Shown: positions 1 through 63,864, numbered from the whole stretch's first letter. The stretch: DNA of 63,864 nucleotides, filler included, from Folioceros fuciformis (GCA_049999805.1; 6 parts of 6 records of this genome joined end to end with filler, not necessarily neighbours in it); one strand, 5' to 3'. The notes: a model not told the origin generated them from the sequence alone. A program made the numbers and translations.

Positions 1-11
1 TTTTTGACAGC

Positions 12-956
12 ATGAACACAAAGAATGTGGTGACATGGACCGCCCTGATATCTGCGTACGGTACTTGTGATGAAGGTCATAAAGCACTAGCTTGTTTTGA
101 GGAGATGTTGGTTACCGGTATTCAGCCTAATGATGCCACTTTTACCTGCCTTTTAGTAGCATGCAGTCATGGGGGACTGGTCCATGAAGGTCGCAAGCAC
201 TTCAATTCCATGCCTGAACAGCATGGTATCAAACCTACTCTTGAGCATTACAATTGCATGATTGATCTGCTTGGGCGTACAGGCCATTTAGATGAGGCAG
301 AGCAGATGCTAGAAGAGAAGATGCGACTGTCATCCGAGTCTCAAAGCAATATTGTGGGATTGAAGTCTTTGTTGAATGCCTGCAGAAGTCACGGAGATCT
401 AGATAGGGCTAGGTGGTGTTTTGAAAGCATTGTTAGGCTGGACCCCCAGGAGGGGCCTGCCTATGTTCTCATGGCCAATGCTTATGCAGATGCAGGTAGG
501 TGGACGGATGTAGACAGAATTGAAACACAGAGAAGGGTAGCAGGTGCTAATAAGAAACCTGCAGTGGCAACCATTGAGGTGAACAAGGAAGTACATAGGT
601 TTGTAGTGGGAGAAAGAAATGAGGATATTGCCCTTCAGGTTGAGAGAACGAATGCACGTCTGAAACAGGAAGGAGGCCACGTGCCTCACACAAAGTTGGT
701 GTTGAAGCCACTGTGTGAGAAGGAAAAGGAAGACATGCTTTGTGGGCATGCTGAGAAGTTAGCTCTGGCGTTTGGTCTCTTGAACACTCCGAGTGGGACG
801 CCACTTATGGTAACGAAGAATCTACGCATGTGCAGTGACTGCCACACTTCCACAGAGATAATGTCAAAGCTTGAACAGAGAGACATTGTTGTGAGGGATG
901 GTTATCGTGTGCATCGATTCGCAGCTGGTTGTTGCAGTTGTAATGGTCGACCGTGA
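12..956 (+). CDS. PLS-class PPR protein, C-terminal part: E1/E2 plus DYW:KP domain ending GRP (candidate U-to-C RNA editing factor); 5' end lies outside the window
   Basis: P2-L2-S2 motifs, E motifs, KKPAVATIEV in place of the PG box, zinc-binding HAEKLA...KNLRMCSDCH, and C-terminus CSCNGRP*. Confidence 0.93.
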   Translation: MNTKNVVTWTALISAYGTCDEGHKALACFEEMLVTGIQPNDATFTCLLVACSHGGLVHEGRKHFNSMPEQHGIKPTLEHYNCMIDLLGRTGHLDEAEQMLEEKMRLSSESQSNIVGLKSLLNACRSHGDLDRARWCFESIVRLDPQEGPAYVLMANAYADAGRWTDVDRIETQRRVAGANKKPAVATIEVNKEVHRFVVGERNEDIALQVERTNARLKQEGGHVPHTKLVLKPLCEKEKEDMLCGHAEKLALAFGLLNTPSGTPLMVTKNLRMCSDCHTSTEIMSKLEQRDIVVRDGYRVHRFAAGCCSCNGRP

Positions 957-1640
957 GTGTGATTGAAGAAGGAGCTCCCCAGGGACTCAGATGTTTGAGT
1001 CAGGGAATATCGTCTTTTCTGTCTGTAGGGGTGGTCAGCTCCATCCCCTCCAAACAGCAACTTGTACATCGACCGCTAACATTGATCCACCTCGTATCGT
1101 GAAAAGCACATGAAACTCTTGAGTACATGAAGTTTACACAGGGATTCTACGAAACGAGCCCGCAAACCTCATTTTAGGGACACAACTTGTGGCAAACTTG
1201 GTTCAGTTGTGTCACAATTTCAGCCCTTTCACTCTCAAGCATGTGTGGGTGGGAACGGGTTCTTAGACTTTCAACAAAGACCCGTTTCAATCTCTACCGG
1301 AACTAGGATTGGCGTACCCTGACAGGATACCTTTCCTTTTCTTGATAGTGTGATACCTTTTTAGTGTGAAAAGGATTAGATTGTGATAGCATTGAGTTGT
1401 AGTGGAGATTACTGAGAGTAGATGACTTTAATCCACAAGAGATCTTATGTCATAAATGACATCCCCCTAATGGGAAGGCAGCCAATCTATTATGCTACGT
1501 TCTAATCCATCTCTTGAGGTCTATATATATATGCTCCTAACCAAAAAGTGTGTTGCATGGGCCACCTACATACCATGCACACCAAGGCAACAAGCCTAAA
1601 ACATGCTCCCTTATAACACAAAGCAGCCATAGAAGTGGAG

Positions 1641-2591
1641 CTAAACCACCTTCACAGCCATTGACTCAGTGATTGGGGTTCTACAAATAGGACACAGAGG
1701 ATCCCAACTCTGGCTAAGATGCAACATGCATGAGTTGCAAAACATAAAATGCAAGCAAGGAAGGAGGACAGTGTCCCTAGGCTCCACAAAGCAGATGAAG
1801 CATGTATTTTTTGCTTGGGCTACCTCTAGGTTTTGATGCAACGTGTTAATTCTTAGGCCCTCAAGTTCTTTCACCTCATCTTCTAAAGTCTCCATGTCGC
1901 TTGCAAGTTTCAATCTTTCATTGTCTAGCTGTTCAAATTTGCTTTGGTACTTGTCCCTAGTTTGCACACTTTCTATAATTGTTTGCAAGTTGGCATTCTC
2001 CTCCTCCAACCTTTGCAATCTTTGGCTAAGCATGTCTTTTCGTACATTCTCCTCCTTACACTCAATCTCCACCAAAGCCCTATTGTAATCACGCTTTCTC
2101 CGTAGCTGGTCGCTAATGGCTCTGATCTTTTCTATCCCTCGCCTCTTTCTGGATATAGCGCTCCCTCTTTGTCTCTTCTTCTGTTTGGTAACACGTTTTT
2201 TTAGGATTTCTTCCGCTCTAAGTACAATTTCGTTTGTCCTTACAAGCTCGTTACTCAGCTGGTCTTCAGAGAGGGAGCTTAGCTGTGTAGCTAGTTCTCT
2301 TCGCCTGCGTTCACGCTCTATACGCGTTTTGCAAATGATTTGAAGCAAGTCCCTAGCCCTCCTCAATGTACAAAAATCTACATTGAGGACCTCCTCTAGC
2401 TTCGACGAATCAAGCTTATCTTCAAATGTCATATCATCAATCTCCAAAATCTTTTGGTATAACCCTCTAGAGCCCAAGAGGACAACATTTTCCTGCTCCT
2501 CAAGCCTCTCTTCTAGCTGATTGTCGGTTAGTAGCTCCAAGTCCGCAACTTGTTGCATGGCCTCCCAATCTTCCCGCTTCCTCTTCGCCAT
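1641..2591 (-). CDS. Intronless coiled-coil protein with C-terminal C3HC4 RING finger (putative E3 ubiquitin ligase)
   Basis: 316-aa ORF; long E/K/R/L-rich heptad region followed by CFIC...PCLHFMFCNSC...CPICR. Confidence 0.8.
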   Translation of the reverse strand: MAKRKREDWEAMQQVADLELLTDNQLEERLEEQENVVLLGSRGLYQKILEIDDMTFEDKLDSSKLEEVLNVDFCTLRRARDLLQIICKTRIERERRRRELATQLSSLSEDQLSNELVRTNEIVLRAEEILKKRVTKQKKRQRGSAISRKRRGIEKIRAISDQLRRKRDYNRALVEIECKEENVRKDMLSQRLQRLEEENANLQTIIESVQTRDKYQSKFEQLDNERLKLASDMETLEDEVKELEGLRINTLHQNLEVAQAKNTCFICFVEPRDTVLLPCLHFMFCNSCMLHLSQSWDPLCPICRTPITESMAVKVV

Positions 2592-2780
2592 TAGTCGGTA
2601 ACTCTAATTGAGTATGTGAGACTGGAAGAGGATGTTACTTAAGCTGTATATAAAATAGATGCAAGAGAGGTTAAGATATATGAGAGTAAATAAAATGAGT
2701 TGTAGATTGTACATATATAGTATACAATTTAACATATTTATATATTCAGCTTAAAAATTATCAATTAAGTGAGTTAACCT

Positions 2781-3951
2781 TGTGTCTCAATCTCCGAAGC
2801 GATGAATGCTTCACTGGTGTAAAATCCTACGTGGCATGTCACGCCCCCCCATCCAAAGACCCCCATACACCTAAGGCTAGTCAGCTCACATACGGTTTTG
2901 CCGCGACGCATTGCGCCATGCGCGTAGGCGCCCCTGAAAATAGGGCCGAGCGGGCTGAACGAACCATACTCGATCCCGCACGCGTCCGGTCGTCCCTCCA
3001 CAAATTCCTCTTGAGCACTCGCGCATCCACTCGCCCTTCAATGGTCTGTGCACCTTCGCTCCCCGGCTCGTCTCTCCTGCCGTGCCTACGTCTCAATCCA
3101 GGCAGGTGGGAGCTAAGGTAGGAGTCAGAGGAGGGCAGAAGGAGAGGATAGCGGGGTGTGTTCGGATCAGGCGTGAANNNNNNNNNNNNNNNNNNNNNNN
3201 NNNNNNNNNNNNNNNNNNNNNNNNNNNNNNNNNNNNNNNNNNNNNNNNNNNNNNNNNNNNNNNNNNNNNNNNNNNNNGACTGGAGAGGACCTATGTTGGA
3301 TGAATAGACTGCAGAGGAGGATTTTAAGATCGGATGTGCTGGGAGTTTAGATTGTCGATGAAGAATTGCCCAAGCAGTGCATGGAATGCAGCACGCTTGC
3401 TTTCGCAGGCAGAACTGGGCTGAAGCACGGTTGGCAAGGAGTAGTGGGTTTACGTCTCAATTGAGAAAACTCGATCGTTTGAACGAGGCTGGCAGGACTA
3501 ACTACGAGCCCGCGCACCATTGCCTGACCTGAGACGATATATGTACATGATAGGAGATGTGGGTTACGCTTGGCCTCTGTAGAGGAGTTTGAAACCTGAT
3601 CTGAACGTGTAGAATTCTAGCTTCAATGGAAGTGAGAACGCAAACAAATGTATATGAGCAATCCTCTCCCATCAAAAGCACGGCAGCGGAGTGAGGAAAT
3701 CGAAATCTCAGCGTTCTCCCGTGCTTCTTGCGCGGGTAGACATAAAACGAGGGCGGGAGCAGAAGAAGAGAGATAGGGGGAAGAGGGAGGCCTACCGCGC
3801 TTAGGGTTATGGCACAATGCGTCGCGGCAAAACCGTATGTGTGTTGGCTAGCCTTATTATGCGTATGAAGTTCTTTGGATGAATGGGGCATGACATGCCA
3901 CGTCCGATTTCACACGAGTGAAGCATTCATCGCTTCGGAGATTGAGACGCA
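2781..3951. mobile_element. Non-autonomous element bounded by ~140-bp imperfect inverted repeats (MITE/MULE-like), with an internal N gap
   Basis: 2781-2919 is the near reverse complement of 3809-3951 (shared gtctcaatctccgaagcgatgaatgcttcact and catacggttttgccgcgacgcattg); no target-site duplication seen. Confidence 0.6.
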
Positions 3952-4083
3952 GCCGTGCGGTAAGACAGTGGGAGTGTTCGTCCTGAAGCTCGCGCTCAGA
4001 CGCGCATGTTGGAGTTCGAGTGATGTCTTGACAATTGTAATTCCACTTGCTTCTGCGGCGATCAGAGTCTGCATTTCGAGAAA

Positions 4084-4833
4084 ATGGTTATGGCGATGGT
4101 CATAGCGGGCGCCACGGCTCTGGCTGCGGGTCCCTTGGCGCCATGCGTGCAACGGACAACGACGGCAAACAGGCTGACGTTGGTGAGCCAGAGGCTAAGC
4201 CTGGGGAAGAGGGTAAGCAGGGAGTGGAGGCAGTGCCTAGCGGGGGAGCAGGGGGAGCGCCCGCTAGAGGAAGAGGCGGGGCTGGTGCTGCCGCCGTCGT
4301 GGCTGCTGGCGGTACTCGGGCGAGGGGAGGGCGAGGAGGACGATGGGGAGGAGCGGCAGGGGGCGGCAGGGATGGAGCCTTGGGAGGGAAAGGCCGGGAG
4401 GGAAGAGGCCTCATGGTGCTTCGAGCCGGACCTTCCGCGGGGGCTGCTGGGAAGGCAATTCGGAGGCGTGGCTATGGCGTCCGGGGTGCTAGGGTTAGGG
4501 CTGGCGATGCTGGTTGTGCCTTCCGCGCACGCTGTGGAGATGGTGGTGAGGGAGCGGGTAGGGATGGAATCCGACATGCAGGCGCTGGCATTCGGGCCGG
4601 ATGGGCCACTGGTGGAGGAGTTCTGGGACAACATGCGCAGGTACGGCTTTTACTTCCTCACGGTTGCCTCGGGAGGCCTCTACAGCCTGTTGAAGCCGCT
4701 TGTGGATCTGCTGAAGAGTCCGGTCACGGCCGTGCTGGTGGTGGCAGTTTTGGGTGGCTCGCTGTACCTTGTCTATCTCACGCTGAGCAGCATGCTTGGC
4801 ATCACTGAATTTGACTACGCATATTCCTCGTGA
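4084..4833 (+). CDS. ycf33: Nuclear-encoded Ycf33-domain chloroplast membrane protein
   Basis: Transit-peptide-like N-terminus; C-terminal GPLVEEFWDNMRRYGFYFLTVASGG...LKSPVTA motif with two hydrophobic helices. Confidence 0.8.
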   Translation: MVMAMVIAGATALAAGPLAPCVQRTTTANRLTLVSQRLSLGKRVSREWRQCLAGEQGERPLEEEAGLVLPPSWLLAVLGRGEGEEDDGEERQGAAGMEPWEGKAGREEASWCFEPDLPRGLLGRQFGGVAMASGVLGLGLAMLVVPSAHAVEMVVRERVGMESDMQALAFGPDGPLVEEFWDNMRRYGFYFLTVASGGLYSLLKPLVDLLKSPVTAVLVVAVLGGSLYLVYLTLSSMLGITEFDYAYSS

Positions 4834-4988
4834 ACCAGTTATGTTCTCGCCAACGCAACGGCTGGGAATGGGCAATGGGAAGGGCTTTCCCGCAACAGTG
4901 CTGTAAAGGTGAATGAATTTGCTCTCTGCGAGATCAGAGCCGTCCTAGTTCTAAGAGGCACCGAACTCCGGTGGCAGGATTAAACTCT

Positions 4989-7900
4989 TCAATTCAGCTT
5001 GGGCTTCCTCCGCCTGGGCCGCAGAAGCAGCCACACAATCAGGACTACACCGGCGATCGCGAATCCAGCGAAGGTGTTGCTGCTTTTATCCAATTTCCGT
5101 TGCCGAGTACAATGGATGGGATGCAGAGCTGCGATTATGCCGTCTGCCTCGGCCGCGACCCTGTGCAGGCGACCACATTTAGATTGTACGGAACCCTGCA
5201 GATTGAACAGTGTTTGCAAGCGTCATATCTCCAACCCACCCGATTGTGTAGCTTTCCAGGCTGTTTAGCAGCCACATGGCATTTTCGAACTTGAGATCCT
5301 CACCTACTGCAACAATCTGCGTCCACAAACGTACATCAGTCGCATGGCTTGTTGGATATTCAGGAACAAGTCACTATCAGATAAGCCACTACCTTCTTCC
5401 AGAGGTTAACCAATGCATTGTAATTCTGAAGAAGTGTATACTCCCTGTTTTTTACTGTAAGAAACGTGTGTGGATCTGCACGTCCACAACAGACCGTTAG
5501 TGGAATTTGAAGGCAAAGTCAGTGCTGTCGGTAACAGATCAAAGAAGCCCCACACATCACAAGAAGGGAAAGGTACGGCACATGTATATTCCTTCGCTAG
5601 TCTCGAGATGGCCTCATTCACCATCTGAATCGACTCATCAAGAGCTGTAACGATATAGCTGCGTGCAATAGCATCGTTGTGCAGGAGAGACACATGGGAG
5701 CCCTTTGTTGTACTTGAAAACGGATGACATCCTGTGGACCAAGTCCAATCCTGAGGCGCCACAGAAATCAGTGTACGATTGCTCATCCATGAACCATCAA
5801 TAAGAGCCAACAGTTGTTTGAGGTCGAGGATACTAACCTGTAAGGCGTTTTCGTGGGCATGACTGTAGGTCACATGCGCAGGCAACAATCCAGCCAAATG
5901 CTCAGCTGTTGCTGCGATTGCTGCACTCAGTGGTTGGCTTCACATGACACAGAACAAGTATTAGTCATAGCTTTGCAAATTGAAAACTTTGACGCGACCA
6001 AACTAAATCTCGTACTGTACCTCAAATCCCACAGAATGGACTCGTTGTTGCACTGTAGGTGGCTTTCCCAAACAGCATGGCTCGACTGCACCACAATGAC
6101 CATATCTGGCAAGGCTTTTGCCACGTAGTGCTTATCAATGAACAAAGGTTCTCCTGACTGCACTAACCAGAATATCGGAACCTCCAACACAGAGCGTCCG
6201 CGGAGATGTTTCTCTGCGAACAACCATCTACTGTAAATCTCCCATCTTGAACCGAGCAACATCTAGCATCTCAGCCAGGCAAATTTTAAACGTGCACCAG
6301 GCTCCAACCGACCGCAACGGTGCAGGTTAACCATTAAGAGGGACAACTACGAAGGCAGCAAAAAGTACCCGGAGTTGTGATTTGTTGTTGCAACTGGTGC
6401 CAAAGAATCAGTGAATCCAGATAGATTCGTTGAGAGGGCCTCTCCGATCCATTGAGTGCCAGAACAGGAACGACTGCTGCTTGCTTTGCAACAGCGAACG
6501 CCATTGCAAGAGCAGCATCATCGGCAAGACTCAACCTAAAAGTCATTCCTCAACAGTATTTCAGACTTCAAGAAGGTATGGACAGAGGCATAGAGCTTAG
6601 GGATCCCCAGTCACCATGCGAGTACACACAGCTCCCAACACCACAACTAGCCAAAACCCAAGAAGCGGCTGACATGGCCCAACCTTCATTCACGACCCTT
6701 ACTTTTGAGTGGAATAGTCAACCTTCTGACTTGGAATGATGAGAGACGAAAGAGCTTTTTTAATTGCTGCGTCATCTACTGCAGACTTCCTTCCTTTGTC
6801 TTTCTACACATACAGATACTCATCAGCGGCAGTTAGAAAAAGGGAAAATCATAGCGTAGACACTCACATATCACCTTTTCCGTTATGATGTAGATGCGGA
6901 AATATATTTTCTCATAATAGTGAAAAGACCCCTCTGCTGTTGATGTTGTCAGGACATGCTTCATTGTATTAGACAACGTGGAACCAAGATGTGAAAGAAA
7001 TCTGTCTCTTGCGACAGCGAATTCTTCTTCGACCTGCAGGAAGTGGCGTCACCAGTCAATCACGCAGACAACTTATCAAGGTAAGAGCTCAATAAGACAC
7101 AGCATCTCCAACAGCACACTTCAGACTAGCATACCACATGGATGTCGCTGAACATGCTCCATCCATCTATTCGTTTCAAAACCTCAGAAGCCTTCGTCCT
7201 TTCCTCTTGACTGGACTCCTCCACTTGAAATGTCTCTAGCTCTTCTCGAATCAGGGCTAGCTTCTCAACCAGGTCTGTTACATGGATTAACTTTTTCAGG
7301 TCACCCTATCCTTACAGGATACTTGGCAGTCAACACCAGAAGAAGCAACGAGAGCAACACGAGGAACAACACTTGGTGCAGTCCAAACTATCCCAGCTTT
7401 CCATACAGCAAACTGACCTCCACAAAGAGCGAGCCTGATCTTACGACCGGTACAATGGTTTGCAGCAAACATTTCATACACATCGAGTTCCGCCATCAGC
7501 ATATCAATGACAGACGCATAATCCTGCAAGAAACCACCATGAAAAATTTAAAGAATGCAAATTTGCAAAACAAACAACGCAGAGTAACGCGTTTGGCGAA
7601 TTGAATTGGCACATTTACCGCTCCAAATGCTGCGAACTTATCTTGCACCATCGTTTGAACCTCCGCCTGCAGATCATTTTCGGATGGCACTGCAACGGCC
7701 AATGGAATTTCGAGTCTCAGACACGATTTCGGCAGTGACCCTGCAGGGATTATCCATAACAGGCGTGCGAACCGGATAAACATGTCCAATACCATCTCCT
7801 TTCCACGTCACGTTTTCAAAGCTTCGTTCAACAGACGGAAGACTGGTAAGCAATCTAACACCTTCTCCACCAACTGTTGGACCCCACGTGAATGGTCCAG

Positions 7901-10610
7901 CAGTCAGATCTATGAGCGCCCATCTGCGCAAAAGCTCATGTTTGTCAGCAATTGTACCCCTTCACTTCCTCACTGCTAGACTGGACCAGCACAGGCAAAC
8001 GTTCATAAAGAGAATCATGGTGGAAACGACTTCCTGATAGCCACTGGAAAAGAATTGCTCAACCTTTTCTTGCTGACCCAAGTGTCTGTAAGACAGTCAG
8101 AATGTAGAGCACCCCCATCTTGACGTAGATGTCTCTCTAGTGCAGCACTCAGGCTAAGATCTGCCCCAAGCAGAATCTGCGCCAGTAGAGTTAAACAAGC
8201 AGGGTTCAATATTCAGCACAACAACCCAATTCCCCAACATGCTGAAATTTCACTACACCTGTTGGGCCTGGAAGATAGTGATATCTGTTTCCTCCTTAGT
8301 CTTCATGACCTGGGCGTGCGAATCAAGGGCAACCTGGTAGGCATCCACCCATTGCGCCTAAAAGCACAAGTAGGTTGTTTGTAAATCCTCATGCATCTAC
8401 AATGCGCGTTGACCACCAAACTCTCTACTTTTTGCTTCTGAGACAAACCTACTGATTCAAAATATCAACGCCGAAACAAGGTGTTTAAAATGGATCACCG
8501 TGTTGAAAGGTTCAGCTGCGGTCCAATGGAACTGACGCATTGGATGTCTGGAATACAGGGGACGTTTGATGCTCTTGTCCACAGCTGCGATTGACGTGAC
8601 AGGTTCAAACGTCATGCGACCAAATAGTTGCCGACATGCAGTTAACATGAAGTTAACATGCAGTGCCCTCCAGACTTTTGTTTAAGGAGTATCTATCACC
8701 TTCAAATATATTGTATTGCTCGCTCCTTCTTGTGGAAAGTACCTGGGCTCTTGACTTTTCGTCCTTAACCAAAAGCAACAAACACAACCACATTAGTCAA
8801 GGAACACGTGAACCCTAGAACTGATTGCCAATAGAAAGATAAGATCTACCTCGGTCAAAAAGTTGGCTTCCGCTTTGGACAAACCACGCCTGAATCAGAA
8901 GATCTGTTGTGAGATCAAACAGGATAAATACTGCAAATCAAACTATCATGGTAGCCAACGACAGCCAAGTTATTGGCATCCACAACATTTTAGAGTTGCC
9001 AAGCCAACCGAAGACCCCAACTCACCGATAACCATACATTCCCCGACTAGTATCTCGTCTGGGATTGAGGACAAATACATTGTAAGATTTGTCTATTCCA
9101 AGATAGTCTACAAGGCTGTCAAAAATGTGCTCCATGCTCTCTATGTCCACTTGCCAAACTGCTTCTGTGTCCGGTCTGTCAGCAAATGTATCCAGTTTAA
9201 ACATCACTGACGACACAGAATTGCAAACACGATTGGGTTGAAACAACCACCTTCATGCCTTACTTTGTGTCTGTGATGTTTTCCTTCCGTGCAAAAAGAG
9301 TAATGGCTTGTTCGACAACTTTCGCAACACCAGGCCCAAGGTCAATTGCGTGTACTGAATAGCTGCAAACAGCATACTTCAGGAACTATTATAGTTTGCT
9401 ATGCAGATGCCACAGTCACTCGAAAAAATGCCATAATTCCATGAGCTGCGAAAAAAATTGTTGTGCTTACTTGTAGTGCACACTACTAACAAGTGGAAGG
9501 GTATGACGCTGCTTTCCATCTGCCCGTACTCGATAAAATGGCGTGAGAGACTCTCCAAGCTGAGGTATGCGTGTGTGCTCTACTATATGGTCAATATTTG
9601 TGAACCATCGCTCCAGCTCATTCCTCCCCAGCTCGATTTCTGAAAGAAACTCATTGTAAGCTATGACATAAAATCAATAACGATGAAATGAAAACACTGA
9701 AAGAGTCCTTACGGTGGTTCCCTTCTTTGTCAAAGCCGATGAAGATGAAATTCACTGGGATCGGAAAATGGATTGCATCAACTACAGAAAAACCCAAGTA
9801 TGCCGCCACATTGCCTGCAACATGAACAGGATCAACAGATGTGCAGACGGAAGCTTTGCAGGCAGGACAAAACCCCTTGTACTGAAATCATGGAAAGCAT
9901 TAACAGACCAGATAGAAAAGTTTCCAGTACCTGCCTGGCTGTAATTCGCCAATCCTTGTTTGCCATACGGGGTGTGCTCCGGGAGATTCCAATCCTCATT
10001 CACTGAAAGATCGAGGAAGCAATCGAACAGGTGACGAGAACGAAATGACAATCGTCAGATGACTGTGCCGCGTTGGGAAAAGGGGAGTCCTGCAAATGAT
10101 GCACTTACCACGAGCCATCACGTCGTCACTCCAGAATTGGCTTTTAAACTTCATGTTGAAGAGAGACAGCACTGAAGGGACCAGCTTCCGACTTTTAAGC
10201 CCCGACAACCCTGAAGACTGCCAATTGCCAGCAGACCAGCAGAAGTGATTACACATAGCAGATGAAGAAGAGCTACAGAGTCTATTCTTTTTCCTTCCCA
10301 GCCACACAAAGCCCTACGTCTCTGGGTTTAGGGGTTTCGTATTAACAGCAAAGCCCGACAGTTAGCAATCCCGTCCACGTACCACATCCCGAAAATTGAG
10401 CCCCAGAGACCAGGCAACTCAACAGCCATCAGCTGCCTACAGATTCACACATTTGCTTGAACAGAGCTGCTTGATTCCAACGGAATCGGAAAGTCGTCAA
10501 ACATGAATTACCTTTACAGCGGATCCGGAGGACATCATCTCACACAGGAGCAAGGCCCAAAATGCAACATGAATAAGGCCGACGCCCGTGCCGGTAATTC
10601 GCCCAGCCAT
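4989..10610 (-). CDS. KNS3: Multi-exon membrane protein of the At5g58100 (KNS3/SPOT1) family; exon boundaries only partly resolved
   Basis: Collinear exon fragments: signal peptide MAGRITG..., SVLSLFNMKFKSQFWS, RWALIDLTAGPFTWGPTVGGEGVR, ELDVYEMFAANHCTGRKIRLALC, LEVPIFW...KHYVAKALPDMVIVVQS, WSTGCHPFS, and C-terminal TM plus RPRRRKPKLN*. Confidence 0.8.
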
Positions 10611-11853
10611 CGCGCCGCTGCGGAAACCGCTTGAGACAACCATGGGCGGAACGCTGCCAGACGACCAGAGTCGCAACAAGCGAAACAACATCACAAAAAA
10701 ATATATTTACTTATCGCATTTTTGCGTATTTCATAGATTAATTACACACCTCGGTTGTGAGCGAATCAGCCCTTAGGGACCATACAAGGAGATCCCAGCC
10801 AACCCAGCCTTCAGATGAGCAGTAGAAGGATGTGCAGTGGGAAGGCTCATATTTTTATTTCCAGTCCATGAACACCAGAAACAGGTTATGGTCAAGCACA
10901 AGCACTTATCGTGGGTTCTTAAATCCTATTCGAGAAGTACCATGGCATCCAAGTAGAGTTGGCTTGATGAATCATGTCCAAGCTATTCCTCCTATGTGAC
11001 TAATTCAACCACTGTTTCCTAGATTTTTGATCTTGCTTGGGTGTTCCCTTCACATTGCTCACATGCTATGCAATTTGAATTGCCTATGATATCATATCTT
11101 CTTTGATTGATTATATGTGAACACAAGTTTTTGTGATGGAGTAACAAGTGATGTCCTACCATCCTCCTACAATGGAGTAATAAATGATGTAGTACTATCC
11201 TCCTCAATCTACATCAAAATGCCAAGAAGAAGAGGAGAATCACCATTATGGAGACAGATTGTCAAGCCCATCTCAAGATGGACTCTTCCATATCTGATTG
11301 TAGAGAAGGAGAGTGAATGAATAGTTCTCAAGCAAAGCACACTCAACCATTGCTGGACAATCTTTGCCTACTTGCAAGGGATAGTTGGTGTAGCAAAGAG
11401 GTTCCTCCTCTCTAAAGCCTCCTATTTTTCCTTCACGTGAGATCATTCACAACAAAGTACAAAGAGGTCCTTTATCTCCCTCTGCAAAACGTCTAAAGGT
11501 CTGAGCTGATTTAATCAAACAGCAGGTTTCAAAACAGCCTCGTCCCTCGTGATCTCATATTCTTTGAGTTTATTTGCATCTCGTCTATGAGCTATCGGTA
11601 CTCTGTGACTAAGCTTCCATCCGGGTCGAGGTGAGGAGGGGGACGGGATCTGGAGGTGAGGACGGAGTCCATTTGCCCGAGTAGCGGAAGAACGGGGCCG
11701 CTAGGTCACCCCAGGATGACAGTCGCAAAAGTATGTAGAGACACGTGTTTGGATAGCGTTTCCCGCATCGTGAATAAAGCCCGAACGGCAGACATTTTAG
11801 CTTTTTTCCGCTTCCTCTTCGTTTGGAAGGTGCAGAGCGGCGAGGCAGCAACG

Positions 11854-12441
11854 ATGGCTTGTGTGACGGCTCCCGCATGCCATGTCTCCGTCTCGCTCAG
11901 CAGCAGCAGCGTTAGGAGCAGGAATGGAATGGGGAGGCCTTGTGTCTCAGCTGTGGCTCCACTCCGTTCCTCGTTCCGGGGGATTGCGTTGTCGGGATCC
12001 ATCACCAGGAGGAGCAGTGGCGACCGAGCCGGCACAGCAGTTCACCGCAGCATGGCTCCCATCGTAGCAGCGGCCGGATACAAGATGAAGTCTCACAAGG
12101 CGTCTGCGAAGAGGTTCAGAGTCACAGGGAGCGGCAAGATCGTGCGGAGGCAGGCTGGCAAGCAGCACTTGCTGCGGAAGAAGACAACCAAGAGGAGGAA
12201 TAGGTTGACGGGACTGGTACGCTGTTTGTTAAGTCCGTTCGTCTTGGATTTTCAGGTTTGCTTCTGTTTAATGCTTTGTAGATTGGATAGGTTGCCTTGT
12301 GGCGTGGCGGATATAGCTGCATGTCATCGGATAGCCGCGGTAGCACTGATTTTTGGTCTGGTTTGCTTGCAGACGGAAGTCTTTAGAGGTGACTACGATA
12401 ACGTTATCGGAGCCTTGCCTTACCTGAAGGTCCTTAGATAA
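11854..12441 (+). CDS. RPL35: Plastid ribosomal protein bL35 with transit peptide; one intron at 12217-12372
   Basis: [36 protein letters not shown]...; removing the GT..AG intron gives ...[22 protein letters not shown]. Confidence 0.93.
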
Positions 12442-12866
12442 TAGGTGCCAATTACTGTTTGCTATGCGCTGGCAAGACCGATCGCTGGCCTGGCTATCTA
12501 CTTCATGAAACTTTTTCGTTATGAGATATAGCTCGCGCTGAAGTCGAGTGGTGGAAGGCAATTTGTACTGTGTGTGTTATGACTGGCAGCTGTCACAACG
12601 CGCCGAAAGGCCATTTGCCGAGCTTTGCAGATGCACATCAGCCCCCCCCTGCAGTGGCAGGGGCACATGGGTATCGTGTTTGGATGGGTTGGCATTGTCT
12701 TTTACAGGTTCTGCATCTGGCGTGCACGTTACGACACCGTACAAGTGCCACACTCGGCCACAGTACAGCTTGGCTATTAAAGGTAGAAAAGGTAGTAAAC
12801 AGTTTAGGTGAAGAAAAGCTTTGTCCTGATTAATTAAGATAACAATGGTGGCATTCCATTGCGGTC

Positions 12867-14792
12867 TCACAACCACGATGCATCCATGCTGCTTTTGTGG
12901 AGCTGAAATGCAGGATTCACCCATGCCCCGCAGCTGCACTGCATTCCAGCCCAGTGGAAGTTACCAAGCTTGGCTTGGCAGTTTGCGCAGTTCAGCTTAC
13001 CAGAAGTAGCCCCTTCTTCGAACACTGTCAAAGAGACAAGAACAGGTCTGATGCTCAACCTTCTAGTTGAGGACAAACAGAAATGACTGTCCTCAAGGAG
13101 TGGGTGTATTTACCTGGGTTCATCCATTGTATGGGCTCAACAAAGATTGAAGAGCACAATGGCATGCTAACATCATCTCCTGGCTTCTTCACTCGTTTCC
13201 TCAAATTTAAGTAGAAGACGCCGCTCCCGGACTCATGCATAATGACGTTGCTCTTCGATGCAACCAATCTCCGACATTTCTTGCACCGGTAAACTGTGAA
13301 TGGCTTTGTTTCCGATCCGTTTGGATCACCTCTCAAAGTGGTCGAATCAACATCTTGAAGCTCACCAGGGTCTGGGGCGCAGCTGGACGGGTCTATCCTT
13401 GCACCCCTAGCGTGAGCTTCACCTGACAGACAGGGTGACAGAGGGTGAGAGCTTTCATCGGACAATTCAGCAGGTCACAGAAAAATATTGTGGGTGTGCT
13501 CACCTAAGTTCTCCAGGCGGAACTGCTTGTAGGTCGGGCTTTGGCGATCTATGACGAAACCCATCTCTTGAAACATATTCAGCTTGGGGGGGACACAGGC
13601 AAATGGGAATGATCAGGGCTAAAGATTAAGTCATGTTCCTCGCGTCAAGGGCATGACGAGTTCAGCCAGCTGCGTCTAGGCGAACTCATATTGAGATGGT
13701 GACCTGACCGCAGTGGCAGTGCAAGGAAAATGCAAAGACAAGGACAGGACACTGATTGGGGTCACATTCCAGCCACGGAAGCTAGACCCTCTACGCCTAC
13801 GTTGCCAGAAACGTTGGGTGGATTCTCCACAATTCTATGCTTCTGGAAAATCGCCTAGAACCAAGGTATGCATCCCATCCTCAAAACATAGTACTACCCC
13901 GCACATTTGTTATCAGCATGGCATCGTCTCATGATTGCATACAATCCACTTTCTCCATGCATTCCAACAACATCGTTGCGAAGGGTCAAACCATTCATCA
14001 TGCATAAATAGTTATGGCGTTCTGATGAAGGGCTTCCCCATGCATAATTCACAAGGGTTACCTGCTGCCAGAAGCCGAGATTAGGGCAGATACCGCTACT
14101 GACTTCTTTCAGGGATTTGTGTGCATCTGTAAAGACAACAAGGAGCTTCCGTAAGGTGATACTGGATCGGAGCGAATCTGATTCCGTTGTGCCGATCCCG
14201 GGATGCAGAGACATGAAGTAAGCAGACAACTGTGGCACAACTAGGCTTTGGGACTAAACTGCTCCTTGAGTGCGTACCTTCCAATTTTAAGCGCTCACTC
14301 TTCATCAGGTACGCTATCACAACCGCAGCACTGCATTGAAAAGACAGCTATGTACAGCAACCCCCTTGCACGTGAGGACAGTGAAAGAACAGAATTTGCG
14401 GCACTTCGATTGTCTAACCTCCGAGATACGCCTGCTAAGCAATGTACCAGCACAGAACCAGATCCCCTCGCCATCTCAATAAACTCCAAGCACACTTCCA
14501 GGTTGTCCAGCAGATTTTGGGTATCGACATCTCGCAGTGGCACGTTCATGCTGACGATTTTGGGTCCTGACCCATGGGCAGACGCAGTTGCCGGTGTATC
14601 ACTGCTGCTGCGTGATGTTTCTTCTACCCTGGGGTCGAGGACAGGATATGGAGCAACTTTGCGGCCATTGGACAGTTTCTGAGCAGGTGGAATGAGACTG
14701 AGCACGTGAGTGATCTGTGTCTCGGACGCTGTCAGCACTGCCTGTGCATCCTCAATATCTCCGATGTAGAGGCGTTCTCGAACTTGCTTCAT
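12867..14792 (-). CDS. DUSP12: Dual-specificity phosphatase of the DUSP12/YVH1 type with C-terminal zinc-binding domain (multi-exon)
   Basis: LYIGD, catalytic VHCLAGVSR, YRCKKCRR, CSSIFVEP, GKLNCANCQAKLGNFHWAGMQCSCGAWVNPAFQLHKS. Confidence 0.9.
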
Positions 14793-17700
14793 TTCTTCCT
14801 TGGCTGTTTAACCATTCAGCAACTTCACTCAGAGACTCAAAAAGTCATCACCTCGGTCAGAAGGAGCCTAGCGAACCTCTTTCAAACAAACTTGTGCGTC
14901 ATGCAGGTCTTGTGTACTTCCACAATAGCTAGCAGTTCTCTCCTCTACTTATTGTCACTCAGATGCGCCGCCCAGAGCAGCCAATCAGGCCCGATCCAGC
15001 CTCAAGAAGTCATCGCGGCTCTCACCCTCTCAGGCAGACTTCTCACTCGTTCAGCTCGCAACGGCCCCCCTTGAAATAGTTTCTCAGATTCCTGGTACCG
15101 AGACCCGCTTTTATGCTGATGTTGATGACAGTAGGTACTGGGTACCGTCGATACAACCTGCTGACAAGTTGCCCAACAGAATATCATTATATACTTGGTA
15201 ACTGATTAAAGAAGTGCGCCAGATTGCTTTTCGAATTGGAAGTGACCTAAATCCGTGTTGGTATGTGGAAGGGATTGACGATGAGGAGCATCCAGACTGC
15301 GGCTTAAGCTTCTCATGGAAACAGAGATGTTTTGGGTGAAGGAAGTGAGACATGAGGTGTATGCCAGATCCACCTCCTTCCATGTGCTGGCTGAAGGAGG
15401 CTGGCTCACAGCTACAGGCACGATGCCGTTGTGGACACTGTCACTAGCAGAAAACCATGGTAGCAGGTCCCAGTCCCACGCAAAGAAGCAAGCGCTCATC
15501 ATCTGGAGCTGGTTTTGTTGTACCCGGAGGAAGCTATCCATCCACACTGCGTTTATTCACTGCCTCTACTGCTCCGGTAGGTGTGACATGTACGACCAAT
15601 CCATTTGCAGGTCGCCATGGGCGGCCCCCACTAGTGGCTGTTTGCGTTTGAGCCTTTCCTTTCCAGGTGCGCTTTCTTATCAGCAGGGAATGGTCCTGGT
15701 TTGCTTACAGGTGCTCTCCACCGATTAGATGTCGGCTTGTGGCCTGGTTGCGTGCAGCATGGTCCGGCCGCCCAGGACCTCTCCACACCCATGACAAAAG
15801 TTGTCTCCCTAGTGGGGACCAATCTGACCATCTCACCTTAATTTGGAAAATGCTGATTATATTATAGAATAGTTAGTTAGGCCCTCAACCCTGATCATTC
15901 ACTACCCTTAAAACTGACTGGTCTGACCTTGCTAGTTATCATATTCACAAAGCTCCTTCCCAACTACATCTTAATCAATAATTACTTTACTTGGGAAAAG
16001 CAAGATAGGAAACCATCTATAGGAAACCCATCTACCCCAAGAGCCATTGTGAACCAACCACTCGAGAAAACCAAGATGGAAACCCATCTATCCTCAAAGA
16101 AGTGAGAACCAAGATGGAACCCATCTACCCCTAGAGGAGTGAGGACCAAGATGGAAACCCATCTACCCAAAATATGCCCATTTAGGCCCATGTGTTTGCT
16201 CTAACATGATTAGAGCAAACACACAAACACTTAGAACGCCATAATTATCCACCTTTAAATTATGATGATTTTTATTATCAATTCATGATAATTTAAGGGT
16301 TATAACACTTCATTGTCCCCATGATGCGTTGATATGCATCCACTCATGCGCTTGTTGTTTTAAGTTGGAACAAGATATGCATGGTCCATAATTTTGGAAG
16401 GATGGCACAAAATAAAAATGCCTTTATCAACTACCTTCAACTTAGCGTCCTAGACATACATGTGCAAAGCTTGCTATTCATCAATCACTATCCAAAATTA
16501 AAAAAAAAACCCCTTTTATATTTTCTTGCACTTGTTAAATATTTACTTTTATAACTATTCCTTTTCCACAAGTATTACCTTTTTATAAAATTTTCTTTTA
16601 CTTTAATTACACGGTCCTCCAAGGAATAACAAACTCTTACATCATCCTCGTTTATAGAGCTAGAAAAATCCAAGTGTGGAACTTCGATATATGCTTCTCA
16701 TTCAGATAATAAATGAGCACTAGTACTTATTTAAGTTAGGCTTAAAAAATAAATTTGATCATAATTATACTTATTTTTATTATATCAATTAGGGCTCGAT
16801 GATTTGGTTCGTTTGGTGATCTTCTTACTTCTTTAGGAGTAGATAAATTTCTCATCTTATTTTTCTATCTATGGAATCGTTTTATTAAATATAAATATAA
16901 TTAATACTATATTTAATATATATAATTAAAGTGTATAATTATGGATCCCATCTTTTGATGGGACGCACGAGGAGGGTCGTGGACTGTGCATATTGGCTAT
17001 AGAAGGATTGAAAAGGGGATGCCTGATTTGGAAAACAAAGCGTGGTTAAACCGTCTAAATCAAACTCATCATTTGAGAATCTTAGATTACGTCTGTTCTG
17101 ATTTTCCCACACAGCCAAAGGGGTGCCGGGGTTTGTTCCTCTACCACTGGCGAACCGGTTTACGGAACCTGAATGGACACGAAACCTTGTCCAACAATCG
17201 TGTGGGCTTGGTTGTTGCTCCAATGACAAGCATTGGTGCTTGTCATCCAGATCCCGTCTCTCCTTCCAGGAATGCGACCCAGGTTGAAGCTCCCCACGTG
17301 TAGCTCCCATGGCGAAGCCTGCTGTTTGGAGTGGGCCGTTAACCCTTCACGTATTTGTGCGCCTGATGTCGTGCATGCAGCTGGGAACTTGCCTGTTCCT
17401 CGGAAGCTGAGCCGTCCAACGGGAAGCACATGAAGGGACGGACTCAGGACAAAAGGCATTTTCATAAGGACCATGACACATGTTGCCTGCTTGAGGCCCA
17501 GGGTGTGGGACAAGGAAAGGGGTGCTGTAGAGGAGCATCAGTCTGGGTATAGGGCTGCTTTCCGATTCCGTTGTGGCATACAGGTTAGAAGCTGGACTTG
17601 AAAACGAAAGGAAGGGAAACCTGTCCCGTAAGAGACTAGGGTTCGCTGAAGCAGGTCCTGTAACACTGTCGCTTGACAACAACTGTGATGCACCCTTTCC

Positions 17701-18185
17701 AAAAAGTTCAGCCCGACTCCAGGACTCGCTAAGGCGGTCACGAAGTGTTCCTCCCCCTTCAGTTTGTGTACACGAGTTGCCTGGACGTGATGAGGCTCAG
17801 AAAGCACTGGCTTTCTCGGAGGTGAAATGTGGACCAACGGCGATGGCTTGATGTGAGATCTTTTCTATAAGAACCTGACTCCACCTTAAAGCCTCCCTGC
17901 ACAGCTTTGATCGGATAGCAATGTCAGCCTGTGAGCGTCATCGGCAAATTGAATGCATCAAGCGAAAGAAAAACTGAGGGAATCCTGATCAACTGCTGAA
18001 ATTGAACCAAGTTCCCTGTTTCATGGGGGTAATTCCCTTATTCTTGGACAGTACCTCTGTGTGTGCCTGGATACGCAGATCCACAGATCTGCCACTCTGC
18101 TCACGAGCTACTGAATAGCTGCCTGTGCTTGGATAAGCACAGCTGCGTGCTTTCAACGTTTGTCAGACGAAAGCATTGTGTCAAG

Positions 18186-21164
18186 TTATCCTTCTAGGTT
18201 TTTCTTCTGAGTGCATAGCCTGTTCCGCGCTGTCGCTATCCTTTCATCATGTATGTTCCCAGAATGGAGCACCTGCCTGTCTTTCTCGATTTTCAAAACA
18301 AGCTGCTTGAGCGTAGCATATATACTTTCCCCCTCCGGATGTTGTTGATCCCCAACGAAAAAACTATGCACCAGCCCGTCCATGTCAGTCCACCAGCTCT
18401 GGCCTGCCTGCTTCCAGGCTCCGATTCGTGTTCTCTTAGCCTGCATCTCCTGTGCCTCCAACAACATCTGGGAACTGGTGTATATGTTTGACATCAACAC
18501 GTACGCTGCCGGGTCCATTTCGTCCAGCTTCACTGCTTCTTCGAAAGCATGGCGACCGACCTCCAAGTTGCCCCACTTTCGACAAGCAGCTAATAGAGTG
18601 TGCCAGACGGCGACATCAGGTTGGAAAGGCATGGTCCGTACCAAAGCTAGTGCCTCGTCCAGTCGGCCAGCACGACCCAGGAGATCAACCATGCACGTGT
18701 AGTGCTCCATGGTGGGAGTGATGGCAAACTTTCTGCTCATAGCCTCAAAATGCTCTCGCCCCTTCTCCACCAGGCCCACATGACTGCATACTCTCAGTAA
18801 ACAAAGGAATGTCACGCTGTCCGGCTGGACGCCATCCCTTCTCATTCTGTGAAACAAGTTGAAAACCACTTCACTGTCTCCTTGACGGGAGTATCCTGCA
18901 ATCAGTGCATTCCAGGCGCCGATGTCTTTTTCCAGCATTGCCTCAAACACTTGCTGGGCATGAACCATGCTCCCAGACCTTGCATACATATTTATCAAAG
19001 CGAGTGCAACAAGTGCATCACCTTGGACCCCTTGTTGTTCAATCTGCGCATGAAGCTCCCTGCCTACATGCAAAGCTGCCACATTTGCGCATGCCTGCAG
19101 GACGCAAACAAATGTCACAGAGGAAGGCACAACGGTGCCTCCTTCCTGCAGGGCCCTGTACAGACGAAGTGCTTCCTGCCCCATTCCCTGCTGAGAGTAT
19201 CCTGTTATCATGGCATTCCAGGATACCACAGTTTTTTGGCCAAGTCCATCAAAAACGCCCTGAGCATCCTCCATGCTGCCACACTTTGCATACATGTTCA
19301 CCAAACTGTTGGCCACATAAACATCAGCCTGAAGTCCTTGCTCTTCAATGTGCAAATGAAGCTGCTTCCCCTGCTGCAAAGCTGGGACACCCATAGTTGC
19401 GCACGCCTGCAGGAGGCACACGAATGTCACGGCATCAGGTGCGGCGTTGTTCTCTTCGTGCATACGAGTGTAAAGATGAAGAGCTTCCTGACCCATACCC
19501 TGCTGGGAATATCCTGCGATCATGGCGTTCCAAGTGACTACGTCTTTCCGAGAAAGCTTATGAAACACTCTCTCCCCTTCTTCCAAGCTGCCACACTTTG
19601 CATACATGCTCACCAAACCATTTGATATAATCACATCACCTTCAAGTCCTAGGTCTCTGATCTGTGCATGAAGCTGCCTCCCCTTCTCCAAAGCTAGATA
19701 GCCCTTGGTTACACAAGCCTGGAGGAGGCACACAAATGACACAGCATTAGGAGCGGCAATGCCTTCTTCTTGCATAGTATTGTAAAGACAAAGGGCTTCT
19801 CCACCCATGCCATGATGGGAATATCCTGCTATCATGGCATTCCACGTCACCACATCTCTTTGAGGAACCTCGTCGAATAGCCTTTGAGCTTCTTCCAGGC
19901 TGCCACACTTTGCATACATGTTGATCAAACTATTTGCTACATAAATGTCAGCTTGGAGTCCGCGTTCTCCAATGTGTGCATGAAGCTCCTTCCCCTTTTC
20001 CAGAGCTGGAGTGCCCACAGCTGCACAAGCCTGCAGGAGACACACAAATGTGACAGCAGTAGGTGCAGTGATGCCTTCTTGTTCCATGGCCTCATATAAG
20101 CGAAAGGCTTCCTGCCCCATTCCCTGCTGAGAATATCCAGCTATCATAGCATTCCATGTGACGACATCCTTGTGAGGAAGCCCGTCAAACACTCCCTGAG
20201 CATCTTTGAGGCTGCCACACTTTGCATACATATTCACCAAACTGTTGGCGACAGCCACATCCGCCTGAAGGCCTCTTCCTCCAATCTCTCCATGAAGCTG
20301 CTTCCCCTTCTCCAAAGCAGAGGCACCCACACCTGCACATGCCTGCAGGAGGCTAACAAAGGTGACAGAAGTGGGTACAGCAATTCCTTCTTGTTGCATA
20401 GCACTGTAAAGCCGAAGGGCCTCTTGACCCATGCCATGCTGGGAATATCCTGATATAAGAGCTGTCCACGTCACAACATTTTTCCCCCCCAGGCCGTCAA
20501 ACACTCTTTGAGCATCCTCTAGGCTGCCACACTTTGCGTACATGTCCACTAATCCAGTAGAAACAAACAGACCAGGCTCGACCCCAGTGGCCAACACATC
20601 AGCATGCACCAGCTGCCCAGCTTCCAGGACTGCTCCCCGGGCACAAGCCTGCAGGGCTGCTACAAACACATGAGCATCTGGCTTCACACTCGACCTGCGC
20701 ATCTGATGATACAGTTGTATGGCCTCCCTATCTTGTCTGTGCTTGACATGCGCCGAAATGATGGCAGACCACGTGAAGGAATCTGGGTTAGCAACCGTTC
20801 TGAATACATCCATGGCTTCTTGCAACATGGCATGAGAATCGTACATCCGCAGGATGTGGTTGCACAAAAATGTGTCCGCCTCAGAACCATTCCTCACAAT
20901 AAGAGCATGGACACGGCGACCCAGGACCGCATCCTTCCCACATTTCGAAAGGACTGTACACAGCAAAGAGTGAGAAACAAGACATTCTGTCTGCACCAAA
21001 ACACCCAGAGCCTCCGCAACCTCTACGAGCTGCCCCTGCTCACATAACATGCTCACAGTTTCAGCTGTGACGCGCCTTTCGTATCCTGCAGCCCTGCAAG
21101 AGTGAGGAGTGGGAACAAGACCATCCCGCAAGCTCCCGTTAGATGGCCAAACACAAGTCTCCAT
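18186..21164 (-). CDS. Intronless PLS-class PPR protein with E domains and a truncated WW-type DYW start (no in-frame catalytic HxE/CxxC)
   Basis: 992-aa ORF of P-L-S triplets, E1/E2, KQAGQSWW...VHSFFVGDQQHP, then stop. Confidence 0.92.
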   Translation of the reverse strand: METCVWPSNGSLRDGLVPTPHSCRAAGYERRVTAETVSMLCEQGQLVEVAEALGVLVQTECLVSHSLLCTVLSKCGKDAVLGRRVHALIVRNGSEADTFLCNHILRMYDSHAMLQEAMDVFRTVANPDSFTWSAIISAHVKHRQDREAIQLYHQMRRSSVKPDAHVFVAALQACARGAVLEAGQLVHADVLATGVEPGLFVSTGLVDMYAKCGSLEDAQRVFDGLGGKNVVTWTALISGYSQHGMGQEALRLYSAMQQEGIAVPTSVTFVSLLQACAGVGASALEKGKQLHGEIGGRGLQADVAVANSLVNMYAKCGSLKDAQGVFDGLPHKDVVTWNAMIAGYSQQGMGQEAFRLYEAMEQEGITAPTAVTFVCLLQACAAVGTPALEKGKELHAHIGERGLQADIYVANSLINMYAKCGSLEEAQRLFDEVPQRDVVTWNAMIAGYSHHGMGGEALCLYNTMQEEGIAAPNAVSFVCLLQACVTKGYLALEKGRQLHAQIRDLGLEGDVIISNGLVSMYAKCGSLEEGERVFHKLSRKDVVTWNAMIAGYSQQGMGQEALHLYTRMHEENNAAPDAVTFVCLLQACATMGVPALQQGKQLHLHIEEQGLQADVYVANSLVNMYAKCGSMEDAQGVFDGLGQKTVVSWNAMITGYSQQGMGQEALRLYRALQEGGTVVPSSVTFVCVLQACANVAALHVGRELHAQIEQQGVQGDALVALALINMYARSGSMVHAQQVFEAMLEKDIGAWNALIAGYSRQGDSEVVFNLFHRMRRDGVQPDSVTFLCLLRVCSHVGLVEKGREHFEAMSRKFAITPTMEHYTCMVDLLGRAGRLDEALALVRTMPFQPDVAVWHTLLAACRKWGNLEVGRHAFEEAVKLDEMDPAAYVLMSNIYTSSQMLLEAQEMQAKRTRIGAWKQAGQSWWTDMDGLVHSFFVGDQQHPEGESIYATLKQLVLKIEKDRQVLHSGNIHDERIATARNRLCTQKKNLEG

Positions 21165-23134
21165 ACTGGTAAGCCACTGTACTCCTGGGTCTCCCCGTCC
21201 TGGAGATCAGAAATTCAATTGGGGGTGTGAATGTCACTCGTGATGTCAACCCGTCGACAAGAGTGTGCATGGGGCAAAATGATATGCATATTCTCTTCAA
21301 CCGGTGCCACCAGAATCAACGAGCTGTGGTGCGTGGTTTGGCCCTTGTCGGTGCAACGCCAACACTCGGAGATCAGCAGGAGCTGCTTGTCTTGCGATGA
21401 GCAAGAAAAGACACATTTTCTGAAGACACTGCTGTCACTCGAGGTGGCAGGCTCTGCGTGTTAACAACAACGATAGCGTCTCCTCGGCAACGGACAACTC
21501 CGTCACCATAGATTTTCTACATCGATCACCGTCCACAGAAGAGGTTCGCAGCAGGAGGGCCTACACTGCTCAAAATCATGCTCGGTCTGTCCCACAATGG
21601 TCACGCTCGTATCGGACATCACCATCTCAGTCAGACAAGGTGCTCAGCTGACCAGTTGCCTAGTTGACAGACTAAGGACTCACCTTCTCGGCACGTCATC
21701 TACCAAGATGCTCGAGCTTCTTGTCACAGGGGTAGACAGTTACTCAACCAGAAGCCGTCCTAAAATGTCTGCCTTCAATCAGGCAATCTTATTGGGTCCA
21801 GTTTGCCGTCACAGCAGCCAGAATGGAGCTAAAGGAGGGACAACCATATATGTCTAAGTCCAAGCAAGTTGGTGCTATTACCATTCCTTCGAAATGATGC
21901 ACATCCTCTGGCTCGTATTTCCGATCTCTGACTGTAGTGTCTACAAAAAGGACGATTCCGGTCTGGACAACTCAGGGCAAGAGCAATATGTGCGGAATGA
22001 TACGACAACAGAATCTGATCACTCACCAGCCTCGTCGAATCAGTTTTGTCCCTCACTTTGTGCTCTTCTTCTGTCTTCATGCTCTTCCCCCAATCCTCGC
22101 TCTCTGGCCTCAGAGTTGGCCATTCCCTTCCTGTCCTCAGAGAAGAGGAAGAATCCAGTCAGCTTCCAAAACAAAAACGACTCAATACTCAACAAAATCT
22201 TAAAACTGGCTCTCGCACCATTTATGAGACATTTTGCATTTTCTCGCAAAGAGTGTAGGCACCGGAGCTTTCGAGAAGGGGAAGAGGGGGAAGCAGCTTC
22301 ATCCACTAACTGAGACCGTGGGCTTCAGGCTGATGTGTCTGTATCCAACACCATGTGTGGCAGCTAAGAAGGTGTGTTTGATCGACCTTCCTAAGACTTC
22401 TAGCAACATGTAATGCCTTGTAAGCAGAATATTGAACTAAGTGGGCACTCCGGATTGGGTGAGCGAGAATCAAGCAGCTCCGTGCACAAGTTAGAGAACA
22501 AGGGCCATAAGTGCAGCCACCAAGCCCATCTCTCACCCTACTCATGTCATGAAGCAGGCCTTAGACTGCATAATGCTACTCACTCCAGACACCCTGCAAA
22601 TTGCCACCACAAAAGCACTCGACCTACAATGCAGCTCGTTGGGCACCCAACAAGGCCGTCTTGTTCAAATTCCTGTCCAAGGAACACAATGCCATGAATG
22701 GACAATGTATGGTATTGGTGAGCTTGACTGCCAAATCTGCTAGTATGGTTAGCCGATAGCAGATGCAAGACCTCTTTGTTGTAAAGTACAATCTGCATGT
22801 TATTGGATGAAGAATCTCCAATGGCTAATATGTTGATGTACATGTATTGTGAGGCTAATGCCCACCACTACTACGCTACCATGGTTTCTCTAAATGAATT
22901 TTGTACAGATCCAAAGTTGTACTTTGCGTTTTTTCTTTGCAAAAAACAAAACCACTATGCAACGAGTAGCACTAGAAATTGGTCTCTTTTGTTCATTTTT
23001 AGTTGTACTTTTGGGCCGGACCACTGTATATATTTTTGGCACTTGTAACACTTGTATAGAAAGTTTCACTGATAGGCTACTTGGCTATGGCAGAAGCTAT
23101 GCTTTGGTGCGGGTGAATGAATGGAACTATGGCA

Positions 23135-23277
23135 AAATAGCATGCTTTAGTGGATATTCTAGAACGATGGTAAGAAGCAATTAGCCACAGCAAAAGCTCC
23201 AGCTAAATAGCATGCTTTAGTGGATACACTAGAATGATGGTAAGAAGCAATTAGCCACAGCAAAAGCTCCAGCTAAT
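23135..23277. repeat. Two-copy 70-bp direct tandem duplication
   Basis: aaatagcatgctttagtggata...gcaaaagctccagct at 23135 and 23205. Confidence 0.85.
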
Positions 23278-23506
23278 TGGAACTAATAGTGGTAAGAAGG
23301 CAAGAAGTTCAGCTATATAAATTAGCGATATGCTAAGCTCAAGTCGTAGCAAGAAGTTTCAACATCTACCTCTTTGAAAAGATTTAATGGAATGTCTTGT
23401 ATACTGTATACTTACGTACTTTCTTTGCTTTGTACGATGCACACATTTTGAGTGGGACCAAGTATGAAATGAATGTCTTCGTTGTTCCTATCATGTATGT
23501 ACGAAC

Positions 23507-24182
23507 AAAAGAGACTGGTGAACAGTCCATGGACCCACACCTTTTTGAGTTGCAATCAGGTAACCATGGACACCCCCTCTATAGATGTGGGGAAACCATG
23601 GACTCACACCTTTTTGAGTAGCAATCAGGTAACCATGGACACCCACCTCTTGTAGATGTGGGGAAACCAAGGACCCACACCTTTTTGAGTTGCAGGTAAC
23701 CATGGACACCCGCCTCTGTAGATGTGGGGAAACCATGGCCCCACACCTTTTTGAGTTGCAATCATGCAACCATGGACACCCACCTCTATAGATGTGGGGA
23801 AACCATGGCCCCACACCTTTTTGAGTTGCAATCATGCAACCATGGACACCCACCTCTATAGATGTGGGGAAACCATGGCCCCACACCTTTTTGAGTTGCA
23901 ATCATNNNNNNNNNNNNNNNNNNNNNNNNNNNNNNNNNNNNNNNNNNNNNNNNNNNNNNNNNNNNNNNNNNNNNNNNNNNNNNNNNNNNNNNNNNNNNNN
24001 NNNNNCCTCTATAGATGTGGGGAAACCAAGGACCCACACCTTTTTGAGTTGCAATCAGGTAACCATGGACACCCACCTCTGTAAAAGTGGGGAAAAAGAG
24101 ACCGGTGAACGAGTCCATGGATCCACACCTTTTTGAGTTGCAATCAGGTAATCATGGACACCCACCTCTGTAGATGTGGGGA
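23507..24182. repeat. ~70-bp tandem satellite with an internal assembly gap
   Basis: Unit approx. ccatggccccacacctttttgagttgcaatcaggtaaccatggacacccacctctatagatgtggggaaa; about 7-8 visible copies. Confidence 0.9.
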
Positions 24183-24229
24183 CAACACGGGAACTTGTAG
24201 GATGGGAGGACATCATGAGAATGGGCTCA

Positions 24230-25385
24230 AGGCCACTAGGTCACTTTCTTGGATGAGGATGCGACCTTCACTACTTTGTTGGATATGACCTTTTCTACTT
24301 TGTTTCCGTAAGATCCCCGATGAAGATGCAACCTTCACTACTTCTTTTTTGTAAGATCCATGTCCTGTAACCAAGATTGAAGTTGCTAGGTCACTCTCTT
24401 GGAAGAGGATGCGACCTTCACTACTTTGTTTCCGTAAGATCCCCGATGAGGATGCAACTTTCACTACTTCTTTTTTGTAAGATCCATGTCCTGTAACCAA
24501 GATTGAAGTTGCTAGGTCACTCTCTTGGAAGAGGATGCGACCTTCACTACTTTGTTTCCGTAAGATCCCCGATGAGGATGCAACTTTCACTACTTCTTTT
24601 TTGTAAGATCCATGTCCTGTAACCAAGATTGANNNNNNNNNNNNNNNNNNNNNNNNNNNNNNNNNNNNNNNNNNNNNNNNNNNNNNNNNNNNNNNNNNNN
24701 NNNNNNNNNNNNNNNNNNNNNNNNNNNNNNNNNNNNNNNNNNNNNNNNNNNNNNNNNNNNNNGACGTTCTCGACTTGGCCGAAGATGCAACCCTTCACCA
24801 CTTGTTTTCCACACTCACGTGGACTTGAATGCAACTTGCATGAGGCCACTGGGTCATTTTCCTAGACTAGGATGCAACTTGCATGGAGCCACACTCTAGG
24901 TCACTCTCTTGGACGAGGATGCAACCTTCACTACGTGTTTTGCACACTCATCTAGACCTAAATGCAACATGCATGGGGCCACTAGGTCATTTATCTATAC
25001 AAGGATGCAACCTGCACAGAAGTCGCTATGTCACTTTCTTAGATGAGGATACAACCTTTACTACTTGTTTTGCACATTACTACTTGTTTTGCACACTCAC
25101 TTGGACCTGAATGCAACTTGCATGGAGTTGCTAGGTCACTTACTTAGAGCATGATGCAACCTTCACAACTTGTGTTTTGTAAGGTCACTCACGCGCAACT
25201 GGATGCAACCCAAGCTTCACTACCTTTGTTTTTCGTAGAGTCAATTTTGTAAGGTCACTTATCCAGACTTGGATGCAATCTTCACAACTCTTGTTCCATG
25301 ACCTTACTTCGACTTGGATGCAACCATCACTACCCTGGTTTTATTAGGTCACTAACCTTCATTGGTATTCAACCTTCGTATTAGT
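24230..25385. repeat. Tandem array of ~42-bp degenerate monomers; homogenised 126-bp higher-order unit at ~24290-24632
   Basis: gctaggtcactctcttgg recurs at 24385 and 24511 (period 126); core gatgcaaccttcactac recurs degenerately to ~25380. Confidence 0.8.
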
Positions 25386-25840
25386 TTTTCCCATAAGGGT
25401 ACTCCCTATCGGGTTCCAAAGCTATTTGTGTGATCGACAGTTCATAGACTGCAGGGGGAAAAATTATAGCGTTCTTTTTGAAGGTTGACAGAATGAATAG
25501 TTTAAAAACACTGGAATTCTCATCGTGCACCGTGCAGGCAAGCCAAACTTGTCGCAGCACGATGCACTAATTCAAATGCCGAAAGAATATAGGCAAGTTC
25601 TTAATACCTGGCTTCTATGTACACCTATCCCTTGCGTGTATCTACAACAGTTGCATCATGCTGTCTGTTGCCGCCCAATGGCGGTTTTGTACAAAACATA
25701 GGGCTAAAAGAATATACAGGAGGAAATATGAGCTGCAAATTCACAGCCCTGTCTTGTTCATTTGTTGCGCGAATCCCAGTCCGATCCTTCGTTCTATCAC
25801 GTTGGATCTCTGCGCTTAACACCCATCTTTGTACTGCATG

Positions 25841-27326
25841 TCATCCGTCGTCGGGATCACTGCCCACGGGTCGCGCATCCAGGTAGAAGTCAGTTCCGTT
25901 CCCGTCGATCATCTTATCTCTGGTGCACAGCAAACGTCCCCTTGCTCAGTGAGTGGAGCAAAAAGATAGATATGGATCCAGCCGCAGAAGCCCAGCACAA
26001 GACACAGCATACCGTTCCAATATGTATTTCCCCTCTTTGTATTTCTGGTCCTTCTCGTGTGCGGACTCCTGCGACAGCAACCTCGAAATTAGCTCAACAA
26101 CTTCAGAGCTAGCAGAGGTAGCCACATCACAAACTTCTTTCATTGCAAACTCGTGTCCAGAACCAACACGGAGAACTGCAAAAAAGGGGAAACGGCTGCA
26201 TCAATTACATATTTCCATCCAACAATCCTTTGGCAGCAGTTGCAGTATATGTCAGCCACAGTGTGGAGCCCCGTGGTCATCATCCGGTCTTCTTGTGGCC
26301 CAACTGAGACGTTCACCCTGTCAACAGTACAACAAGAGGCTTCACGTAAGCGGACGCATTCCTGAAATCAGACGCTTTCTAAACTTGAAAGCAAGTGACG
26401 GCATGCATTCATCCACCACACAAACAGGACTCGAGACCTGCTGTCGGACAGCAGTTCAGAGGCATGTCAGTCTTCCTCGACTCATTTGGTAGACAAGGAA
26501 GTCTCATTCACATAAACATTCCAAGCAGTAGCTCGGCACTCTTACGTAAGAAACTGAAGCAACGTTTCAACGTGCCATTGACCCACATCTCAAACCAAAA
26601 AACCTCACAAGTACATAGTGTGGGAGAATTTCAGCCTCCAGACCGTACACAGGCCACATTGTAGAGCATAGCCACGATGTCCAGAGGGTATAACCACTGA
26701 GGTGGAGGCCCATATGCAGTGACTCAAGAGGCACACTAACAACGACAGAGTAAGTGCAATCCAACAGCATACATTTTCACAACCAAATCCTGAGTACAAG
26801 TCCTGGTGCCCAGACAAATCAGTCCCAATTACTTCCACAAAGAACATTCATGCACCCCCGCAAGGACCCCAGAGTACAGCATAATTCAGAAGAAAATGCG
26901 GGAAACAAGGTATCTGTATAAAAGAAATGTCAGAGAACTTACACGGTGTTGAAAAGGTAAGCCTTCCCGTGCTTGCAGTGGAAGGACTGAACAGCGAGGT
27001 TAGGAAAAGAAAGAAGGCTCTATCAGACAATTAAATTGCAACAAAGACTTCCCTTTAAAGCCTGTTCACGTTATGTCCACATTTTTCAACTTCAAACATG
27101 AATTTCAACTTCACCACAAAAACGACAGCATCCAAAACATGTGCAGAGATCAGGAGTGTTCGTAGGCAAGCCGGCAGTGCGAGCGCGAGAGCCGGGTGGG
27201 ACCAGCAGCACATGAGAGAGAGTTAAGCACCTTGGAAACTAGCTCATCACAGCTGGCGAGATGGCTGTTACATTGTTTGCAACTATAGACGCGACCATCC
27301 AGCTGGATCAGGTACAGTCTCCCCAT
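25841..27326 (-). CDS. YPEL: Yippee-like (YPEL) zinc-binding protein, 127 aa, 5 exons (27326-27231, 26986-26943, 26317-26209, 26068-26013, 25919-25841)
   Basis: Hand-spliced with GT-AG introns, frame intact: [110 protein letters not shown]...*. Confidence 0.92.
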
Positions 27327-27484
27327 GCTGTCGAAAAATCCTCAGACCCCAGGAACACACCGCGAACAACACTTATCTGACTCAGTCTACAACGTCGTTC
27401 ATCTGCAAAACGCACGGGTAGTCAGCCACCACCAAGCCATGGCCATCCCATCGCGCCACACACCGGACCGAAACACAATCCTAA

Positions 27485-27584
27485 NNNNNNNNNNNNNNNN
27501 NNNNNNNNNNNNNNNNNNNNNNNNNNNNTTAATTAATTAANNNNNNNNNNNNNNNNNNNNNNNNNNNNNNNNNNNNNNNNNNNN
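27485..27584. other. Artificial contig linker (N44-TTAATTAATTAA-N44); the 12-mer also occurs at 45858, 50080, 58153 and 62709
   Basis: Identical six-frame-stop 12-mer centred in 100-bp N blocks five times. Confidence 0.92.
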
Positions 27585-28775
27585 CTGCATGCCAAGACAA
27601 TACTGCAGGGCACCAGCATCCGTCATCTAGAACTCGCGGCTCAGCTGGGCTTTCAAGGTATGAATCATTATGAGCAAGTTGCCCATGACGATAATATCGT
27701 CTACATAGACTGCCACTGCAACAAAATGTGCACCGTCTCGCTTGATGTAGACATTGCTATCTACATGAATGCTAACATATCCTAATGACTGCAGGTAGGC
27801 ATCTATGCGAGAGTACCAAGCTCTCGGACTCTGCTTCAGACCGTAAATGGTCTTCTTCAAATGGCAAACAGGTCGAGGAATGTCAGCTGGTACAGGGACT
27901 CCCTCTGGCACTTGCATATATATGTCTTCTTGCAATTGGCCATACAGAAATGCAGTTTTAACATCGAGTTGCTCAAGCTCGAAGTCATGTACTGCGGCTA
28001 GGGCTACGAAGAGGCGCAAGGTTGTCAGCTTTACAATTGGACTAAATGTATCATCATAGTCCACCCCTGGAATCTGTGAGTAACCCTTTGCCACGACCCA
28101 TCCTTTGTACCGGGCCACTGAACCATATGCCTTAAGCTTGATTTTGAATACCCACTTGCTTCCCACAGGTTTCCTTCCTCCAGGCAAGCTGGTAATTGTC
28201 CAGGTGTCATTTTCAGCCAAAGACGCAAGCTCAGAATCGATGGCCACTTGCCACAGCGCAGCATCAGGACAGGTAACAACTTCCTTATAAGACTGTGGTT
28301 TGTAAGCTGGGTAGTAGCTGCAAGGCAGTATGTTAGGTGGGACTTCGGATGCCGATAGTCCTCAGAAACATAGTATTCAAGTGGCCTTGTATGCCTGCCA
28401 GATTGGCGTGGAGCTAAGTGTGCATGCTTAGCTCTTCTCCTCGAGTGTACAGGACTGGGAGTGGTAGCATCCTGTAATTCTTCTTCCAGGTTGAAGGAGA
28501 CATGATGTGATTGGGTGTCATTCAGATCTCTGTTGCTCACAGCCCGGCCAGGAGTTCGTAAGGGTGTGAATACAGCTGGGGACTGTGGATGCACAGTTGG
28601 GACAGGTCCTGCTGCAGGTATGGGAACCGGCAGCTGTCCAACTAAGAAATCGCCTGCATCTTCTGATGAGCTGTCCTCCGAGCTGTATGTGTCTGGAACA
28701 GGGGCTCCCACTGGCTGAGCTGACTCCACACCCTCAACAAAAATAACGTCACGCGATGTTAAGGTATAGGTCATA
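27585..28775 (-). mobile_element. Ty1/copia fragment (end of integrase, linker, reverse transcriptase), frameshifted
   Basis: SRDVIF, KWVFKIK, GYSQIPGVDYDDTFSP, QLDVKTAFL, YGLKQSPR, YVDD. Confidence 0.92.
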
Positions 28776-30275
28776 CCTTTAGTTAAACCTAAATGGGCGT
28801 TAGTCGCATACTGGACTAGTTAGGGTTAGAAACATGAATAGTCACTTATGAAGTATTTAAACAATTTTGTATTCATTTTTATTATTATCAATCAATTTCA
28901 GCTCTCTCGTCTCTGCTCGTTCCTTCACATGGATCAGAGCATGGTACGTTTTTTGAGAAAAATCTTTGAAAATGCCAAGGCATGGTAGGAATCGTAGCGG
29001 CCGACGCCGAAGTGAACCTTCTAGATACAATCATCTAGTTGCACCTATGCCAGCAGCACCTCTACCTTTAGATACGGTGCTAGACCTCTACGAAGACAAC
29101 TATCCTACCCTCTGGCTACAGAGATTTGCTGCACAACAACGTCCTTCATCACCCACATCTAGGTGGATTTTGAAAAGAAATCAAGAGGCCATCTGGCTCT
29201 ATCGAGAACGCTGCAACAGACGTGGACAAAACCCTGACCTGTATTACAGACCTTGACCTACGGCAACTGCTTCACCAGATTTCTTGTCCAGACCTCCTGT
29301 GGAAACATCAAGACCTGGTGTTAGAACAAGGACTGTACAACAGCCTGCAGCAGTCATTGAGAGCAACACAAAATTCAACCCTCACACTGGAATTAGAGGA
29401 GTTAAGGACCAAACACAAGAGCTCCTTGCCCATGTTGAGAGGGCCCTATCTCTTGCTTTCATGAACCAGATTTCTCTCAAGCACAGAATTCGCAGTTTGG
29501 AGTCACCTATAGAACAAGCGATTTTAACCTGCAAGGACCAGCTCCAGCAAGACATCAGCAACATCACAGATATCTTGCAACAAATGGATCTCAAGCTGCA
29601 AGTTCTTGAACAGAATTGCTCATCTGACAGATCTGAATCCAGTGCTGGGGTTCCGTGAGATCTTTCCGCTGCCCGAGAGTGGAGACACCAGAGGCGCAAG
29701 GGGAATTGCTATTCAGATCTGAATCGGTGCATTCCCTGCCTTGCACCTCTTGCTGAATTGTCACAACATAATCACATTGGTAAGTTTGAGTCGTTTCCCA
29801 TGAAAGGGACACGGCAGTTGTTTTCCTTGACCAAACTGAAACGCCACAAACATGATGAAAAGGCATTGTTTTTAGGGTTTTTACCTATAATGTTTCATGG
29901 TAGCTTGAAAGAAAAGCTGAGGAGTTTAGCATGAGCAGGGGATAGCCAATTTTGCTGCCCCTCCTCTAGCTAAACTCCCAGCATCTCTTCCCTATATACC
30001 ATCGTTAGTCCATAGGAAACATGCATGCAGTTTTCACATGCACATCTACTTGTACAGTAAGGGCCATAGCCTTTATAGTCTGACCAGGTGTTCATGTCCA
30101 CTGCATCCCTGTTAGCAGCTTAGCTTGAATCAAGTTGTTCAAGTAAATCCACCTCTACAGCCCCCACCTGTTCAAATGGCAGCAGCTGTTAGTACCCCAT
30201 CCTTTACCTCTGAACTCAAAGAGAAAGATAGGTTCAAGGGACAAGGATATTCAATCTGGAGAGTTTGCAAGGCGT
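28776..30275 (+). mobile_element. Truncated copia-like 5' region: LTR end, degenerate tRNA-Met PBS, upstream ORFs and start of gag
   Basis: ...CA then tggatcagagc at 28930; ORFs 28972-29256 and 29284-29658; ELKEKDRFKGQGYSIWR at ~30210 resembles gag NEKDRFNGKGYDVWQ at ~36660. Confidence 0.55.
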
Positions 30276-30576
30276 TGTAGCTTCATGAGGCCAGGCATGG
30301 CTGGTTAACTTGGTGTCGGGCTGTGAACATTCTTGAGACGGGATTCGACCAGATTCACGTGCGGACAGCAGTCCACCAGGTAGCAACGCTCAGATCTCTA
30401 AAGGAAGAAAACGCCTAAATTGTGCTACACTCAAGAGGGAGTAGCACAGAAAATCGCATAGAAGCAGGCTTTCTTGAAAGGATAACCACCACGCTGCATA
30501 TTCAATCCTAGCAAGGAATGCAACGCAGCAATTATCGCTCACGTAGCATCAGGCCAGAACAGTGATCAAAGTCCGA

Positions 30577-31298
30577 GCTCTGATACCATGACAAATGTAG
30601 NNNNNNNNNNNNNNNNNNNNNNNNNNNNNNNNNNNNNNNNNNNNNNNNNNNNNNNNNNNNNNNNNNNNNNNNNNNNNNNNNNNNNNNNNNNNNNNNNNNN
30701 CATGTGTGTTCTGCATGTCAATTTGGAAAACAGTCAAGGTTTCCATTGGTCCTAAACATACCTTTCATTTAGGACAGATGGGATTGGTAGATCACTCTAG
30801 TGTCTCCCCTTCTCCTACCCTTCCACGTTAGGGTTCTTTGAATCTGGAGATTCTCCTTTCAACTCTGACAACAAGTTGCCGCGGATGAAGCTTCAGCTCG
30901 ATATCATATCGCTGCATAGTTGCACTGACTTTTATGCTGGCGAGAGGACATGCAATACCTCTGCCACTCAGCTTTTGGTGCTTCGTCACTTGCCCTGCTA
31001 CAACAACACGTCTTCCAGTTCCACTGACAATTTGCAGATCGATTCTCAACCGCGAACTGTGGACGCTGAAGTGCACAAGTATTACGAAACAGCCATGTCC
31101 TTAAGGGGGTGTGTTAGGATAAGTAATCATTGATTAATTATATGCTAAGTACATAGTGTTTCATATTAACTTACACTTATAGAGTGAAGGGGCACCAAGC
31201 CCAATTGACACATATAATATACATTTTTGTTACATACATTTTATTATTTTAGTCTACTTGCTGTGTTGCTAGGACTACACCTCTGCTACGCTCACAAC
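30577..31298. mobile_element. LTR retrotransposon remnants: minus-strand PBS, plus-strand pol fragment, PPT and short LTR
   Basis: gctctgatacca at 30577-30588 (reverse complement of tggtatcagagc); CSACQFGKQSR after the gap; aagggggtg followed by TGTTAGG at 31112 ... ACA at ~31298. Confidence 0.55.
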
Positions 31299-31739
31299 AC
31301 AAAATGAAGACTTTTGTCAGTAGGGATACCACACTCGCTTGCCCACATTGAGCAAACTGGATTTATTAGATAAGAAAGGTGTGGGGAAAGGCAAAGTAGA
31401 ATTCCTTTCCTTTGACACAAAGCCATGCTTACATACCTATTTTTGCATGCCCCAACAAATCTCCCCTATTTTATTTTTAATACAGAGGAAAGGGAAAGTT
31501 TCTATCCTTAAGTCCCTTCATCTATCATTACGATTATTGAACACTACATTCATACCTAGATCAATGCTAAACATGAGATAGCACATGGATGGTTCTCATG
31601 TCTTACGTAACATGACAACTAAAACTAAGGACCGTGGTATAAGCCATCATGGCTCTCATACCAAGTTAGAACATCATGTGGAAGCAACTTTTGTAACTCC
31701 GTTAATATTTTTAAAAGGTCAATCAAAAGAAGAAAAATC

Positions 31740-32345
31740 TGATATGCTAAAAATTCCATATTGACAAGTCATAGGCTCTTTTATATATGTTGTTAATTAG
31801 TCTCAATTTGAAATTCAATATTTAGTTAATTTCTACACAATCTTGGTAAAACCCATTTGGAAGCCATAAAATGCATTTATAGATATTTATGAAAGGAACA
31901 CCTAGATTTGGGATACACTATTCAAGGAATCCAAAATTACTCATAACATTAGTAGGGCTTACTGATGCTGATTGGGGACACAACGTTGATGGTCGTAGGA
32001 ACATAAGATCCTACATATTTTTTCTTAATGGTGGAGATGTAAGCTAGCCTTGCAAGAAAATGTCATCTATGTGCACATCTACAACAGAGAGCAAGTATAG
32101 TGCTCTCTCAATTGCAACCAAGGACCTAGTATGAGGAAGAAACTTCCTTAATAGCTTACGGTATACACAAAAAGAACCCACCATACTCTATACAGACAAC
32201 TAAGCCACAATTACTATGGAAGCCAATCCATGGTTCCATGGTAGAACTAAACATATCAAGTTAAAACCATCATTTTGTACGTGAAGCGCTTTCCAATGGA
32301 AATTAAAACATATCTTACTTACACACCAACAAATTATAACTTAGC
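31740..32345 (+). mobile_element. Degenerate copia RT C-terminus/RNase H
   Basis: GLTDADWG, STTESKY, ILYTDN, NPWFHGRTKHI read through stops and frameshifts. Confidence 0.8.
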
Positions 32346-32839
32346 TACCTATAAGGAAGTATGTCCATGTAGGGAGGACATCTATGTGGGAGGAAGTTCC
32401 TAAATAAGAAATACAGTTGTGAAGGGCAAGCTACCTACCGAAAAGGGGGCACCTGTGTAGGGTAATTATTAAGGGCGGTTACTACATATAGAAGTATACC
32501 TACGACAAGAGGGTCTTTAAAGGGATCCCTATCTAAGGTGTCCCATCAACAAAGAGTGCTCACCTCCACGTAGTGAACTACATCTACCTACATAGTGGGG
32601 AACAAAGGAAGTAGCAGTGCGACAAGACACCTACGCTGGGGACCTACTTGTTGTGACCAAGCGGACTCAGCGAGAGAAAGGACTTTGTTGTGGTGAGAGC
32701 TATAGGGAGGAACGGTGTAGGGGGCATGAAATAAGCTGGATAGAGATTCACAAGCTCGGAGCAGTTGCCTACGGAGGTAGGGGTATAAATTTGCGTGAAG
32801 GAGAGCAATCGGCGTTCCTAGGGTTTAGTTCCATCAACG

Positions 32840-35342
32840 ATGGCGCGGACCTCCAACAACACTCAGGTGGGTTTCGGCAATAGGGGACAACCCACGAGGG
32901 CAGCCAGCTCTCCTACAACCAATGTTCCGTCCTTTTCCTGCTTTGGGGGCCAACTGAACTCAAGGGATTTGATAGACCTGCAGACTTGGGCATGTGACGC
33001 AAACATCCAGCTTGACTGGATATATGGCAAACACTGGTCGTATGTTCATGAAGGCTTGGTGAAGGAGTGCTATACCAACCTACAACAGTCAAAGGAGGAG
33101 TTGGAAGCCCTACCTGAACGAAACGCGAGGACTGACCCTCGGCGTTGGACAGTCCGAAGCATCCAACAAGTGTACGGTAGGTTGGAAGAGGAGAGCAATG
33201 GTATTGGGATCTTGGATAAAACCATAGATGGGCGGAGGTCACCCAGCACCACCCTACNNNNNNNNNNNNNNNNNNNNNNNNNNNNNNNNNNNNNNNNNNN
33301 NNNNNNNNNNNNNNNNNNNNNNNNNNNNNNNNNNNNNNNNNNNNNNNNNNNNNNNNNGAGAGGATCAAGGAGCTCAAATGGCGGTTGTTCACTAAGGTGG
33401 TTCTTGGATTAGTGAACTATCAACGCACCTCATATTTCAGCAATGCTTTCCTCCACTTCCTTTGGAGAGTGACTCAAGGAGCAAAGCCAAACTAGGGGTT
33501 AAATATGTATGAGGCGTATACCTACCAAAGGGAGAATTTGCTCAAGTCGAACGGAAGGGAGGGGGGGGAGTGCACGTCCCTGCTACCTCTCGACTTACTT
33601 GGTGCACTTATGGAAGACCAAAGGGTTGTTGACACAATAAGAGTTGGAGGAGGCATAACAACCTTTTGTAGTTGTCCCATTGCAGGGGGAGGCTTTCATC
33701 TCCGGTGGAGTGTCGACTCCTCTTATAGATGAGGAGTCCCCACTTGATTCCGAATCAGCCATGGCAGCCTATGATGAGTCTGATGAAGATGATGACACCC
33801 CGTTGGTATGGAGACATAGGGAGCAGCAAAGGGACCGAAGGCTACCATTAGTCACCACGCCAGCAGCCCTAGATTCCACCCCAACTGAGATGGAGACAGT
33901 GACGGATCTTAAACCAAGCCAGCCAATAGCTGAAGTAGGGTACCATGGAGGGGATTTGGTGATGACACCAGCAGTGCAAGCACAAAGTGGAGCACCAGAT
34001 CTAGGAAGAAGGAGCCCAGTGAATTGGGAGGTAGCCCGGGGAGCACACGCCACAAGCCAAGGTAACGACAATTCGTTGGGAGTGTGGGGCAACATCATTC
34101 GATGTGGCCAACAACTACAAAACATCAAATGGGGAGAGGCCCGTGCAATGATTGTAGGCCTACTACAGGAGCACATAAGTGAGGATGCAGACCAGGCACA
34201 ACTAGAACCCAAAGTGCAGGAATTGGAGAAGGAGCGAGGATAGTACCTCCTCGAGGATGGTGAGCAAAGGCGAGAATTGGAGAAGTTGACCCAACAGATG
34301 ACCACATTGTAGACTTCCCAACAAGGTTTATCACATGAGATCATTGCATATCAAAGGGACCTCGCCCAGTTTGAGGAAACTAGGAAGGTGGTGGAGGAAC
34401 AGCTACGGGAACAAGTCTACTTTGCAAGGATTTACAAGGCAAGCTAGATGAGTTGGAGGCACATAATGCTAAAGCGAACCAGAAACTCCAGCAATTCCTT
34501 GAAGCAAGACAACGAGAACGAGTGGAGAGGGAACAATTGACCATCCAATTAGAAGACATTCGGTAGGAGAAAGCACAATAAGAAGCTGAGAACCAGACCA
34601 AGATTCACAGGATGCTAGTGGTTCGAGCTCGTAGGTTTCGTCCTAACTGTGCCTACTTGACAGGGTGCATGACCAAGCTTCATGCAACTCATCAAGAAAA
34701 CCTTGACCTACAGTTGAAGGTAGGGGCGATGGAGGCTGAATGAGATATCTACCATAGTAGATGCAAGGGTGGGAATTGGGTTGTTGACAGGATACCATAG
34801 ATCTAGCTCAACAAAATCGCAACCTCCACCTACACTAACGTCTACTCACTCATCACAAGGAACTGGCAGCATTGGCAAGGCAAAGGTATCTTAGGCCACA
34901 TGATGACGACCGCGAGGCCTTGGAGGCAGTGCCCCTACCAACGGACTTTCAAGAGGACAGCAATATGGACTTGGAGAGCTCGCAATGGGAACCTGAGGAG
35001 CTCCTATGGGCTAGGAAGAGCATGCAAGAAGGGGGGCCTACTCCCATAGGCAATGTACCTACGAGAGGAGGGGTAGGGAACCTACCCACCATAGGAGGGG
35101 AAGGAATGGTAGGGACCCTACCCACAAAGGGAGCAATGGGGACCCTACCTACGAAGGGAATATTCTCACCCTACGTAGGGAAGGAGCCTCAAGTTGAAGA
35201 ACAAGTGGATCCCTCCCATACCAAACCTGTAGGTGGTGGTGAAGGGATAGCCCAAGAGGTCCAGAGAGAGGAAGGTATGGTGGAAGTTCGTGGATCCAAG
35301 AGAAGACGAATCCCAATAATGGAGGGGGGCCCAGTGGCTTAG
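32840..35342 (+). pseudogene. Decayed retrotransposon accessory ORF (LVxEFYxN-type domain followed by coiled coil)
   Basis: MART start, EGLVKECYTNL, GAKPN*GLNMY, long E/Q/R-rich coiled-coil stretch with many stops; lies amid LTR debris. Confidence 0.45.
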
Positions 35343-35439
35343 CCTTCACACTCTACCTCCCTTTAGGAGCCATCTTAGCCACACCTTTTTTAAAAGGGGG
35401 TCAACGAATCTTCTATGGCGGCGCCGACAATACTAATCT

Positions 35440-38400
35440 TGTTGAAATATATCTAGGTTATGGCACTATTCATTAGGGCACCTTATTTAAACATTATCTA
35501 GGGCATAAAGTAGTTACTTAATTAGTTGCTCTAGGTAGTTAGTCATTATATTAGTTAGTTGTTATATTAGTTGCAACTACCTAGTGGTTACAACAACTTA
35601 TGGTTGTAACCACCTAACCACCTAACCACCTAGCCTATATATAGGCTTGTACTCTTTACTTTCATAATTCAATTGCATTGTATCTCTTCTGCCTAAGAGC
35701 TATTGATTCTCATCATCGTATCAGAGCATGTAGCTCTCTATGCTTCCTGCTATTCAATGCTACTCTAGATCTCTTCTACTGTTAACAATACATTGCAAGG
35801 ACTTCATTCTAGGCAGCAATCGAGCATAGCATCAAGTGCTCAAATGATGCAAACTTTGTGCATCCAACTTTTCTTCACTCTCCATGGATTCTTGTAATCC
35901 TAGTGAACATGGAAGAAAGGAGGAAATTCAAGACTCAGAGAAGGAGGCGGCACCAAAAGGACTTCATAGAAGTTTCATCAAAGGAGTTTAATCTTCACTC
36001 CCCTACTAAACATGATTTGCTTGAAGTCCATGTTTGTAACTTAATATTTGCCCTCCTCTCCAAGTCCAAACATAGAGCAAAGTCCATCATATTTGCTAGA
36101 AGGACCTTGCTCTCCACATTTAGCCTTTACCAATTAGGTGCTATTGAGTCCGCAATTTCTCAATTGATCAAATCAAAGTCTAGAACTTTTTCCCTAATCC
36201 AGATAAATTACAGCAATCACTTAACACCATCAGATTAGAAGCTATCCAAATACATACTTCGATTGATGAGAGATTGAATTACCTCAACCAAGAGATATAT
36301 TTAATCTCCAAAGCTGTTGAGCAACTAACTGTAGGAGAGGTTGATATTGCTAACTCTTATGTTTGGAGCAATACAGATACTTGCAATAAAACAATGAAGA
36401 AGTGCAGCACGTGCTTACGCGTTACTCCCAAATTCGTCGTGAGGACTTCGCGTCAAGCACAACCCAGCTATCTTCATTAATTTTGAATGTCACCTGCAAC
36501 GTTTGAGGAGCAAGTTATTGACGAGGTTACCCACTCTAACGAGGACGCCGAAAAACTTAAAAAATGGCTTGCTGAAGAAAGAGCCAAATGGGAAGAAGAG
36601 TGGAAAAGAAAGACTTTTGTCTTTCCACATTCAACTGTGGTTTATGGAGAAGGCTTTAACGAGAAAGATAGATTCAATGGAAAAGGATATGACGTTTGGC
36701 AACTACGTGCCAAAGGAGTACTACGACAACGTGACTTATGGGATATCGTTAGCGGTGATATTGATCGTCCCCTCTAGAATCAAGATTCTAAAGCAAACTG
36801 GGACATCAAGGATCAGAAGGCTCAAGATATCATCATAAGTGGACTTACTGAATCAATGGTTCGGCAAGTCTCTGAAGCAGAAACCTCCAAGGAGATGTGG
36901 GATTGTCTAGCCCAAATATATGCATCAAGCGATGTCATGAGCATCTTGACGGCCTCCTGCAATTTCCAAAATCTCAAAATGAGAGAAAGCGATTCCATTG
37001 AAAGCCACATCAGTGCATTTAGATTGGCCAAAAATAATTTTGAAGCAACATCTGGTGAAAAGATCTCCGAGAAACAAGCCTTCATCAATCTTCTATCCAC
37101 TCTACCATCTTCCTATAGGCCATTCATGACAACACAAAATGTGGTCCTTCGCACTACACCAAAGGATGCCGCAACAATAGGCTCATGAACGCTGAACATC
37201 AGCTTAAATGAGCTCATAGAAGCCATCATATAGGAGGAATCTAGCCATCGTCACGACACTCGCTCCACCAAACAGCAGGTGATGTTCAAAGTAAGTGGCA
37301 GAGGTAGAGGCCGAGGCAAAGGGTCTTTCACCTCTTGCCCATATACAAATCCCCCTCGTGGAGATATTACATCTTCTTCTACGCCTGCAAGAGGTAAAAA
37401 GAAGATTATTTGCAATTGGTGCAGAATACCAAATCATATGGAGAAGGACTACAACAAGAAGAAGAATGGCGAGCCTAGAAAGGAGGCCGCACCTGGAGCA
37501 CATGTTGCTGTGAAGAAACAATCCTCCACAACACCCTCACCTCTCACTATATGCTTGGCATCATCAAAGTCAACAAACCCAAATTGGTACTTGGACAGTG
37601 GAGCTACGTCACACATCTATCACAGAAGAAACTCTTTTGAGTCCTATTCGCCAGTATCCGGATACCAGGCTGTCCTACTGGGTGATGACCACAACCTCCC
37701 CATCTCTGGTATAGGTTTAGTCGCTCTCAGATGTTCTTCAGGCCAAGTTCTTTCTCTCTCTAATGTCCTTCACGTACCATCCATGTGTAAAAACTTAGTG
37801 TCAGCTGCCAGTTTATGTTCACAACATAATTTGTACGTCATTTTAGATGCAGATAGTTGTATCATCTCTTATTTCCCGAGTGAATCACTAATCATCTGCA
37901 CAGGCACTTTAGAGGACGGGTTATATAAACTGTCTGTCCGAGTGGGAACTACACATGATAGGATACATGTAGCTTCTCAAAATTCTGTCACTTCAAATAC
38001 AACAGTACTCTGGCATTGTAGATGAGGTCATCCTAATAGCCAAAAACTTGTACAAATGTCGGAGGGAAATTTTTATAGAAACCCTTCTCTTACAAAGATA
38101 GAACCCCTATCATGGTGTGAAGCTTGTGTCATCACCAAAAGACATCATGCACCTTTTCAAAACCACTCTCCCTAGTGGGCTAAGGTCCCCCTTGAGTTAG
38201 TTCACACCGACATTTGTGGCCCAGTCTCTGCACCCTCCTTAGCAGTTGCAGATATTTCCTTACCTTGATTGATGATTTCTCCCGCTTTACCACAACATAC
38301 ACCCTTAAAAACAAGAGTGAAGCTTTCCAGCATTTTAAGGATTACATGATGTGGGCGGAGAGACTTATAGAGAAGAAACTTAAGACACTCCGTTCAGACA

Positions 38401-40159
38401 ATGGCAGCAAGTTTACTTCCAATGCCTTTACTGATTTTTGTTGAGCACAAGGTATAGCTCAACAACTCACGGTGGTCTATACACCCCAAAAAAATGGTGT
38501 AGCCAAAAATAAGAATCTACTCCTTCAAGAAGTCACGGGTTGCTTGCTCACCCAAGCAAGGTTATCTAAACCATATTGGGCAAAAGCAATGATAACAACA
38601 ACCTACATCATTAATCGACTTCCAACCTCTGCGATTAAAGGTATGACACCTTATGAAGCATTCACTGGTAGAAAACCTTCCATTCGAGTATTTGGCTGTA
38701 CAGCATATGTTTATATTCATAAATCAAACCCGTAAAAAGTTAGATGACAAGGCTGCCAAGTATACCTTTATTGGTTATACCGAAGGTATCAAAGGATACA
38801 AATTATTTGATCCAGGTACCAGGCGACTCATATACGCCCGCAGCATTACTTTTCATGAGTCCCCTATATTATCTCCTTCAGTGGATTCCCATGTTTTCGC
38901 TCCTGACGATCATCATCTCCCTCTGTCTTTTGATAATGACAAATTTATTACCCTACATTCCACCCCTTCCCCTCCACCGGTTGCACCTATATTGCAGGAG
39001 GAGGAGGAGCCATCTTCTCCAAGACGACCAACTACTCCAGATCCACATGTGGAAATTCCTGAACACCTTGAAGATCTTCCTGATATCCCGGACAATGAAC
39101 TTTCCGAGCCTGAGTATCTGGATGAAGATGAGCCGGTTCCTCCTATACATGAACTAGCTCTTGAAGAAGACGATAACACTTCAGAACAAGTCGTCAACAA
39201 AGATGTACAACATGCACCAAGGTACAACCTAAGATCCAGACCTACTGCCTCTGGACTTGCAGGATGGAAGGAACCACCTCTGGGATACCTTACTACTTTT
39301 GATGATCCTTCCTCACCTTTCTCCCATTTTTATCAAGTTGTTTATAAAGCCACTGTTGACCCTGAAGAGCCACTAACCTTGAAACAAGCTTTTTCCTCTC
39401 CTGAGAAAGACTTATTGAAAGCCGTAGTGGACTTTGAGTATGACTCCCTAGTTAAGAACTCTACATGGGAATTAGTCAAACCACCCGAAGGGAGAAAAAT
39501 AGTTGGGAGTAAATGGCTATTCAAAATTAAACGCAAGGGTGATGGTTCCATTAAGAGATATAAGGCAAGACTAGTAGCCAAAGGTTTTACCCAAATACTG
39601 GGTTTAGATTACATACCTTAAGGTACTTATGCTCCATTAGCAAAATTTTCTTCCTTAAGAATGATAATTGTCTTGAGCGCTCAACATGATTTACACCTTC
39701 ACATGATGGATGTCAAAACAGCTTATTTACATGGATGCATTCAAGAAGAAATATACATGAAACGACCTGAGGGTTCTGAGGTCAAAGGTAAAGAAGATAT
39801 GGTATGTAGGCTAATCAGAGGTCTCTATGGCCTAAAACAATCTGGAAAGGAATGGAACAAAGATATACATGACAAGCGTATCATGTATGGTTTTATTCAA
39901 AGCAAAGCTGATGTAAGTATGTATATCTTAAAGTCAAAACAACATACACTTTACCTCTTACTTTATGTGGATGACTTATTCTTAGCATCATCTTCACTCT
40001 CCTACCTAGCTGAAGTTAAAGCTTGGTTAAGAAGTCACTATGAAATGACAGACTTGGGAGAGCTAACCTATGCCCTTGGCATCAATGTTATAAGGGATTA
40101 GAGGTAATAAATCTATCAGCCTGGTTTAGACAAAATATATAAAAGAAAGTTTAGCCAAG
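35440..40159 (+). mobile_element. Ty1/copia element: 5' LTR 35440-35715, PBS 35716-35727, gag-PR-INT-RT with stops; RT interrupted at 40160
   Basis: TG...CA LTR with TATA; tcgtatcagagc; CNWC zinc knuckle; WYLDSGATSH; LRSDNG; YGLKQSG; YVDD. Confidence 0.92.
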
Positions 40160-41960
40160 TGTGGAGGAAAATATTGTACCCGGGGATACCGCAAGGTCCA
40201 CACAAACCCTCTATCTTGTTGTAGCCGTGGGATTCAATCCCAAGGGAATGATTTGTGCCAAATAACACTGGTTTCTTCTAAAATTCAGCTTCTGCCTAAG
40301 TCAGGCCCTACCTACCTCCGATTCTACTACCATTGCCCCCCCCCTGGTGGTCTAGCTACCACCACTCGACTCTCCAACTCCAAGACTCGCTCAGCCACGG
40401 GGGTAGGGGACTCTACAACTACTGACTTCACGATGATAGGTAGGGGCCTCCACAACTGGTAGCAGATTCCACTACTGGTGTGGGTCCCACCTCAAGATCC
40501 TAACTAATACGCGTCGTTTCTAGTATCACCGTGGGTTTCTACTTGGGATTCCCAAGTAGCGAGTTGGGGTTACTTAACACCCCACAAGAACACACTCAGA
40601 CATCCTAACTCCACGGGCGCTAACTCCCTACGCCTTTGTCCCCACATTGCTTCCACACATACCAATTCCAACCATATAGACGTACCTTACAGCCGCATTC
40701 ACTCACAACAACCGTCATGTTCCTTCAGCAGTCGTTTAGCGGTCTTTTATACCACAGACTTAGAACAATACTCTCCACAACTCACGCTCTCATGGTACAA
40801 CCAGCCTACACCTATTTCCAGCATATAGACACCTCTCACAACTCACTCAGCAACCCCATCTTCTTATACAGTCCCACGTATCACACTCCCTCGACAGCAT
40901 TCCCTAATACAAAGTTGTCGTGCTCCCGACATCAGCTGTTGTGAGCACTTAAGTTCAGTCCATCAGCTGCAAGGCTAATGTCTTGTGCACTAAGAAAAAG
41001 AGAACAAAAAGAGTGTCCATGTCTTAAGATGTTAGGCGGCTCACATGCGCCATAGCTCACTCCGTGTCGTAAAGTTGCAAAAAGGGGGTTGCCCTCGTTG
41101 CGCTGCCCAGAGTTGGTAAGTCACTAGTGGGATGCCACCATCTCCCTTACACCCTCAATCTGCACCAAATAGCTCTTTCTTTCATAGACGGCTAGTGAAC
41201 AACAAAAAAAAGGTTTAGGTCTTCCGGTGGTTCCTCTCATAAGCGACTTCGACAACTGCCTTTTTCCTTGCCATGTTCGGTCTCTTTGTTTGGTGCCCCT
41301 CCAAGCCGTTTCCCGTGGGCTATATGAGCCCACGTGCTTCTAGTGGGCAAGTAGCCATGGCTAGTATTTTAGCCATTTACGTAATTTAGGTTGAGACAGT
41401 TCTTTTACTTATTACTTATCTTATTTCCCATTATTAAATCAGCTAATTTAGGTGGAGTTAGTTTAATCACATATTATCTAATCAGTTGAATTCCACTAAA
41501 CTATCACGTTCACCATGACGCTCTACTATAAGTCCATCTCTTTGCCACAATTTCACGACAGTTGTTATGCTCCCAGCATCAGCTGTTGTGAGCACTTCAG
41601 TTCACTCTATCAGCTGCAAGGCTAATGTCTTGTGCACTAAGAAAAAGAGAACAAAAAGATTGTCCATGTCTTCCCCCCCCCCAGCTGACGGACGGGCTGA
41701 AAGCATGAAGAGCACGACAAGAGCTACACTCCTGGGTTGGTGACACCTGCTGCATCCGGTTGGCACTTGGGACAATACCAAAGTTGCTTCGGTACACTGG
41801 TAAGTGGTCGCTGTAAGCAGAAAAGGTGGAAACCCCCATTGCAGCCATCACAAACTAACATGAGCTCAACATCATCTATGCGTTGACAAACCTGACAAGG
41901 GTAGTCCGCTGGTGGAATCCAATCTGCTATGACAATAGAAGGATCAAGATTGGGCAAGTG
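40160..41960 (-). mobile_element. 3' end of a PHD-finger Ty3/gypsy-like element: PHD ORF end, PPT, and LTR with partial duplication
   Basis: HLPNLDP...CQVC...CDGC...HLFC...WYCPKC* (41960-41724); G10AAGACA PPT at 41682-41667 then TGGAC; LTR ends ...CCACA at 40160; ~110-bp direct repeat 40914-41025 / 41561-41672. Confidence 0.65.
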
Positions 41961-44896
41961 TGTTGAAATAACACCACAAGCTAAAATGGACTCCACAGTA
42001 CCTTACTTATGGTGCACAGGATGCTACATATATAGCCTTCAGGCGGGGCAAACCTCGATAAGGTAAGCCTTAGTCTCGAGGGTGCAATATCCTAGTATAT
42101 CCTGATATATCCTGATAACACTTAGGTGATAGATAACTACGAGTTCAATATGGGATAATCTACACTATCCTAAGTGTTGTATGCTCTTAATAACAATTCA
42201 GTTAGAGCTTGATTTCTAACACTCCCCCTCAAGCTCAGACTATTTGTAACACTCCAAGTAGTTCACGAAAGTGTAAGAACTTATCTCTACCTAGTGACTT
42301 AGTAAAGATATTTGCTACCTGGTCTTCAGTCTTCACGTGCCGAAGATCTATCTTCTTAGATAATATTGCTTCCTTGATGAAATGATAATGTACTTCTATG
42401 TGCTTCGAACGAGCATGAAACACAGGATTAGTAGCCAACCTCATGCTACTCATGTTGTCACAGTAGATTGTAACCTTGCTGTTCACTATATTTCCAAGAT
42501 CATGTAGCAACTTCTGCGACTAAGCTGCTTCACAGGCTGCCATTGCAGCTCCTCGATACTCTGCTTCTGTTCTTGACAAAGCAACTGTCGGTTGTTTCTT
42601 GCTTTTGCCAGCTGATCATACTACATCCCAGACTGAATGCATATGCACTGGTTGATCTTCTATCATACGCACAACCAACCCAATCAGCATCTGTATATCC
42701 TGTCAGTTCAAGATGCTTCCTATGCTCATAGAGCAATCCCAACTCAGTAGTTCCTTTCACATATCTCATGATTCTTCTAACTACATCCAAGTGCGGTTTC
42801 CTTGGGTTTTGCATGAATTGACTAATCAGTCCCACTGCATAACTTAAGTTAGGACGTGTGATAGTCAAGTAGATCAAACTTCTGACCATCTGTCGATACA
42901 TAGTCACATTTTCCAGCTCAGCTCCTACATCCATTTGCAGCTTGACATTCTGCTCCAATGGTGTATCCATCGCTTTGTAATCTGCCATGCCATACTTCTA
43001 CAACATATCCTTAGCATATTGTTTTTGGAATAGCCAGATTCCTTGAGGTGTAGACACAACCTCAATTCCTAAGAAGTATCTGAGTTAACCAAGATCCTTC
43101 ACCTTGAACTCTTTTTGCAGATTCGCCTTGACATGTGCAATACCATCTGCATCATCTCCTGTGATGATCAGGTCGTCAACATAAATGACAAGACACACTT
43201 GTCCTACCTTGGTCTGTTTTACAAACAGACTGTGATCTGCATCTCCAATCACAAACCCTCGCTCCTTCAAATAGCTTGTGATACGAGCATTCCATGCTCT
43301 AGGCGCCTGTTTGAGTCCATACAATGCCTTCTTCAGTTTGCAGACGTATGTTGGAAACTTAGGATAAACATAGCCTTCAGGCTATTCCACGTACACTTCC
43401 TCCTGCAACTCACCATTCAAGAAGGCATTCTTGACATCCATTTGCCATAACTTCCATCCTTTAGCTACTGCTAATGCTATGATTGTCCTTATAGTTGTCA
43501 TCTTGGCTATTGGACTAAAGCTTTCCTCATAATCAAGACCATACTGTTGTGCATATCCCTTTGCAACCAACCTGGCCTCGTAACGCTCCAGCGGTCCATC
43601 TAACTTGAACTTCAGCTTGTACACCCACTTAGAACCAATAGAAACCTTGCCATCAGGCAATTGAACCAAATCCCACGTTCCGTTCTCAACTAATGCTGAG
43701 TATTCTTCATCCATGGCTTAACACCACTTATCATCTGTCACTGCCTCAGCAAACTTGGTTGGCTCTTTACAAGCTGTGACCCTTGTCATATACGCATAAT
43801 GTTGCGCATTGTAGCTTGTATAGGTGTACCTGTCAATGGGTTTCCTAACCCTCTCAGATCTCCTTGGTCTTGGTTCATTTTGAACCTGCCTTGCATATTG
43901 TTGCTCCTTAGCACCTGGCGTTTCCACAGACGGAATGTCAAACTCACTGTCAGCGCTCTCACTACTTGAGGATTCATATCCCTCATTTCCAGTTTTGCTG
44001 CTTTCTACTCTCCCCCTCATTGACATATCCGGGTCAGTGGTCTTCAGTTCACCATTCTGCAGTCTTCCAGACCATGGATTCATCATTGGTGATCCACCAT
44101 TGGTCACATCCTCACTCTTTGCTGGAGTATTCTTAACAGTACTCTCCCCTGTGGGTTTGTCATAGGGTAGTGCAACTGAGTTGCTATACCAGGAGGCTAA
44201 CTCATCAAATACCACATCCCTGCTTATCAGGATCTCATGTGTGGATGGCACATAACACTTATATGCCTTCCTATTTCGTGCATACCCCAGAAAAACACTC
44301 TTCACTGCTTTAGGATCCAGCTTCCTACGCTTCTCATCAAGTACATGCACATATGCAATGCACCCAAACACTTTCAAGTGCCTAACATCCGGCTTATAGC
44401 CATACAGTCTCTCAATTGGTGTAGCATCATGAATTCCTGCCGTAGGAGTTCAATTCAGTACATACACTGCTATCATCACTGCTTCTGCCCAATAATCATT
44501 AGTTAAACACTTCTCATTCAGCATTGCCCTTGTTGTTTCCATGACTATCCTATTCTTCCTCTCTGCAACACCATTCTGCTGTGGTGTGTATCTGCAAGTC
44601 AGCAGTTGTCTTCGTATACCATGATTTGCAAGATACCTGTCAAACTCATTTGAGACATATTCTCCCCCTCCATCTGATCTTAGACAAGAGATGGAGCAAC
44701 TGAATTCATTTTCAGCATGCTTTTTGAAGTCCTTGAAAGACTCAAACACTTCATCCTTATGCTTCAGTATGTACAGCCACGTGTACCTACTGAAATCATC
44801 AATGAAGGAGACATAGTAGTGAGCTCCTCCAAACGATGCATTATGTGAAGGACCCCATACATCAAAGTGTATCAATTGCAAAGGTCTCCAATTCAT
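41961..44896 (-). mobile_element. Ty1/copia INT-RT-RNaseH with PPT and 3' LTR (41961-42221)
   Basis: HFDVWGP, LRSDGGGEY, QMDVKNAFL, YVDD, YTDADW, HARSKHIEVHYHF; PPT ttgagggggag; LTR termini TGTT...AACA. Confidence 0.93.
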
Positions 44897-44899
44897 CTG

Positions 44900-45813
44900 T
44901 GTGGCGCTCTTCCTAGTGATGGCTAGGTCCCCAATTCCTCGAGGTACAACCTCGTGGCCCCATACCCGTTATTACAACACCAAAACCCAATCCATATTTT
45001 GCCCTTTGCAACCAGTGAAGAGATAATCATGTTTTTACCATCAATTGTTTTAGTTAGGGTGGTTATCCATGTAAGCCTGATGCTGCTATTATAACTATTT
45101 ACCAATATTGTATATATGCTATGCTATTATCAATGTAATTATGCTTCCAAGGCTCCTATGCGTTCGCTCATTGTATTTGGCGCAAAACACTCCCCCTTCT
45201 TAGTATCATGCCATGCCATCCGAATCCTACACTGGATGTCTTTATGGTATCAAAGCTACTAATAGCACAGACAAGGTGTGAGCAATCATGCTCTCAAGAT
45301 GCTGAAGTGTGTAGTGCAGGGCTTCGTGTGGTGCCCATTTTCCTATCAAATATGCAATCTCAATCAAAATTGGAATAAGTGCAAGATTTCTACACAATCA
45401 CCAAGGACGCTGTGTGAAAGCGTCTAAAAATAAACCCTAACTTGCCAGGAAGACCAATGGGTGTGTTTTTTCTCTCCCCAGTCTAAGTTATTGTATTTAA
45501 GCCTAGATACACTTATTATTAAGGATGATATTACAAAAAAATAGTATATACATAGTTGTACTTATATTGAACACATAATAAAGGTAATTTATAAGTAACA
45601 CAATTGAGATGTATCATTGATGCATTATTATATTTTTTCATGGTGTCTGTTAACTATTCTTTTGCAAGATCTAATGCAACGATTTGCAGCGATTGTGTGA
45701 GATTGTGCAGTTGTCTGTTGGATTTGTGTTTCCAGATCTTTGTAGTGAATCCTTGAGTTTGGAATACTTATCCTAGCTCTACATTTTGGTGCGGGGATTC
45801 GCCTAAAAAAAAA
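44900..45813 (+). mobile_element. Probable LTR/PBS remnant
   Basis: tggtatcaaagc at 45245-45256 preceded by AT-rich LTR-like sequence. Confidence 0.4.
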
Positions 45814-45913
45814 NNNNNNNNNNNNNNNNNNNNNNNNNNNNNNNNNNNNNNNNNNNNTTAATTAATTAANNNNNNNNNNNNNNNNNNNNNNNNNNNNNNN
45901 NNNNNNNNNNNNN

Positions 45914-48900
45914 AACAGTTAAGTAGGTTACTCAAGTTACTAATTGATCAATCGTCGTTATAACTAAATACACTTTGTATTTAAATCGTATCATTAATGC
46001 TCAATCATCAATTCCAAGGGATTCTTGTCCCGCTACATGGTATCAGAGCCCCAGGCTCGTCCCCTCATGGCTTCGCCGCTGCTTCCCGTCACTGGCGCTG
46101 CACACTTCACAAGGATGGGTCAGCAGCAATTGAAGAATCCAGCAGACCAGAGATCCTAATCAGGAAAACATGGCAAGGCGACGCACCTCCGTGACTTTCA
46201 CTTCAATACACCGCGCTCCCACTCCTGAAGGGAGATCTTTCATCAACATAGTAGAGAAGCAAATCCACGACGAGCGACTCCGCCGCCGGTGGACTACGCC
46301 AACTACCAGCACACCTATCAGCACTCCAGCCACGGCCGCCCCGATCAAGCCCATCTCTCACTCACACGAATGCACGTACACCGCTTCCTCCCTAGCCAAC
46401 GTACCTGCCACACCTAAGTACTTGAGAATTCAATTGGACTGCATAGAGTCACAACTCGGCCCTGCATATCGCAATCAATCAGATTCCCTTCTACATACAA
46501 ATGTAAATCACGCACTCCTCACTTTTTTTGCTAGTCCTAATTCGAGGCCCCGCAGCCTTTTATGCCCAAATTTGATCCGCTCTCCCTTCATACCACAAAG
46601 CCCCCTACAAAGAAACTTGCAATTAAATCAGCCATGGCCTCTTATGTCCCTAATCCCACTTCTACGGTGATTAACACCACCAAAGTTGAATTTAGAGACT
46701 GTGATCACTTCAACGGAAGTGATTACGATATCTGGCAAATGAGAATCACAGCCATGTTAGAAGAACATGATCTAATGTCAATCACATACGGCACTTTGCC
46801 ACGACCCTCGCTCACCTCTACCACACCAGCTACCCTTGACCAGATAGCTGCATGGGACAAGAAAGACAAGAGGGCTCGCAACATCCTGATATCTGCGATT
46901 GACAAAACAATGCTACAACACACCCAAGGTCAGACGACCTCACATGATGTATGGAAAAGCTTTTAATGACATGTTCCAGGCACAGAGTTCAATGTCTCTA
47001 ATCAATGCCACAAGACAATTCTACTCACTGAGGATGAAGGACAGTGAGAGCGTCGAGCAACACGTAAACATGTTGCGGTCCCTGCGAGCGAAGCTCTCCA
47101 ACAGCGACACCGTCATCACCAAACTTCAGGCAGTAGGCGCAAACGCACCACCAGCCTACACCTTTTCAGACGTTATTTCAGCATTGCTCGAGAAAGAATC
47201 CAGCAGAATCGGCACCTCACGCAATAATGTTGGGGTAAGCCACGCCCTCTTCACTTCCAGAGGTCGAGGAAATAGGCGTGGTAAAGGACGAGGAGGTTTC
47301 CCCAAGCGAAGAGGCCCACCTTCTCCAAGCTTCTCGGGCTTCCCAAGTCGACAATTTTCACAAAACAGATCATTTGACAGAAGATCAGCCAAACGAGCAT
47401 GTAACTGGTGCAAAAATCTTGGTCACTACCAAAGTGAATGCCGAAAGAAGCAAGCAGGCGAGCCACGCAGAGAAGCTCCCAGAAACGAGTCTCACCTTAC
47501 CACAACTACCAAGTCGTCGTCAGCTAGTTCCATCTTAGCAATCTGCCTCACCCTTACCAAAACAGACACATGTCGTTGGTTCTTAGACTCTGGAGCCACC
47601 ACACACATATGTAGCTATCAAGACATGTTTACCTCCTACCACCCGGTCCTCTCCGACCAACACATCCTCTTTGGAGATGATAGTGCACTACCCATTCAAG
47701 GTTCAGGAGAAGTCCAACTGCGTCTTTCTACTGGAGAGCTCCTCACCATCAACAAAGTCCTCCACGTACTTGCAATGACCAAGAACTTGCTGGCAATCCG
47801 TAAGTTAGCCACAAAACATGACCTCACCATCACGTTCCAAGGAAACCACTGCACCATCTGTCACAACAAAGACCCTGAGAAAATAGCCCTAGCTCACGGA
47901 CTTCCCTTCAATGATCTTTACCTCTTAAACATCCAATCTACATCACTCTTGGTAGATAGCAGTCCACCAACATCCTCAAACAAGTCCTTGTTACGGCACT
48001 GCCGTGCAAGCCATATGAACTCTAGATACCTCAACATGCTTGCAAACCCCACCATGTATAAGGATCTTGTCAAGCTCAAAGTTCACAAGGACTTCTTCTG
48101 CAAGATATGTCAGTATACCAAGTTAAACCAATCACCTTTCAAAGACCCTTCTCCTACCCGTGCCAGACGACTGCTTAAGACAATCCACTCCGATATATGT
48201 GGACCCATGAGCACCGACTCCTTTGGAGGCCACAGCTATTTCATTACGTTCCTGGACGAATGGAGCAGATACTGCCATGTCTACTCCTTGAAGCGAAAGG
48301 ACGAGGCCCTTTCATGTTTCCAAGACTTTCTTCTCACTGCTGAGTGGCAAACAGGATTTCAAGTAACCACCCTGCGAACAGACAACAGGGATGAATACAT
48401 CAGCAATGCCTTCCAAAGATTCTGCCGCTCTAAGGGCATTCAACGACAGAACACGGTACCTTACACTCCCTCACAGAACCCTTTCGCTGAACGACTGAAT
48501 CGTTCCTTGTTGGAAGTCTTGAGGTCCCTCCTCAAACTTGTAGGCTTAACAAAAGCATACTAGGCAGAAGTTGTGTTCACTTCCACTTACCTGAAAAATA
48601 GGCTTCCAACTAAGGAACTCCCCTGCACTACTCCATTCGAGAGGTGGAGCGGCCACAAACCTAGGGTATCCCACCTCCATATTTTCGGTAGTCCTACCTT
48701 TGCCCACATTGCTGCAAAAACCGGAAGGAAGTGGGATGATACAAGTCGAAAGATGTTGTTCATAGGATACTTGGACCAAGTCAAAGCCTACCGGCTCTTT
48801 GATCCCCACTCTTGAGAGGTAATCCATTCCCGCATTGTTCATTTCCACAAAACCCATCTCCTCAACACACTCCTCCAGTCCTCCCTCACTTCCACTCCCT

Positions 48901-49684
48901 TGCCTGCACCTAGCATTTTGGGCCATTCTACCACTGAATCCCCCCTTGAGTTTGAAGGGGCCACAGACTACGATAACATCACCTCACTGCAAACTCAAAA
49001 GGTGATCCAACAAGAAGTACTTCAGCAACCTGCACCACCAACCTAACAACCACTAGCCCAATAGCCTGTACAGCAGCAACCAGACCTCTCTCACTCCACA
49101 TCATCTCCAGACTCCCAAATCCCAAAGGTTACTGTCCCGGAGATAATACCCCAAGTGTACCATCCCGAACCCACTTTGCCTGCACCTCCAGAAGCTATTA
49201 GAAGATCCACCAGAAACAAACCTACACGAAGTGAATGGAAAGAGCCACCATACACTCCTGGTGATACCCTCACAGGTCCCATGGAGCGCCAGGCATCCTC
49301 CATCTCTCAACCTCACACTGACTAGTTGGAAGATGTTGCACACCAAGCACTATCGGCCATTGAAATGTAGGGAGTACCCCTATCCATAGACGAGGCACTT
49401 GCTTCACCAGAATGGACAGCTGCAGTACAATCAGAGTATGACTCCCTAATGAGCAACAAAGCGTGGAAGTTGGTGGACTTACCGAAAGGAAGAACACCTA
49501 TCTCCTGCAAGTGGACATTCAGGCGCAAACTCAATCCAGACAGAACAGTAGCAAGACATAAGGCCAGACTTGTTGCAAGAGGCTTCACTCAGATCCCTGG
49601 CTTCGACTACGAGGAAACCAGACTTTTTAGTCCAATCGTGAAGTCGACCTCCATTAGAATTCCTCTTGCCTTTGTAGCACACCA
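45914..49684 (+). mobile_element. Ty1/copia element: LTR end, PBS 46038-46050, upstream ORF, gag-PR-INT-RT (degenerate); RT interrupted at 49685
   Basis: ctaCA-tggtatcagagcc; FNGSDYDIWQ; CNWCKNLGHYQSEC; WFLDSGATTH; IHSDICGP; ARLVARGFTQIPGFDY. Confidence 0.92.
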
Positions 49685-49990
49685 TGTGGGGGAAAATATC
49701 ACACCCAGGGGTGCTGCAAGGTCCACACAAACCCTCTTTGTCGTTACAGCTCAGGGATTCAATCCCAAAGGAATGATTTGTGCTAAATAACACGGGTTTT
49801 CTCACAAAGTCAGTTACTATCCAAGGTCAGACTTTACCTACCTTTCGCTCCTCTACCTGCCAATCAGCTACCACTACCTCCGTTGCAGCTCAGCTACCCG
49901 GGCCTTGTACTACCTTACGGACTCACTCAACTACCGGGGGGGGGGTCTTTTCAACTACCCCAGGGGTACTTCTACTGCCTCAGCTCTTCT
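49685..49990 (-). mobile_element. Second copy of the LTR 3' end seen at 40160
   Basis: tgtgg(a/g)ggaaaatat...gcaaggtccacacaaaccctct...gggattcaatcccaa(a/g)ggaatgatttgtgc(c/t)aaataacac shared with 40160-40275. Confidence 0.8.
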
Positions 49991-50135
49991 GATAGGTTAT
50001 ATTTAATTTTACCTTTTATTAGTTCAGGTTAGGGTNNNNNNNNNNNNNNNNNNNNNNNNNNNNNNNNNNNNNNNNNNNNTTAATTAATTAANNNNNNNNN
50101 NNNNNNNNNNNNNNNNNNNNNNNNNNNNNNNNNNN

Positions 50136-53100
50136 TCAGTTGGCTTGTGCACAACACGAGTAGCAAGTGAAAGGATGCCTTCGCGTTCAACCTCGCAGCT
50201 GAGTAAGCACATCCTAGACCGTAATGCGACTCCGGCAGGCCTGGTTCGTGCTCGAGTGCGCGCTCGTAGATTCCAATGGCCTCCATCGTCCGCCCGCTGC
50301 TGAGGGTCTGGTTTCCCAGACTGCATTGTTGATACCCGTTCACTCTTCGCTTCACGGCCTCGATTTTCTCCAGAGTGGTCTTCACAATTTTGGCATACCT
50401 GTAAGACCTTCGGACGGGTGTCCTGCATTGCGGGCTTAACACACACACATCCAATGGCCTGTCAAGCCATCCTCTCCGCGGGTTAGGAAATTCGAGAAAG
50501 CTGGAAGGGAGAATCGGATGCTTACCATTGCCTCGGTCTGATAGGTTTTGCAGAGGAAGACTCTCCCGCAGCATCTTCCCGGTCCATCCATCTGTCCAGG
50601 CCTGTTACCCCGAAGATATGCTTGCACTCGTGCAGCTGCACGAGCCTTTCCTTTCCTTTCAAGTCTGCCAATCGCGTTTTGGAGATGAAGTCGATTGTGT
50701 CCCCGTTGCAAATTTTGCACTTTTTGGGGCACAACTCCCCGCAGATCCCACTGCATCGGTGTCTTCATCCTGGCAATCTCCTGTTGCAACGCCGGTTGCA
50801 GCGAGGTCTCGTGCATGTCTCAAAGCACAGAAGGTTACATCGGTGATGCCTGCATTTCCAAGCACACCTTTCCCTGCACGGGATGCATTCCTCCCCACAT
50901 TTCAATGTGCAAGTACCGTGCACGCATTTCTTCTGACACGGCCGCTCGCAAGGAGGGCAGAAATCGGTGCAGGAAGCGGGGCACGCATGGCCGCATGGAA
51001 GCACCAGTTCGCATGGTCTGTGGCAAGGCACATGCTGCGATCCCTGCTTGCACAGTCCACAGCTTCCTGCACAGGAACAGGAACCGTTTGCACAGCTGAA
51101 TGCAAAAGGCTGACAAGCCAAGCAGAGAGAGTCTATGAGATGGTGCAGGTGTCAGAGGCGTACCTGCGCACTTGTGACCGCATCTTTCCAGTGTTTCTGT
51201 GCAAGGATTCCTGCAAACGATGCTCGCATCGTCTTCGTGGCAAGCATCCTCTTGGACGTGGCCACACCGTAAAGTTCTTGTCACTGGCTTCAGGCATCTT
51301 TCCACACAGGGCACACTACACTTATTAGAACAAGGATGCCCACAGCCTAAAATCTTTTCGCACCTTGCCTCGCACACGGCTGCGTCTACGGGCTGAGAGC
51401 ATGGCACTGCTTGTTCATGGCCACACCTAGGCAGCTGCCTTTTCATGAGAACTGTGCAGGGCGGGCAGCTAGATCCATGGTGGCATATCCTTGAACAAGT
51501 ATGCTCACAATTTTCATGCTGCTTTGAGCAGCTTTCAGAGCAGACGGCTTGCTCATGGTCGCTAGGGTGGCACCGTCGAGGGCAATCATGGCCACATTGT
51601 AACTGGAACCCGCATGGTTGGGCACAACCCCCATCCTCAACTTGTCTGAAATCAACATCCCGTGCCACTTTGGTCTCTCTCTCAGGATGATTCTGACAAC
51701 ATAGGATCAGCTGAGGGCCCAGCAGGCCGGACTGTCGGAGGGTTCCGGTGATTGTTCCCCAAAGTTCGCTTTTCCCAGCAAGAAAATCTGCATTTCCGAA
51801 GATAAACATTCCATATTTTGCTCTGGAAAGGGCAACACAGACTCTGTTGTGTATGATGAGGAACCCTATTCCACCAGTCCCATCATGCTTGTTATTCCGA
51901 ACAAGGGAAAGAAGAATGATTTTGCTCTCCTCTCCCTGAAAACCATCCACACTGCTGACTCTGGGGAAATCCTCTTCCTGGTTAAGATATTTCGTGCCTG
52001 CTGCAACTTTTCTTGGTAGGCAGGCAGCTTGGAGTCGCACATTCAAGAGACGCCTAATCTCTTCCACCTGAACATCAAAAGAGGTTGTAAGGGACCCGCA
52101 CCCAGCTTACTGAACCAGGAGGATGAAATCCGATTCACCTCTTCTAACAAGGAATGTAAATCCACGGTGACAAGTTTACCTGGCCGGCGTACATGCTCAG
52201 AATTGTAATGTCCTGCACAGAATAGCAGTCCTGCTTCAAAAGGTAGATACACACTTCCACAATCAGTTTCGCCTCCTCTTTGTTCACTTTAGATCCACTT
52301 TCTGAATCCCTGACGGAGCTCTCCTCCTCCTGGTGATCTACAAAGTAGACATTGTGTTTCGTACCACGAACATCGGGGAACTGGGTAACAGAAGGATCGT
52401 CTCTGAGGTGAGGGTAGATTGGCAGTAGCAGGGATGATATGGTTGGTCTCATTCGTCTTTGAACCTCCAGAGACTTGTATTCCACACCACCGGCAACCAA
52501 TCTCTCGAAGAGAGAAACATCCAGTTTGTGGTCCACAGCCAACCTGTGAACTTCTACTTTAGGCCGTAGCTGCTGATGATCCCCAATGAGGATGAGATGC
52601 TTGGTGTAACGACTCAAACAAGCCAGAATATGGCTTTCCAGAACCTCGGTTGCTTCTTCCACTATTACAATCTCTGGCTTCAGGGAGGCCAAAGTATCAC
52701 GCATTCGGGCAGCTCCAGTGGTAGTCATACCCACGACCTTCGCTTGTCTAAGTAGGCGTAGATGCACCTCGTTTTCCACTTGTAGTCTGGCTTTGCAGGC
52801 CTCTTCGTACTCGGCGGATAATCTCGTAATTTCCAGCTCGGCTTTCCTGTTGATGGCCGTAATCCAACACTGGTGCAGCCTCAGTCTGAAAGACCGACGC
52901 AATTTCCAAACGTCACCAACATTGATGAAGTCGTCCTCAAGTGTTATTTGTTCACATTGGTCTGAACTCCCGTTTCCTGGCTCATCATCTGTTGTCTTGA
53001 TATCTAACAGTTGCCGCCCCTCTACAGGTGCAGTGTCCTCTTCGAAACTGGAGTCTGCAAGAAGGAAACCATAGCAAACATGTCACCCGAATAGATAAGA

Positions 53101-55358
53101 ACGGTACGCACGTATTGAGCAACCCAGTGGTCTAGCTGACCTGCAGTCTCTGCATGCTCGTCGTCATAAGGATCGTCATCTGAAGACGCTATTGAAATGT
53201 CATCATTTGGATCGTGTTTCTGCAGAGCGTGTTCTTCATCTTCATCATCGTTGACGTTCCGAAGACGTCGAATGAATTCTTGGAAGCGTAGGTCGCCCTT
53301 GATGTCTCCTTAGCACTGTTAGGCTTTACCGTTTTTTTGGGACAGGCACTTTCATCAGCCCCAGAAAGCCAGATCCGCACTACTTCATCGTCAGAAACCT
53401 CTGAATCATGATCCTCTGCCAGATTAAGTGTCCGGCTCCTCCAGAGGAATAGAGCATCTATCTCTTGTGGAGTTGCAATTTCATGTAGAGCATATTTGTT
53501 TACGAGCGTCTGCAATAAGAGATGGCGTAACGGTCAAAAACATCGACACCCTACAGCCCCAACAGTAGGCATGCATTCAGGCAAACAAGCTCGCACTAAC
53601 TGCATACGTTGTCAAGTTTCTGACTCAGGCTTACCAAGCGAAGAAAGTGCACATATTTTCTTTGGATCTCTCGCATTGGTTGCTGAGCCGCATCCACAGC
53701 CACTCTGAGGGCTTGATGCAGGTCATGATCCAAAGATTTTTTTTCTCGCTGCTGCCGCCGAAGGTGCGACAGGCTCCTGAGCTTCAGTCCTTCATGTTTG
53801 CTCTGACCTCCTAAGCGAATCAGGCTCTTCTCATGCTCATAGATGCCTTCTAGGAACTGATCCAGCGCGTGATTCGTATAGCAAACCACCAGAATTGGGC
53901 CAGATACATTTTGCAGACTACGTGTACTACCAGCTGCACCTCTCCTAATGGGCTCGCAGATTTGCTGCTTTACATTGGCTAGCAGCGTCCTGACTAACAA
54001 CAGGCCCACGAATGTTTTTCCTGTGCCCGGAGGTCCTTGAATCAGGGCAAGCTCCTTGGTGAGTGCATACTTGAGGACCTCTTTCTGGCTCTCGGCCAGA
54101 GTACCCATCTCCCTGTCTGGCCAGGTTCCCAGTACATCAAATGCATCTCGGCCCCCCTCCCCCACCATCTGAGGAAACACGCTGCTGAAATTATATACCC
54201 CTTTCTGAGGCCTTCTCGCTAAATAGCTAGGTGGATCAATCCTTTCCTCCAAAGCAATCAAATGCTTGGCGAAAGCTAGCTGTTGGCACATGTCTTCGGT
54301 CTGTAGGCTCTTGAGAACATTAGAATATGGTTCAAAAAAGGCAGGTGATTCCACCATGACAAAGCTCTGTCTTGGTCCAAACCATGGGAAAAGTGACTGC
54401 TCTGATGTTCTTTCAGTATTTGTTGAGCTTTTTGAAGCTTCTGGGCTTGGTAGAATGCGGATGGTAAGGACACCCCTTGCAAGGTCCGTCACATTACGGA
54501 TAGCCACCAAGCCCCAGAAATGTGTGGCAAAGTTATCCTCTGAGAAACATAGTAATGAACCAAGCATGAACCGTTTGGATGTTTCCCACGAAGTGCATCC
54601 ACCAACAGAATTTTTGAAGTAGACCTGACAGGAGAACAGTTTCACATAACCTAGTTATCACGCCAGAGCATTTAGTTGGGAACGCGAGACCGTGAGAACA
54701 GTCAAGAATTACTGCATTTTTTACCTGATAGCCAATGGATTCTCTGCCGAATACGAAGCCGGGATGAATGCGAACATTCACGTGTATGCCCTCCTGATCG
54801 TGGATGGACCAGGAAGACCTGATGCCAACACCAGGCGGGTGCACGTTGCGGTTTCGGTAGTTGCAGGTTTTCTCTCTCAGAGGCTCAATGTAATCTTCAC
54901 GTAAAAGCTTGAAATTTGTCTCCAGGTACTCGGAGACAGAAGCATACCGCCGGCCAACAAGATTAATAGGAAGAGATCTTTGCAGGATATTAGAAACCAC
55001 CATCTCAGCCTTGGAAGGCAGGATAGGAAGGTGACGATAGTCTTCTCCCTGCGCGACAGACATCAAAAGTGTTCATCAGCACGGCATGTTTGCAACCTAC
55101 TAAAGCACCACGAAAATTGCAGAGGCCATCAAAATTTTCCTCAAATTCCTCCAGCAGACTGACCAGAATTGTGAAGTTAGGAGCTTGTTCGGAGTCAAGA
55201 TCTTGGATGTTGCTGGCTGGGGACTGCTGATGATTAGGATCAATCCAGGAACAGAGCGGGGTTACAGAAACGTTTGATACAATGGCTTGCGATGACTCTG
55301 CACCTCGTTCAAACAGCCCAACGTCAAGCAAATTCAAGATCACGGCATTCAATGTCAA
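50136..55358 (-). CDS. ZNFX1: ZNFX1-like protein: UPF1-like SF1 helicase, NF-X1-type Zn fingers, RING-like region and C-terminal TPR; carries an in-frame TGA and a probable frameshift (possible pseudogene); 3' end cut by gap
   Basis: FKLLREDY, KRFMLGSLLCFS.DNF, QGPPGTGKT, CYTNHALDQFLE, VEEATEVLE, LIGDHQQLRP, SLFERL, QRRMRP, VDGFQGEE, NRVCVALSRAK, repeated CGH.C fingers, C.HIF...GLD.WM, CPQCRTPV...RY. Confidence 0.85.
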
Positions 55359-56952
55359 AGATTAGATTGATTGGGCACACTATATCCCTCACAAATTGGA
55401 CGAAACAAAATGCGTGGAGGAACAAGGATCTCAACCGTTCATCCAGCACAGCACTACGATCACGTCCCAATGGCCCACCTAGGGAGCGTTGCGCACCTGA
55501 CTGAACCTGTCTGCTCCTGAGAGCCTGAGTGTCGCAGGAGCTCCGTGATGTCGAGGCTTCCCCAAAGCTGTCCGGCTTATTTGAGTTCCTCCTCCCCTCT
55601 TTTTCCTTTTTCGTCTCACCTCGTTCATCCACCCTACCACCATCACGTCCCATTCGTCCAATGAGAAAACTTTGCACGCCGGCTGACTGGACCTGGTTCC
55701 ACCTGTGAGCCTGAGGCTCCTCCTTCTTCACACCTGGTTCAGCCAGCGTATCACCATGTCGTCCCAATCGCCCGAAGAGGGAACTTTGGATGCCTGACTG
55801 AACCAGTCTGCTCCTGCGAGCCCGATTCTGTGCTACATCGCAGGAGCTTGACGACGTTGACGCGCCAATGCCATCCAGCTTCACAGATTTCTTCTTCTTG
55901 ACACCCGGAACATCCAGCACACGACCGTCAAGTCCCGACAGCCTACTTAGGGAGCTCTGAGCGCATGACTGAATCGGTGCGCTCGTTTGAGCCCCACTTG
56001 CAGAAGTGTTGTTAGAAATTCGGGAAGACGAGGAGCCAATGCTGTCCTCTCTAGTGGAGTCTTCCTCCGTCTTCTTCTTCTTCTTCTTCTCCTTCACCGA
56101 GGTGCCACTACTTTCAACTCTTCCCGAGCATCGTCCAGTCAAGGCACAAATGCTGTCCAGCACAGTTGACTTCTGCTTCTTCTTTCCGTTCTCGCCCGGT
56201 TCATCCAGCGTTCCACCATAGCGTCCCAATCGCCTACCGAGGAAACTTTGCGCGCCTGACTGAAGTTGTCTGCTCCTGCAAGTCGGAGTTGGTGCAACCA
56301 CGCAGGAGCTTGGAGATGCTGACGCGCCAATTCCCTTCAGCTTACCTGTTATCTTCTTCTTCTTCGCCTTCTTCTTAGCACCCGGGTCATCCAACACACC
56401 ACCATTACGCCCCGACAACCCACCGAGGGAGCTTGGCGCGCTTGACTGAACCTGTGCGCTGGTTTGAGCCCCAATTGCTTCAATTTTGTAGGAGCTTCGA
56501 GAAGTCGAGGCCTCGCCAACGCTGTCCTTTTCAGTAGAATCTAACTTTGTCTTCTTCGGCTTCTTCTTCGTCACCGAGGTGCCAATTCTTTCAACCATTT
56601 CCAAGCATCGTCCATCCTCTGGCAGGTCCGGACACTGATAGGAAACCGAGATCTTCGGAGCGCGTCCAAGGCCAACGAGCTGCCCAATCGTCTGTTGCAG
56701 AGTTACACTGCTGCAGATAACCAAGTCTCGACCGTCTCTGTCTTCGCACTCGAGCTTCACCGCACGGTCGCCAGCACCCACCGGGATGCGAAGATGGGTC
56801 GGCACGAGGCCCGGAATGCTCTCAACCAGTTTACGCCTCAGCTCCGACAAGATGTCTCGAGAAGCTAGATCCACCACCACAGCTGTGGTGCCCATGACCG
56901 TCCCCTTCTTCTTGTGCACAACCTCCAGCCTCACATCCATTCGCGGCTCCAT
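55324..56952 (-). CDS. ORF with PB1-like N-terminus and Lys/Ser/Gly-rich internal repeats; probable 5' exon of the ZNFX1-like gene or a separate gene
   Basis: Open frame of >540 codons; KLECEDRDGRDLVICSSVTLQQTI resembles the PB1 acidic motif; six copies of QSGAQSSLxGRLGRxGGxLDEPG. Confidence 0.55.
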   Translation of the reverse strand: MEPRMDVRLEVVHKKKGTVMGTTAVVVDLASRDILSELRRKLVESIPGLVPTHLRIPVGAGDRAVKLECEDRDGRDLVICSSVTLQQTIGQLVGLGRAPKISVSYQCPDLPEDGRCLEMVERIGTSVTKKKPKKTKLDSTEKDSVGEASTSRSSYKIEAIGAQTSAQVQSSAPSSLGGLSGRNGGVLDDPGAKKKAKKKKITGKLKGIGASASPSSCVVAPTPTCRSRQLQSGAQSFLGRRLGRYGGTLDEPGENGKKKQKSTVLDSICALTGRCSGRVESSGTSVKEKKKKKKTEEDSTREDSIGSSSSRISNNTSASGAQTSAPIQSCAQSSLSRLSGLDGRVLDVPGVKKKKSVKLDGIGASTSSSSCDVAQNRARRSRLVQSGIQSSLFGRLGRHGDTLAEPGVKKEEPQAHRWNQVQSAGVQSFLIGRMGRDGGRVDERGETKKEKEGRRNSNKPDSFGEASTSRSSCDTQALRSRQVQSGAQRSLGGPLGRDRSAVLDERLRSLFLHAFCFVQFVRDIVCPINLIFDIECRDLEFA

Positions 56953-58208
56953 CGTAGAACAAGGCTCCAAGATCGATTGTGAGCTTCCTCTCCCGACTCT
57001 GGACAACAAGCGCACTGCACTTCCCGAGCTGCTGAAAAGAGGCGCGCGGCGGCTACCTCATCATCGGAGGATTAAGCCATTTAGTTACTCTACCGGTGGT
57101 TTTAACTGGAGGCGATGCGGGTAGTGAAAGTAGGTGGAGCACAGGCCACAGCTTCACTCCCAACAGGCCAACCCAAGGCATCCCGTACCCTGTACTTAGC
57201 CGCCGTTGCCCTCTCATCACATCAAATCCCGCGCGCTTTTCTAGCGGCAAGGACGCAAGATTTGGTGTCTGCATCACAAAGAAGACGCAGAACAGGCATT
57301 CGGTCCCCGGCGCTTCGCCTTTATTGTTTGAAATGAAACAGACGACGGGGCCTGGGCCTGGTTGGCGCTGGGCTCGCTCATAATCTCGTAAGTGCCGGGC
57401 CCCGCCGTCATGGGTGCCACGGAGCCCAGTAGGGAAACATGGACATGACTGTCCACACCGCAACTTCAAGGCCAACAACAATTTGGACGAAGCTAACGTG
57501 AATGAACGAGCATAGTACAGTCGTCCCTCAATAAATGTGACCTGTTGTGACCTGATGGGACTGGGGCATTGGGTAACTTTACGGAGGTCTAACACTTCAG
57601 AATTCAGTCTTTATTTTGGAGAATAAAATATTTAAAATTTATTTAAGTATATTTATATATCATGATATATTATATATAAGTTTTCATATTTTAAATATAT
57701 ATTGAAAATAATTATTTTTAAATAAATATATATTACCCTTATAAATAATTTAATAGTATGTTATGAGTTAGTATAATAGTATATAAATAACTCTAATAAT
57801 AATTAAAAATATTTATAGGGTTGGATTGCAGTGATTAGACGTATCTATTTTCATAAAACGTGTAACATCTAATATTTATAGAAAAATAATATTTAACCTT
57901 ACTCCTCAAATCGGGAGTATCCAAACTCGTAATACTCGTAGAGGTATAACATTTATGGAGGTCATATTTATAAAGAGTTGACTATACATATATAATAAGC
58001 TTGGTCTTCGACTTTCATATATTGTAGCTTTTCTTTAACAGAGAGTTTTTATTGCTCTACAACGTGCGTTGGCTAATGCCATATACAGGATGATAATGTT
58101 GGTAGGGGNNNNNNNNNNNNNNNNNNNNNNNNNNNNNNNNNNNNNNNNNNNNTTAATTAATTAANNNNNNNNNNNNNNNNNNNNNNNNNNNNNNNNNNNN
58201 NNNNNNNN

Positions 58209-59860
58209 ACAGCATGGACACGAAGGATGTGGTGACATGGACGGCCCTGATCGCTGGGTATGCACAGCAAGGACTCGGCCAAGAGGCACTTGTTGTGTAT
58301 GGACAAATGGAGGAGGCGGGCCTCGTGGTGGCTAACCATGTTACTTTTGCGTGCCTTTTGAAGGCGTGTGCAAGCACTGGTGCCTTGCAGAAGGGCAGGG
58401 AGCTTCACTCACAGATTGTCCACAGAGGTGTGCTGGATGATGTAGTGGTGGGAAACGGCCTGGTGGACATGTATGCAAAATGTGGTGAGCTGGAATATGC
58501 ACGCCAGGTTTTTGAGAGCATGGCCTCGAAGGATGTGGTGACATGGACGGCCTTTATTGCTGGGTATGCACAGCAAGGACTCGGCCAAGAGGCGCTTGTT
58601 GTGTATGGACAGATGGAGGAGGCAGGCCTCGTTTTGGCTAATGATGTTACTTTTGCTTGCCTTCTGAAGGCGTGTGCAAGCACTGGTGCCTTNNNNNNNN
58701 NNGTTGTGTATGGACAGATGGAGGAGGCAGGCCTCGTTTTGGCTAATGATGTTACTTTTGCTTGCCTTCTGAAGGCGTGTGCAAGCACTGGTGCCTTGCA
58801 GAAGGGCAGGAAGCTGCATTCACAGATTGTAGAGAGAGAACTGCTGGATGATATAGTGGTGGGAAACAGCCTGGTGGACATGTATGCAAAATGTGGTGAG
58901 GTGGAAGATGCACGCCAGGTTTTTGACAGGATGGCCACTAAAGATGTGGTGACATGGAATGCCCTGATCGCTGGGTATGGTGGTTGTGATGAAGGTCGCA
59001 AGGCGCTAGCTTGTTTTGAGGAGATGTTAGCTGCTGGTGTTCAGCCTGACGATTCTACTTTCACTTGCGTTCTAGTAGCATGCAGTCATGGGGGTCTGGT
59101 CCAGGAGGGTCGCAAGCTCTTTGATTCCATGGCTGAAGAGCATGGTGTCATACCTACTGTTGAGCATCACACCTGCATGATTGATCTTCTTGGGCGTGCT
59201 GGCCAATTAGATGAGGCAGAGAGGATGCTATCATCATGTGAGGGCGAAAGTGAGGTGGTGGGTTTGACATCTTTGTTGAATGCCTGCAAAAGTCACGGAG
59301 ATCTAGAGAGGGCTGTGTGGTGTTTTGAAAGCATTGTTAGGCTGGACCCCCAGGAGGCACCTGCCTATGTTCTCATGGCCAATGCCTATGCAGATGCAGG
59401 CAGGTGGACCGATGTAGACAGGATTGAAACACAGAGAAAGGCAGCAGGAGCTAAGAAGAAGCCAGCAGTGGCAACCATTGAGGTGAATAAGGAGGTACAC
59501 AGATTTCTGGTGGGAGAAAGGAGAAAGGATATTGCGCTTAAGTTAGAGAGCACGAATGCGCGTGTGAAGCAGGAAGGAGGCCACGTACCTCACACAAAGT
59601 TGGTGTTGAAGCCACTGAGTGAGAAGGAAAAGGAAGACGTGCTTTGTGGGCATGCTGAGAAGCTGGCTCTGGCGTTTGGTCTGTTGAACACTCCGAATGG
59701 GACACCTCTGATGGTAACCAAGAATCTACGCATGTGCAGTGATTGCCACAGCTCCACGGCGATCATGTCGAGGCTTGAGCAGAGAGACATTGTTGTGAGG
59801 GATGGGTACCGTGTGCATCGATTCGCAAATGGTTGTTGCAGTTGTAAGGGTCGACCATGA
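58209..59860 (+). CDS. PLS PPR plus E plus DYW:KP (GRP) protein, C-terminal half
   Basis: P-L-S triplets, KKKPAVATIEV, HAEKLA, CSDCH, CSCKGRP*; close paralogue of 12-956. Confidence 0.92.
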
Positions 59861-60115
59861 GAAAAATGAAGAAGTGAGTGTAGCCAGTGCCAGGCGGATT
59901 CCTAGTGGTGTGCGGATTCTTCTTGGTGGCAAGGACCATTGTTCCCCTAACTAGAAGACGAAGAAGAAGAAGAAGAAGAATTGTATGATCGTGCACTGGA
60001 GGGCATTTCGCTCTGTGGGAGTAGGTACTTCACAACTTTGTAGCAAGCCTAGCATGTTTTCCCTGCATCCCTGCACACTCTGCTTGATGAGCACGTTGTA
60101 CACGTGCTTTGCAGG

Positions 60116-60685
60116 GTCTCCTCAACTCCTTCTCCTTACCAATACTGCCGTATGTATATGATGCTGTACAGTGCGGGTGAAAGCACATTGGTAGCCAGTA
60201 TGCCGAGGAGTATCAAGGCACAAGAGCTTGGCAGTTCACAGGAAGCAGGTGAAACTAGCAACCCCAATCACAATCCAGGCAGTGCGAGGCACAGATCCAG
60301 ACTTTTACTTAACGGCAATTCCTCGTCTAGTTACATCCAGGACCGCGTTGCCGTTTCGGCCTTCAAGATACCAACTGACCCAACTGCGTGATCAGAAACA
60401 GAGACCGTGATACCATGGCTCGCTTGAAATTTCTTGGGATATGTAGCTTGGCAGTCTCCTCAACTCCTTCTCCGTATCAATACTCCCGTGTGTATATGAT
60501 GCTGTACAGTGCAGGTGAAAGGACATTGGCAGCCAGCGTGCCGAGGAGTATCAAGGCACAAGAGCTTGGCAGTTCACAGGAAGCAGGTGAAACTAGCAAC
60601 CCCAATCACAATCCAGGTGACCCAACTGCGTGATCAGAAACAGAGACCGTGATACCATGGCTCGCTTAAAATTTCTTGGGGTATG
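60116..60685. repeat. Local direct duplication with internal deletion
   Basis: ~60116-60278 matches ~60454-60617, and ~60377-60445 matches ~60619-60685. Confidence 0.8.
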
Positions 60686-60982
60686 CACTTAACGTGGACA
60701 AGCCTTAGATGAAATTCTTGTTTTTTCTTATGGCGGCTGACAAGCAATTAACTGTTTTGTACATCTAAACTGAAACATAAAGTTACTACCCAATATCCGC
60801 AGCTCCAACCGCTCCAACAGCCCACAGGCACTATAGGACGGCTCACCCCTTCAGGCAGGACGGCTCACGTTCACCCCTTCAGGCTGCTGTGCTCGTACAT
60901 ACATACGTACAGTGTACCCGGCCGGGAATCTGCCTAGACGAGACTTTTGTGAGAGTCAACTTCGGACAGCAGTCCCTGAAAG

Positions 60983-62664
60983 ATGGCCACAGTATGGCAA
61001 CCGGACCTGTTGTTGACCCAACAAATTGGAATTGGTGTGTGTACAACGACTCTACCAGGAACCCCCGCTCTCCTCAGCTTCGGGAGTGAACCCTTTGCAA
61101 ACAAAGCCTCCAGCTGCAGCATTGTCAGGAACCCAGCACTTCCACCTCCGAGCACGAGAACGTGTGTGGGCAGGGACGGGTTTTCCGACGATGCTGGTAG
61201 TTGCCAGGAGCAGGAGGAGCACTTGTGGCAACAACTTTTTCTGGACCCTACCATGTGGTGGGATAACAGACGAGACAAGAAGAGCTCCCGTTCCCCTCAC
61301 TTCCGGCGTAAGGGGTCCGGCGAGGTGCTGTGGTTGGACAACAGGTTTAAGCCAGCTTGGGTTGATGAGCAGCTCGTCTCCTTGGATATGCAGATGGGTC
61401 TCGGTTCCTCTGCTTCCAACTTGAGCTCTCCAGATTATCCTGAACCTGGAAGGCGTACAGGTGGTGAAATGGGCTCCAGGGGCAGCAGTGTAAGAAACCC
61501 AGCACTTCCACATCCAATGGGCCATGGAGTCTCTTCTTTCGAGTGCAGCTCTGTGTATAAGCGTGGATCTGGCAGGCGTGCAGAATTGGAAACGGGCGTC
61601 GTAAGTGCTGCAACCGTGAGCATGTTATGTCATCAGGGGAAGCTTTCTGAGGCAGTTAGAGCCCTGGAATCTCTGGTGCAGTCAGGCTCTGGCGTTTCTC
61701 AGTCTCTGTTTTACACAGTGTTAAAACTCTGTACAGCTAAGAAGGATTTGGTGGTGGGGCGACGAGTTCATGATCTCACAGTCAAACTTGGGTACGAGTC
61801 GAATGCATATTTGGGGAACCATATCTTGCGCATGTATGCATGTGGAGGTAGGCTAAAGGAGGCGATGGATGTGTTCAACAGGGTAGGGAAACCGGATGTC
61901 TTCATGTGGTTTTCCATAATCTCTGCACATGCTAAGCACGGGAAGCCGAAGGAGGCCATACAACTGTACCATGAAATGCGTAGGTCAGAAGTGAAGGCGG
62001 ATGGTTATGTCTTTGTAGCCGCCCTTCAAGCTTGTGCATTTGCTGCCGACCTAGAATCTGGCAGAACAGTGCACCGCGACGTGTTGCGCAGTGGCTTCCG
62101 TACTGACTTGTTTGTTAACAACTGCTTGGTGGACATGTATGCAAAATGTGGCCGAATGAAAGATGCACGCCAGGTTTTTGACAGCATGGACACGAAGGAT
62201 GTGGTGACATGGACGGCCCTGATCGCTGGGTATGCACAGCAAGGACTCGGCCAAGAGGCACTTGTTGTGTATGGACAAATGGAGGAGGCGGGCCTCGTGG
62301 TGGCTAACCATGTTACTTTTGCGTGCCTTTTGAAGGCGTGTGCAAGCACTGGTGCCTTGCAGAAGGGCAGGGAGCTTCACTCACAGATTGTCCACAGAGG
62401 TGTGCTGGATGATGTAGTGGTGGGAAACGGCCTGGTGGACATGTATGCAAAATGTGGTGAGCTGGAATATGCACGCCAGGTTTTTGAGAGCATGGCCTCG
62501 AAGGATGTGGTGACATGGACGGCCTTTATTGCTGGGTATGCACAGCAAGGACTCGGCCAAGAGGCGCTTGTTGTGTATGGACAGATGGAGGAGGCAGGCC
62601 TCGTTTTGGCTAATGATGTTACTTTTGCTTGCCTTCTGAAGGCGTGTGCAAGCACTGGTGCCTT
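60983..62664 (+). CDS. PLS PPR protein N-terminal half with an OSB-type (PDF-like) motif; continues into the sequence at 58209
   Basis: LWQQLFLDPTMWWDNRRDKKSSRSPHFRRKGSGEVLWLD...PAWVDEQL, then PPR motifs; 62181-62664 matches 58209-58692. Confidence 0.88.
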
Positions 62665-62764
62665 NNNNNNNNNNNNNNNNNNNNNNNNNNNNNNNNNNNN
62701 NNNNNNNNTTAATTAATTAANNNNNNNNNNNNNNNNNNNNNNNNNNNNNNNNNNNNNNNNNNNN

Positions 62765-63864
62765 GGCATCGTCCCGCCGTCAATGGGCCCCGGCGTTCGC
62801 CGGGGTGACGGTTTCGGAACTGACAAGTCCTCTTCTATTACCGCTCCCGTAGTAAGGACATCGCAAAGGAAGATTACCGCGCGATCCACCCCACCCGTCA
62901 CCCCGGCGAACGCCGGGGCCTATGGAAGACGGCTCGGCAAATCGTGTCACGGAGCAACGCCGCTTATGCACCGAAAGGCGCAACGTCACCCGTCGATGCG
63001 GCACCCTCCCGCCGTCCATAGGCCCCGGCGTCCGCCGGGATAACAAAACTGGGTGGCAAACGCTCTTCTATCACCGCTCCCGCAGGACGGACATCGCAAA
63101 GGAAGATTGCCGCGCGATCCACCCCACCCGTCACCCCGGCGAACGCCGGGGCCTATGGAAGACGGCTCGGCAAATCGTGTCACGGAGCAACGCCGCTTAT
63201 GCACCGAAAGGCGCAACGTCACCCGTCGAAGCGGCATCGTCCCGCCGTCAATGGGCCCCGGCGTNNNNNNNNNNNNNNNNNNNNNNNNNNNNNNNNNNNN
63301 NNNNNNNNNNNNNNNNNNNNNNNNNNNNNNNNNNNNNNNNNNNNNNNNNNNNNNNNNNNNNNNNGGCATCGTCCCGCCGTCAATGGGCCCCGGCGTTCGC
63401 CGGGGTGACGGTTTCGGAACTGACAAGTCCTCTTCTATTACCGCTCCCGTAGTAAGGACATCGCAAAGGAAGATTACCGCGCGATCCACCCCACCCGTCA
63501 CCCCGGCGAACGCCGGGGCCTATGGAAGACGGCTCGGCAAATCGTGTCACGGAGCAACGCCGCTTATGCACCGAAAGGCGCAACGTCACCCGTCGATGCG
63601 GCACCCTCCCGCCGTCCATAGGCCCCGGCGTCCGCCGGGATAACAAAACTGGGTGGCAAACGCTCTTCTATCACCGCTCCCGCAGGACGGACATCGCAAA
63701 GGAAGATTGCCGCGCGATCCACCCCACCCGTCACCCCGGCGAACGCCGGGGCCTATGGAAGACGGCTCGGCAAATCGTGTCACGGAGCAACGCCGCTTAT
63801 GCACCGAAAGGCGCAACGTCACCCGTCGAAGCGGCATCGTCCCGCCGTCAATGGGCCCCGGCGT
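62765..63864. repeat. GC-rich tandem array (468-bp unit made of two ~234-bp subunits) of paired inverted hairpins, REP/BIME-like
   Basis: ccgtcaccccggcgaacgccggggcctatgg (62895) and inverted partners (62781, 63016); unit start recurs at 62765 and 63233; block duplicated at 63365-63864. Confidence 0.85.

What the first reader, a model, noticed from the sequence alone, without database searches (positions are those of the whole stretch)
50136..55358. ZNFX1-like RNA helicase/E3 in a land plant, with a TPR tail
Seen: the full ZNFX1 order (N-terminal LLRED block, SF1 motifs, NF-X1 finger array, C.HIF..GLD.WM/CPxC RING-like unit), spliceosomal introns, and then a TPR (EAIGIYERALEHEPGLPESHYGLGCAY). 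Known: ZNFX1/Hrr1 act in dsRNA sensing and RdRP-linked heritable silencing in animals and fungi, and I do not recall a flowering-plant orthologue. Inference: an uncharacterised RNA-silencing or antiviral module in seed-free plants, either retained ancestrally or gained horizontally, with a novel TPR fusion.
Basis: partly seen in the sequence, partly recalled or inferred. Interest (0 to 1): 0.75.

Follow-up and report, generated by a model that had tools for sequence, protein, structure and literature searches.

The report
Plant ZNFX1 helicase-ligase gene copy
This is a real, intron-containing land-plant copy of ZNFX1, a known RNA helicase with built-in ubiquitin-ligase parts; relatives in liverworts, lycophytes, ferns and conifers share its TPR-like segment, and this copy is cut by the contig end and carries a premature stop.

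Summary
On the minus strand of 50136-55048 lies a spliced ZNFX1-family gene. It has the LLRED block, the 1B barrel (Pfam ZNFX1 domain), an SF1 helicase core, seven NF-X1 finger cores, a one-zinc RING-like (Miz-like) unit and the start of a TPR-like segment.

Four corrections:
- The window is several contigs joined by artificial linkers. The gene sits alone on a 7973-base contig (50136-58108) whose end cuts off about the last 165 residues, including the true RZ finger.
- The TPR-like segment is not a new fusion. It is the linker between the Miz-like and RZ modules and is shared by liverwort, lycophyte, fern and gymnosperm homologues.
- This copy has an in-frame TGA at a zinc-binding Cys codon (50767-50765). 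A sister copy or allele in the same sample, and spliced RNA contigs, read TGC.
- The usual N-terminal armadillo and CCCH parts are not detectable. An orphan 542-residue ORF lies upstream instead.

In the tree the gene falls inside a streptophyte clade whose order follows the species tree, so it is neither a contaminant nor a UPF1/SEN1 helicase. No angiosperm, moss or hornwort homologue appeared in three searches.

Verdict: a new member of a known family, functionally unstudied in plants.

The parts
50036..50135 (.). Artificial contig joint (N44-TTAATTAATTAA-N44). The gene's contig begins at 50136, so the 3' end of the gene is cut off.
   Evidence: Five such linkers lie in the window (27529, 45858, 50080, 58153, 62709).
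50136..50434 (-). Last exon held. It carries the CPQC end of the Miz-like unit, a conserved helix (RYAKIVK..IEAVK) and the first TPR-like repeats (EAIGIYERALEHEPGLPESHYGLGCAY). It runs off the contig end.
   Evidence: tblastn to P0007 residues 1565-1658 of 1823. Sub-threshold Pfam TPR hits. An RNA(?) contig of 414 letters lies with only 283 of them on 50136-50418 and runs past the end.
50435..50525 (-). Intron, 91 bases, GT..AG.
   Evidence: Predicted. A contig of run X3 skips exactly 50435-50525 (table 5).
50526..51066 (-). Exon with NF-X1 finger cores 5-7 and the first part of the Miz-like unit (CKIC ... ECKHIFGVTGLDRWM).
   Evidence: It aligns at 43% identity to Callorhinchus ZNFX1 1517-1659.
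50765..50767 (-). In-frame TGA replacing the first Cys of the seventh finger core (LPG*RHRC against PKCGHRC in the liverwort homologue).
   Evidence: At 50765 a contig of X1 (depth 25.3 of 25.3) and one of X3 (5.03 of 5.03) read the base that gives TGC. A contig of X2 (depth 13.8) keeps TGA.
51067..51163 (-). Intron, 97 bases, GT..AG.
   Evidence: Predicted. A contig of X3 skips 97 bases here (table 5).
51164..52067 (-). Exon with the end of the second RecA lobe (VDGFQGEE, NRVCVALSRAK) and NF-X1 finger cores 1-4.
   Evidence: Pfam AAA_12. It aligns to human ZNFX1 9q9z_A 1267-1451, E 9e-53.
52068..52179 (-). Intron, 112 bases, GT..AG.
   Evidence: It is the best of the frame-compatible pairs by fit to nine homologues. 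There was no RNA cover.
52180..53054 (-). Exon with the helicase core: deviant Walker B VEEATE, GDHQQLRP, QRRMRP.
   Evidence: Pfam AAA_11/AAA_12. PDB ZNFX1 E 5.7e-54. Motif places.
53055..53634 (-). Poorly conserved acidic insertion (position of insertion 1C). It is modelled as two small exons (53509-53330, 53219-53141) and three introns (53634-53510, 53329-53220, 53140-53055).
   Evidence: The splice sites were chosen by consensus and size only. The conserved VVRIWL motif is kept. There is no RNA evidence.
53635..54624 (-). Exon with the 1B beta-barrel (Pfam ZNFX1 domain) and Walker A GPPGTGKT.
   Evidence: PF25396, E 2.9e-14; AAA_11, E 1.4e-12. tblastn at 46% identity to P0007 359-648.
54625..54724 (-). 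Intron, 100 bases, GT..AG.
54725..55048 (-). First exon with detectable homology (GEDYRHLPILPS ... YLETNFKLLREDYIEPLRE). The upstream boundary is uncertain.
   Evidence: tblastn hits of many homologues begin at 55042-55054. An acceptor is possible at 55049 and an ATG at about 55063 (and my reading).
55327..56952 (-). Orphan ORF of 542 residues from its first ATG: a possible PB1-like head, then six copies of a Q-S-L-x-G-R-L-G-R-x-G-G-x-L-D-E-P-G motif, most of them followed by Lys runs. It is either the gene's own 5' exon or a separate gene.
   Evidence: No homologue at E<=0.001 among 1.84 billion representatives. No Pfam hit. The PB1 lead is weak.

Best explanation
The locus is a nuclear, spliced land-plant member of the ZNFX1 family, and one of several closely related copies or alleles in this organism.

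Shown from sequence:
- A UPF1-like SF1 RNA-helicase core with Walker A and the family's deviant Walker B (EEA).
- The ZNFX1-specific 1B barrel.
- A variable acidic insertion where human ZNFX1 has its auto-inhibitory insertion 1C.
- A stalk of seven NF-X1 finger cores.
- A Miz-like unit with only the site-II zinc ligands (C-x-H ... C-P-x-C).
- The beginning of a TPR-like helical linker.

Inferred:
- From colinear homologues, the linker leads to an RZ finger that lies beyond the contig end.
- From human ZNFX1, the intact protein would bind and translocate on RNA and couple that to ubiquitin transfer by its two non-canonical E3 modules.
- From worm and fungal relatives, a role in RNA surveillance, antiviral defence or RdRP-linked small-RNA amplification is plausible but untested in any plant.

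This particular copy has a nonsense codon just before the E3 part. It also lacks the usual armadillo and CCCH head. It may therefore be a null allele or a decaying or remodelled paralogue, while a sister copy with Cys at that codon is transcribed and spliced.
For: - Domains: Pfam ZNFX1 domain, AAA_11 and AAA_12.
- Solved structures: human ZNFX1 9q9z matches at E 5.7e-54 (core) and 9e-53 (RecA2 plus fingers), against 1e-10 to 1e-5 for UPF1, aquarius and SEN1.
- Colinearity: tblastn aligns the contig to residues 236-1658 of the 1823-residue liverwort protein P0007, and likewise to Ginkgo, Cryptomeria, Selaginella and Adiantum.
- Gene model: 1397 residues with a single stop.
- Constraint on the core: 189 of 206 columns invariant in 13 streptophyte homologues are kept; leave-one-out for those 13 gives 88.8-99.5%.
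- Tree of 49 rows and 1166 columns: streptophytes 100, land plants 99, the window inside them.
- Nearest relatives: ranks 1-21 of the core search are 18 named streptophyte proteins and 3 unnamed ones that fall in the same clade.
- Miz-like unit: aligns to Callorhinchus ZNFX1 at about 1563-1632. That matches the human Miz domain at 1566-1632, described with one zinc in site II (10.1101/2025.10.14.682297, section 12).
- RNA: contigs of another study skip two predicted introns and include pieces with no differences from the window.
- Constraint among copies: of the 40 listed differences, 21 are synonymous and 19 are not.
- Composition: GC3 is 0.52, like the PPR genes on neighbouring contigs (0.51-0.55).
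Against: - The copy in the window has an in-frame TGA at a zinc-ligand Cys, supported by a contig of run X2. As written it would end before the Miz-like, TPR-like and RZ parts.
- No armadillo, CCCH or clear PB1 homology lies upstream.
- The RZ finger cannot be seen.
- The end branch in the tree is long (0.64 against a median of 0.23).
- Five of the seven introns and the whole 5' part have no RNA support.
- Run X3 is only guessed to be RNA by its record.
- No helicase, RNA-binding or ligase activity of any plant member has been tested, so the function is inferred across kingdoms.
Confidence: 0.8

Rival explanations
1. The window's copy is a dead or dying pseudogene: a 5'-remodelled duplicate with a nonsense mutation. 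Any function would reside only in its paralogues.
For: - In-frame TGA at 50767-50765, kept by a contig of X2 at depth 13.8.
- No armadillo or CCCH head; homology starts abruptly at about 55054.
- Long end branch of 0.64.
- Several copies exist: depth is 35-47 over 50136-51731 against about 10 elsewhere in X1, and 31 of 74 laid X1 pieces are only 90-95% alike.
Against: - There is only one disabling change in 1397 codons, and no frameshift is needed.
- 189 of 206 invariant columns are kept, within the range of bona fide homologues.
- The frame stays open and conserved for 179 codons after the stop.
- Differences among copies are half synonymous.
- RNA(?) pieces identical to the window exist at 50136-50418, 50542-50621 and 51232-51389.
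Confidence: 0.3
2. The contig comes from a fungal, animal or protist contaminant of the plant sample.
For: - The contig is short (7973 bases) and unlinked to any plant gene, because the window is a concatenation of contigs.
- ZNFX1 is best known from animals and fungi.
Against: - It nests within streptophytes (100) and land plants (99), away from animals (99) and Mucoromycota (100).
- Its best identities of 57-58% are to Selaginella and ferns.
- GC3 and codon use resemble the DYW-PPR genes on neighbouring contigs (r 0.73).
- Exact pieces occur in runs of two studies with the same species label.
Confidence: 0.03
3. It is another SF1 helicase (UPF1, SEN1/MAA3, SDE3 or aquarius type) that merely resembles ZNFX1.
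For: The helicase core is UPF1-like, and UPF1, aquarius and SEN1 are the next PDB matches.
Against: - The E-value gap to ZNFX1 is 40 orders of magnitude or more.
- The ZNFX1-specific 1B domain PF25396 is present.
- NF-X1 fingers and the Miz-like unit follow the core in ZNFX1 order.
- Every one of the 120 listed relatives is a ZNFX1-type protein by Pfam make-up or by name.
Confidence: 0.01
4. The plant ZNFX1 clade was gained horizontally (for example from fungi or animals) rather than inherited.
For: Patchy distribution: no moss, hornwort or angiosperm names appear in the three hit lists.
Against: - The clade's internal order follows the species tree: zygnematophyte alga, then liverworts, then the lycophyte/fern/gymnosperm set.
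- It is a sister group to animals plus fungi plus protists, not nested inside any of them (unrooted tree).
- Its members have spliceosomal introns and plant-like heads (PB1, CCCH).
Confidence: 0.05

Closest known systems
Human ZNFX1 (PDB 9q9z; Naydenova et al. 2025, bioRxiv 10.1101/2025.10.14.682297)
   Same: - SF1 helicase with the 1B barrel and an insertion at the 1C position.
- Deviant Walker B (EEA).
- NF-X1 finger stalk directly after the helicase.
- Miz-like one-zinc E3 unit at the matching place.
- Colinear plant homologues end in an RZ finger.
   Different: - No detectable armadillo head here.
- The segment between the Miz-like unit and the RZ finger scores as TPR in land plants, but not in the bird and fish proteins tested.
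- Plant heads carry PB1 and/or CCCH.
- The RZ finger is not on the contig.
- This copy has a stop codon.
- No plant function is known.
Annotated streptophyte 'NFX1-type zinc finger-containing protein 1' proteins (Selaginella moellendorffii, Calypogeia fissa, Riccia, Ceratopteris richardii, Adiantum, Ginkgo, Cryptomeria japonica, Taxus, Mesotaenium endlicherianum)
   Same: - Same order of parts, including the TPR-like linker.
- 45-58% identity over the core.
- One clade in the tree.
- Multi-copy in each genome sampled.
   Different: - This copy lacks their armadillo and CCCH head and has an orphan repeat-rich ORF upstream.
- Long branch in the tree.
- Nonsense codon.
- Truncated by the assembly.
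C. elegans ZNFX-1, S. pombe Hrr1, N. crassa SAD-3
   Same: They belong to the same helicase family. Wan et al. call Hrr1 and SAD-3 homologues of ZNFX-1 and link all three to small-RNA silencing with Argonaute and RdRP (passages of 10.1101/220111).
   Different: - According to that preprint, the fungal orthologues lack the zinc-finger domain.
- According to Naydenova et al., the worm protein lacks the RZ domain.
- None was compared directly here.
- A link to plant RDR or AGO proteins is untested.
RNF213 RZ finger
   Same: The RZ finger that ends the colinear plant homologues (Pfam PF20173, 78-82 bits) is the module shared by ZNFX1 and RNF213 (abstract of 10.1101/2025.10.14.682297).
   Different: It is not present on this contig, and RNF213 has no helicase or NF-X1 stalk.

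Membership tests
ZNFX1 family | UPF1-like SF1 helicase core with Walker A and the deviant Walker B (EEAA in human) | tested here: met
   - GPPGTGKT, VEEATE, GDHQQLRP, VDGFQGEE and NRVCVALSRAK are present.
- Pfam AAA_11 and AAA_12.
- PDB ZNFX1 at E 5.7e-54.
- The Walker B statement comes from a passage of 10.1101/2025.10.14.682297.
ZNFX1 family | ZNFX1-specific 1B beta-barrel (Pfam PF25396) | tested here: met
   53.4 bits against a cut-off of 27, E 2.9e-14, in 53596-54654.
ZNFX1 family | Array of NF-X1-type zinc fingers directly after the helicase | tested here: met
   - Six intact C-x-H-x-C-x3-C cores, plus a seventh whose first Cys codon is TGA.
- Alignment to 9q9z_A 1267-1451.
- No Pfam NF-X1 model scored at E<=0.01.
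ZNFX1 family | Miz-like (SP-RING-like) unit with site-II zinc ligands only | tested here: met
   - C-K-H ... C-P-Q-C is conserved.
- 40-43% identity to bird and Callorhinchus ZNFX1 across about 1546-1697 and 1517-1659.
- The position matches human 1566-1632.
- The fold and zinc binding were not tested.
ZNFX1 family | C-terminal RZ finger (Pfam PF20173) | not testable with these tools
   - The contig ends at 50136, about 165 residues before the end of colinear P0007.
- 7 of the 8 homologues scanned have it; Pilobolus does not.
ZNFX1 family | N-terminal armadillo-type domain (dimerisation interface in human) | tested here: not met
   - No tblastn hit lies upstream of about 55072 for any of the 120 relatives.
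- hhalign of the two upstream ORFs against 13 streptophyte homologues gave probabilities of 1.5% and 0.1%.
ZNFX1 family | Groups with ZNFX1 proteins rather than other SF1 helicases | tested here: met
   - The tree places it inside the streptophyte ZNFX1 clade.
- PDB ranking.
- No UPF1 or SEN1 outgroup was included in the tree.
ZNFX1 family | Open reading frame through the E3 part | tested here: not met
   TGA at 50767-50765 in the window and in an X2 contig. TGC in an X1 contig and an X3 contig.
TPR repeats (Pfam clan) | A TPR family scoring above its curated cut-off | tested here: not met
   - Window: best is TPR_11 at 20.7 bits against 26.8.
- The aligned stretch of P0007 (1603-1662) scores TPR_16 36.3 against 32.7.
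- 4 of 4 land-plant homologues pass at least one TPR cut-off.
- Only about the first 70 residues of the segment lie on the contig.
PB1 domain (head of some streptophyte ZNFX1 proteins) | Detectable PB1 or beta-grasp similarity in the first about 110 residues of the upstream ORF | tested here: inconclusive
   - Atlas feature score 0.86 to PB1 clusters, a lead only.
- hhalign to three PB1 heads: E 0.003, probability 10%.
- AlphaFold2 single-sequence model: pLDDT 48 with a beta-beta-alpha-beta-alpha-beta order.
- No Pfam hit.

The most novel reading that the evidence does not exclude
Non-flowering streptophytes keep a multi-copy ZNFX1 system. It combines an RNA helicase with two non-canonical ubiquitin-ligase modules, PB1/CCCH heads and a TPR-like linker. 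It would work as an RNA-sensing antiviral or RdRP-linked silencing pathway that flowering plants have lost. The window's copy, with an orphan head of six RLGR-type repeats in place of the armadillo dimerisation domain, would be a lineage-specific rewired paralogue rather than a wreck.
Probability: 0.2. Interest if true: 0.65.

Novelty: new member of a known kind. Interest (0 to 1): 0.33.

Why it matters
ZNFX1 links RNA recognition to ubiquitin signalling in human innate immunity and to heritable small-RNA silencing in worms and fungi. Plants are the classic system for RNA silencing, yet their model species are flowering plants. No ZNFX1 homologue from a flowering plant turned up in my searches. 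A conserved, multi-copy ZNFX1 clade in a zygnematophyte alga, liverworts, lycophytes, ferns and gymnosperms therefore marks a possible RNA-defence component that angiosperm genetics could not have found. It could be tested in tractable species such as Ceratopteris or Riccia. The locus itself adds little beyond that: it is one truncated, stop-bearing copy.

Tried and rejected
Searches and tests that led nowhere:
- Whole-genome search: no genome is held for this window.
- RNA holders: no listed holder is on record as RNA. X3 is only a guessed RNA run, and it gave no cover over 52530-54657 and 55190-57849, so the 5' part and five introns stay untested.
I repeated it with a faster alignment.
- The first Pfam call on other contigs failed on a wrong frame and was corrected.
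- Upstream ORF A: no Pfam hit, no homologue among 1.84 billion representatives, no profile match to homologue heads.
- The AlphaFold2 model of ORF A's first 121 residues was too poor (pLDDT 48) for a fold search, so none was run.
- The rest of the gene was not found elsewhere in the window. None of 980 tblastn hits lies outside the contig.
- An AU test could not tell whether the window groups with liverworts or with vascular plants (p 0.42).
- Two literature searches were badly framed. With min_terms 2, none of the listed papers held ZNFX1.
- Earlier notes of this scan hold nothing for this genome and no plant ZNFX1.

Ideas considered and rejected:
- Selenocysteine at the TGA. Land plants lack that machinery (from my own knowledge), and sister copies read TGC.
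- RNA editing of the stop. The change is A to C in the third codon position, and it sits on a contig with other differences, so it is another copy.
- A frameshift in the 53189-53309 overlap of two frames. Two consensus GT-AG introns of 110 and 86 bases join the frames without one.

Full report
**What the window is.** The 63864-base window is not one piece of genome. Five copies of the spacer N44-TTAATTAATTAA-N44 divide it into separate contigs. The finding lies alone on a contig of 7973 bases, 50136-58108. The copia-type polyprotein at 46890-49790 and the DYW/E-type PPR genes at 18186-21206, 58211-59857 and 60980-62662 are on other contigs. They show that the assembly is of a land plant, but they give no linkage to this gene. 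No whole genome is held for the window.

**The observation.** All quoted features are on the minus strand.
- Pfam found the ZNFX1 domain (PF25396, 53.4 bits, cut-off 27) and AAA_11 in 53596-54654, AAA_11/AAA_12 in 52144-53082, and AAA_12 in 50835-52106.
- In 50137-50604 it found only sub-threshold TPR matches (best 20.7 bits against 26.8).
- 4 of the 11 ORF translations had any hit.

I built a gene model from tblastn matches of the homologues and an enumeration of frame-compatible GT-AG pairs.
- Exons: 55048-54725, 54624-53635, 53509-53330, 53219-53141, 53054-52180, 52067-51164, 51066-50526 and 50434-50136.
- Introns: 100, 125, 110, 86, 112, 97 and 91 bases.
- The model reads 1397 residues with one in-frame stop.
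- The three introns in the poorly conserved 53055-53634 stretch rest on splice consensus alone.

**Evidence from public runs.**
- Two DNA runs of one sample (X1, X2) hold 91% and 83% of the sampled words.
- A run of another study with the same species label (X3, guessed to be RNA) holds 10%.
- X3 contigs skip exactly 50435-50525 (91 bases) and 97 bases at 51066-51163. Those are two of my seven predicted introns, with GT..AG ends on the minus strand. Spliced copies therefore exist. The other five introns had no X3 cover.
- X3 also has pieces with no difference from the window (50136-50418, 50542-50621, 51232-51389).
- One X3 contig of 414 letters lies with only 283 of them on the contig and runs past 50136, so the gene continues beyond the contig end.
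- In X1, depth is 35-47 over 50136-51731 against about 10 further upstream, and 31 of 74 laid pieces are only 90-95% alike. Several related copies or alleles therefore exist.
- Of the 40 differences listed (55 more were not shown), 21 are synonymous and 19 are not. All seven in the Miz-like stretch 50627-50678 are synonymous. This points to purifying selection among the copies.

**The stop codon.** The TGA at 50767-50765 aligns to the first cysteine of the last NF-X1 finger core: LPG*RHRC here against PKCGHRC in the liverwort protein.
- At 50765 the only X1 contig (depth 25.3) and the only X3 contig (5.03) read the base that gives TGC (Cys).
- The X2 contig (depth 13.8) keeps TGA. It also carries six synonymous differences and a six-base deletion nearby.
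- The stop is therefore real in some molecules of the sample and absent from others. It is specific to one copy or allele.
- As written, the protein would end before the Miz-like, TPR-like and RZ parts.
- The frame after the stop stays open and conserved to the contig end.

**What family it is.**
- Against solved structures, the helicase exon matches human ZNFX1 (9q9z_A) at E 5.7e-54. UPF1/NAM7 and aquarius follow at about 1e-11 to 1e-12, and SEN1 at 1e-5.
- The next exon matches 9q9z_A residues 1267-1451 (end of the helicase and the first fingers) at E 9e-53.
- The motifs include the deviant Walker B VEEATE. Naydenova et al. describe EEAA as a ZNFX1 peculiarity (passage).
ECKHIFGVTGLDRWM ... 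CPQC) aligns at 40-43% identity to bird and Callorhinchus ZNFX1 around residues 1560-1632.
- That is the place of the human 'Miz' domain (1566-1632). It is a U-box/RING hybrid holding one zinc in site II, and it was shown to be an active ubiquitin ligase (section 12 of 10.1101/2025.10.14.682297).
- The true RZ finger (CPNGH.Y..GECGG, Pfam PF20173) sits at the very end of the homologues. It is not on this contig.

**The TPR.** The contig is colinear with residues 236-1658 of the 1823-residue Calypogeia protein P0007. It is likewise colinear with Ginkgo, Cryptomeria, Selaginella and Adiantum proteins.
- In those proteins the TPR-like segment lies between the Miz-like unit and the RZ finger.
- Pfam TPR families pass their cut-offs in 4 of 4 land-plant homologues scanned.
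- None is reported at E<=0.001 in the Mesotaenium, bird, fish and Pilobolus proteins scanned.
- The window still aligns to Mesotaenium through this segment at 39% identity.
- Many animal ZNFX1 proteins align over 97-99% of P0007 1520-1823 at about 30% identity.
- The segment is therefore an old linker of the family that scores as TPR in land plants. It is neither a tail nor a fusion special to this gene.

**Relatives and phylogeny.**
- Three searches of the 5.8-billion-protein collection listed their best 120 each.
- With the helicase exon, ranks 1-21 are 18 named streptophyte proteins (Selaginella, Calypogeia, Riccia, Adiantum, Ceratopteris, Cryptomeria, Ginkgo, Taxus, Mesotaenium) and three unnamed ones. 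The best identity is 57-58%. Animals and Mucoromycota follow.
- No angiosperm, moss or hornwort name appears in any of the three lists. Only about a quarter of the proteins carry names and only 120 rows are shown, so this is 'not found', not 'absent'.
- I made a maximum-likelihood tree (IQ-TREE quick search, LG+G4, 49 rows chosen by me from the hits, 1166 columns).
- It gives streptophytes 100, Mesotaenium sister to land plants 99, liverworts 100, animals 99 and Mucoromycota 100.
- The window joins the lycophyte/fern/gymnosperm set at 93 (unstarred), on a long end branch (0.64 against a median of 0.23).
- A clade of the window with liverworts is not rejected (AU p 0.42).
- The order inside the clade follows the species tree. 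This favours inheritance with losses over horizontal gain, and it rules out a fungal or animal contaminant.
- The tree has no UPF1 or SEN1 outgroup. That question rests on the PDB ranking and the domain order.
- The model keeps 189 of 206 columns that are invariant in 13 streptophyte homologues. Leaving out each homologue in turn gives 88.8-99.5%.

**The 5' end.**
- Homology to all 120 relatives begins at about 55054.
- The two upstream ORFs show no similarity to the armadillo, CCCH or PB1 heads of 13 streptophyte homologues (hhalign probabilities 1.5% and 0.1%).
- The larger ORF (55327-56952, 542 residues from its first ATG) has six copies of a Q-S-L-x-G-R-L-G-R-x-G-G-x-L-D-E-P-G motif, most of them followed by lysine runs.
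- It has no homologue at E<=0.001 among 1.84 billion representative proteins.
- Its first 110 residues may be a PB1-like beta-grasp, as in the heads of Selaginella, Adiantum and Mesotaenium homologues. The evidence is weak: atlas score 0.86, hhalign E 0.003, AlphaFold2 pLDDT 48.
- Whether this ORF is the gene's first exon, or a separate gene about 260 bases upstream of a possible start at about 55063, is open.

**How it most likely works.**
- Shown here: the sequence features of an RNA helicase of the ZNFX1 type, followed by a zinc-finger stalk and a Miz-like unit.
- Inferred from human ZNFX1 (abstract and sections 5 and 12 of 10.1101/2025.10.14.682297): RNA binding in a groove gated by insertion 1C, a rigid stalk, and ubiquitin transfer by the Miz-like and RZ modules.
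- Inferred from other relatives: a part in antiviral sensing or in RdRP-linked small-RNA amplification. The sources are the title of Wang et al. 2019, seen in a reference list; passages of 10.1101/220111 on ZNFX-1, Hrr1 and SAD-3; and the listing of PMC9276528.
- None of this has been tested in a plant.
- I found no paper on a land-plant ZNFX1. 'ZNFX1' with 'land plants' gave 0 papers. 'ZNFX1' with 'Arabidopsis' gave 25 papers, none on a plant homologue by title, and the one I opened only cites ZNFX1 in its reference list. 'NFX1-type zinc finger-containing' with 'plant' gave 23 papers, none on a land-plant gene by title. Subscription journals and supplements were not searched.

**Verdict.** This is a real gene of a known family, in a plant lineage where the family is annotated by pipelines but unstudied. 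The 'novel TPR fusion' is not, and this copy is truncated by the assembly, carries a stop codon and lacks the usual N-terminal head.

Noticed in passing
window 27485-27584, 45814-45913, 50036-50135, 58109-58208, 62665-62764: The window is a concatenation of at least six contigs joined by N44-TTAATTAATTAA-N44 spacers. Neighbourhood across these points has no biological meaning.
   Followed up: yes
window 55327-56952 (-): An orphan 542-residue ORF lies here. It has six copies of a Q-S-L-x-G-R-L-G-R-x-G-G-x-L-D-E-P-G motif, most followed by Lys runs, and a possible PB1-like head. It has no homologue at E<=0.001 among 1.84 billion representatives.
   Followed up: partly
window 58211-59857 (+), 60980-62662 (+), 18186-21206 (-): Three intronless PLS-type PPR genes lie on other contigs. 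One has E motif plus DYW deaminase, one has the E motif, and one is cut by a contig end. They are typical organellar RNA-editing factors of land plants.
   Followed up: partly
window 27627-28361, 37234-39621, 43718-44449, 46890-49790: Fragments of copia-type LTR retrotransposons (RVT_2, integrase, gag, Pol beta-barrel, SH3-like) lie on three different contigs.
   Followed up: partly
window 57669-57882 and 57850-58108: DNA contigs of X1 and X2 skip 212 bases (57670-57881) upstream of the gene. Depth also rises to 118 at the contig end. A polymorphic insertion and a repeat probably lie here.
   Followed up: no
window 56058-56102: A trinucleotide run (TCT on the plus strand, 8.7 copies) encodes a lysine run in the upstream ORF. 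Laid contigs break here.
   Followed up: no
window 54879-54939: An X3 contig matches only these 60 bases (the YLETNFKLLREDYIEPLRE block) and diverges on both sides. It looks like the transcript of a more distant paralogue.
   Followed up: no
window 1641-2603 (-), 4024-4833 (+), 11635-12441 (+): On the first contig there are ORFs with a C3HC4 RING finger, a DUF751 domain and a ribosomal protein L35 domain.
   Followed up: no

Follow-up and report, generated by a model that had tools for sequence, protein, structure and literature searches.

PLS-PPR editing factors are usually drawn as a transit peptide followed by a PPR array and E/DYW domains. A gene in the window, i.e. in the whole 63,864-nucleotide stretch of Folioceros fuciformis DNA analysed here (filler included), raises the question whether such a factor may carry a further part ahead of its repeats, the PDF motif of OSB proteins, and what this part might do there. 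The initial annotation had read the interval 61107..61520 as an OSB-type ssDNA-binding motif fused to a putative U-to-C editing PPR; its start is out of the gene's frame, but the interval does span the motif and both copies of a direct repeat.

What is present of the gene is its 5' part, an ORF of 560 codons on the plus strand (60983..62664) that runs from an ATG, directly preceded by an in-frame TGA at 60977, to an assembly gap. It encodes PLS-class PPR repeats (Pfam PPR_2, E 3.8e-46; PPR, E 1.1e-44), and Pfam finds PPR/TPR families only, from about residues 205-214 onwards, leaving the first 200 residues without a match. The N-terminal 78 residues (60983..61216, +), at most a putative targeting peptide, are predicted by the structure model to be disordered, and the first 40 residues contain neither Lys nor Arg. 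Profile, alignment and structure prediction then place an OSB-type PDF module at residues 79-135 (61217..61387, +), in which PHF replaces PDF; the peptide LWQQLFLDPTMWWDNRRDKKSSRSPHFRRKGSGEVLWLDNRFKPAWVDEQL, encoded at 61223-61375 in the frame of the ORF, occurs only once in the six frames of the window. A linker that is again predicted to be disordered (61388..61606, +) leads to the PLS PPR array (61607..62664, +; Pfam and model), which ends at the gap. The gap itself (62665..62764) consists of 44 N, TTAATTAATTA and another 44 N, and an unrelated GC-rich contig follows. An intron that would remove the motif was considered but need not be assumed, as the reading frame continues without a stop from the ATG across the PPRs.

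The motif is not covered by any Pfam model, the 58-residue motif stretch matching none of its families, and a word-indexed protein search with residues 70-140, a method too insensitive for this motif, returned three candidates, none of which was scored. When 60 residues (61217-61396) were compared by phmmer with 1.84 billion representative proteins, 522 matched at E<=1e-3, 114 at E<=1e-10 and 14 at E<=1e-30, many of them with several copies of the motif. When the best 150 of the 522 matches were scanned against Pfam (E<=1e-5), 37 proved to contain an SSB domain (PF00436) with the motif C-terminal of it, i.e. the OSB architecture, e.g. P0074, whose source name is 'OSB1, mitochondrial-like'; the remainder comprised seven proteins with PPRs, one with a kinesin motor, two with doubtful low-complexity matches and 103 with no family. 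The protein with the kinesin motor, P0046 (Coptis chinensis KAF9616283.1), has three PDF motifs (residues 191-394) before the motor, be it through a real fusion or through gene models that were merged. P0002 (719 residues) and P0003 (Kingdonia uniflora, 1160 residues) consist nearly entirely of tandem PDF motifs, with 9 and 13 matched stretches, respectively, and no OB domain was detected in either at E<=1e-5.

An OSB-only profile, built from 60 motif instances that all belong to the 37 SSB-positive proteins, aligns to residues 79-135 over model positions 1-56 of 58 with 70.2 bits (E 5e-24); it is not fully independent, as the 37 proteins were found using this very motif, whereas their SSB domains are independent. 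Across the 842 stop-to-stop frames of at least 40 residues in the window the ORF was its sole match (E 2.9e-21). The stretch is thus a genuine OSB-type PDF motif located N-terminally of a PLS PPR array, as initially proposed. The protein is nevertheless not an OSB protein, because Pfam detects no PF00436 and the 78 residues N-terminal of the motif are modelled as disordered.

Among 401 aligned motif instances, the near-invariant positions correspond to W82, P89, W92, D94, R96, K99, P105, D106, F107, L116, W117, P123 and W125. The copy in the ORF retains every one of them but D106, which is His here, so that the Pro-Asp-Phe signature reads Pro-His-Phe with the Pro and the Phe on either side kept. 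The change from PDF to PHF, noted from the outset, is real and exceptional: Asp occupies this position in 94% of the 401 instances, and the 378 instances aligned there have D in 363, A in 10, N in 2, S in 2 and H in 1, the single His being that of the present copy. P0163, the closest full-length relative, has D. Judged from the alignment, the exchange may weaken the module, and one could go further and regard it as a relic in a decaying copy, i.e. as a module that works in the family but is inactive in this gene owing to the exchange of D for H. The rarity of His and the Asp of P0163 are in line with this, but no other conserved position is altered, the ORF has 560 codons without a stop and the predicted fold is confident (see below), and we consider decay improbable.

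The duplicated sequence on either side of the motif had been taken as bracketing an inserted cassette. The repeat itself is real: its copies (61108-61149 and 61474-61515, both +) are 42 nt long with 36 identical positions, lie in frame at a distance of 366 nt (122 codons) and reach a local score of 54, compared with 16.4 +/- 2.1 and a maximum of 27 in 300 shuffles. The first copy encodes ..SSCSIVRNPALPPP and the second, within the disordered linker, ..SSVRNPALPHP. It does not mark the borders of an insertion, since relatives carry the motif without it; the repeat is absent from the motif-bearing P0163 and P0132 and from the PDF-PPR proteins of ferns and Selaginella. Compared with P0163, the linker with the second copy contains 48 extra residues that are unconserved and predicted to be disordered, and only 5 of its 73 residues are identical. 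Because the relatives lack the repeat and the second copy lies in this extra, unconserved, disordered linker, the repeat is best seen as a local duplication of later date in sequence free of constraint.

Is the module a domain in its own right? AlphaFold2 predicts for residues 73-146, with 37 aligned sequences, a helix, three short strands and a second helix (mean pLDDT 89.9, pTM 0.75). In a model of all 560 residues the module has pLDDT values of 76-91; those of residues 1-70 and 140-203 fall short of 50, and those of the PPR solenoid, with helix pairs from about residue 205, exceed 90. By these models, residues 79-135 are predicted to form an autonomous small α/β domain between two disordered segments, some 65-70 residues before the PPR solenoid. 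Constraint follows the same boundaries: identity to P0163 amounts to 11 of 78 residues in the N-terminus, 34 of 57 in the module, 5 of 73 in the linker and 53 of 92 in the first PPRs, i.e. the module is conserved to the same degree as the PPRs and the flanks are not. In structure searches with the predicted module, no PDB entry passed E<=1e-3 in Foldseek (best E 3.7), and none of 48,161 chains reached a Z score of 5 in VIA-align (best 4.1); a PDB sequence search with the module found nothing under E 0.1. No solved relative of the modelled domain is recognised in this way, which does not prove a new fold. A search of the ESM Atlas with residues 70-215 (best score 0.78, clusters of phage gp49) yielded what the tool's guidance treats as noise and was set aside.

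The pattern of conservation bears on a further explanation, according to which the module is part of the import signal and is cleaved off on import, leaving a mature editor without it. The module lies within the first 135 residues, and in several relatives the motif starts as early as residue 6-25, in the region typical of presequences. Presequences, however, are not conserved the way a folded domain is, and here a conserved, confidently folded domain stands between unconserved, disordered flanks; moreover, it is homologous to a motif that is C-terminal and part of the mature protein in OSBs. Loss of the module on import is thus highly unlikely. The proteins with the early start (P0134, P0058, P0162, P0098, P0161 and P0094, PDF-PPR proteins of ferns or Selaginella) have little or no room for a classical organellar presequence; their gene models may lack some 5' sequence, or else targeting differs.

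The module also recurs in public sequence contigs that resemble this locus. Contigs from four public runs of three organisms were placed on 60700-62200 at a likeness of at least 85%, amounting to 1,524 to 23,121 contigs per run; the depth over the bins of the module equals that over the bins of the PPRs, though the contigs are short and none joins the two on a single molecule. In two runs the cover starts only at about 60904-60955, shortly 5' of the ATG. One variant at 61235 is present in 56-115 contigs per run (104-115 in two runs), and an in-frame deletion of 3 nt at 61212 in 11-56 contigs per run. The even cover of module and PPRs together with the recurrent variants suggests that the module is common to a family with many paralogues.

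Whether the gene encodes a U-to-C editor depends on its C-terminus. Hornwort DYW:KP proteins split into DRH and GRP variants, with HAE in their KP domains, and the designer consensus GRP proteins KP2 and KP3 edit U-to-C in E. coli, according to the available part of PMC9478123. In the window the ORF with the module meets the gap at 62665, and a KP-type C-terminus is therefore not contiguous with the PDF module. The contig that contains the ORF spans 58209-62664, however, and its first 484 nt (58209..58692, +) are 100% identical to its last 484 nt (62181-62664), which links the 5' part of the gene to a 3' part (58703..59860, +) with PPRs, an E motif (about 59294-59482), a DYW deaminase domain (about 59579-59851) and a stop codon. 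The corresponding ORF 58214..59860 (DYW_deaminase, E 2e-34) contains KKKPAVATIEV, GHAEKLA, CSDCH and a terminal ...KGRP*, i.e. KP in place of the PG box, the HAE active site and the terminal GRP, the features of the class as given in the accessible text of PMC9478123.

P0163 has all of these parts in one ORF of 950 residues: the PDF motif lies at residues 62-119 (72.8 bits by the OSB-only profile) and is followed by the PLS array, the E motif and a DYW domain that contains KPAMA and HAE and ends in GRP. Its identity is 49% with the 5' ORF, counted from residue 77, and 66% with the 3' piece as far as GRP. As the PDF module and the DYW piece 58703-59860 are joined only via the identical contig ends, there is either one GRP-type gene that was wrapped by the assembler or two near-identical tandem copies. 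Based on the overlap and on P0163, assignment of the PDF-bearing gene to the DYW:KP GRP class is plausible; the link between PDF and KP is not exclusive. Of the putative U-to-C editor the KP class therefore stands as a reasonable reading, whereas the C-terminus itself is not contiguous with the module here.

The PLS triplets, with a period of about 306 nt and 90% identity, evidently broke the assembly, so that it is uncertain how many PPR repeats this gene has. Both identical contig ends adjoin linker gaps, and 62570-62664 is repeated once more at 58703-58797, after a gap of 10 N. The spacer between the stop codon of the DYW part and the next ATG contains a tandem duplication (60106-60279/60446-60617 and 60376-60443/60618-60685, 93-97% identical). 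PPR editor genes are clustered in the window: a second GRP-type DYW:KP C-terminus (DYW_deaminase, E 7.9e-34), ending in NGRP, is located at 3-956 (+), cut by the window's start. Long ORFs at 37282-39621 and 46944-48563 (+) resemble, by eye only, the gag, zinc-knuckle and integrase parts of LTR (copia-like) retrotransposons. The piece after the gap (62765-63864) is GC-rich (65%), differs from everything else in the window and may stem from a contig that is foreign or was misplaced; it contains a 500-nt block twice with 100% identity (62765-63264 and 63365-63864, separated by 100 N), which is built in turn from units of about 235 nt with 89% likeness.

A KP-type C-terminus might suggest that the motif belongs to KP editors in particular, a special link that the distribution of the motif does not support. 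Eleven further PDF-PPR proteins were recovered, with one to three modules ahead of the PPR array: KAH7429238.1 from Ceratopteris richardii, KAI5076972.1 and KAI5061374.1 from Adiantum capillus-veneris, P0161 from Adiantum nelumboides, the transcripts P0094 and P0159 from Pteridium aquilinum, XP_024517303.1 from Selaginella, as well as P0004, P0132, P0160 and P0162. P0004 and P0159 contain three modules in tandem. Pfam detects a DYW domain in none of the eleven, two of which are fragments, and an E motif in two. The association of PDF and PPR is therefore not KP-specific. There is a hint that mosses are possibly included, as given by the short fragments P0111 (source name PPR protein) and a cluster, P0145, with Sphagnum jensenii entries. 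Within the window, the WW-type relative 18186..21164 (-) does lack the PDF motif, as the initial annotation stated, by both six-frame and profile searches; this PLS protein of 992 residues (…GQSWWTD…) ends in an E+ motif without a DYW deaminase domain, and its first PPR is preceded by only about 34 residues.

The PPR-linked motifs appear to have a history of their own. In a FastTree phylogeny of 58 columns, calculated from 377 of 407 motif instances after 30 with more than 12 gaps had been dropped, 13 of 17 PPR-linked motifs group with one 162-residue protein in a clade of 14 (support 0.76), whose parent has 17 leaves (support 0.88); with so few columns, this PPR-linked clade is suggestive only. 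The signature KPxWVD is found in 13 of 18 PPR-linked motifs, in none of 62 OSB motifs and in 4 of 295 motifs of unknown context. Judging from these sequence features, the PPR-linked module is a distinct and probably old subgroup that is shared across non-seed land plants and not tied to the KP class, and its KPxWVD signature could reflect a changed ligand.

What would the module do on a PPR protein? To our knowledge, ssDNA is the only ligand reported for the PDF motif. According to reviews, the PDF motif of OSB1 suffices for the binding of ssDNA (PMC6451138; likewise the available portion of PMC6963530), and OSB1 and OSB2 prefer ssDNA over dsDNA or RNA, as stated in the accessible section of PMC4166229. 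By homology, this preference, known from OSB proteins as told in these reviews, would extend to the PPR-linked module. Because every conserved position but D106 is retained, we infer that the module still binds single-stranded nucleic acid, which would occur without sequence specificity and through the conserved Trp, Arg and Lys residues. Since it is carried on about 65 disordered residues, we take it to be a flexible anchor and not a continuation of the surface formed by the PPRs. Such an anchor would keep the editor at single-stranded regions of the nucleoid, e.g. transcription bubbles, R-loops, or replication or recombination intermediates, and the PPR array would thereby meet the nascent RNA at the nucleoid. 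By analogy with the OSB proteins we tentatively favour this picture of a flexible tether, the initial annotation having likewise proposed a tether to nucleoids or transcription bubbles; the KPxWVD signature, the His in place of D106, the early start of the motif in several relatives and the gap in the gene count against it.

In seed plants, helper proteins raise the RNA affinity of PLS-PPR editing factors. The main rival to the tether assigns a similar role to the module, which would bind ssRNA 5' of the PPR footprint and thus add non-specific affinity to a weak PLS array, comparable to the helpers of the seed-plant editosome. PPR editors do have RNA as substrate, in the fern proteins no more than about 12-20 residues separate the module from the first PPR-like helix pair, the three tandem modules of P0004 and P0159 would suit a gain in avidity, and a separate PPR-linked subgroup with KPxWVD is compatible with a shift of ligand. 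Moreover, other PPR proteins have an N-terminal RNA-binding domain, e.g. maize PPR4 with its RRM, as described in the available part of PMC9459714. However, OSB1 and OSB2 favour ssDNA over RNA in the section of PMC4166229 cited above, the conserved positions of the OSB motif are retained apart from D106, and the present module sits on a disordered linker of about 65 residues instead of abutting the array. Taken together, a role as RNA-avidity helper appears possible, if rather doubtful.

The tandem arrays of P0002 and P0003, which stand alone, and the location of PDF motifs ahead of a kinesin motor in P0046 are reminiscent of a portable adaptor, and the module might accordingly act in protein-protein contacts, either by bringing the editor to nucleoid proteins such as OSB or Whirly or by mediating oligomerisation. 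We regard this as very improbable, as the reviews ascribe ssDNA binding to the motif itself (PMC6451138, and the available parts of PMC6963530 and PMC4166229). Returning to the tether, one may also speculate on a far-reaching version of it, in which PDF-PPR proteins couple editing to ssDNA as such: the module would park U-to-C factors, and elsewhere E-type factors, on the non-template strand or on R-loops, editing in non-seed plants would be obligatorily co-transcriptional and, in the extreme, DYW:KP domains would act on ssDNA. We give this version little credence.

In full-text searches of the literature, no account of a PPR protein with a PDF motif came up; an earlier mention is possible in Gerke 2020 and Gutmann 2020, reportedly the primary descriptions of hornwort DYW:KP proteins, in Zaegel 2006, said to be the original OSB paper, or in supplements. 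The word OSB is absent from a 2026 survey of domain fusions of editing factors (PMC13386178), and a 2026 study of the OSB family treats PDF only within OSBs in its accessible part (PMC13393729). The portion at hand of a review on moss PPR proteins names RRM, LAGLIDADG, SMR, NYN, CBS and SAP as accessory domains, without PDF, and states that RNA editing, in mosses at least, may use a simpler complex consisting of one DYW-type PPR protein and a few unidentified non-PPR factors (PMC9459714). PDF and PLS-PPR thus apparently form a new combination of known parts.

Each known system shares only some of these parts with the present protein. OSB proteins share the motif, which is about 55 residues long, aligns from end to end and differs here in one near-invariant residue only, but there it reads PDF and lies C-terminal of an OB/SSB-like domain, whereas here it reads PHF, belongs to the PPR-linked subgroup with KPxWVD at the C-terminal helix and stands N-terminal of a PPR array without an SSB domain. 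With the hornwort DYW:KP proteins of the GRP type, candidate U-to-C editors, it shares, by the contig end and P0163, the PLS array, the E motif and the DYW domain with KP for PG, HAE and terminal GRP; the available text of PMC9478123 describes no N-terminal module for these, its designer proteins consisting of PLS and C-terminal consensus only. The PDF-PLS proteins of ferns and Selaginella, annotated as hypothetical or PPR proteins, likewise have one to three modules before a PLS array, most of them in the same motif subgroup, but no DYW domain was found in them, their linker to the first PPR is much shorter and the module is nearer to the N-terminus. Maize PPR4 and PpPPR_3 with their N-terminal RRM resemble it in placing a general single-strand binder before the PPR array, according to the accessible part of PMC9459714, but the domain is of another fold and family and the proteins are P-class splicing factors, not PLS editing factors.

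The known range of the PDF motif is thereby extended beyond the OSB proteins. The PDF module would be an overlooked fourth building block of a whole PLS subgroup, found in a hornwort-type genome, in ferns and in Selaginella, and possibly in mosses. It would provide a handle on where and when editing happens, i.e. at the nucleoid, co-transcriptionally or on free RNA, and the synthetic U-to-C editors that are now being engineered can be equipped with it or made without it.
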